From Candidatus Saccharimonadota bacterium (lineage in GTDB: Bacteria; Patescibacteriota; Gracilibacteria; BD1-5; UBA2023), in the NCBI GenBank assembly GCA_042852035.1, contig BAAFHK010000001.1, positions 330,001-362,000 on the forward strand: a stretch of 32,000 bases of DNA, written 5' to 3'. The position numbers were made by a program, and so were the translations under genes. Every line of letters starts with the position of its first letter. Within the stretch, counting starts at the first letter, position 1. Shown here piece after piece: positions 1-32,000 of this stretch. The notes under the pieces were generated by a model. The model saw only the letters and a program-made list of their open reading frames with translations, did not search any database and was not told the DNA's origin.

Positions 1-84
1 TTTCGAATGTTGCAATGGATGAAGGAAAAAAACTTGCAAAACTCTAGAAAATATACATCTTACTACTGTACTTTTTTATAAAAT

Positions 85-960
85 ATGACAACTTTAGCTA
101 TTACTTGTTGATACTTTAACCCAATTCATCCGGGTCATATCGAGTGTTTTGAGCTTTCAAAAACAGAAGCTGGTGGAGATGAGTTATGGGTGATCGTTAA
201 TAACGATCTGCAAGCAGAACTCAAGCGTTGAGTTAAAAGTTTTCAAGATGAAAAACTTCGCATGCAAGTGGTGAGTTCTATAAAATGAGTTGATCGAGTT
301 ATTCTTTCTATTGATCAAGATGGTAGCGTGTGTAAATCTCTTGAGATGGCTATAAAGGAGGCAAAAGATAGTTGAAAATATGAGAAAATTATTTTTACGA
401 AGGGCTGAGATCGTTTTGCTTCAAATATTCCAGAGGCAGAACTTTTGCGTCGCGAAGGGGTTCCTGTTATGGATTGACTCGGAGCAAAAACACATAACTC
501 TAGTGATTTTTTGAAAAAGGTTCAGAGTAAAGAAGATGAAAATGATTTAGAGAAAAAAATTAGTGAACTTCCAAAAAATATTACAGAATGAAGGTATCTT
601 GAGGTGGGAAATCGCCCTTGGGGAGTATACTATGTTCTCGAAGATCTTCCTCTCTATAAGGTTAAAAAAATTATTGTTAACCCATGACAGAGACTCTCCC
701 TTCAGTCACATGAAAAAAGAAGTGAGCACTGGACGGTTGTTTCTGGTATTGCTACGGTCGATATACGACATTCAGATTTTAAAGAGATTGAGCAGATTAA
801 AGTTCTTCGCCCAAACGAGGGGTGTCATATTCCTGTAGGTTTTCTTCATCGACTCTCAAACATTCATAGTGATCCACTTGTTGTTATTGAGGTGCAATGT
901 GGCGAATATACTTGAGAGGATGATATTATTCGATACGAAGATGATTTTTGAAGAAAATAG
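85..960 (+). CDS. Fusion protein: HxGH nucleotidyl(cytidylyl/adenylyl)transferase-like domain + type-II phosphomannose-isomerase-type cupin domain
   Basis: Table-25 ORF from ATG 85 to TAG 958-960, with 10 in-frame TGA. N-terminus MTTLAITC[G]YFNPIHPGHIE carries the HxGH signature. C-terminus NRPWGVYYVL..LSLQSHEKRSEHWTVVSG..IPVGFLHRLSN..IEVQCGEYTGEDDIIRYEDDFGR follows the ManC C-terminal cupin pattern. Confidence 0.75.
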
Positions 961-977
961 ATTTTCCTTGGAACCAT

Positions 978-1008
978 AAAAAGAGGGAATAACCCTTTTT
1001 TTATTTGA
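978..1008 (+). terminator. Possible intrinsic terminator after the fusion gene
   Basis: Hairpin in which 978-987 pairs with 993-1002 (GGG-aataa-CCC core flanked by an A-tract and a T-tract), directly after the stop. The U-tract is partly inside the stem, so confidence is modest. Confidence 0.4.
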
Positions 1009-1058
1009 TTTTCCTTCTCTTATATCTATAATCCGCGCGTTCTTTATACGTTTTTTTT

Positions 1059-2456
<1,398 letters not shown>

Positions 2457-2464
2457 TATCATCC

Positions 2465-2926
2465 ATGATGCTCCAAATTACCTCTGCCTCAGGCAACATT
2501 CTCGAATCTGACAACTTCACACGTATTACTCTCATGACTGAGAGTGGTGAGATTACTGTGCTTCCAAATCATGAACCACTTCTTTCTGCAATTCGTCCTT
2601 GAATCATGACAGTAGAATATAATCATGATACTCATCATGTAAAGAAAGATTTTGTTTCAGGAGGATGAGTTCTCAATATTTCTCCAGAATCAGTAACAAT
2701 TGTGGCTGATGTTATAGAAAATTGAGATCATTTGACCGATTTGGAATATATTGCAGCCCAAAAAAAGGAAGCAGAAGAGTTGATGAGAATTTATAAAGAA
2801 GAAAACGGTGATAAAGTAGACCAAAAGCACCTTATAGAGCTTGAGTATGAGCTTCTTAAGTACACTGCAATGCATAGACTTGGACAAAGACAACAGCATG
2901 AAAATACGACAGGATCAAGACGATAG
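2465..2926 (+). CDS. atpC: F0F1 ATP synthase subunit epsilon
   Basis: ATG 2465 lies 9 nt after atpD; TAG at 2924-2926; 3 in-frame TGA. LQITSASGNILESD..ESGEITVLPNHEPLLSAIRPG plus a helical C-terminus are typical of epsilon, as are the position and the size (153 aa). Confidence 0.88.
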
Positions 2927-2944
2927 AATCTTCATATAGAAGGG

Positions 2945-2989
2945 AAGAGTCGAGACAAATTCAAAAATGTTTTGACTCTTTTTATTTTC
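2945..2989 (+). terminator. Intrinsic terminator of atpDC
   Basis: AAGAGTC(gagaca) at 2945-2957 pairs with (tgtttt)GACTCTT at 2968-2980, allowing G-U pairs. A 10-nt loop is followed by TTTATTTTCT. Confidence 0.55.
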
Positions 2990-3001
2990 TAGATATCTTT
3001 A

Positions 3002-3020
3002 AAGTGTATATAAAACACTT
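3002..3020. promoter_or_regulatory. Candidate NrtR operator (pncA upstream, distal)
   Basis: AAGTGT-ATATAAA-ACACTT is a perfect 6+7+6 palindrome with a GT-N7-AC core. It belongs to a motif family found only upstream of the NAD genes in this window. Confidence 0.6.
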
Positions 3021-3063
3021 AATAGTAACTGAGCATTAAAGGCTATTAAAAGTAACTTATTAT

Positions 3064-3082
3064 AAGTGTAATAAATACACCT
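3064..3082. promoter_or_regulatory. Candidate NrtR operator (pncA upstream, proximal)
   Basis: AAGTGT-AATAAAT-ACACCT has one arm mismatch and ends 23 nt before the pncA ATG. Confidence 0.5.
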
Positions 3083-3104
3083 TTATTTTTAATATTACTT
3101 TACT

Positions 3105-3713
3105 ATGAATAGAGAAGCCCTTGTTATCGTTGATTTCCATAAGGCATTTGGAAAATTATGATGACTTCCTGTAGCTTGAGCTGAAGAAATTGCTCCAGCA
3201 ATACAAAATCAAATGAATTTAACTCGAACTGCTTCATGACTTATTGTGGCTACACGTGATTGGCATCCGAAAAACACCGTCCATTTTAAAAATAATGGTG
3301 GTCCATGGCCAATCCATGGTGAGGCTTGAAGTCAGGAGTCTGAGTATATCGATGGAATAGATACTCGTATGATTGATCATCATATTTATAAGGGCTATAA
3401 AGACAGCGATGATGGGTATTCTTGATTTGAAGGGGTAGATAAACTCATAGGAAATGCGGAAATGGGTTTTCAAATAGCCTCAGATGCAAGAAGTCTTGAA
3501 CAAATACTTCGTGAGTCAAGCGTACGAGTTCTGAAAATTGTTTGACTTGCTACGGACTTCTGTGTTTTTTCTACAGCTAAAGACGGGAAGGAACTTTGAT
3601 TTGATGTGGAGGTTATACGTTCGGGTATAGCTGCTGTAAATGTTCCAGGCCTTCCAAGTGGTGAAGAAAAATTACGTCAGCTCGCTGATGTGTGAGTAAA
3701 AATTGTTTCTTAA
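3105..3713 (+). CDS. pncA: Nicotinamidase (isochorismatase family)
   Basis: Table-25 ORF of 202 aa with 9 in-frame TGA. It carries ALVIVDFHKAF (catalytic Asp), TRDWHPKNTVHF..WPIHG (metal site) and GLATDFCV (catalytic Cys). TAA stop at 3711-3713. Confidence 0.85.
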
Positions 3714-3716
3714 ATT

Positions 3717-3735
3717 AAGTGTATATAATACATTA
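3717..3735. promoter_or_regulatory. Weaker candidate NrtR operator (pncB upstream)
   Basis: AAGTGT-ATATAAT-ACATTA has two mismatches in the right arm. It abuts a perfect TATAAT at 3734-3739, which lies 8 nt before the pncB ATG. Confidence 0.4.
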
Positions 3736-3747
3736 TAATATATAACT

Positions 3748-5103
3748 ATGAACACACAGTATCCATATACATTCTCAAACTCATTTGCTCATGCACGTGA
3801 TGAGGCAGAAGTTGATAATCTTCTCAATACTGATATTTATAAATTTCTGATGCTTGACTTCATCCTTTCGAAGGAGGAGTATCGAAACATGCGAGTAAGA
3901 TGGAAAATGACCATCCGAAATAAGGATGTTCGTATTGCAGACATCATTCCAGAAACAGCACTCCGAAGTCAGTTCGATGCTACGAAAAACATCCGTGGCG
4001 TAAGTCAGGCAGGACTCTCGTATCTTCGTGGAATGCAGGTAGGGAATCGACCAATGCTCAGAAATGAAACTCTTGGATATCTTTCGGATTTTTCTCTCCC
4101 CGAATATTCTCTCGAAAATGACGGACATGGATGATATACGCTTGAGTTCGAAGGTGCTTGGCCTGACTCTACCCTCTGGGAAATCTACGCTCTCAAGATC
4201 GTCAACAGTCTCTACCTCTACTATTACGCGAAGAAGGCAAAACTCTCTCCGTCAGAGTGGAATGGGGTCATGACGAGAATGTACGGTCGTCTCTATGATA
4301 ATGTGGCAAGTGTAAGGTCAGATCCTCGTATTACCTTCTCAGAATTTGGTACCAGACGTGCGGCAAGTACGGACATTCATAGGCAGGTAAATGCTATCCT
4401 CTCGAGTGATCTTCCAGGTCAATATCTTGGAACATCGAACGTAATGATTTCTATGGAGATGGGAAATGCGAATCCAAAATGAACCAATGCTCATGAACTT
4501 CGTATGATACCAACAGCATTCGAGGATGAATGATGAGCAATTGTCGACAAAATGTATGCCATCGATCGAGAATGGCAGGCACACTTTCCAGAGCTTGGAA
4601 TCCTTCTTCCGGACACGTACGGTTCTTCTTTTTATTTTGCTAATTGCCCCGAGGATATCGCGATGAATCATACAGGATGTCGTGTAGATTCAAAGGATCC
4701 TCTCTTGGCTCTTCCAGAATATCAAGAATTCCTCAGAAAATGGGATATTGATCCAAAAACAAAACTTGCACTTCCGAGTGATGGGCTTACCTATGATGTA
4801 ATCAAAGGAGTCACTGATCGATTCCATGGCATCTTCTGAGTTCTTACGAATGGATGGGGAACTGAACTTTCAAATAATACTAAAGGAACGCTTCCAAAAG
4901 AAAAGGAAAAATTTGGACCATTTGGTTCTATGTCAATCGTTGTGAAGCCTGATGCGGTTTGGCGACCGGACAAGAATGCATGGGTTTCTTGCGTCAAGCT
5001 TTCTGATAATCCAAATAAGGCTATGGGAAGCAAAGAAAGAGTGAAGCTTTTTAAAGAAACATTTTGAGTTGAAGGTATGGAAAGTCAAGAAGTTCGCGTC
5101 TAA
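3748..5103 (+). CDS. pncB: Nicotinate phosphoribosyltransferase
   Basis: 451-aa table-25 ORF that joins the track fragments 3748.., 4270.. and 4552.. through in-frame TGA. It has the NTDIYKFLM (DxYK) N-terminal motif, FGTRRA and GTSN..ANPKGTNAHE. TAA stop at 5101-5103. Confidence 0.9.
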
Positions 5104-5169
5104 AGAAGTCTCTGAATTTGAAATATATTCGATACTGTGATAGACTACCCCTAAATAAAACAAATATAA

Positions 5170-6015
5170 ATGAGTCAATACCACCCAGGAACATTCAATG
5201 AGTGAGCCTGATCTCTTGCGGATACAATTTCAAGATCAGTAAATTCTAATAGATCACTCAACTCAGTAACAAATGCACTACGAAAAATTTATGATCCAAG
5301 ATTTCGAGTTGATGAGTTTGTAAGATATACTTGAGTTGATTCTTTTGTGATTCAAAAGATACAGAATTGGTATCTTATGCAAAGATTGAAATATTCGTAT
5401 GGAAAGCTTCATGATGCAGAAAGCTCACGACTTGTAAATTATTCTCCTGAGGAAGTGTCTCATAGAAATTCCATGAGAACTTGGAGGCTCAATGAAAGAC
5501 ATCAAAAACTCGTTGATGAATTTCAAAGGGACAGTCATTACTGACTAAAAAACTTCGTAGAAATACTGGCAAGATCAATTGTGGAGGAGAAAATCAGATC
5601 CACATGAGTTTACAGAGACGTAAAAGTATATCTTGCAAGTGATGCGGACGATATAGTATCCTGAGTTGATCTTATCGTCGATTGTATTGATCAACGATGA
5701 AACCGTCATCTTATTGGTGTTGATGTGGCAGTTTCTGAGAATTCGCAATATTTGGATGGTAAAAGTGAGTATGAGTCATGTTCGCCCACCGAGTTTCTGT
5801 TCCGAAATCGTTTAGGTCCACGTACCTCCATTCACCGTATCGTATTTGCTCTGAGTCCAAGTGAGGTTGCTCATATGATAGACTTTACTGTTGATTCACT
5901 TATGCAATGAAACCCAGTAACTGCAAAAACTCTTACAGATAAATATTCTACAAAAGATATGCCAGAAGTTTTATACTGAGTTCAGAACTTAATACAAAGA
6001 CTCCTTAAAAATTAA
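5170..6015 (+). CDS. Hypothetical protein (281 aa), same strand and directly downstream of pncB
   Basis: Uninterrupted table-25 frame from ATG 5170 to TAA 6013-6015, joining track ORFs 5347.. and 5725... No family recognised. Confidence 0.55.
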
Positions 6016-6018
6016 TTT

Positions 6019-6204
6019 ATGGAAAATAAATCAACATCTCTACATCAAACTCCTATTGCGCAGAGTATTGCTGATGCATTTAAAAGAAGAAATCAAATGC
6101 GAGTTAATGAGCAGGGTTTAGTTTCTCAGCCGAATAGCGACTCTCTTGCGGTGGTGGCTCATATTGAGCGAGTTTTATCCAATCATGGTTCTACAATTCA
6201 CTAG
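6019..6204 (+). CDS. Small hypothetical protein (61 aa)
   Basis: ATG lies 4 nt after the previous stop, with a true TAG stop. There is no TGA and no recognisable motif. It overlaps the 3' end of the convergent regulator gene by 14 nt. Confidence 0.3.
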   Translation: MENKSTSLHQTPIAQSIADAFKRRNQMRVNEQGLVSQPNSDSLAVVAHIERVLSNHGSTIH

Positions 6205-6943
6205 ATTTGAGGAGTTGTTGTAACAGTTTAAATTGTTTCTCGAGAAAACGAGCGATCATTGGATTCTCTATTATGATAGAGTTTTCCTCACCGAAATCAA
6301 TAAAAGCAACTTTATTTCCGTAAATAGTCATCGTCACATCTTCTTCAAAGGTATCATATTTTTTCGGAATAAGAATGATATCCCTTTCAAGTCTTTTTAG
6401 CTTTGTTAGAGCGGCTTTACTTGAGCTAATAACTACTCGTTCCAGTCGTTTCTTATCTCGTCTTTCCCGGTAATCCTTTGGGAGAAAGCTATTTGATATA
6501 TTCACATCATTTTCTGCGCTTACGCGGTAAAATGTAGCACCAGCAGGAAGGGAATTCACAATATCATCAAATACTCGAGTGACCGCAGGGCGTCATTCCT
6601 CGTAGCTTACGGAGAGATTCTTTCCAAGTTTTTTATAGCTCTTTTGGAGCTCATCGAGAAGTGGTGCATTTCGTTTCTCAAAGTCTCGGATAAGTTCTTC
6701 GATGCGATCGGGGGAAAGAGGACGATAAAAGGTTCGTTTTCCACGAGTGATAGTTGTGATAAGTTTTTCTTCTTCAAGGACCGGAATTCCTCGATAGATT
6801 TCGACTCGGTGGAGCCCGGTTCGTCTCGAAATATCTATAATAGCGGATGTTCCATGTTCGAGGAGATCGAGGTAGATGCGAGCTGTCTTCTCATTTATTC
6901 CAAGCTTCGTAAAGAGCGAGAGAAATTTTTCCATATGAAACAA
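6191..6943 (-). CDS. TrmB-like winged-helix transcriptional regulator
   Basis: Track ORFs 6593..6943 and 6191..6559 are in one frame, joined by TGA at 6590-6592. The N-terminus LGINEKTARIYLDLLEHGTSAIIDISRRTGLHRVEIYRGIPVLEEEKLI is a TrmB-type wHTH. TAG stop at 6191-6193. Confidence 0.7.
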
Positions 6944-7012
6944 ATAATTACAAATAAATTATAATGAGTTTTATTTATATTTAAAGCTTAAAATAATATT
7001 TTAGAATAAAAA

Positions 7013-7028
7013 ATTTCAAATTTGAAAT
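7013..7028. promoter_or_regulatory. 16-bp perfect palindrome, candidate operator
   Basis: ATTTCAAATTTGAAAT ends 5 nt before ATG 7033 and sits in the 89-bp divergent intergenic region shared with the TrmB-like gene. Confidence 0.3.
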
Positions 7029-7032
7029 AAAA

Positions 7033-8085
7033 ATGAGCAGAAAATTCAGGAACCAGTACAGTGCGGAAGCTTTATCACTTACTTTCTCTTCTATGAATTC
7101 CTCTCTCTCCGCTTCGCTTGCTTCGTATCGATCTCTCGAAATCGATGCTCATGTCTCGCTCGATGATGTCCTCTCAAAAATTACCCAGGAAATGGGCGAG
7201 CTTATGGAGGCACTCGAGAATAATGATACTTCTGAGATACAAAAAGAAGCAAAAGATCTCCTCGTGAATCTCCTTTCTGCCTCATCTCGCCTTGGTATCG
7301 GGCTCTTCCCAGATCTCACACTGAGTCGTATCGAGCCACGTGAAATCCCACAAAAAATTGCCATCTTCCATCGGATGGTAGCAGCTATCCGTTCTCGCTA
7401 CTCACGCGAACTTCATCCACCTATTTCCGAAATTCGAAACCTTTTTGATCCCCTCATCGCGACCCTCCTCGATCTCTCAGGAAGTGACTCCCATGAAAGT
7501 GTCGTCACCGAATCCATCCAAAAACTCAGGTCCCGCATCAGTGAATATGTGCCACTCGTGGAACTCAAAGATGCCATCGATGAATATCCTGACTTCCCAA
7601 AACCTGGAATCCTCTTTAAAGATATTTCTCCCATCCTCCGCGATGAATTCCTTATGCGGTATGCGAGTTACGAGATGGCGAAACACGCAAAAGATGCCGA
7701 TGTCATCGCCTGACTTGACGCTCGAGGATTCATCTTCGGTGCTAGGGTAGCAGAAATCCTTGAAAAACCTTTCGTTATGGTACGCAAAAAAGGAAAGCTC
7801 CCAGGAAAAACGAGTGGAGTGGGCTACTCGCTCGAATATGGGGAAAACGCTATAGAAATACAAGATGGAGCTATCGAGCCTGGTCAAAAAGTTGCCATTA
7901 TCGACGATCTTCTCGCCACTGGTGGGACACTCGGTGCTGCTGCCTCACTCGTAGAAAAGGTTTGAGGAAAAGTTTCATCTCTTGTGTGCCTTATTTCTCT
8001 TGATGATCCATTCCTTATGAGTCTTGAGTCTAGAAAATTACTTTCTGAAAGCTATCCAGTAAAAAGCATCTTGCATTATAGCTAA
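7033..8085 (+). CDS. apt: MazG-like all-alpha NTP pyrophosphohydrolase domain fused to adenine phosphoribosyltransferase
   Basis: 350 aa with 2 in-frame TGA. The N-terminal half has EMGELMEAL..(10)..EAKDLL (ExxE..ExxD). The C-terminal half, PKPGILFKDISPIL..G[TGA]LDARGFIFG..VMVRKKGKLPG..YSLEYGENAIEI..VAIIDDLLATGGTL, is canonical Apt. TAA stop at 8083-8085. Confidence 0.85.
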
Positions 8086-8109
8086 TTGTATTTATTATTT
8101 ATTCAAGTT

Positions 8110-9024
8110 ATGAAAACTCTCCTCTCACATCCTCGATTTGACTCCGTTGTCGACTCTCTTGTCGAAAGACATCCGGATCTCTTAAAAAAATGATCGCTTA
8201 CGTATAAAAAATTTCCTGACGGCACTCCAGATCTCTTCATCGATCGAGTAAAGGAGGACATAGAACACCGTGATGTTACCTATATCTGAGATTTTTCGGA
8301 TATGGCTGAACTATTCCCACAGTATGCCCTCGTACGATGAATTATTGATTACTATGCAGACAAAGTTCGAGTCATTGTCCCATATTTTCCTGTTGGTACT
8401 ATGGAACGTATCTCGAGAAAGTGAGAAATTGCTACGGCGAGTTATTTTGCGGATATCCTCTCACATCTTCCGCCTGGACGAAAAGAAAAAACCTCCATTC
8501 ATACCTTCGATATTCATGCGTTGGTCGAACGATTTCTTTTTGATCCATTTAAAGTCAATGCAGAACTCCATACTACAACCTCACTTCTTGAGCTTCCGCC
8601 AGGTGCAGTAATAGCATTTCCAGACGATGGCGCAGCTAAGCGATTTAAGGAAAACTTCCCCGAAAATCATGATAAAGTTATCTGCCTGAAGGTGCGAGGA
8701 GAAGGAAATAAACGAACTATCACGATAAAAGAAGGAAATCCTGAAGGGAAAGATATCTATATCGTCGATGATCTCATCCAAACCTGAGGTACTCTCCTTG
8801 AGGCTGCGAATCTTCTGAGATCCAAATGAGCTAAAAGTGTTCATGCCTTTGCTCCACATGGAGTATTCCCACTTGATTCACATATGACTCTTGCACCAGC
8901 ACTCGATGGACTCATCGTCACTGATACACTTCCGGTGAATGTTGACCGTGCAAAATCTCTTGATTCGATGAGGGTTCTCTCGATTGCTCCGCTGGTTGAA
9001 AAAATCCTCCTGAGAGAATCATAG
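8110..9024 (+). CDS. prs: Ribose-phosphate pyrophosphokinase (PRPP synthase), divergent
   Basis: 304 aa with 7 in-frame TGA. It carries KKFPDGTPDLFI, VRVIVPYFPVGTMER (in place of the usual PY..YARQDR) and the PRPP loop DIYIVDDLIQT[G]GTL. TAG stop at 9022-9024. Confidence 0.78.
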
Positions 9025-9071
9025 GATGCAACTTATCATATTTTCGAAATGTTTTCTATTGCATAAATACT

Positions 9072-9104
9072 GAAATTCCTTAGTCTAGTAGGGAATTTCT
9101 TTCT
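9072..9104 (+). terminator. Possible terminator/attenuating hairpin after prs
   Basis: GAAATTCC (9072-9079) pairs with GGAATTTC (9092-9099) around a 12-nt loop, followed by TTTCT. It abuts the next ATG. Confidence 0.3.
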
Positions 9105-10088
9105 ATGTTTTGAGACCTTCACTTTCATTCCACCAGATCTGATGGTATCGTGACTCCCGAGTGACGTATTGAGCAGATGAAAGCTCTCGATCCTCGTAGA
9201 GAGTGACTCTGGGCACTTACCGATCACGACCGATTCTCCTCCGATTTCGTCATGCGAGCTCGAGAAGCTGGTTTCGATACCTTCTCTGGAGCAGAAATAT
9301 CTGCACGAAGTGAATCACTTGGAATATCTCTCCATGTGACATGCTATACTCCTGAACTTTCGTCTCATTTTTCTAGTCTTGTCGAGGGAATTGTTCTCGG
9401 TCGAAAGAAGAAAATCGCAGGTCAAATCGAACAGCTTGCAAAGAAGGGGTTTCAAATAAATATTAAAGATTTCTCTCTCTGGATTGCTCTCCAAGGAATG
9501 TCTCCAGATATGGCATCGAACTGGCATATCGCGAGTTATCTCTGGAGGGATGAATCATCATCGAAAGCATCTCTTGCTCTCGCTGAGTCGTTGACCAACG
9601 GTCGAGTCCATGATAAAGAGTCCTTTATGAAAGAATGCTTGCGTGCTACAGGTGAGTATCGTGAAGTTGGATATTTTGTCTCAGATCCCTATGAGCCAAG
9701 CCTCGGAAAGATTGCAAAAATGGCAGAAGGGGAGTGAGCCCTCCTCTCGATCGCACATCCGAATTTCTCATTCGGGAAGACACTCAAACGTCTCGGAGCC
9801 AGAGCTCGTGAAGACCGATACCCGATATTTCGAGATGTCATCGCCCCGAAGATAGCAGAGGAGTGAGTGAAGAATTTCGAGCTCAATGCACTCGCTTCAC
9901 CACCGTGGATCGGGGCACTCGAATCGGTTTCGCGAAGAACCCGTGGGATAGTTACTTATGGCAGCGATAATCATGGCCTCGAACTTCCTGATGATAAACA
10001 TGGCATTATCGGCCGACAGAACCCACTTCTCACAAGAGAGATGGTGGAGAAAGTGCGGGATAGAATGAGAGAGATGGTGGTGGGGTAA
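9105..10088 (+). CDS. PHP-domain metal-dependent phosphoesterase (TrpH/YciV-like)
   Basis: 327 aa. MF[G]DLHFHSTRSDG is the PHP N-terminal signature; AHP and GSDNHG motifs occur later. Track fragments 9252.. and 9867.. are in the same frame, joined by TGA. TAA stop at 10086-10088. Confidence 0.8.
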
Positions 10089-10132
10089 TATTTTAATTTT
10101 GACAATTTTAAATAAATATATATTCATTTCTA

Positions 10133-11011
10133 ATGAAAAACTGAAATTTTCCACCAAATGATTGAGTTCTTAGAGAAAATCTAGGGAGAATGAAAATTGG
10201 AAAACCTAATCCTGAAATTACTCAAGTTGCGTGAGAAGCTCCATTAATACATGTAACAACATTAGAACGAGCATTAGGCATTATAGATTCTTGAACTATA
10301 GATTCTTGCGCAAAATCTGAGCGAAAATGAAGACATTTCGATCGATTAGCAATAAATACTGATAAACTAGATAGAAAATATTGATTAGATAGATATGTCT
10401 TCACTACACTTTGAAGAAATGCATTACAAAATGGTTGAAGCGTATCTTTTGTGTTTCGACCGCAAAAATTACTTGAATGAAGATGAGTAGTTGCTTCTTT
10501 GAAGGAGGTTTGAGACTACTGAGCATTAGTTTCACAAGAAGCAGAGTTCATATATAGAGAGGTGACTTGAAATGACCCAGCAAAAATGAATAGAATTGCA
10601 ATGAATAGATTTTTAGAGTGATTAGTTCGTTGAGCAGACTTTAGAAGAGTTTTTGCATGGTTTTTGCAGCGAAATTTTACAAAGTATCTTGAATATTTAA
10701 CAACACTTACTTATCCAGGAGAAGAACTTGTTCACAATGACATCTGATCTACTAATGTATGGGGATGACCGCAGGTGATGATTCCAGAATCAATAAACCT
10801 TGATGAACTCGCTTACATTGTCACGAGAACAAGAGAAGAAAGCGAACTTATCCTGAGGATGGCTGAGAAGAAATGATTGAAAACCCCTACACATTCTCTG
10901 GAAGAAGAGCTTCACTTATCTATGTTTGATAGTACTCCATGAATTCAAACAAGCGGTCTTATTCAGGCTATGAATATCTTAGTTAAAGACTTATATTTTG
11001 GTGGCAAATAA
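10133..11011 (+). CDS. Hypothetical protein (292 aa; alternative start 10190)
   Basis: The frame is completely invisible in the standard-code track. Under table 25 there is no TAA/TAG from 10112 to 11008 (TAA at 11009-11011). The sequence looks protein-like (..APLIHVTTLERALGIIDSGTI..RYVFTTLGR..GGPQVMIPESINLDELAYIV..). No family assigned. Confidence 0.6.
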
Positions 11012-11051
11012 TTTTTTATTTTCTTTTGACTTCTTTTTAAAAAAGAATATA

Positions 11052-11070
11052 TAGTGTATATATAACACTT
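11052..11070. promoter_or_regulatory. Candidate NrtR operator (nadE upstream, distal)
   Basis: TAGTGT-ATATATA-ACACTT. The flanks (..GTGTATATA.AACACTTAATAG) are nearly identical to the distal pncA box. Confidence 0.6.
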
Positions 11071-11119
11071 AATAGAAAAATACGAGCCAACAGATGGCTC
11101 AATATATTTCCTCATTAAT

Positions 11120-11138
11120 AAGTGTTATAAATACAATT
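11120..11138. promoter_or_regulatory. Candidate NrtR operator (nadE upstream, proximal)
   Basis: AAGTGT-TATAAAT-ACAATT has one arm mismatch and ends 25 nt before the nadE ATG. This is the same two-box layout as at pncA. Confidence 0.5.
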
Positions 11139-11162
11139 ATTATTTCTTCACCATTTCAAATT

Positions 11163-12059
11163 ATGGAAGCAGTACAAAGCATGGAGGGACTCAAGATGGC
11201 ATCTCGTAATCTTGATTATGCACAGGTAGAGGCTTCACTCGTGGCACAACTCCGAGCGTATGCAGAGTGAGCAAAACAACGATGATATGTTGTTGGAGTG
11301 AGTGGTGGAGTCGATAGCGCGGTTGTCTCGACTCTTGCCGCGAAGACAGGACTCCCGCTCTATGTCGTCGAGATGCCGATACATCAGAGAGAGGAGGAAG
11401 TGAGTCGTTCGAGTGAACATATTGCTTGGCTCCAGGAAAACTATCCGAATGTCGTAGCATGGAAAGAGGATCTCGGAGATGTGTTCGACCTCATGCAGGC
11501 AAAAATCGAACGCGTTGCGAGTGTCCTCGGAGCACCGAATGGGACCAAACTCGCCCTCGCCAATACTCGCTCACGACAGCGTATGGAATGGCTCTATGCG
11601 ATGGCGGGATCACTTGGGCTCCTCGTCGCAGGTACTGGGAATAGGGTCGAAGACTATGGTATCGGATTTTTCACGAAGTATGGTGATGGAGGAGTCGATG
11701 TAAGTCCAATCGGAGAACTCTACAAATCAGAAGTCCGAGCCCTCGGTCGACATATGGGAGTGAGGCCATCCCTCACTGAAGCGGTCCCGACTGATGGACT
11801 CCATACCGATGGTGCAACCGATGAAGACCAGATTGGTGCCACTTATGATGAGCTCGAGTGGGCAATGGTCGAACATGATGAGTTTGCTAGTATGTGAGCC
11901 TCGAATTTTGTATCTACTGATGCTTCTACTAGTCTCGAATGGGCAAAGAGAACCTTCTCTGGTCGAGCGGCTGAAGTCATGTCTACCTACCTCGGTCGTC
12001 ACTATCAAAATGCTCATAAGATGGCGATGCCACCAGTATTTGCACTCCCAGTATCATAA
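11163..12059 (+). CDS. nadE: NH3-dependent NAD+ synthetase
   Basis: 298 aa with 3 in-frame TGA. It carries the PP-loop VVGVSGGVDSAVV plus ..ANTRSRQRM.., LVAGTGNRVEDYGIGFFTKYGDGGVD and PIGELYKSEVRALG. TAA stop at 12057-12059. Confidence 0.92.
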
Positions 12060-12065
12060 AACTTT

Positions 12066-12680
12066 ATGCACAAATCCCCTATCGTCATGTATGGTTGAGC
12101 CTTCAATCCTCCACACATGGATCACATCTCGAAGGAAGGAATCGTCGGAAGACTTCTCGAAACCGTGGCAGAAAAGATCCTCATCATCCCGACGGGGGAA
12201 CGAAGTGATAAATGATATCATGGGATTTCTTATCATAATCGACTCGAGATGCTCCGTCTCGCCACTGAGGATTTCCGTGGACGAGTCGAAGTGGATACGG
12301 TTTGTATGGATGGATATATCGACTCCACAACTCTTGCTCAGGCGAGATATCTCAGACGAGAATACGGTTATGATGTTCCTCAGGTATTTGGTGCTGACGT
12401 AGCAGTTCATATGAGGGAATGGGATAGAACGGGATTTGTAGCAGAAAAACTCCCAAAAATATTTGTTACTCGTCCAGGTTTTGAGATTACGTGAGTCCAA
12501 AATTACCAAACTCTTCATTTTGTTTCACGAGGATTCTCAAGTACTGATATTAGAAAAGATGTTGCTCGAATCCTTGCCTGAAAAGAAAATATTGAAGCCC
12601 TCCGAAAAAAAGTCCACTCAAAAGTACTTGATTACATCCTTAAAAATAACCTCTTTAACGAAGTTCCCCATGCAGAATAA
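12066..12680 (+). CDS. nadD: Nicotinate-nucleotide adenylyltransferase
   Basis: 204 aa. MYG[TGA]AFNPPHMDH matches GxFxPxHxGH, and the C-terminal FSSTDIR is the ISSTxIR motif. It starts 7 nt after nadE. TAA stop at 12678-12680. Confidence 0.88.
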
Positions 12681-13269
12681 TTACACCCTTCATAAACCAA
12701 CTACAATTCCTGTAACTCAACTTTCTCTCAATAGAATAAGCCAAAGAGGGAAATGGATGCAGGTGATGGAACAAACCCTTCGTCGAGTGCATGATAAAGA
12801 AATATTTCAGTGGGAAGTGCTCTCGAAAAAACCGGCTGTTACCGTACTTCCTATCACTCCTGCGAAGGAGCTTATCCTCATCGATCAGTTTCGCTATCCG
12901 ATCATGGACTGGGAACTCGAGTGCCCAGCAGAGACTATGGATCAGGAAGGGGATACTCCTGAGTGAGCGGCAGTGCGAGCCCTCAGTGAGGAGATAGGAT
13001 ATCGGTGTGAACGCATCCAGAGGGTGGCAACCTATGCTTCCTCATGAGGAACTACGGATGAACTCTCGTATGGATTTCTTGCTCATGATTGTACTCCACT
13101 TGAGGGTGGTCACCATCGAAGTGAAGATGAGATAATCCGTGTGAATCATGTCCCTCTCTCTCATATCGAACACTTTCTCGACACACGTATCCGTGACGGA
13201 CAAATTCTCAATCCCAAAATGGATGGACTTATTGGGAGATGTCTGAGAAATATTTACTCCTCTTCATAA
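12670..13269 (+). CDS. Nudix hydrolase (ADP-ribose pyrophosphatase-like by context)
   Basis: 199 aa. ATG 12670 overlaps the nadD stop by 11 nt. The Nudix box remnant reads GDTPE[G]AAVRALSEEIGY. TAA stop at 13267-13269. Confidence 0.78.
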
Positions 13270-13307
13270 GAACTTCATCTGAGAATACTCTCTGATGCAA
13301 TCATTAT

Positions 13308-13337
13308 AAAAAAGGTGCCCCCGCGTGAGCGGGGGCA
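13308..13337. terminator. GC-rich bidirectional intrinsic terminator
   Basis: A6 (13308-13313), then TGCCCCCGC (13316-13324), loop GTGA, then GCGGGGGCA (13329-13337). Read on the minus strand it is a 9-bp GC stem followed by a T-run, ending the island operon. It lies between convergent genes. Confidence 0.7.
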
Positions 13338-13444
13338 TGAGGGTTTTGTGCTCAACGCCACACATGCAGCCCTACGGGTGCATGGGGAACTCAGGTCAAG
13401 TCTCAGACTCGAAAGAGTTATTTATCGGAGAGACACAGGTGTGG

Positions 13445-13999
13445 TCAACCCCCGGGAATGGGGGCTCGCTTCTTCGTCTTGAACGATCCTTCGGTTGAAT
13501 CGTCCGTGACTGGTTTCAGGATCTCATCCAGGTTGCTCATGCGCGGGAAACCGAAGATGCCCGCGACGGCACCGCTCGGAAAGGTTGCGAGGAACGTCTT
13601 GTACTCGCGACCCCGATCGATGAGTCCAGTCTGGGCGGCGCGGAACTGTGCCAGGCCTGATTCACCGATCGTGACGATCTTGAGCTGGAGCTCTGCCGAA
13701 ACGTTCGGATAGGTCTGGCCGAGCCAGAGCATCATGGCGCCTTGGCCCGTCTTGCCCTGCCAGCCGTTCGTGGTCGCCGTGACCATCTCGCGGAGCATGT
13801 CACGGTACTTCTTCTCACCGAGATTGGCGGCCTCGAGGGGCCCATAGTAGGCGTTTGCCATCACGTTCTGGTTGTTGTCGTAGGCAGCCTTGATGGCTGC
13901 CTCATAGCGTTGGGCTGTGTTGTACGTCATGATCACGTACAGTACAGCGACGAGGAGCACAGCCACGATGCCCATGATCCATTTGGTAGATGTCTTCAT
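13445..13999 (-). CDS. LemA-like membrane protein (standard-code coordinates)
   Basis: 184 aa from ATG 13999, which has GAAGGA 9 nt upstream; the track's TTG start is at 14020. It has an N-terminal TM helix (WIMGIVAVLLVAVLYVIMTYN) and a C-terminal FPSGAVAGIFGFP resembling the LemA FP..A..FGF motif. It stops at TGA 13445-13447; under table 25 it would extend 9 codons to TAA 13418-13420. Confidence 0.65.
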   Translation of the reverse strand: MKTSTKWIMGIVAVLLVAVLYVIMTYNTAQRYEAAIKAAYDNNQNVMANAYYGPLEAANLGEKKYRDMLREMVTATTNGWQGKTGQGAMMLWLGQTYPNVSAELQLKIVTIGESGLAQFRAAQTGLIDRGREYKTFLATFPSGAVAGIFGFPRMSNLDEILKPVTDDSTEGSFKTKKRAPIPGG

Positions 14000-14012
14000 T
14001 TGACGCATTCCT

Positions 14013-15272
14013 TCATTCAAGTGATGCCTCGATGAGGCGGGAAAACAGGATGGACATGATCAGGCAAAAGGCGATGACCAGAGGGTAGAGCCACCATGGG
14101 AGCACAATCCCCCATGACAGGTACTCAAAGGTTTTCATCTGCCGTCTTTCCCAATCTGCTTGGACTCGATCTCGGATGACCGTCATGAGTTTTGGATCGT
14201 CGAGACTGAGTACTTGAAGCTGATCTCTCAGATTGATGCGGATTTCTGGCTTTACCGACCAGAAATCTATCACATCGACCCATTCAATCTTCGGGAAGTT
14301 TATCGAGCCAACGACGATTGTCAGCTGATTTTTCCTCCCGTGGATCCAGTAGGCGTCAAGCGCTGTGGTGAATTCACGACTTGCTTCATCGACCACATAG
14401 ATTACGACATTCACCTCTTTCGAGGGGCCGAATGATCCGTTGAGTCTATTGAGTTCAGCTTCAATTCGTTGCTTCCATTCCGATGGAACTTGGACTCCTT
14501 TCGTAATGACTCTGTGACTCATCCAGGGGCCAATACCCGCTGGGTGTTCCACGATGGATGGCACTCTTTCGAGCTTTCCGAGGTATGGTTTTGCCACCTC
14601 GGCTGAAGTCTGGTACAGATTGTTCCCAGCGAGGATGTAGTTCACTACAGGTTTTTCATAGGTGACATAGAGCTCACTGCTCTTTCCGCCTATGTAGTCC
14701 GTCCTGAACTTCCTACCGTCACCGATACTGCATTGGTCAAAATTGCTGTTCGGAACTTGCCTTTCATTCTTGAGTTCGGTTACGAGGTTTCGGTAGTTGG
14801 TGCTACCTATCCGATGAGTGCTCCCATCGGAAAACTCGATCTTGAAGACATCAGGATGGTGATTGTCGCAGTAGGTGTTGGTTACGCTACTGGTACAGTT
14901 TCCATCTTTGTCACGCCCAGTACAGGTTGTTTCTGTTCTGATGCTTGTATAGGATTCTTCCCAAGCTCCTCCGATGGCTTGGGCGTTGAAGTTGCTCTTG
15001 TCTGCAATACCAGTGGTGTAGAATACACCAACGGTGAAGTAGACGGTGATGAATGCTGGCCAAAGAAAAATGAATGGCCAACCCGTGCTGATTTGCTTAT
15101 ATTTTTTCAACAAGTAGTTACCCACTGGAACTGCGACGAGCAGTGCCCAGAAGGTTACTTGGTGAATGGTGATTTTCATTGTCACCAAAAAAGCATTCTC
15201 AAGGTACCAGATGGGACCAATAAGGATGCTTCCTACAAGCAATATCAGAGCTATGGTTACTCTCTGATCCAT
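14013..15272 (-). CDS. Polytopic membrane protein, 419 aa, unknown function (standard-code coordinates)
   Basis: Intact in the standard-code track. AAGGAG (15277-15282) sits 4 nt before the ATG. It has about 4 N-terminal TM helices, a Cys-containing central domain, and a segment VNVVIYVVDEASREFTTALDAYWIHGRKNQLTIVVGS faintly reminiscent of TPM domains that often accompany LemA, followed by a C-terminal TM helix. It stops at TGA 14013-14015. Confidence 0.65.
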   Translation of the reverse strand: MDQRVTIALILLVGSILIGPIWYLENAFLVTMKITIHQVTFWALLVAVPVGNYLLKKYKQISTGWPFIFLWPAFITVYFTVGVFYTTGIADKSNFNAQAIGGAWEESYTSIRTETTCTGRDKDGNCTSSVTNTYCDNHHPDVFKIEFSDGSTHRIGSTNYRNLVTELKNERQVPNSNFDQCSIGDGRKFRTDYIGGKSSELYVTYEKPVVNYILAGNNLYQTSAEVAKPYLGKLERVPSIVEHPAGIGPWMSHRVITKGVQVPSEWKQRIEAELNRLNGSFGPSKEVNVVIYVVDEASREFTTALDAYWIHGRKNQLTIVVGSINFPKIEWVDVIDFWSVKPEIRINLRDQLQVLSLDDPKLMTVIRDRVQADWERRQMKTFEYLSWGIVLPWWLYPLVIAFCLIMSILFSRLIEASLE

Positions 15273-15513
15273 GTTGCTCCTTGTAGAAAAGGCGAGACTG
15301 TTAAGGTTCGTAACCGTTTGTCTGCTTTCCGTTTCAAGTGTGGTACTTCTGAGAGGGTATTTGTCTCGGAAGGTTATTTGACCATCTACCTGACGTACTT
15401 GCTAGGCTTAAACTGATTATAAGTATAAAAATTAGTTGTCAATACAATTTAATATAAAAATGTCAATATATAATTTTATGACTTTTTTTAGGATTTCAGG
15501 TTTTCAGTATAAT

Positions 15514-15533
15514 AAGTGTAATACTATACACTT
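15514..15533. promoter_or_regulatory. Candidate NrtR operator (autoregulatory, abuts nrtR start codon)
   Basis: AAGTGTA-ATACTA-TACACTT has perfect 7-nt arms. The spacer between AAGTGT and ACACTT is 8 nt rather than 7. It ends 1 nt before ATG 15535. Confidence 0.6.
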
Positions 15534-15534
15534 T

Positions 15535-16230
15535 ATGTCCACACTTCATCCCACCTATACCGAAGATATCTTTAATCTCTCGATCCCAGTACTTGCAGTT
15601 GATATCGTTCTTTTTACTCTCTATAAAGACCAACTGTGTGTCGTCCTCGTACCAGGACGAAATGAATGGGCAAAAGGAAAACTCACGCTTCCTGGTGGAA
15701 TTATCGGACGTAGAGAAACTCTTGAGGAGGCGGCTGATCGCATCCTTTATCGAGATACGAATATAAAAAATGTTTATAAAGAGCAGCTTTATACCTTTTC
15801 AGCCCATGGTCGAGATGATCGATGAGATGTAGTGTCATGTTCATATTATACCTTGGTTTGAACTCGAGAATTTCTCTCTCATATTGATCTCACGAAGGTT
15901 TCTCTCATGCCGTATAAAAATATTTCCCGTGAGACAGTTGCTTATGATCATGCTGATATTATCCAGTATGCTTATCAGCGACTCAAGTGGAAGATGGAAT
16001 ATACTGATGTTGTAAAAAGCATTCTCCCTGATCGTTTTACTCTTCGTGAACTCCAGGAGGTATATGAAACGATTTTTGATAAACCCTTCGACAAAAGAAA
16101 TTTTCGTAAAAAAATCCTTTCCCTTGACCTTATTGAAGAGACGAGTGAATTTGATACCGAGAACTCTAAAAGACCTGCAAAACTCTATCGATTCTCTGAA
16201 AAGGAACTCAAAATAATCGGAATTCTCTAG
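15535..16230 (+). CDS. nrtR: NrtR-family transcriptional regulator (Nudix-like domain + C-terminal winged helix)
   Basis: 231 aa with 2 in-frame TGA joining track ORFs 15436.. and 15907... The Nudix box is degenerate, GGIIGRRETLEEAADRILYRDT, with the REUxEE glutamates lost. The C-terminus DRFTLRELQEVYETIFDKPFDKRNFRKKILSL..RPAKLYRF is the NrtR wHTH pattern. TAG stop at 16228-16230. Confidence 0.85.
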
Positions 16231-16232
16231 TT

Positions 16233-17510
16233 ATGATATATATATTTTGAGGAGCTTTTGATCCGCCACATGTTGGACATACTGCCATCTTGAAGAGTCT
16301 TCTCGCGAAAAAACATCCAGAAAAAATTATCATCCTTCCATCGAGTGAGCGTGATGATAAGAAGTACAGCGTGAGCGATGAACATCGACTCGCAATGCTT
16401 GATATTTTTGTGAGCGAACTCAATGATTCACGAGTTATTTTAGATGATTATTTTGTAAAATATTGGAAGTGAGAAATGATTACGAAGGATGTTGATTTTT
16501 ATGTCCAAGAGAAATATGGGGCAGATATTGTCCATGTATTTTGAAGTGATACGATTTCTTGGATGAATAGCTGGGATAGCGAACATTATGCAGCAAGAAA
16601 GATACGGAAATTATTCGTTCCGAGAGTGACTGAAGGTGGCAGTCATTGCGAGGAGCGGAACGACGAAGCAATCCAGGAACAATATAAGGATTCTTCTTCC
16701 TTCCTGGATCGCCACGCTTTGCTCGCGATGACGGAGCACGGGAAAATAGATAATTTCGAGCTTTTCACTGACTGTCATATCCCAGCAATTTCCTCGACAG
16801 AGCTTCGAGCTCTGATACCAGATTATACCGGGCTTAAGGAGTATTATGAAGAGCAACCAAAATTTATTATCCCAGGTCTCTCGAAAAGAATTTCTCAGTA
16901 CATTCTCGAAAACAGACTCTATCGACCAAAAACCAATAAAAAGCCAAAAGTTCTCGTACATGTGTGTTGTGGTCCTGATGTGACTATGCCGATTATGGCA
17001 CTTCGCGATGAATATGAGGTGATTTGTTTCTGGTACGACCCAAATATCCAACCAAAAGAAGAACATGATAAACGCTATGATGCTTTCGTGAAGGTCTGTG
17101 AACTCGAAAATGTTCCTTTTATTAAATGAGCCTACGATGTCAAGCACTTCTTCACTCGAATTAAAGGGCTCGAATTCACTCCTGAAAAAGGAGAGAAATG
17201 TACGAATTGCTATGATATGCGTATGTATGTCGCGGCAAAACTCGCGAAAAAACTCAAAATCCCATACTATACTTCTTCGCTCAATACGAGTCCCAAAAAA
17301 GATCTCGAAAAACTCTTTAAAATCGGATATGAATATGCAGAAAAATTCGGGATAAAATTTCTCGATATCCCATTTCGAAAAAAGTGAGGATTCGAAAAAT
17401 CGGTAGAATATACGCATGAAAACGACATCTACCGACAAAATTATTGTGGATGTATCTACTCAATCAGAGAAGGGGGAGAGAGTGAGATGAAGGGGAAGAT
17501 GGTTGGGTAA
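16233..17510 (+). CDS. Fusion: NadD-like nucleotidyltransferase + QueH (DUF208) epoxyqueuosine reductase
   Basis: 425 aa in a single table-25 frame (track ORFs 16290.. and 16563.. joined by TGA). The N-terminus has IF[G]GAFDPPHVGH and later ISSTELR. The C-terminus has VLVHVCCGPD, FWYDPNIQP, CTNCYDMR, SSLNTSPKK and IYRQNYCGCIYS, the QueH Cys pattern. TAA stop at 17508-17510. Confidence 0.85.
16642..16732. repeat. GC-rich imperfect inverted repeat embedded in-frame in the NadD-like domain
   Basis: The left arm is GTCATTGCGAGGAGCGGAACGACGAAGCAATCCAGG (16642-16677). The right arm is CCTGGATCGCCACGCTTTGCTCGCGATGAC (16703-16732). The termini GTCATyGCGAG and ATCCAGG are complementary. It encodes ..GSHCEERNDEAIQ..LDRHALLAMTE.. 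and accounts for a ~35-aa insertion relative to the nadD paralog at 12066. Confidence 0.5.
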
Positions 17511-17513
17511 TCT

Positions 17514-19004
17514 TTATGAAACTCTTTCTAGATTTTCAACTTTTACTCGAGATCCATCGGAGTAGATTATTCATTCATAGACTCAACGCTCGTCTCAAAA
17601 TCTTGCATCGTTCATGGTAATTCCTCACGATACTGCCACTCATCATGTCTCATAAAGAAGCGTCGTTAAACCATGATCATCATTGGTTCTGTGTCAAAAA
17701 GGAATTGCTGCAAAAGCAATTTCGCGGAGTTTTGGGGATTTTAATTGATGTTTTGGACTGGTAAAAACTCGAGCATTAAAATCGCCTTCCTGGGAACCTC
17801 AAGAAAGTATGAATCGAATCTTTTCTCAAGATGCATCAGTAAGGCCTCGAACAATTTGTTTTTTGGGAATTCATATCTCATTTTCCAAAGAAAAAGAAGG
17901 AGTGCGGTAAGGTCAAAATTGTCGGACTTGATAGATGAGTGGTTTTCTTCCATGGAATCAGAATTCCATGTGAAATGAGTAATCTTCTCAAAAAACATTT
18001 CTCTTTTGAACTTTCTTATAGAGCTCTACGAGTGAAGGTATTTTTCCATTAATTCAATCTGAATATCCTTCCGTTTCAATAGTTTCTCCAGTGTTTGAAT
18101 CATAGATGATACTGCTTGGATGATCATCAAATTCATAAAAATAATCTGATTCTCATCAGAGTCTTTGTTGTTCGCTTCTTCTTGTTGGATTTCGAAAGGT
18201 AATGATATACACTCATCTTCTGTGTGGACTCTCTGAAATACCTCAAATAGCACTGCCATCAAGAGGGGATTCCACTTGAATATAGATGCCAGTTTCTTTT
18301 GTGGAACGAAGTCCATCGAACTCGAATCATCCTGCTAGAGAAAATTTCTGTCGCATTCCTTCGATGATTCTGACATGTTTTGGAACTCAGATAGAGAGGA
18401 GTCGATCCATGAGTTCCTTATAATTCGTTGTATCGGTTCATTCTTTCACTCATGAAAGAAGTCGAATATACATATCCATGGGGATTTCATCATCTGTTTC
18501 ATATAATACCTCATCCTCGCCCATCACAAGAAATCCTCTGTTTGAAGGTGGGGCGAATTCTCAGTGATGGTATTGGTAACTATCCTCCCATTCTTTAGGA
18601 AAACGCATTTCACATCAAAATTCTTGAAAGAAAGCCAGAGCTCGATACACCTTAAATAGCTCTGTTGTTTTATGGTCCAAATCTTTAATTGTTTTTGTTT
18701 TCAATGGATATCTTGTAAGCTCTGTTGGTAGTGCTCCAATATATCATCTATGGTCATCAGGATGAGTAGATCGATAGATTAAGCCTTCTTCCATACCTTG
18801 AAAATCTGGCGGAAGATTCGGTATGTTTCATGACCTAAGTATTTCTCTATCAATAAGAAAGCCAGGGAGAATATGGTCTTTCAATTCAGGAAATGTTCGT
18901 AAGTATTCAAGAATTCAGGCCTTTGATCACATGCGTTCGGTATATTCCTTGAGTCTCGAATCGAGAGCATCGTTATGATGCTCTCAGAAGTGAAGTATTG
19001 CCAT
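17514..19004 (-). CDS. Hypothetical protein, 496 aa (possibly ATP-grasp/PEP-utilising-like; unassigned)
   Basis: The continuous table-25 frame from ATG 19004 to TAA 17514-17516 has 29 in-frame TGA, so it is absent from the standard-code track. The sequence is protein-like (..YIGALPTELTRYPL.., ..HMEFGFHGRKPLIYQVRQFGP.. resembling the DIE[FW]..ilQ.RP end of PPDK_N-type ATP-grasp domains). Confidence 0.65.
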
Positions 19005-19104
19005 ATCTGTACATTTAATGTTTATTGATAATATGATAATAATATAAGAAGTCAAATACTCCAAAATCGCTAGATTAATCTCACATTTTCTATATACTCA
19101 CACT

Positions 19105-20058
19105 ATGCAAACCATACTTGTCACCTGAGGTGCTGGATTTATTGGGTCCCACTTTCTTAATACTTTTGTTTCGAGAGAGAGTCATATCCGTTTTCTTAAT
19201 GTTGATAGTCTCACATATGCCTCAGATCAGAATCGCATTCAAACAAGCGTGAAAAATGCGCCGAATTATTCATTCGAACATGTCGATATTTCTGAGGGAG
19301 AATCCCTCGAAAATATCTACAAAAAACACCAACCAACGGATGTAATCCACTTTGCCTGAGAAACCCATGTAGATCGCTCTATAATTGATCCTGATATATT
19401 TATTCGCTCAAATATTGTTGGCACAAAAAACCTCCTTGAATGTCACCGAAAATATTCAAAGTGAAGGTTTCATTATGTTTCCACTGATGAGGTGTACGGA
19501 GATATTTCCGAGGGGAATTTTTCGAAAGAAACAGATGTGCTCTCGCCATCTTCCCCATATTCTGCCTCAAAGGCAGCAGCAGAAATGCTCGTTATGGCAT
19601 ATAGTCGAACGTACAAGGTTGACTCCACTATTTCACGATGATCAAATACGTATGGTGTAGGTCAATACCCAGAAAAGCTTATTCCACTTTCGCTCAAAAA
19701 GCTTTCTCTCTGAAAGAAAATCTCACTCTATGGAGATGGACTTAATGTGAGAGATTGGCTTTCGGTTGATGATCATGTAGGTGCGATTTGGGAGATTTTT
19801 ACTCGCGGAAAAAATAGTGAAATCTACAATATATGAGCAAGCAATCCCCTTACGAATAAGGAGATTATAGAATTACTCCTTGAACTTTTAGGAAAAGATA
19901 CATCGTGGATTGAGCATACTACTGACCGACCATGACATGATAGGAGATATGCGCTTGATACAACTAAAATAGAACATATGCTTGACTGGAAACCAATATC
20001 AGACTTTCAAGCTGAAATAAAAAAAATTATAGCAACTTTTCCATGACTCCAAAAATAA
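19105..20058 (+). CDS. rfbB: dTDP-glucose 4,6-dehydratase
   Basis: 317 aa. It carries ILVT[G]GAGFIGS, STDEVYG, YSASKAA and DRP[G][11 protein letters not shown] stop at 20056-20058. Confidence 0.93.
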
Positions 20059-20600
20059 CAGAAACTGACATATCCGGCTGTTACCTCATAGAATGATTCA
20101 TTTTTTCAGATATCCGAGGGGATTTCAGAGAACTTTTTCGACTTGAGTGGTTAGAACCCAAAACAGGCCCTCTAGATTTTATCCAGGAAAATATTTCCCA
20201 TTCTAAGAAATGAGTTTTTCGTGGATTTCACTTCCAAAAAGAATTTCCTCAGGCAAAGTATGTATCGGTAATTTCTGGGAAAATCCTTGATTTCATTATC
20301 GATCTCAGGGTCAATTCTCCAACTTACAAAAAACTTTATAGCGTTGAAATCTGTGCAGAAGAATCAGTATCAATCTTTATTCCAAAAGGCTGTGCTCATG
20401 GATTTCTCTCACTTACCGATAATACCGGTGTTCACTATAAAGCGGATGAATACTATAGCAAAGATGATGAAGCATGAATAAGGTATGACGATAGAGGAGT
20501 TTCTGTAGACTGGGATATGATGCTAAAAAAATATCAACTAGACGAAATAATACTTTCAGAAAAGGATATACTTTATCCTGATTTTCTATGGATCAAGTAG
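20043..20600 (+). CDS. rfbC: dTDP-4-dehydrorhamnose 3,5-epimerase
   Basis: 185 aa. ATG 20043 overlaps the rfbB end by 16 nt. It carries SDIRGDFRELF, KK[G]VFRGFHFQ, KLYSVEI.., IPKGCAHGF and YKADEYY. Confidence 0.9.
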
Positions 20601-21475
20601 CAAAAAAAATACTCATCTTGGGCTGAAGTGGGCTTGTTGGAAGCGTTTTTCAGTGCACCATGAAAGATGTATACGAAATCATCGCACCAACTCACAGGGA
20701 AGTGGATATTTGTAATTTTTCACAAGTCCTCCAAATCATCGCTCTTCATGAGCCCGATGTGTTAATAAATTTTGCATGATATACTGATGTTATTTGAGCG
20801 GAAGGAGGAGGAAGGCTTGAGAATTTTAATATCAATGTTCTTGGTGCACAAAATATTGCAAAAGCAGCCGGGGCCTTTGGGCTTCCACTCATTCATCTTT
20901 CAAGTGACTATGTCTTTGATGGGGAAAAATGAGAAGCATATATTCCGAATGATGTACTACATCCAGTCAATAATTATTGAATGGCAAAATACCTTTCCGA
21001 AGAACTTATGAAAAGGGAATTTGCTGAGACTATTATTGTTCGTACAAGCTCACTCTACGGAGGTTCACTTTTTGGTAACGATGGAGCAAGGACACACTTT
21101 ATCAATTCACTTCTTCGAAAAGTATCTTTGGAAGAAAAGATTCGTGTGGTGGATGATATTTTTATGTCCCCCACTTCGGTTCTTGATCTTTCGTGGGCAA
21201 TTAAAAGTCTTATTGAAAATATTGAAGCATCTGAATCTGAAATATTTCATTTTGTAAATCAAACAGAAGGGAAGTGAGTAAGTTGGTATGATTTTACTCT
21301 TGAATGCACTCAATATCTCCCTGAGCTTTCACGGATTCAACCAATTTCATCGAGTGAGTACTTTTCAGGTGTAAAAAGACCAAAGATTTCCTCCTTAAAT
21401 AATACGAGTAATATTCTTCTCCCAGACTGGAAAGAATGACTTAAACAATATTTTCTCCATTGAAATGTCAATTAA
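20588..21475 (+). CDS. rfbD: dTDP-4-dehydrorhamnose reductase
   Basis: 295 aa. ATG 20588 overlaps the rfbC end by 13 nt. It carries ILILG[G]SGLVGS, LINFA[G]YTDV, HLSSDYVFDG, PVNNY[G]MAK and VRTSSLYG. TAA stop at 21473-21475. Confidence 0.88.
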
Positions 21476-21555
21476 TTAGTGAGAATGAGTCTCATTTCTT
21501 TTTGCATTTTAAAAGTTTTTCCTAGAATAAGATATATTAATTTTTACGCATTTCT

Positions 21556-22695
21556 ATGTCAGACGTCTACCAAAAATCTCTCGAAAATCATAAAAAATAT
21601 AAAGGAAAACTCAGGATGGAGGCTATTGCCCATATCGAAACCCGTGATGATCTTTCTTGGGCATATTCACCTGGTGTTGCAGAGCCATGTCGTGAAATTG
21701 CAAAAGATGAAACTAAGCTCTATGATTACACTCTGAAGTCTCGTACTGTGGCAGTCATTTCAGATGGGTCTGCGATACTTGGTCTTGGGAACCTTTGACA
21801 TAAAGCATCTCTTCCGGTAATGGAAGGGAAGTGCGTACTCTTTAAGGAATTTGCTTGAGTCGACGCATTCCCGATTATAGTTGGAACACAGGATGTTGAA
21901 GAGTTCATATCTACAGTAAAAAATATTGCCGATACTTTCGGTGGAATTAACCTTGAAGATATTTCTGCGCCTCGATGTTTCGAGATAGAAGAACGACTTA
22001 AGGCTGAACTCAATATTCCAGTAATGCATGATGATCAGCATGGGACAGCTATTGTGACACTTGCAGGACTTATCAATGCCCTGAAGGTAACTGGAAAAAA
22101 GAAGGAAGATATCCGAGTAGTTCTTAATGGTGCTGGAGCCGCATGAGTTGCTATCATGAAGCTTCTTTCACTCTATGGTGTACAACATATGCTCGCGTGC
22201 GACTCAAAGGGAATTATTCACTCAGGAAGAGAAAATCTTGATATTTCGAAACAAAAACTTCTCAAATTCACGAATAGAGAAAATCGTGCAGGGACACTGA
22301 GTGATGCTATCGTATGAGCAGATGTATTCATCGGCGTATCAGCAGCTGGTGCACTCACAGAAGATATGGTGCGCACTATGGCAAAAGATGCTATTATATT
22401 TGCAATGGCGAACCCAACTCCTGAGATTATGCCAGAGCTCGCAAAAGCAGCTGGTGCTCGTATTATCTGAACTGGTCGAAGTGACTATCCAAATCAGGTG
22501 AATAATGTTCTCGCATTTCCAGGGATATTCCACTGAGTGCTAAAATACGGAAAAAAATCTATCACGGATACAATGAAGATTAGTGCGGCAGAGGCTCTCG
22601 CATCATATGTCGAAAATCCCACTGATGATAATATCCTCCCAAATCCTCTTGATAAGTGAGTCGTTGATGTTATTTCTGAAGCAATGAAAGATTAA
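21556..22695 (+). CDS. NAD(P)-dependent malic enzyme (short form)
   Basis: 379 aa. It carries [28 protein letters not shown][G], [14 protein letters not shown][G][38 protein letters not shown][G]VA and [13 protein letters not shown] stop at 22693-22695. Confidence 0.9.
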
Positions 22696-22828
22696 TCTCA
22701 TTTCCATAAAATTTACTTTAAAAAGTGATTACATCAAATAACCTTGGTACTGTTATTTCTGTATTTAAAATTAAAGAAAGTAAAAGTGAATAGAGTTTGA
22801 ATATTTGATGAAGAATAGGTGAAGAGGC

Positions 22829-22857
22829 TTGCAGAAAGTTAAAATCATGCGTATTAT
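22829..22857 (+). promoter_or_regulatory. Sigma70-like promoter candidate
   Basis: TTGCAG (22829-22834), then a 17-nt spacer, then TATTAT (22852-22857), 33 nt upstream of ATG 22891. Confidence 0.35.
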
Positions 22858-22890
22858 ATACATGCTTTTAATTTCTAATTTTTTTAACGT

Positions 22891-23643
22891 ATGAAAAAGC
22901 AGGTACTCGTGTCAATGCTCGCTATCGCATCGACTCTTACTCTCGTATCAGGTGCGTATGCTGATAAGCCTGATGTGAAAAAGGATCCATGTGCCCTCAA
23001 TGGATCAGGTGTAGCAAATAATCCAGAGCGTTGCGATCTCAATGCTCGTAAGGATGCGTTTCATTCTGGTGCTCAGGTAAGAAAGGAGGATAACAAAAAT
23101 CTCCGTGCTGCAAACTCTGGTGCGGTTCATGATTTTCATGATACTCACTCAGGTGCAGTGCGTGATGCAGTTAAGTCACTCTCTGGCGCTCAACGTGATG
23201 CATTCAAGGATGCTAAAGAGGTTCAAAAGGATCTCCGAACAAGCATGTCTGGAAAGACTCTTGAAGAGAAGCTCGCACTTCGAAATGAACTCGAAGCAGC
23301 TCAAGTAGAAAAGCTTAAGGCAAAACTTGCAAATAATCCAGAGCTTCTCGCTGCTCGTCTCGCTGTGTATGAACAAAATAAGGCACGTCGCGATACTATC
23401 GTAGCAAATCGTACGAAGAATCTCGTAGATCGAAGCGCTCTCACTCTTGAATCGGTAAAGCTTCTCGATACTCAGGTACGTGAGAATATGTCCAATATTT
23501 CTTCTGCTGATCAGGAAGCAAAAATCGTGAAGAAGATTGATGAGAAAATCGCTAAGATTAACGCATCAAATGGACTCACTGCAGCATCAAAAACTGAAAT
23601 GGTAAATATTCTTACCACTCTCAAGGCTGACCTTCTGAAGTAA
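22891..23643 (+). CDS. Secreted protein with SGA-repeat region and coiled-coil C-terminus (250 aa)
   Basis: Intact in both codes. The signal peptide is MKKQVLVSMLAIASTLTLVSGAYA/DKP. There are four [HNL]SGA[QV] repeats (HSGAQVR, NSGAVHD, HSGAVRD, LSGAQRD). TAA stop, followed by a strong terminator. Confidence 0.75.
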   Translation: MKKQVLVSMLAIASTLTLVSGAYADKPDVKKDPCALNGSGVANNPERCDLNARKDAFHSGAQVRKEDNKNLRAANSGAVHDFHDTHSGAVRDAVKSLSGAQRDAFKDAKEVQKDLRTSMSGKTLEEKLALRNELEAAQVEKLKAKLANNPELLAARLAVYEQNKARRDTIVANRTKNLVDRSALTLESVKLLDTQVRENMSNISSADQEAKIVKKIDEKIAKINASNGLTAASKTEMVNILTTLKADLLK

Positions 23644-23654
23644 TTATTACTTCT

Positions 23655-23688
23655 AAAAAAATCCCCAACTTAAGTTGGGGATTTTTTT
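23655..23688. terminator. Bidirectional intrinsic terminator
   Basis: A7, then ATCCCCAAC (23661-23669), loop TTAA, then GTTGGGGAT (23674-23682), then T-run. It lies between convergent genes. Confidence 0.8.
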
Positions 23689-23727
23689 ATTCTATCTATC
23701 GAAGGGTCACCGCAGAAATATCTGTTT

Positions 23728-24666
23728 TTAATTTTTCGCTGACTTTATTTTTATTTCTGAATCGCGGTCTTTGAGTCGGACGACTTCCAAGATACCGAGG
23801 ACACAAATCATAATAAAACCATATTTATATCCGTGATGTGAAGCCATGAAGTCAGTGATTTTTCCACCGAAGTTCACGATGAGGATAAGAAGGAGAAAAA
23901 TAGACACCATAAGTGTGCGGCCATGATTGCGGGCCCATTCTGCGAATGCTGACTTATCTGCATGGAGATATTTCGTCTGGAGTACAGCGAATCCGCCAAC
24001 TACTGCAATGAGAAGAAAAGTGAAGAGACTTGACTCTGGTATACCAAACATGAGGTCTGGAGCCGCTTTCGAGAATCATTTTTCGAGCATTTCGAGTGCG
24101 GTAAAGAGAATTACAAAAAGTCCAATCCACTGGATAGAGGGGTATTCTTCAAGCTTTTTTGCTATATAATTTGAAGCCACAACCATAAGTATAATCGATA
24201 TGATGAGTCCTATCATGAGGTTGACGATATTTCCATGACTTGCACCTGCGACCGCAAGGACATTGTCGAGAGACATCGCAACATCAGCGATAATAATGGT
24301 CTTTATGGCCGCGCTAAATGTCGTCGCACTACTTCCATGCTCCTCATGGTGTTCGCTCGCACGGATTTCTCGGTAAAACTTCCATACGACATAGAGGAGA
24401 AGTATGGCTCAGAGGAATTCAAGCCCTGGAATTTTTAGGAGAATAACTACCCCTAAAGAAAAGATGATACGAAGAATAGTTGCACCAGCAACTCACCAAA
24501 ATATTGCTTTTTTTCGGAGTTCTTTTGGGAGATTTTTTGTTGCCATACCAATGAGTATAGCATTGTCTCAACTCATGACGAGGTCGATGAGGATAATATT
24601 TAGAAGCGCAAATATTCAAGCCGAAGTGAAAAGGTGGAGAAAATCAGCAGTAAGAGATTCTAGCAT
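23728..24666 (-). CDS. TerC-family integral membrane protein
   Basis: 312 aa. Track ORFs 23728.. and 24076.. plus the upstream segment form one frame joined by TGA. It has the duplicated motifs LVMS[G]DNAILIG and VAMSLDNVLAVAGA. TAA stop at 23728-23730. Confidence 0.88.
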
Positions 24667-24688
24667 AGTGAGTTTTTTTAAGGTACGT

Positions 24689-24717
24689 TTATCATATATA
24701 AAAGCAGAAAAATGCAA
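24689..24717 (-). promoter_or_regulatory. Sigma70-like promoter candidate for terC
   Basis: On the minus strand: TTGCAT (24717-24712), a 17-nt spacer, then TGATAA (24694-24689). Confidence 0.3.
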
Positions 24718-24789
24718 TTTTTTACGAATGACATTTTGACAGACTTTAAAATAAATGCTAGACTTATTGTATTAAATTTTTTCCGAAAC

Positions 24790-25416
24790 ATGAGCTCTCA
24801 ACTCGAAACATGACAACGTCAGGAAACCCTAGATCAAAAAAAGGGAAGACTTGATTTTGACTTACCGGCTAATGGGCAGTGAGGATCATCACGAGTCGAA
24901 AGGGCTTTTGCTGATATCTCATCAGAATTGGGATCAAAGAATGCATGAGAAAAATATAATGTTCAAGATATCTGAGAGGCAATATCGAAGCGCTTTGATG
25001 CTTCAATAAAGCAAAAAACCCAAAACCTGAATCCAGATGAAAAAGCCGAGCTTCTAAAAGTGAAGCAAGAAATACTTTCATCACTTATTTGAAAAAACCC
25101 AAAAGAAATGCTCGAAGAGTTCGCAAATCTCCGAGATAAACTCTATGGAATTATAGCGGCTAGCGATGGAAAATCATGACTTAAAGACAAGAAGCTCGAC
25201 CAGGCTCGACAGGAACAAGTAAAACAGGAAGAAACAAAAAAAGATGCATTCGAAAGATTTCAGGATCTTTTAAACACGAGTGAAGAAAGAAGACTTCAAG
25301 AAGATGCAAGGAGACGTAATGAATTACAAGCAAAACAAATTGCAGAAAAAAAGGCCAAATTATGAGATCAAACTGAGGCTCTTGCGGCACTTGAGTGACT
25401 CAGAACTTTGGCTTAG
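24790..25416 (+). CDS. Hypothetical coiled-coil protein (208 aa)
   Basis: Table-25 frame from ATG 24790 to TAG 25414-25416, with 8 in-frame TGA. It is K/E/Q-rich and has no recognised domain. Confidence 0.5.
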
Positions 25417-26372
25417 TGAATTTTTACACTTTCAAGTATTTCCCTGATTATTTCATCGGGTGCTATATTGTCTGCAATAGACTCGTAGCTTCTTCCGATT
25501 CGATGTCTCAATACATCATAAGATATATACTTTATATCATCTGGAGTCACATAATCTCTTCCATCCAAAAGAGCGCATATCCTTGATCCATCTCTGAGCG
25601 CTAGTCAGGCTCGTGTGGATGCACCGTAGGAAATATTATCATTTTTTGCTCTTGTTGCTGTAAGTATATCTCAAATGTATTCATAAATATGATGATCGAT
25701 ATGTATTGCGTCAACAATAAAATTTCGCATCTCAAAGAGTTCCTCAGGTTTTATAGGGGATTGGTGACGACTTCATTTTTTTTCATTTTGATTTTTTGAT
25801 GTCTTGGAAAGGATTTCTATCTCATCAGACTGGGTTGGATAATCCAAAAGAATCTTCATAAAGAATCTATCAAGTTCAGCTTCTGGTAGAGGATATGTAC
25901 CCTCATGATCAAGTGGGTTTTCTGTTGCAATCACAAAAAATGGATCTGGAAGTGAAAATGTTTCTAGACCAATGGTGACCTGTGATTCTTCCATGGCTTC
26001 GAGAAGTGCGGATTGAACCTTTGGTGGAGTGCGATTTATTTCATCAGCAAGGAGGATATTGGTAAAGATAGGTCATTTACGAATCTCAAATCTCCCAGTT
26101 TGGGGACGGTAGATTTCAACTCAAGTAAGATCACTTGGAAGGAGGTCGGGAGTAAATGAAATACGCTTAAATTCGAAACCAAGTACTTCTGCAAGGGTTT
26201 TTACAGTCTTTGTTTTCCCTAGTCCAGGTACTCATTCAAGGAGTATATGTCCTCAGGAGAAAAGGGCAATTATTATTTTACGTATGAGGCTCTTTTGTCA
26301 GACAATAGTCTGTCCAATTTCTGATTCTAGAGAAAGGAGAATTTCTCTTAATGATTGAAGGTGAGTGTTCAT
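25413..26372 (-). CDS. MoxR-family AAA+ ATPase
   Basis: 319 aa. It carries IV[G][14 protein letters not shown][G]GHILLE[G]VPGLGKT (Walker A), ILLADEINR (Walker B) and [27 protein letters not shown] stop at 25413-25415. Confidence 0.9.
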
Positions 26373-26395
26373 AAAAAAAGCATATAAAAATCTTC

Positions 26396-26411
26396 TCTTT
26401 TTGCAAAAAGA
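26396..26411. promoter_or_regulatory. 16-bp perfect palindrome between the 970-aa gene and moxR
   Basis: TCTTTTTGCAAAAAGA shares the core TTTTTGCAAAAA with the palindrome at 29359-29370. The TTGCAA core lies 16 nt upstream of TATGCT on the minus strand, which ends 6 nt before the moxR ATG. Confidence 0.3.
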
Positions 26412-26419
26412 ATATTTCT

Positions 26420-29332
26420 CTAGAGACTTGATGCCGCTTTTTTAAGGAGGTCCTGAAGCGTAAGAGAATCAACTGAGCCATCGTCACGTAGTATTCAAAG
26501 TCCTTTTAGCTTACGAATTGGATTATTTTCAGGATTTGTTGAATGAAATATCCGTACATAGTTTTCCGAAGTTGATTCTTCAGGGAGTGCGCCCTTTCCA
26601 TAGATTAACGAGGTTACTGACTTGAGGAATACTTGATCCTCCTTCGTTGTATAGTCTCCATTAAATCCTCCAATACTGTCAGGTCTTGTTGAGCTAATGG
26701 TTCCAGACATCAGATTCATATATGGTGCGAGCGGTCCAATTCAGAGCAAATAGTACCTTGAAAGTTGATTAATGCAAGGCTTTAGGCTTTCTAATGGAAC
26801 ATCCCTGAGAATAATGTCTCACTTTGGAGATACAATGTTTCGAGAAAAAACATTATTATCTCAGGCAACAATAGAACAGTTCATGAGCTCTCCGATTCCT
26901 GAGATTGAATTTCACGAAAGTGTAGTTTCTCCGATTTTCAGAGTGCTTCATGGGGGTATTTCTGAGATATCTACTTTTGATCAACTCACGATTTGCTGAA
27001 TTGGTTTTACTGAATCAGTATTCATATATGCTGCGCGAATCTCGGTAGGATCTCTAAAATTTTTTTCATACTCATACTTATGGAGAAATATCTGACTATC
27101 AATCCATATATTTATGTCTTTTTTTGTAAAATTATTCGGAAGGAGTTGGCCAATAAACTCTTGTGCTTCTCATCGATCTATACCAGGAGTTTCAATATAA
27201 GCAACTACCGAACTTGCAACATTTATGGCATCTCGACGAGTTTGTTCAGTTATTTGTTGATTGAGTTCTAAATCGTTCGGTGAAACATGTTGCTGTACTA
27301 ATTTTCTATGAATATCTTGATTTGCTCGGGCTCATGCAAGTCTTGAAGCGTTTTCTACCTGTGCTGTCATATTACCATCGAGCTGAGAGGCGGCTTGAGT
27401 TTGGGGCTTTTTTCCTGCCATTTTGCTCATCGTCGTGGCGGCTGCTCACATTTTGGCTGCATTCTCATTCGTCTGGATTGCTTCGAGGAGGGGCTTTAAT
27501 TTACTTTCAGGACGAATAAGGGTTAAGAGTCTCTTTCGTTCTTCGGAACTCAGATTGTCAATTTCAATCCTCCTTCATTTGATCTTATCAAAAAAAGCTT
27601 TATCTTTTTCTTTTAGATCAAATTCTCATTTGGCAGATTCAAAAGTTTTTCCTTTCCACTGGATTGATTGTTCCACGGCTCTTTGGGTAGAAATAGTCCG
27701 TAAGTTTCACATATCTTTTTTAATGGCATCCATAATTTCTTTTACTCGGCCATTATTGAGTCATTTTACGACAAGTGAATTATAAAAGTCTCACATTCTT
27801 CCTTCTTGAAGGGACTTTTGAGCTTGAATATCAGTGCCTATTTCCTTGTAAGTCGAGTGAAGTACTGGAAAAATTTCCTCAAATTTTCATGAAAATCCAT
27901 TAATATTTTTTTCCTTCATAATACGATTCTGTTCACTTACTGTATCATGGTAGCTTTGTAAGAAAAGCTCCTTTACTTGAGGAGGGACTCACTGGAAAAG
28001 TTGGGTGGTTGGATTATTCTCGATATAGGCACCAATCGCAGATCGGCTCATTGGGTCGAGGCTATCGGCAATTGCCTTCCAGGATTCTCATCCTCATTCA
28101 AAAAGAGAACGGAAAAGAGTTGCATTAATCTTGCGTATATCCGTACGGATGATATTGCCAATTTCTTTAAGAGAAATAATTTCATATTTTCATTCATTCC
28201 AATGTGCCATGTGCGGCTCACCAGTTGCCATTGTTTTTTTGAGCGCTTCATCCTTTGCTTTTTGATAGTTCTCACGAGTACGAATTTCTTCGGTTTTTTT
28301 TCATCATACACTTCCACCAATTGATCGTATAAAATCTCATATAGTTGACTCTAGCGTATCATCCCCAGCACGAGATATGTCAGAACGACATCATGCAAGA
28401 AGGGCTTGGAGCCGAGTATAGACTACAGGAGCAAATTTGTCTTTTTGTAATTCGAGAGCATTGCTATACTCTCGGATAATTCAAAGTGATTGAGCCCGAT
28501 TTCATTTCGCCGCAAGAAGGGCTGTTCAGACCTTTTTCATGTATTCCTGTGCTACCTTTGTTTCAGCTTCACTGAGCGGGCGATTCACATCAAACATGAC
28601 TCGAAAATCATCGATACTGAGCGCTTTTTTTTGCATTGCAGCCATATCAAGGAATTTCTTGAGATTTTTTTGGAATTCTTCTACGGATTTTGCTTGTCAG
28701 AGAATCTTCTGAATTGTAGTATCAATACTTCCTGTATTATTTCGAAATTCAGGACTTGCCATGATATTTTCTGATGTCTGTATAACAGCAAGGTATTCGG
28801 CTGGAAGATCCTTTCAGAGCTTTACGACAGTTGCCTTGAGCGTTTTATATTCAGAGGGAAATAGTCAGGTTTTTGAATTAATCGGATGAAGGACGGCCTG
28901 CTTAAAAATGGTATCCTTAAAGTGCTCAAGAGGGAATGATTCAAGGAACTTTTTCACTTCAGGTTTTGGTCACGATTCCTGGTTTAGTTGAAAAGATTTT
29001 TTAAAGGCTTGTAATTCTTCTCGGGCTCTGGGTTTTATGGTTTGTTCCTTTGTGAAAAGGTGTTGTCTTAATGCTCAAAGATGAACCTCAAATCGAGATC
29101 ATACGTATTTTTCACCGAGTTGCTTTTTAATCTCTCGTAAAAAATCTTCATAAATTGTCTTCCATTTTTCGGTATTTTTTTCGCTCTCAAGTGCGGTAGT
29201 AAGTGCTTCAGAAAACTTTTTTGCCCGTATTTCTTCATCGTTTCTGTCCTGAGTCTTGTCACGTAATCATTCTGATCCAGTCTCTCTCGCATCAAAGAAT
29301 ACACGGATGTTTTGACGGAGAGTTTTATACAT
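26420..29332 (-). CDS. Large hypothetical protein (970 aa), first gene of the moxR operon
   Basis: Continuous table-25 frame translated by hand from ATG 29332 to TAG 26420-26422, with dozens of in-frame TGA. It is mostly helical and K/E-rich, with a Gly/Ser/Ile-rich C-terminal ~200 aa. No signal peptide, TM helix or VWA/MIDAS motif was seen. Confidence 0.7.
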
Positions 29333-29338
29333 GATGTA

Positions 29339-29390
29339 ATTCTCTCATAAACAATCATTTTTTGCAAAAATCAATAAGTTACGTTAAACT
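29339..29390. promoter_or_regulatory. Divergent promoter pair sharing one palindromic -35
   Basis: In TTTTTGCAAAAA (29359-29370), the TTGCAA core (29362-29367) reads identically on both strands. 17-nt spacers lead to TAAACT (29385-29390, + strand) and GAGAAT (29344-29339, - strand). Each -10 ends 6 nt before its ATG (29397 and 29332). Confidence 0.35.
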
Positions 29391-29396
29391 TATTTT

Positions 29397-30881
29397 ATGT
29401 TTTCAGCTAAAAAGCATCATTTTATTAAATACTATTCTGAAAATGAAGGGGAGTGAAGTGTGCCTCGTGAAAGTGATTCTATTGCTCCAAAGGCTACAAC
29501 TCCAGAGGAGCCAACAAAATCAGAATCACAGAAAAAACAAGATTCTTTTCGAGGAAAGCAAGAGTCTTACTTAACTTCTCAGAAGAAGGTTATTTGACTT
29601 GCAACCTCCTTGGAGTCTCTTGCAGACGAAAAAGTCGATGTGGTAATGCAAACAAGTCTTTACATTGAGATTCCTAATCACGACGAAAGGAAAAAGAAAG
29701 TACAACAAACTGTAGGTGAATTCATAGCGAGGTTTAAGCCAGAATTTGATTCACTGAAGTCAAATCTAGAGGCAATAAAGCCTCCTCTTTCAAAGGAAGA
29801 GATTGAATCCCAACTTCAAGATCAGGAATCTCAAGCATTTGAACAATTTATTAATCTAAAATTAAAGGAACAAACTCGAGATAAGGCTAGGGAAAAAAGA
29901 AAGCAAAGACATCTTGAGGCTCTTGTTACTACTGGAGACGAATTACAGGATAAAAAAAATCAAGAATTAATATTACAATTCACGACTGACTATCTTGCTA
30001 CTAAGAAAAAAATTCTTGAGGAACAACCAGAACTTGCTGATAACAAAGAGTGACTCAGAATAGCTGTACAGAAGGCAATCGATGTGCAATTTATTGAATA
30101 CTGTCAACAAAATAGTATTCCTCTCAGTGAGGAATTTATTTCTGGTCAAGAGTCAGCTCTTCAGGCTCAAGACGAATCCGAAGGAGGTGATGAATATGTG
30201 CGAGTTGAAACCCAGTGAAGTGTGTTAGCTGTCCAACAAGAATATCTGGATGCAGCAGAGAAGCTCTCGAAAGCATCAGAGCTTTATAATGAAGTACTAG
30301 AAGATTTTGATAAAGTTGAGGAAATAAAAATTGAAGATGAAACTGTATATGAGCTTCCAAGAAGCATCATTGAGCTTCCACCATGAGAAACAACCGCTTT
30401 TGTGGGCTATACTGGGTGAATAGAAACTGTTTATGAGGCAACTCGAGAAAAAGATGGTGAATATAGTCTCAAGTTCGAAGGTGTGACCCTTATTGATCTC
30501 AAAAAAGAGGATCTTGATATTGTTCTGAGTATAAATGATATTCCAATTATTAATACTCTTTTTTCTCGAGATTCAAGGCTCTACTCTCTACTGAGAAACG
30601 AGTATGGTGCAACATGAAAGGATAAATTTAAAAATCCACCCGATTGATTTATCGAATTTATATATGAACGGTTAAATCAGGCATATCTTGCTACCTTACC
30701 AAATGGTTCTGAATCGTTTCTCTGAATCCCTTTACCAGAATGAACTCCCGAAGAACAAGGTCGCTATATTCGGCGTGTTCTCACTACAAACATATCTATT
30801 AGAGATGAAGCAATGAAACGACTTTATAGTCAAAAAATAGTTATTTGATGAAAAATTAATTTGTCGCTATTTCCAATATAA
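29397..30881 (+). CDS. Hypothetical acidic/coiled-coil protein (494 aa)
   Basis: Table-25 frame from ATG 29397 to TAA 30879-30881, including track ORF 29610..30053. No recognised domain. Confidence 0.6.
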
Positions 30882-30914
30882 AGATTTGGAGAAAAATCAC
30901 TTGCTTCTATACTT

Positions 30915-30938
30915 CCATCATTTATTGATGGTTTTTTT
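30915..30938 (+). terminator. Small intrinsic terminator candidate
   Basis: CCATCA (30915-30920), loop TTTAT, TGATGG (30926-31), then T7. It abuts the tgt ATG. Confidence 0.35.

Positions 30939-32000
<1,062 letters not shown>

Follow-up and report, generated by a model that had tools for sequence, protein, structure and literature searches.

The six boxes and their genes

This locus raises the question of what six palindromes of the form AAGTGT-N7/8-ACACTT do in front of genes for NAD metabolism, and whether they are bound by the NrtR-like protein encoded beside them. The stretch analyzed here, called the window, is 32,000 nucleotides long. The host genome is small (1.30 Mb), uses genetic code 25, and is of the Gracilibacteria type, which agrees with the reduced, recoded CPR genome assumed in the initial annotation. 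All six boxes are present exactly where that annotation placed them (Table 1).

Read with code 25, the genes behind the boxes are pncA, pncB, nadE-nadD-Nudix, and nrtR with a nadD-like/QueH fusion gene. The products of pncA, pncB, nadE, and nadD constitute the Preiss-Handler route, and this gene set, together with nrtR, is found downstream of the boxes as had been proposed. The top NCBIfam match of pncA is nicotinamidase/pyrazinamidase (1.2e-21), under the equivalog cut-off. The Nudix hydrolase gene is the final gene of the predicted nadE operon, and its first 11 nt are shared with the end of nadD. It shows weak NCBIfam matches to NudE, YffH/AdpP, and ADP-ribose diphosphatase, and is homologous to the Nudix gene located between nadD and nrtR in relatives. 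The nadD-like/QueH fusion gene begins 2 nt past nrtR and is also downstream of nrtR in G002, G004, G007, G008, G023, and L053. It is probably co-transcribed with nrtR, and therefore governed by the nrtR operator.

Table 1. Positions of genes, boxes, putative operators, and leader elements in the window.
Feature	Position	Strand	Details
pncA, nicotinamidase	3105..3713	+	Code 25, 9 in-frame TGA; Pfam Isochorismatase 1.3e-15
pncB, nicotinate phosphoribosyltransferase	3748..5103	+	Pfam NAPRTase, NAPRTase_N
nadE, NAD synthetase, short NH3-type form	11163..12059	+	Pfam NAD_synthase 2.6e-40
nadD, nicotinate-nucleotide adenylyltransferase	12066..12680	+	Pfam CTP_transf_like; tblastn orthologues in relatives
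Nudix hydrolase gene, ADP-ribose pyrophosphatase-like	12670..13269	+	Pfam NUDIX 1.6e-11
nrtR, Nudix-like effector domain and C-terminal winged helix	15535..16230	+	Pfam NrtR_WHD, NUDIX; NCBIfam NF050029
nadD-like/QueH fusion gene	16233..17510	+	Pfam CTP_transf_like, QueH
pncA distal box	3002-3020		AAGTGTATATAAAACACTT; perfect
pncA proximal box	3064-3082		AAGTGTAATAAATACACCT; 1 mismatch
pncB box	3717-3735		AAGTGTATATAATACATTA; 2 mismatches, both in right arm
nadE distal box	11052-11070		TAGTGTATATATAACACTT; 1 mismatch
nadE proximal box	11120-11138		AAGTGTTATAAATACAATT; 1 mismatch
nrtR box	15514-15533		AAGTGTAATACTATACACTT; perfect, N8 spacing
pncA distal operator O1 (putative)	3001..3021	.	AAAGTGTATATAAAACACTTA; 25.0 bits, leave-one-out rank 2 genome-wide
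pncA proximal operator O2 (putative)	3063..3083	.	TAAGTGTAATAAATACACCTT; 24.0 bits
pncB operator (putative), within 34-nt pncA-pncB spacer	3716..3736	.	TAAGTGTATATAATACATTAT; 21.3 bits
nadE distal operator O1 (putative)	11051..11071	.	ATAGTGTATATATAACACTTA; 22.2 bits; kept in relatives
nadE proximal operator O2 (putative)	11119..11139	.	TAAGTGTTATAAATACAATTA; 22.4 bits; kept in relatives
nrtR autoregulatory operator (putative), +1 spacing	15513..15534	.	TAAGTGTAATACTATACACTTT; AAGTGT-N8-ACACTT
pncA promoter P1 (predicted)	2972..2999	+	TTGACT, 16-nt spacer, TATCTT; promoter scan
nadE promoter P1 (predicted)	11026..11055	+	TTGACT, 18-nt spacer, TATAGT; promoter scan 10/12 matches
nrtR -10, perfect TATAAT	15508..15513	+	Sequence; directly adjoins nrtR operator
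nadE leader hairpin GAGCCA-ACAGA-TGGCTC	11084..11100	+	Terminator-like match; between nadE O1 and O2

The form AGTGT-N7-ACACT fits five of the boxes with 0–1 mismatch. These five N7 boxes correspond to a 21-bp palindrome, TAAGTGTA-N5-TACACTTA, with the core GTGT-N7-ACAC. The leaders of pncA and nadE share one layout, and its details hold as first described: the distal boxes have the common flank GTGTATATA[A/T]AACACTTAATAG, the two boxes are 62 and 68 bp apart, and the proximal boxes end 23 and 25 nt before the ATG, respectively. Counted from the end of the 21-mer, the distance from O2 to the ATG is 21 nt for pncA (18–21 nt in relatives where O2 is kept) and 23 nt for nadE. The nrtR operator ends 1 nt from the ATG of nrtR.

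Specificity of the motif in the genome

The literal sequence AAGTGT-N7/8-ACACTT has 2 exact matches against 0.00 expected. When one mismatch is permitted in AGTGT-N7-ACACT, the matches in the window are the five claimed N7 sites only. Genome-wide, there are two exact matches to the N7 form and one to the N8 form, and each of them is a claimed site. With a symmetrised matrix, the five N7 boxes score 21.3–25.0 bits, whereas no other position in the whole genome exceeds 15.1. Their leave-one-out ranks are 2–5 among 1,296,541 genome positions. A matrix trained on one locus retrieves the other locus at ranks 2–5 genome-wide; from the pncA and pncB boxes alone, nadE O1 is ranked 4 and nadE O2 is ranked 5 of 1.3 million positions. 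The N8 box before nrtR was kept out of the training set, and it is the best match with a +1 spacer genome-wide, leading by 7.6–9.6 bits depending on the half-site length.

The initial annotation had restricted the motif to the front of NAD genes, and had named a similar density elsewhere as evidence against its reading. No such density was found, and the motif is seen nowhere else in the 1.3 Mb. The boxes that it had also expected at prs, niaP, or pnuC are not seen in this genome; no box lies upstream of the MazG-Apt/prs genes at 7033-9024. Among relatives, prs directly follows pncB only in G004 and G023.

Conservation and co-occurrence with NrtR

The scan of related genomes suggested earlier shows that the boxes are kept at the same genes. 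At least 13 related Gracilibacteria genomes have them at matching positions, with diverging flanks. They are seen at pncA (two boxes), pncB, nadE (two boxes, whether nadE is of the short or the long form), nadD-Nudix, and nrtR. pncA O1 is kept in G002, G004, G005, G008, G012, G015, G018, G022, G023, and G029, and the pncB slot also holds a box in G002, G004, G015, G018, G023, and G029. Nearly all NrtR-positive genomes have a box at the start of nrtR itself. Its one-base-pair-longer spacer (N8) is conserved in at least seven species and is kept in G004, G005, G007, G008, G023, and L053, while the spacer sequence differs and drifts.

nrtR is present in 13 of 40 relatives. pncA is found in 11 of these 13 and in 0 of the 27 others, and strong NadE matches are found in 12/13 versus 0/27. 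The motif follows the same division: five NrtR-positive relatives contain 24 motif matches versus 7 control matches, and 11 NrtR-less relatives contain 5 versus 5. The NAD module is all-or-none among the relatives, which is a new detail.

The NrtR protein

The nrtR product is 231 aa long. The Nudix domain and C-terminal wHTH that had been recognized at 15535-16230 correspond to Pfam NUDIX (E 4e-5, 24.1 bits versus the cut-off of 21.1) and PF21906 NrtR_WHD (E 3.9e-26, 91.4 bits versus the cut-off of 27). The N-terminal region can be aligned with the Nudix domains in structures 5BS6 and 3GZ5. The best NCBIfam match is NF050029, 'ADPR responsive transcriptional repressor NtrR' (E 3.1e-38), with 131.6 bits against an equivalog cut-off of 400 bits. 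By this score, the protein is related to the curated set at the family level and is not one of its equivalogs. Its Nudix box, GIIGRRETLEEAADRILYRDTNI, is degenerate, with RI in place of RE, RD in place of EE, and N in place of G. The signature GX5EX7REUXEEXGU is perturbed in most NrtR family members (PMC2330246).

The PDB matches are BtAraR (1.5e-35) and SoNrtR (3.2e-25). In the DNA co-crystal of BtAraR, the contacts K179, R180, N181, K184, K204, and R205 'define GTGT' (PMC4666351). All six are kept in our alignment, as DKRNFRKK and SKRPAKLY, and are invariant across the family-level orthologues. One validated BtAraR operator, AAGTGTAAAAAAGACACTT, is AAGTGT-N7-ACACTT (PMC4666351).

Promoters and a model of repression

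In pncA P1, the -10 and the distal box are 2 nt apart; in nadE P1, the -10 runs into the distal box at its left side. The TTGAC(A/T) of the pncA leader is conserved in the alignment of relatives (A2). In 18/18 two-box leaders examined, TTGAC(A/T) is found at a fixed distance of 18–24 nt before the distal box; in nadE leaders this distance is 18–19 nt in 7/8, and 23 nt in G022. Since the distal boxes adjoin or overlap the -10 of this conserved promoter, repression is the likely mode of NrtR action. The pncB operator contains TATAAT at 3724-3729, and a second TATAAT (3734-3739) overlaps its end. At nrtR, TATAAT is seen at the -10 position in 7/9 aligned genomes (TATACT in G018, AAAAT in G002), and the promoter scan gave no matching -35. 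The nadE leader hairpin is followed by a T-rich tract, and a hairpin lies between the paired boxes in 13/15 leaders (mean z -2.4).

Based on these sequence features, the six boxes very probably serve as operators for the repressor NrtR, whose gene lies at 15535-16230. The winged-helix domains of an NrtR dimer would recognize the 21-bp palindrome. At pncA and nadE-nadD-Nudix, the distal operator would lie at the -10 of a sigma-70-type promoter (TTGAC(A/T), 16–18 nt, TAnnnT). Since this operator spans the expected transcription start, bound NrtR would exclude RNA polymerase. The second operator, 62–68 bp downstream and 21–23 nt before the ATG, may add a further block, either as a roadblock or via cooperative binding. 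For pncB, a single operator over the TATAAT-like hexamers would fill the pncA-pncB spacer. The operator after the perfect TATAAT of nrtR could mediate autorepression, probably also of the nadD-like/QueH gene.

The Nudix-like domain, having lost the catalytic signature, could serve as the sensor. By analogy with characterized NrtRs, ADP-ribose, a cleavage product of NAD, would release NrtR from DNA and derepress salvage and synthesis. The ADP-ribose-pyrophosphatase-like Nudix gene inside the regulon is a hint in this direction. The effector is uncertain because the protein is nearer to the arabinose-sensing AraR than to SoNrtR, and is far under the equivalog cut-off.

Alternative explanations

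It is possible, though not the probable case, that the boxes are NrtR operators whose effector is not ADP-ribose but NAD as a co-repressor, NaAD/NADP-type dinucleotides, or a sugar. The circuit would then work by end-product repression, not by induction through a breakdown product. Among solved homologues, the arabinose-responsive BtAraR ranks above SoNrtR; NdnR of Corynebacterium, an NrtR-family regulator, is reported to respond to NAD (PMC4666351); and SoNrtR was also released in EMSA by NaAD, NADP, and NADH at 100 uM (PMC2330246). Besides, two SoNrtR residues lack an in-register counterpart: Asp74 stands opposite Lys76, and Gly41 opposite Arg41, with an Arg one position further on. Against this, Arg96 aligns with Arg98 of SoNrtR, the binder of the ADP-ribose phosphate, where AraR has Gly; Asn43 is also conserved; and the regulon has the ADP-ribose-pyrophosphatase-like gene. 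A sugar is further opposed by a regulon of NAD genes only, without sugar genes.

Two other explanations deny NrtR its role at the boxes. Binding by another regulator, such as the TrmB-family protein encoded on the minus strand at 6191-6943, is very unlikely. Its gene sits between pncB and prs in the NAD gene cluster, and the closest orthologues adjoin MazG-Apt/prs genes in G002, G005, and G008. However, TrmB paralogues occur in 31/41 genomes, many of them without NrtR, NAD genes, and motif, and in G004 and G023, which have the full box set, the paralogues are 33–39 % identical and elsewhere in the genome. The box at the nrtR start and the identity of the motif to an operator validated for an NrtR-family homologue whose contact residues are the same also point to NrtR. 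Equally improbable is that the palindromes act as leader RNA hairpins (stability, attenuation, or translation) and not as protein-binding DNA. Every box could form a 6–8 bp stem, the proximal boxes fall within the predicted 5' UTR, where their distance to the ATG is conserved, and a separate leader hairpin is present between the boxes. The arms, however, are conserved as sequence (AGTGTA), and their mismatches are uncompensated: ACACCT, ACAATT, and ACATTA are each opposite an intact AAGTGT. As the distal boxes extend over the -10 and the predicted transcription start, only part of each would be transcribed. An Rfam search of the window gave no matches.

A more speculative reading

Operation of the NrtR circuit is perhaps graded by operator geometry; this is rather doubtful. 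If it is true, the N8 operator would be a deliberately weaker site, so that the level of NrtR itself would be set in another way than that of its targets. The biosynthetic leaders contain a duplicated module of ~130 bp (promoter, operator, terminator-like hairpin, operator), and NrtR at the proximal operator might be a roadblock enhancing termination at the hairpin. In Gracilibacteria that are otherwise NAD-auxotrophic, pncAB, nadDE, Nudix, and nrtR would then form an accessory cassette that is present entirely or not at all.

Comparison with known systems

NiaR (YrxA) and enterobacterial NadR also repress NAD salvage or synthesis genes via palindromic operators. They belong to unrelated protein families with other operators (TGTTTA-N6-TAAACA for NadR) and other effectors (niacin for NiaR, NAD for NadR), and nothing in the window points to either.

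NrtR of Shewanella oneidensis (PDB 3GZ5, 3GZ6, 3GZ8) is of the same two-domain fold family and is a repressor that ADP-ribose releases and that has tandem operators upstream of prs-nadV. Its operators belong to another sequence group, and its targets to salvage II.

AraR of Bacteroides thetaiotaomicron (PDB 5BS6, 5DD4, and others; PMC4666351) is the closest solved structure, with about 35 % identity over 203 aligned residues. The DNA-contact residues are identical: the recognition helix has K, R, N, and K, and the wing K and R. One validated operator matches the box form, and the tandem operators of AraR are 3 or 42 nt apart, compared with a gap of 41–47 nt here. In contrast, AraR senses L-arabinose and controls arabinose utilization, and its nucleotide cleft is filled (Gly89, Phe36, Leu67). 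The protein studied here has Arg96, Asn43, and Asp74, with Arg and Asn at two of the three cleft positions, and its predicted targets are NAD genes only, so that neither mark of the AraR branch, filled cleft or arabinose targets, is seen.

A further close counterpart is the group of NrtR NAD regulons. Operators of this family are 21-bp palindromes with a GT-N7-AC core (Rodionov 2008, PMC2330246); the boxes carry both, in accordance with the core named in the initial annotation. NrtR sites overlap promoters or fall between the promoter and the start codon, tandem sites are known, and one known regulon is #nrtR-pncA-#pncB-nadD-nadE (PMC2330246). The system described here is alike in the Nudix-like domain and winged helix, the degenerate Nudix signature, tandem sites, the location of sites at or just downstream of promoters, the targets pncA, pncB, nadD, and nadE, and the site before nrtR, which is clustered with the NAD genes. 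It differs in the lineage (Gracilibacteria, code 25, Patescibacteria), with which none of the top literature matches joins NrtR, and in a protein under the NCBIfam equivalog cut-off. The nrtR operator of this subclade departs from the N7 rule of the family with its N8 spacing, the two-operator leaders have a hairpin between the operators in common, and the regulon includes the ADP-ribose-pyrophosphatase-like Nudix gene and the nadD-like/QueH fusion. The circuit is of an ordinary type, a new lineage member of the known NrtR regulons in a little-studied group, and its new details are the N8 spacing, the leader hairpin between paired boxes, and the all-or-none NAD module.

Boxes in the window and in the genome

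The six palindromes reported by the initial annotation (N7 and N8 denote the number of bases between the AAGTGT-type arms) are all found in place. The common flank of the two distal boxes, the distances of 62 and 68 bp between distal and proximal boxes, and the 23 and 25 nt from the proximal boxes to the ATG, all claimed there, hold as well. Here, distal and proximal are the first and the second box of the two-box leaders of pncA and nadE. The literal pattern AAGTGT-N7/8-ACACTT is matched exactly twice in the window, at 3002–3020 and 15514–15533, against 0.00 expected. The pattern search for the core AGTGT-N7-ACACT with at most one mismatch returns only the five claimed N7 sites, and the sole exact N8 match is the nrtR site.

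The assembly comprises 1.30 Mb in 3 contigs with 37% GC. A symmetrised matrix of 21 columns was trained on the five N7 boxes; the nrtR box was never part of the training set. These five boxes score 21.3–25.0 bits, and no other position among the 1.3 million in the genome scores above 15.1 bits. Because the scoring of training sites is circular, cross-validation was done. The leave-one-out ranks of the N7 boxes in the genome are 2–5. With training on the pncA and pncB boxes only, the nadE boxes rank 4th and 5th, and the matrix trained on the nadE boxes places the pncA and pncB boxes at ranks 2, 4, and 5. Scanned with half-site matrices allowing one extra central base, the nrtR box is the top match of the genome by 7.6–9.6 bits, depending on the half-site length.

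Weaker matches elsewhere in the genome score 11–15 bits. One is inside a giant gene, and others precede genes for an acyltransferase, a PfkB kinase, YfiH-type and DsbA-like proteins, and proteins without a Pfam match. As none is NAD-related, they were rejected as further operators and taken as A/T-rich promoter noise. The initial annotation had named a similar motif density elsewhere as the outcome that would speak against the regulon; the matrix ranks and the unrelated nature of the low-scoring sites favour the finding.

The sequence TTAGTGAATTTTTACACTTT at 25413–25432 resembles the box with N6 spacing and is the best match in the genome with one spacer base fewer (16.7–18.6 bits). Two genes converge on this site, which was not counted as an operator and is probably due to chance.

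Genes of the NAD locus

Only translation table 25, in which TGA encodes glycine, makes the window readable. Open reading frames were called with an iterated codon-usage caller, and gene identities are based on Pfam and NCBIfam. Longest-ORF calls included antisense frames such as 3733–5184 (minus strand) and were discarded in favour of the codon-usage calls.

Genes and promoters of the NAD locus, in window coordinates
Feature	Position	Basis	Remark
pncA promoter, TTGACT-16-TATCTT	2972–2999	promoter scan	
pncA	3105–3713	Pfam/NCBIfam	
pncB	3748–5103	Pfam/NCBIfam	
MazG-Apt fusion and prs	7033–9024		no box in front
nadE promoter, TTGACT-18-TATAGT	11026–11055	promoter scan	
nadE	11163–12059	Pfam/NCBIfam	
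nadD	12066–12680	Pfam/NCBIfam	
ADP-ribose-pyrophosphatase-like Nudix gene	12670–13269	Pfam/NCBIfam	absent from the initial annotation
nrtR	15535–16230	NUDIX and NrtR_WHD, E 3.9e-26	
nadD-like/QueH fusion	16233–17510	Pfam/NCBIfam	2 nt past nrtR

In G000, the genome under study, and in the related genomes G002, G004, G007, G008, and G023, just a few bases separate nrtR from the nadD-like/QueH fusion downstream of it. Based on this recurrent proximity, the fusion is probably controlled by NrtR. In the related locus L053, it is found ~570 nt downstream of nrtR, and the G004 fusion carries an extra insert of ~165 aa in its nadD-like part.

The gene prs directly follows pncB in G004 and G023 (L059 3713–4642; L060 11911–12822), and there it probably belongs to the regulon. 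In G000, prs stands behind the MazG-Apt fusion, without a box in front.

The Nudix gene and nrtR are separated by 2.2–2.6 kb in G000, G005, and G008 (window 13270–15512; L064 4177–6380; L067 5100–7693), and by only 27–100 nt in G002, G004, G023, and L053. The insertion in G000 is a GC-rich, standard-code island. It is placed directly before the promoter and operator of nrtR, both of which are kept.

Predicted promoters and operator positions

Each of the 18 two-box leaders, which come from 11 genomes, has TTGAC(A/T) at 18–24 nt upstream of its distal 21-mer. The promoter positions indicate that the distal operator abuts or overlaps the −10 element and covers the expected start site. This would be the classic position for promoter occlusion by NrtR. 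The proximal operator is 55–68 bp downstream of the distal one, most often 62 bp; in G022 and G029 the distance is 92–149 bp. No consistently placed −10 that would mark a second promoter past the proximal boxes was found across genomes. The proximal box is followed by the ATG after 18–21 nt for pncA and 22–23 nt for the short nadE. This segment (3083–3104 and 11139–11162 in the window, and its counterparts in relatives) is unconserved in sequence and near-fixed in length per gene type. The 34 nt between pncA and pncB are taken up by the single pncB operator, which overlaps TATAAT hexamers.

A perfect TATAAT precedes the nrtR operator, whose end is 1 nt away from the ATG; the promoter scan recognised no −35 for this promoter. 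Such a position would imply autorepression and a very short leader. The nrtR upstream regions compared were window 15513–15534, L002–L009, L053, and L074. The operator is N8-spaced in seven (G000, G004, G005, G007, G008, G023, and L053), with differing spacer sequences, and N7-spaced in G018, G002, and the more distant family. In the G002 box, the two arms are changed symmetrically, AAGCGT...ACGCT.

Of 15 pncA and nadE leaders folded one by one and compared with shuffles, 13 have a small hairpin, with the core GCCA/TGGC, located between their two operators (mean z −2.4). This hairpin could be an attenuator or an mRNA-stabilising element. The hairpin of the nadE leader scores as terminator-like. 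RNAalifold found no consensus structure in the inter-box regions, where loop indels broke the alignment. The hairpin is at 11084–11100 in the window and is also seen in L059, L062, L063, L065, and L066, often with a T-rich tract next to it. In the G000 pncA leader it has decayed to a weak remnant at ~3031–3043, and a different stem takes its place in the G002 nadE and G012 pncA leaders.

Conservation among related genomes

Genes and boxes were mapped in the NAD loci fetched from relatives with NrtR. Again, two boxes each precede pncA and nadE, the latter in its short or long form, and one box precedes pncB. They are also present before nrtR, and before nadD-Nudix where those genes head their own operon. 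In alignments, the boxes are conserved islands within diverged leaders. Whole genomes of relatives were searched with at most one mismatch and an A/T-only spacer, since at two mismatches background swamped the signal. The matches concentrate at the NAD loci; in G004, the four matches are all within 8.4 kb. Five NrtR-positive relatives contain 24 motif matches against 7 for the reversed-pattern control, while 11 relatives lacking NrtR contain 5 against 5.

A long nadE, presumably glutamine-dependent, replaces the short one in several relatives (L059 6234–7851; L060 6902–8521; L061 12383–14001; L064 7925–9549). Its leader is the same, with two operators, and the ATG follows the proximal box after only 11–12 nt. 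The regulated nadE slot is kept while the enzyme form is exchanged.

NrtR orthologues are present in 13 of 40 relatives. Among these 13, 11 have pncA and 12 have strong NadE matches, versus none of the other 27 for either. Relatives have nrtR and the NAD genes as a set or lack the whole set, and this NAD module acts like an accessory unit. A wider sample of 401 Patescibacteria genomes contains 21 with NrtR_WHD. The relatives lacking NrtR, NadE, and PncA altogether (all 27 outside the ~13 that combine them) include six of the 11 other genomes of the genus. Based on these absences, most relatives seem to be devoid of any NAD synthesis or salvage. That a relative has either a regulated Preiss-Handler pathway or no NadE, PncA, and NrtR bears on the dependence of these episymbionts on their hosts for NAD.

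The probable binding protein and its likely effector

The closest solved homologue of the 231-aa NrtR, whose gene contains two TGA codons, is AraR of Bacteroides thetaiotaomicron (E 1.5e-35), for which a DNA co-crystal is available. The EMSA-validated operators of AraR include AAGTGTAAAAAAGACACTT, which is exactly AAGTGT-N7-ACACTT, and its residues Lys179, Arg180, Asn181, Lys184, Lys204, and Arg205 define GTGT recognition (PMC4666351). In the alignment, all six are identical in NrtR (DKRNFRKK, SKRPAKLY), and they are invariant in the family-level NrtR orthologues. AraR and NrtR thus have the same contact residues and operator core, which, short of experiment, is the strongest argument that NrtR would bind the boxes.

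The TrmB-like neighbour is an unlikely binder. Of 41 genomes, 31 encode TrmB paralogues, whether or not they have the motif, and the complete set of boxes in G004 and G023 is unaccompanied by a close TrmB orthologue; on this distribution among relatives, the neighbour was rejected as the binder. It is also unlikely that the boxes act as RNA hairpins, as mismatches in the arms are uncompensated and transcription would cover the distal boxes only in part. In the window, no match to an Rfam family attains the gathering score.

ADP-ribose is a reasonably probable effector. Arg96 aligns with the phosphate-contacting Arg98 of SoNrtR, the Shewanella oneidensis homologue (Gly in AraR), Asn43 is kept, and the regulon contains an ADP-ribose-pyrophosphatase-type Nudix hydrolase. 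The SoNrtR residues Lys76 and Arg41, not conserved in register, count against ADP-ribose, and NAD-type ligands are still a live rival. The Nudix box is degenerate, as in non-catalytic NrtRs.

Relation to known NrtR regulons

Patescibacteria/CPR bacteria are mostly uncultured, and to our knowledge only a small number of their transcription-factor regulons are characterised. The regulon described here is small, clean, and testable, with one repressor and six predicted operators in the genome, and it can be compared across at least 13 related genomes. None of the 15 top-ranked of 677 matches of a literature search mentions NrtR, so it is not joined there with Gracilibacteria or CPR.

According to Rodionov et al. 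(PMC2330246), a 21-bp palindromic symmetry and a GT-N7-AC core are common to most NrtR motifs; the sites either overlap the promoter or are located between it and the start codon, and sites in tandem are functional. The circuit matches this 2008 model, which indicates that a known system is extended to a new lineage. It is a known regulon type with no new mechanism. Three details go beyond the NrtR template: the N8 spacing at nrtR, the leader hairpin, and the all-or-none NAD module.

Follow-up and report, generated by a model that had tools for sequence, protein, structure and literature searches.

Two genes and their signals between NrtR and Nudix

The window, a 32,000-nt stretch of DNA from the MAG HHAS10 (JAEDAM01/BD1-5), an episymbiont of Zoogloea (PMC11393006), contained a self-contained two-gene operon on its minus strand (13306-15442), in which genes A and B are preceded by a promoter-like site and a leader and followed by an intrinsic terminator (Table 1). 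W denotes the window and its copy of the A-B pair, and the loci compared with it carry L-numbers (L001, L002 and so on). The extents of both open reading frames agreed with the preliminary description of this DNA, and Pfam analysis of the neighbours likewise placed NrtR on one side and the Nudix, NMNAT-like and NadE genes on the other. Alignment of W with L001 showed identical promoter hexamers and identical 15-nt spacing, and a consensus promoter scan did not report this site because it demands a spacer of 16-18 nt. The leader hairpin was common to W, L001 and L003 and showed compensatory changes, with n=3 sequences only, and an Rfam search of the island matched no family. An AAGGA motif was located upstream of the ATG of gene B at 13999. 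A matching hairpin with a T-run was found 3′ of B, or of A where B was absent, in nine of nine close-clade loci. No tRNA as an integration target was found in the window, there were no flanking repeats, the only repeats being two-copy matches of 14-19 nt, and no integrase or mobility gene adjoined the pair.

Table 1. Features of the A-B operon and its neighbourhood (positions in the window)
Feature	Position	Strand	Details
Nudix, NMNAT-like, NadE	11.2-13.27 kb		Pfam
Intrinsic terminator	13306..13337	-	9-bp GC-rich stem 13337-13316, then T-run
Table-25 read-through of A	13422..14012	-	out-of-frame extension of 197 codons through B, ending at TAA 13422-13424; 616 aa, annotated HHAS10_03530
Gene B	13445..13999	-	184 aa (191 aa from TTG 14020); stop TGA 13445-13447; no in-frame TGA
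Gene A	14013..15272	-	419 aa; stop TGA 14013-14015; no in-frame TGA
5′ leader	15273..15415	-	about 140 nt; small hairpin with loop GACAAAUACCC; AAGGAG Shine-Dalgarno at 15277-15282
Promoter-like site	15416..15442	-	TTGACA 15442-15437, 15-nt spacer, TATAAT 15421-15416; read from sequence
NrtR	15.5-16.2 kb		Pfam

The host reads TGA as glycine, as seen in the Walker A motif of AtpD (G-TGA-A-TGA-VGKT). TGA accounted for 179 of the 511 native glycine codons in the window genes (35%), not for one in five as had been estimated, whereas the earlier counts for atpD (8 TGA among 41 Gly, 20%) and nadE (3 TGA) were reproduced. The nadE gene of W was GC-rich, and L001 carried a different NadE type with only 30% identity, so that nadE is a probable xenologue. 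The GC content was 0.48-0.59 in 500-nt windows across 13001-15000 and mostly 0.33-0.45 elsewhere in the window, with a composition step at both borders of the operon. The GC-rich island was thus confirmed, but the background of about 30% in the preliminary description was too low, the actual mean being 0.40. The GC3 of the pair was 0.56/0.77, compared with 0.32 for native genes, and the share of C-ending codons was 0.60-0.75 in the pair and 0.24 in atpD. A and B were not the only long genes intact in the standard code, since the ORF at 22888..23643(+) (252 aa) was also intact; it contained 9 Gly codons and no TGA, and 0/9 was not significant.

In protein A, four N-terminal TM helices were followed by a β-rich domain with four invariant Cys residues, then by a TPM-like domain and finally by a TM helix at the C-terminus. 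The TPM-like fold was that of the AF2 model, which had a pLDDT of 87.8. In Foldseek searches of the PDB, the best matches of the C-terminal domain were the TPM proteins AtTLP18.3, PG_0361, cg2496 and BA41, with probabilities of 0.97-0.99, yet with E values of about 1e-2 and target-normalised TM scores of 0.48-0.57. In BFVD, the model matched a “TPM domain-containing protein” at E 1e-14 as well as phage proteins. Profile comparison aligned residues 203-413 of A with positions 148-351 of the 360 in phrog_2087 (E 2.7e-29), and the L013 homologue covered positions 2-354 of the same profile (E 4e-46). A had no Pfam match at E <= 1, including PF04536 (TPM); the homologue of phage phiN3 reached 15.9 bits against PF04536 (E 0.014), below the cutoff of 22.1. 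The β-domain with its Cys residues is best explained as extracytoplasmic, and the C-terminal TM helix as an anchor.

Protein B was a single-pass helical protein with an N-terminal TM helix. Residues 2-181 matched positions 4-183 of the 187 in phrog_1383 (E 6e-31), and BLASTP aligned B with phage proteins at 30% identity (E 1e-27). One phage gene adjoining a homologue of A, labelled “LemA” by its depositor, was 30% identical to B. PF04011 (LemA) gave no Pfam match with B or seven close homologues, and the B homologue of L012 carried only a precomputed “faint” LemA match. The AF2 model of B was all-helical with the N-terminal TM helix, but it was poor (pLDDT 60) and had no credible PDB match. 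Searches of A and B with Pfam, PADLOC and PDB sequences returned nothing usable. LemA and TPM, the families named for searches in the preliminary description, were reasonable suggestions. The predicted fold of A is TPM-like, the resemblance of B to LemA comes from annotation and architecture only, and neither Pfam model was matched. A and B are predicted to act jointly at the cell envelope.

Glycine codons, stop codons and the frame beyond the stop of A

No in-frame TGA was present in the 603 codons of the pair in W, which included 44 Gly codons (P(0 of 44) about 6e-9 at the native rate of 35%), in good agreement with the approximate counts made earlier. TGA trinucleotides were frequent in the other two frames (13 and 16 in A, 7 and 5 in B), which indicated that the avoidance was frame-specific. 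Across the pairs of 11 TGA=Gly loci, no TGA was found among about 480 Gly codons where about 112 were expected; the homologue P0017 is N-terminally short and could hide an in-frame TGA. In the 14 genes compared, the in-frame count was zero, as opposed to 113 and 159 off-frame. The pair of L002 (24% GC) was fully ameliorated, with native-like codon usage (GC3 of 0.16/0.24 and 0.14 native), and still used TGA in 0 of 37 Gly codons compared with 73% in native genes. The ameliorated copy of L012 used it in 0 of 44 compared with 22%. Among conserved Gly columns, 37 of 118 in flanking genes had TGA in at least one genome, whereas none of the 34 in the pair did (P about 3e-6). GC content alone was insufficient as an explanation, and the standard-code signature inside a TGA=Gly genome, as first described, was upheld.

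TGA was the stop of A in 8 of 11 loci and of B in 5 of 10; all three stop codons were used, and the choice followed the pair's GC, GC-rich copies ending in TGA and AT-rich ones in TAA or TAG. A few codons separated the last TM helix of A from its stop, and the tail past the invariant L385 was 31-37 aa long in 16 of 17 sequences. Orthologous islands were thus present in related table-25 genomes, some with TAA or TAG stops and none with an in-frame TGA, which resembled only in part the native island sketched in the preliminary description. A native code-25 gene would use TGA for Gly at the genome rate and end in TAA or TAG; the pair did not have this profile. In recoded genomes, the pair evolves as a standard-code gene pair would.

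Under table 25, the extensions of 197 codons for A and 9 codons for B (to TAA 13418-13420) were as previously reported. The distance from the TGA stop to the next TAA or TAG was 96-284 codons for A and 3-78 codons for B across loci, and the extension of A lay in frame 0, +1 or +2 relative to B. Because it varied in both length and frame among loci, the extension was not a conserved domain. A programmed frameshift or an in-frame A-B fusion was ruled out, as the frame of B with respect to that of A (0, +1 or +2) depended on the locus. When B was shuffled synonymously, the frame of A remained open across B with P values of 0.03 (W), 0.08 (L001) and 0.52 (L003), of 1.0 in L005 and L006, and of 0.03 in L008. 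The open frame was therefore mostly a by-product of codon usage, and its maintenance by selection, with the 616-aa product being real, was dropped as evidence. For GC-rich loci, the table-25 ORFs were deposited gene calls that had been extended, as greedy calling gave spurious long ORFs. In L001, table-25 gene calling produced a 643-aa A and dropped B. Callers of this kind fuse A to an out-of-frame tail, and the family is consequently mis-annotated in public databases. The products had been expected to be mistranslated in the recipient; however, the stop codons alone were affected, and all internal codons were code-neutral.

Site conservation and relatives of the pair

Two independent assemblies, an NCBI MAG (L001/L015) and a Logan assembly (L003), had the operon at the same position (NrtR|A-B|Nudix); neither was near-clonal with W. 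The flanking orthologues of the site were 57-85% identical, with dS from 1.5 to saturated, and the dS of the pair was 0.7 to >2. Between W and L001, the pair had a dS of 0.68-0.95 and a dN/dS of 0.09 for A and 0.11 for B, and both proteins are under purifying selection. In the same comparison, the dS of the pair was lower than that of the flanking genes, which could reflect a later allelic replacement; the promoter regions could be aligned. In single contigs of 750, 445 and 78 kb, the pair had TGA-rich native genes on either side. Between W and L002, A was 48% identical and the linked native QueH 54%, and QueH and HU were linked to the pair across distant genomes. The genomic context otherwise differed between genomes, and in L013 the pair formed the end of a block of at least 9.9 kb with eight TGA-free genes inside a TGA-rich contig. 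The operon has long resided in the chromosomes of TGA=Gly BD1-5/JAEDAM01 bacteria and is not fresh foreign DNA.

In a neighbour-joining tree, in which several clade members were on contigs too short for code inference, the code-25 copies grouped together, and the standard-code CPR contig L017 was their sister. The nearest relatives were, in order, recoded BD1-5 genomes, the standard-code CPR contig and large phages. None was Zoogloea-like, contrary to the suggestion that the donor could be the host or prey. Standard-code CPR genomes also carried the pair. The GC-rich standard-code carriers L065 and L066, in which A also ended in TGA, made a standard-code origin plausible, and that part of the preliminary description was retained. 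The pair likely came from a gene pool common to standard-code CPR relatives and large phages.

The phage relatives were numerous but distant. A tblastn search matched 336 phage records. Among 46 IMG/VR contigs, found with a broader profile, B directly followed A in 36, and in 7 others it lay on the same strand no more than about 1.1 kb away. The order with A upstream of B on one strand was shared by the window, all close-clade loci with B, and phages sal1, FLC9 and phiN3; the two genes were adjacent in Kuttervirus, phiN3 and FLC9. No close copy was found in IMG/VR or GenBank phage contigs, where the best were 22-36% identical, and a close-clade profile of A against IMG/VR, together with two scans of metagenome contigs, gave nothing close. 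The Kuttervirus pair adjoined rIIA/rIIB, and phrog_1383 carried the label “virion structural protein”.

Explanations for a standard-code operon and parallels with known systems

The best explanation, to which we give a probability of about 55%, is a long-resident phage-type membrane operon that selection has kept readable as a standard-code gene pair. We infer that the absence of TGA is due to selection and not to lack of time.

Several other explanations were weighed against these data. According to the preliminary description, the island was un-ameliorated DNA of recent standard-code bacterial origin, with the host or prey as a plausible donor. In W the pair has high GC and GC3 values and TGA stops, and GC-rich standard-code carriers exist, all of which agrees with this; in addition, HHAS10 carries genes for competence, and its host Zoogloea is GC-rich (PMC11393006). 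However, the site shared with L001 and L003, the saturated dS of its flanks, a dN/dS of about 0.1, the ameliorated but TGA-free copies of L002 and L012, and relatives among recoded BD1-5 genomes instead of proteobacteria all contradict a recent arrival, and the probable xenologue nadE has already gained three TGA codons; this origin is very improbable. The other origin considered earlier, the joining of a standard-code contig into a recoded genome during assembly, would account for the composition step at both borders. It can practically be dismissed, since the NrtR and Nudix junctions recurred in the NCBI and Logan assemblies, TGA-rich genes flanked the pair within single contigs, and the promoter regions of W and L001 aligned.

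Recurrent import from a code-11-compatible phage or mobile pool circulating among recoded and standard CPR, with copies replaced before they gain TGA, is unlikely. Both proteins belong to phage families, many predicted Gracilibacteria phages are without in-frame TGA (Liu et al. 2023, mBio, PMC10746230), and the TGA-free block of L013, the varied genomic contexts, the lower dS of the pair than of its flanks and the excess of pair GC over host GC in W, L001, L003 and L002 would all be expected. Against it stand the low identity of the closest phage copies, the single insertion site retained in three diverged genomes, the similar divergence of A and native QueH, and the missing integrase, tRNA and flanking repeat; moreover, all prophages reported in these lineages are TGA-rich, and the compatible phages use backup stops that A does not have (Liu et al. 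2023, PMC10746230). A native, highly expressed operon from which TGA was purged as a poor or error-prone Gly codon, with the TGA stops as an inherited accident and harmless tails, also appears unlikely. HU was depleted in TGA (1/8 in L002, where native use was 73%, and 0/9 in L012), atpD in W was mildly depleted (20% compared with 35%), B and HU of L012 both preferred C-ending codons, and a U34 wobble ambiguity between UGA and UGG was noted in these lineages (PMC8629427). Expression-linked avoidance could thus explain the in-frame part. It does not account for the stop of A, which, in five or more lineages of saturated divergence, has remained TGA at its conserved position though one transition gives TAA, nor for a stop choice that tracked GC as in standard-code genes. 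The C-ending preference of the pair in W was unlike that of atpD, the avoidance was absolute in the pair (0/~480) and partial in HU and atpD, and the other six genes of the L013 island were TGA-free too.

Within the preferred reading, a long-resident operon kept in standard-code form, selection may act wherever UGA serves as a stop, be it in a state of the cell that lacks decoding of UGA as Gly or where translation follows the standard code; this part is tentative, and we hold it at somewhat below even odds. Alternatively, ordinary code-25 translation would produce A with a 197-aa junk tail. We know of no mechanism for UGA termination in a BD1-5 cell. The prfB gene (RF2) was reported missing from BD1-5 genomes (PMC6851277). 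More speculative, and rather doubtful, is the proposal that the standard-code form is retained on purpose, so that the pair is translated where UGA is a stop, as a code-mismatch switch or a T-DNA-like arrangement. As a switch, a normal code-25 cell would make A with a long junk tail across B, and a failure of UGA-Gly decoding would yield correct A and B for a membrane defence or exclusion response; the trigger might be infection by a standard-code phage that supplies RF2 or eliminates tRNA-Gly(UCA). In the T-DNA-like arrangement, the operon of the episymbiont would be expressed in its standard-code host (Zoogloea for HHAS10), an idea that draws on the sigma-70-like promoter, the SD sites, the terminator and the GC3-rich codons.

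Recoded genetic codes are usually taken to apply to the whole genome and to act as a firewall that keeps foreign genes out. The functional operon described here has long been present inside TGA=Gly genomes yet follows standard-code rules, including stops that the cell should not recognise. If conditional decoding or expression in another cell were the cause, CPR episymbionts would have a new level of regulation, or of manipulation of the host, that is based on the code; if recurrent import were the cause, it would gauge the leakiness of the code firewall.

The closest known counterpart is the phrog_2087 and phrog_1383 pair of large phages, found in Ackermannviridae/Kuttervirus, Sinorhizobium phiM12/phiN3, Burkholderia FLC9, Agrobacterium Atu_ph07 and many IMG/VR jumbo-phage contigs. 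The families, order and strand are the same, with B starting a few to tens of bases past A; the TM helices, the β- and TPM-like domains and the C-terminal TM helix are found in the phage A as well, and the phage B has an N-terminal TM helix and a helical domain. The window copy differs in being chromosomal and alone, without nearby phage genes, in a TGA=Gly genome. Bacterial LemA (PF04011)/TPM (PF04536) pairs resemble the pair in predicted architecture, combining a single-pass helical protein with a membrane-anchored TPM-fold protein, but A of the window has four extra N-terminal TM helices and the Cys-containing β-domain, the order is TPM-like and then LemA-like, and neither Pfam model matches. 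The code-11-compatible phages of Gracilibacteria/Absconditabacteria (PMC10746230) share the lack of in-frame TGA, some TGA stops and TGA=Gly hosts. They are whole free phage genomes, whereas the operon described here is a lone, vertically kept chromosomal gene pair, and they place backup TAA or TAG codons soon after their TGA stops (Liu et al. 2023, PMC10746230), whereas A has no backup for 96-284 codons. The stop-codon recoding of phages as a translation switch (Borges et al. 2022, bioRxiv 10.1101/2021.08.26.457843, as summarised in PMC10746230) offers a parallel in principle, as the proteins that are made correctly are determined by a mismatch of code between a set of genes and the cell. In the systems covered by that summary, the phage is recoded, the host is standard, and suppressor tRNAs and release factors are carried by the phage; in the window, no switch machinery was seen and the polarity is reversed, with a standard-code gene pair inside a recoded cell.

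Organization of the A-B operon in a TGA-recoded genome

Long ORFs emerged in the window only when TGA was read as sense, and the conserved Walker A motif of atpD (G-TGA-A-TGA-VGKT) revealed that TGA codes for Gly. TGA made up 179 of the 511 Gly codons in the native genes (35%, above the one in five, or 20%, of the preliminary description). The genome, HHAS10, belongs to a JAEDAM01/BD1-5 episymbiont on Zoogloea from activated sludge, in whose clade UGA is Gly, and GTDB c__Gracilibacteria retain the UGA stop (PMC11393006). prfB has been reported missing in BD1-5 genomes (PMC6851277).

The minus-strand unit formed by A, a polytopic membrane protein, and B, a single-pass LemA-like protein, is a complete operon, flanked by NrtR and, at its opposite end, by Nudix, NMNAT-like and NadE genes. 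The GC content was 0.48-0.59 at 13.0-15.0 kb versus about 0.40 for the whole window, so the background of about 30% assumed at first was too low; the description of a GC-rich pair free of in-frame TGA, with both genes stopped by TGA, was confirmed. The AAGGA and gene B came nine bases past the stop of A. When read under table 25, A was extended by 197 codons across B, and B by 9 codons, as had been proposed. The 616-aa read-through product of A, out of frame with B, was identical (100%) to HHAS10_03530, annotated under table 25/table 4 on a 750 kb contig of a "Candidatus Altimarinota" MAG. At L001:10001-11932, in a Gracilibacteria MAG carrying a close homologue of the pair, the public call was 643 aa with W at the TGA positions, and the separate B gene was uncalled.

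Features of the window and of the A-B operon
Feature	Position	Strand	Remarks
Promoter-like site	15442-15416	-	TTGACA, 15-nt spacer, TATAAT; identical hexamers and spacing in L001
Leader upstream of A		-	about 140 nt
Leader hairpin	15330-15395	-	small
AAGGAG, then gene A	14013..15272	-	419 aa; stop TGA; in-frame TGA 0
AAGGA, then gene B	13445..13999	-	184 aa; stop TGA; in-frame TGA 0
Terminator	13337-13306	-	9-bp GC stem and T-run
Annotated read-through of A	13422-15272	-	616 aa
14-nt direct repeat	13286-13299 and 15258-15271		13/14 identical
TGA-dense native gene	10112-11011		19 TGA in 300 codons
TGA-dense native gene	17514-19265		33 TGA in 584 codons
nadE	11076-12059		GC 0.52; 3 TGA-Gly codons
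Lys/Ala-rich ORF	22888-23643	+	about 250 aa; stop TAA/TAG

The leader hairpin was also found in L001 and L003 (a Logan assembly); its loop GACAAAUACCC was invariant and the stem changes were compensatory among these sequences, the only three available, and no match was found in Rfam. The two copies of the direct repeat, one just outside the terminator and the other over the start codon of A, probably arose by chance and did not bracket the promoter. The two TGA-dense native genes represented the opposite extreme to the pair. The pair had been considered the only long genes intact in the standard code, but the Lys/Ala-rich ORF, which had a signal-peptide-like N-terminus, probable coiled-coil and no Pfam match, was intact too (0 TGA among 9 Gly, not significant).

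TGA avoidance and stop codons across recoded loci

The pair in the window contained no TGA among 44 Gly codons versus 35% native use (P ~6e-9), with a GC3 of 0.56/0.77 (native 0.32). Since TGA was frequent in both other frames of A and B, the avoidance was frame-specific. Nine TGA-recoded loci (the window and L001-L008) carried close homologues (42-86% identity); their TGA=Gly recoding was verified with the CorA GMN motif, the ABC Walker B motif and CTP synthase. Distant homologues (25-30%) were present in two more recoded contigs (L012 and L013). In L002 (GC 24%), where TGA encoded 73% of native Gly, the pair had 0/37 (P ~1e-21; GC3 0.16/0.24, native 0.14), and in L012 (22% native) it had 0/44. 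Pooled over all 11 recoded loci, none of about 480 Gly codons in the pair was TGA, with about 112 expected by local usage. The finding was real and more general than had been supposed. L004-L008 were TGA=Gly contigs at 51-56% GC, with TGA inside the CorA GMN and ABC Walker B motifs; this GC is at or above the range of 0.21-0.53 quoted for recoded Gracilibacteria/Absconditabacteria (PMC8629427).

The stop codons of the pair followed the behaviour of standard-code genes. The stop of A was TGA at 8 of the 11 loci and that of B at 5 of 10, with TGA in the GC-rich copies and TAA or TAG in the AT-rich ones (L002, L012 and L013). The tail of A beyond the invariant L385 was 31-37 residues long in 16 of 17 sequences although its sequence turned over, indicating that the stop position is conserved. 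Beyond the TGA of A, the first TAA/TAG lay 96-284 codons on, in frame 0, +1 or +2 relative to B, so the extension is not a conserved domain.

Age, relatives and protein families

The same NrtR|A-B|Nudix site was occupied in two independent assemblies, L001 and L003 (A 86% and 70% identical to the window), which argued against the assembly chimera suggested earlier. Between the window and L001, the flanking orthologues shared 57-85% identity and had dS values of 1.5 up to saturation, and the shared site with such divergent neighbours places the operon before the split of these genomes. For the pair, dS was 0.95 (A) and 0.68 (B) and dN/dS was 0.09 and 0.11; TGA appeared in at least one genome at 37 of 118 conserved Gly columns of the flanking genes and at 0 of 34 in the pair. 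Thus, both frames are translated and gained no TGA while their neighbours changed freely. The recent transfer proposed before did not hold, and lack of time as the cause is excluded by the age of the operon at this site and the TGA-free pattern over 11 loci. The GC-rich, short NH3-type nadE already had its TGA-Gly codons, as previously noted; L001 had a 628-aa CN-hydrolase/NAD-synthase fusion at this position, only 30% identical, and by sequence the window nadE is probably a xenologous replacement.

An exhaustive HMMER search yielded 1456 homologues, among which the close clade (517-711 bits) was clearly separated by score from the remainder (at most 273 bits). In the neighbour-joining tree, the code-25 copies of the close clade clustered, with L017/P0020 as sister. 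L017, a standard-code carrier (44% identical), was binned as "uncultured Gammaproteobacteria"; in L017:1-1700 the RluD relatives were Patescibacteria, a T4SS pilin was present, and B was broken by a frameshift. Judged from these genes, L017 is apparently a CPR bacterium with the standard code. A ended in TGA in two other standard-code carriers, L065 (GC 0.62) and L066 (GC 0.55). Linkage of the pair with HU and QueH was loose but conserved: QueH lay nearby in three recoded genomes (the window, L001 and L002), and HU 3-8 kb away in L002, L012 and the standard-code L066. Between L002 and L012, A was only 30% identical and HU 74%. In L013:1-9920 (also L014), on a 1.7 Mb TGA-recoded contig, the pair closed a block (9.9 kb or longer) of eight consecutive TGA-free genes, including an AAA ATPase, DUF6638 and one gene whose TGA stop lies within an ATGA overlap; this block had no PADLOC match and only weak PHROG matches beyond the pair. 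Just downstream, most Gly codons of a Y1 transposase, DUF1801 and others were TGA.

Neither protein matched a family in Pfam or PADLOC, although the earlier guesses of LemA and TPM were right in spirit. A matched phrog_2087 (E 3e-29) and B phrog_1383 (E 6e-31), both phage families. With tblastn, A homologues were detected in the genomes of 336 phages, among them Kuttervirus, phiM12/phiN3, FLC9 and phiA8-29, with the B homologue as the next gene; in Salmonella phage sal1 the latter was labelled "LemA", beside rIIB and rIIA. Of the 46 A-bearing contigs in IMG/VR, a large number of which span 100-500 kb, 36 had B immediately afterwards and seven more had it on the same strand no further than about 1.1 kb away. 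The model of A (pLDDT 87.8) opened with four TM helices at the N-terminus and closed with another at the C-terminus; between them were a beta-rich domain, in which four Cys were invariant, and an alpha/beta domain. In Foldseek it resembled the TPM-domain proteins AtTLP18.3, PG_0361, cg2496 and BA41 (probability 0.97-0.99) and full-length phage proteins (Atu_ph07, E 2e-19; a "TPM domain-containing protein", E 1e-14). B was helical with an N-terminal TM helix (poor structure model). The operon adds a new member to a phage-type LemA-like/TPM-like module that is known but uncharacterised. The evidence points to an old BD1-5 resident with roots in a pool common to standard-code CPR bacteria and large phages, and does not lead to the host Zoogloea; a host or prey had once been suggested as a plausible donor.

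Possible causes of the TGA-free state

Of three candidate causes, selection in a setting where UGA terminates ranks slightly ahead of the two others (about 35-40%). Such selection would act in a cell while it is not decoding UGA as Gly, or during translation inside a standard-code cell; it explains why TGA is avoided in frame and also why the stops are conserved and track GC, although it has no known mechanism. Another candidate is repeated replacement of the pair from a mobile pool compatible with code 11, given the precedent of code-11-compatible phages (PMC10746230) and the TGA-free block of L013. However, the insertion site was conserved, backup stops were absent, and neither IMG/VR nor GenBank yielded a phage copy above 36% identity. 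The third candidate is expression-linked avoidance: HU strongly avoided TGA in L002 (1588-1860, 1/8 Gly) and L012 (2183-2455, 0/9), compared with 73% and 22% native use, and the effect therefore seems real in these genomes. It nevertheless leaves unexplained the stop codons, the foreign-like codon usage of the pair in the window and the absoluteness of the TGA absence.

No description of a long-resident TGA-free operon in recoded genomes was found in the literature searched. What is new is the way this operon evolves: long resident, and present in at least 11 recoded loci, it keeps standard-code writing and TGA stops without backup. The nearest report concerned free phages of recoded hosts, in which, by contrast, the prophages were TGA-rich and the TGA stops were backed up (PMC10746230).
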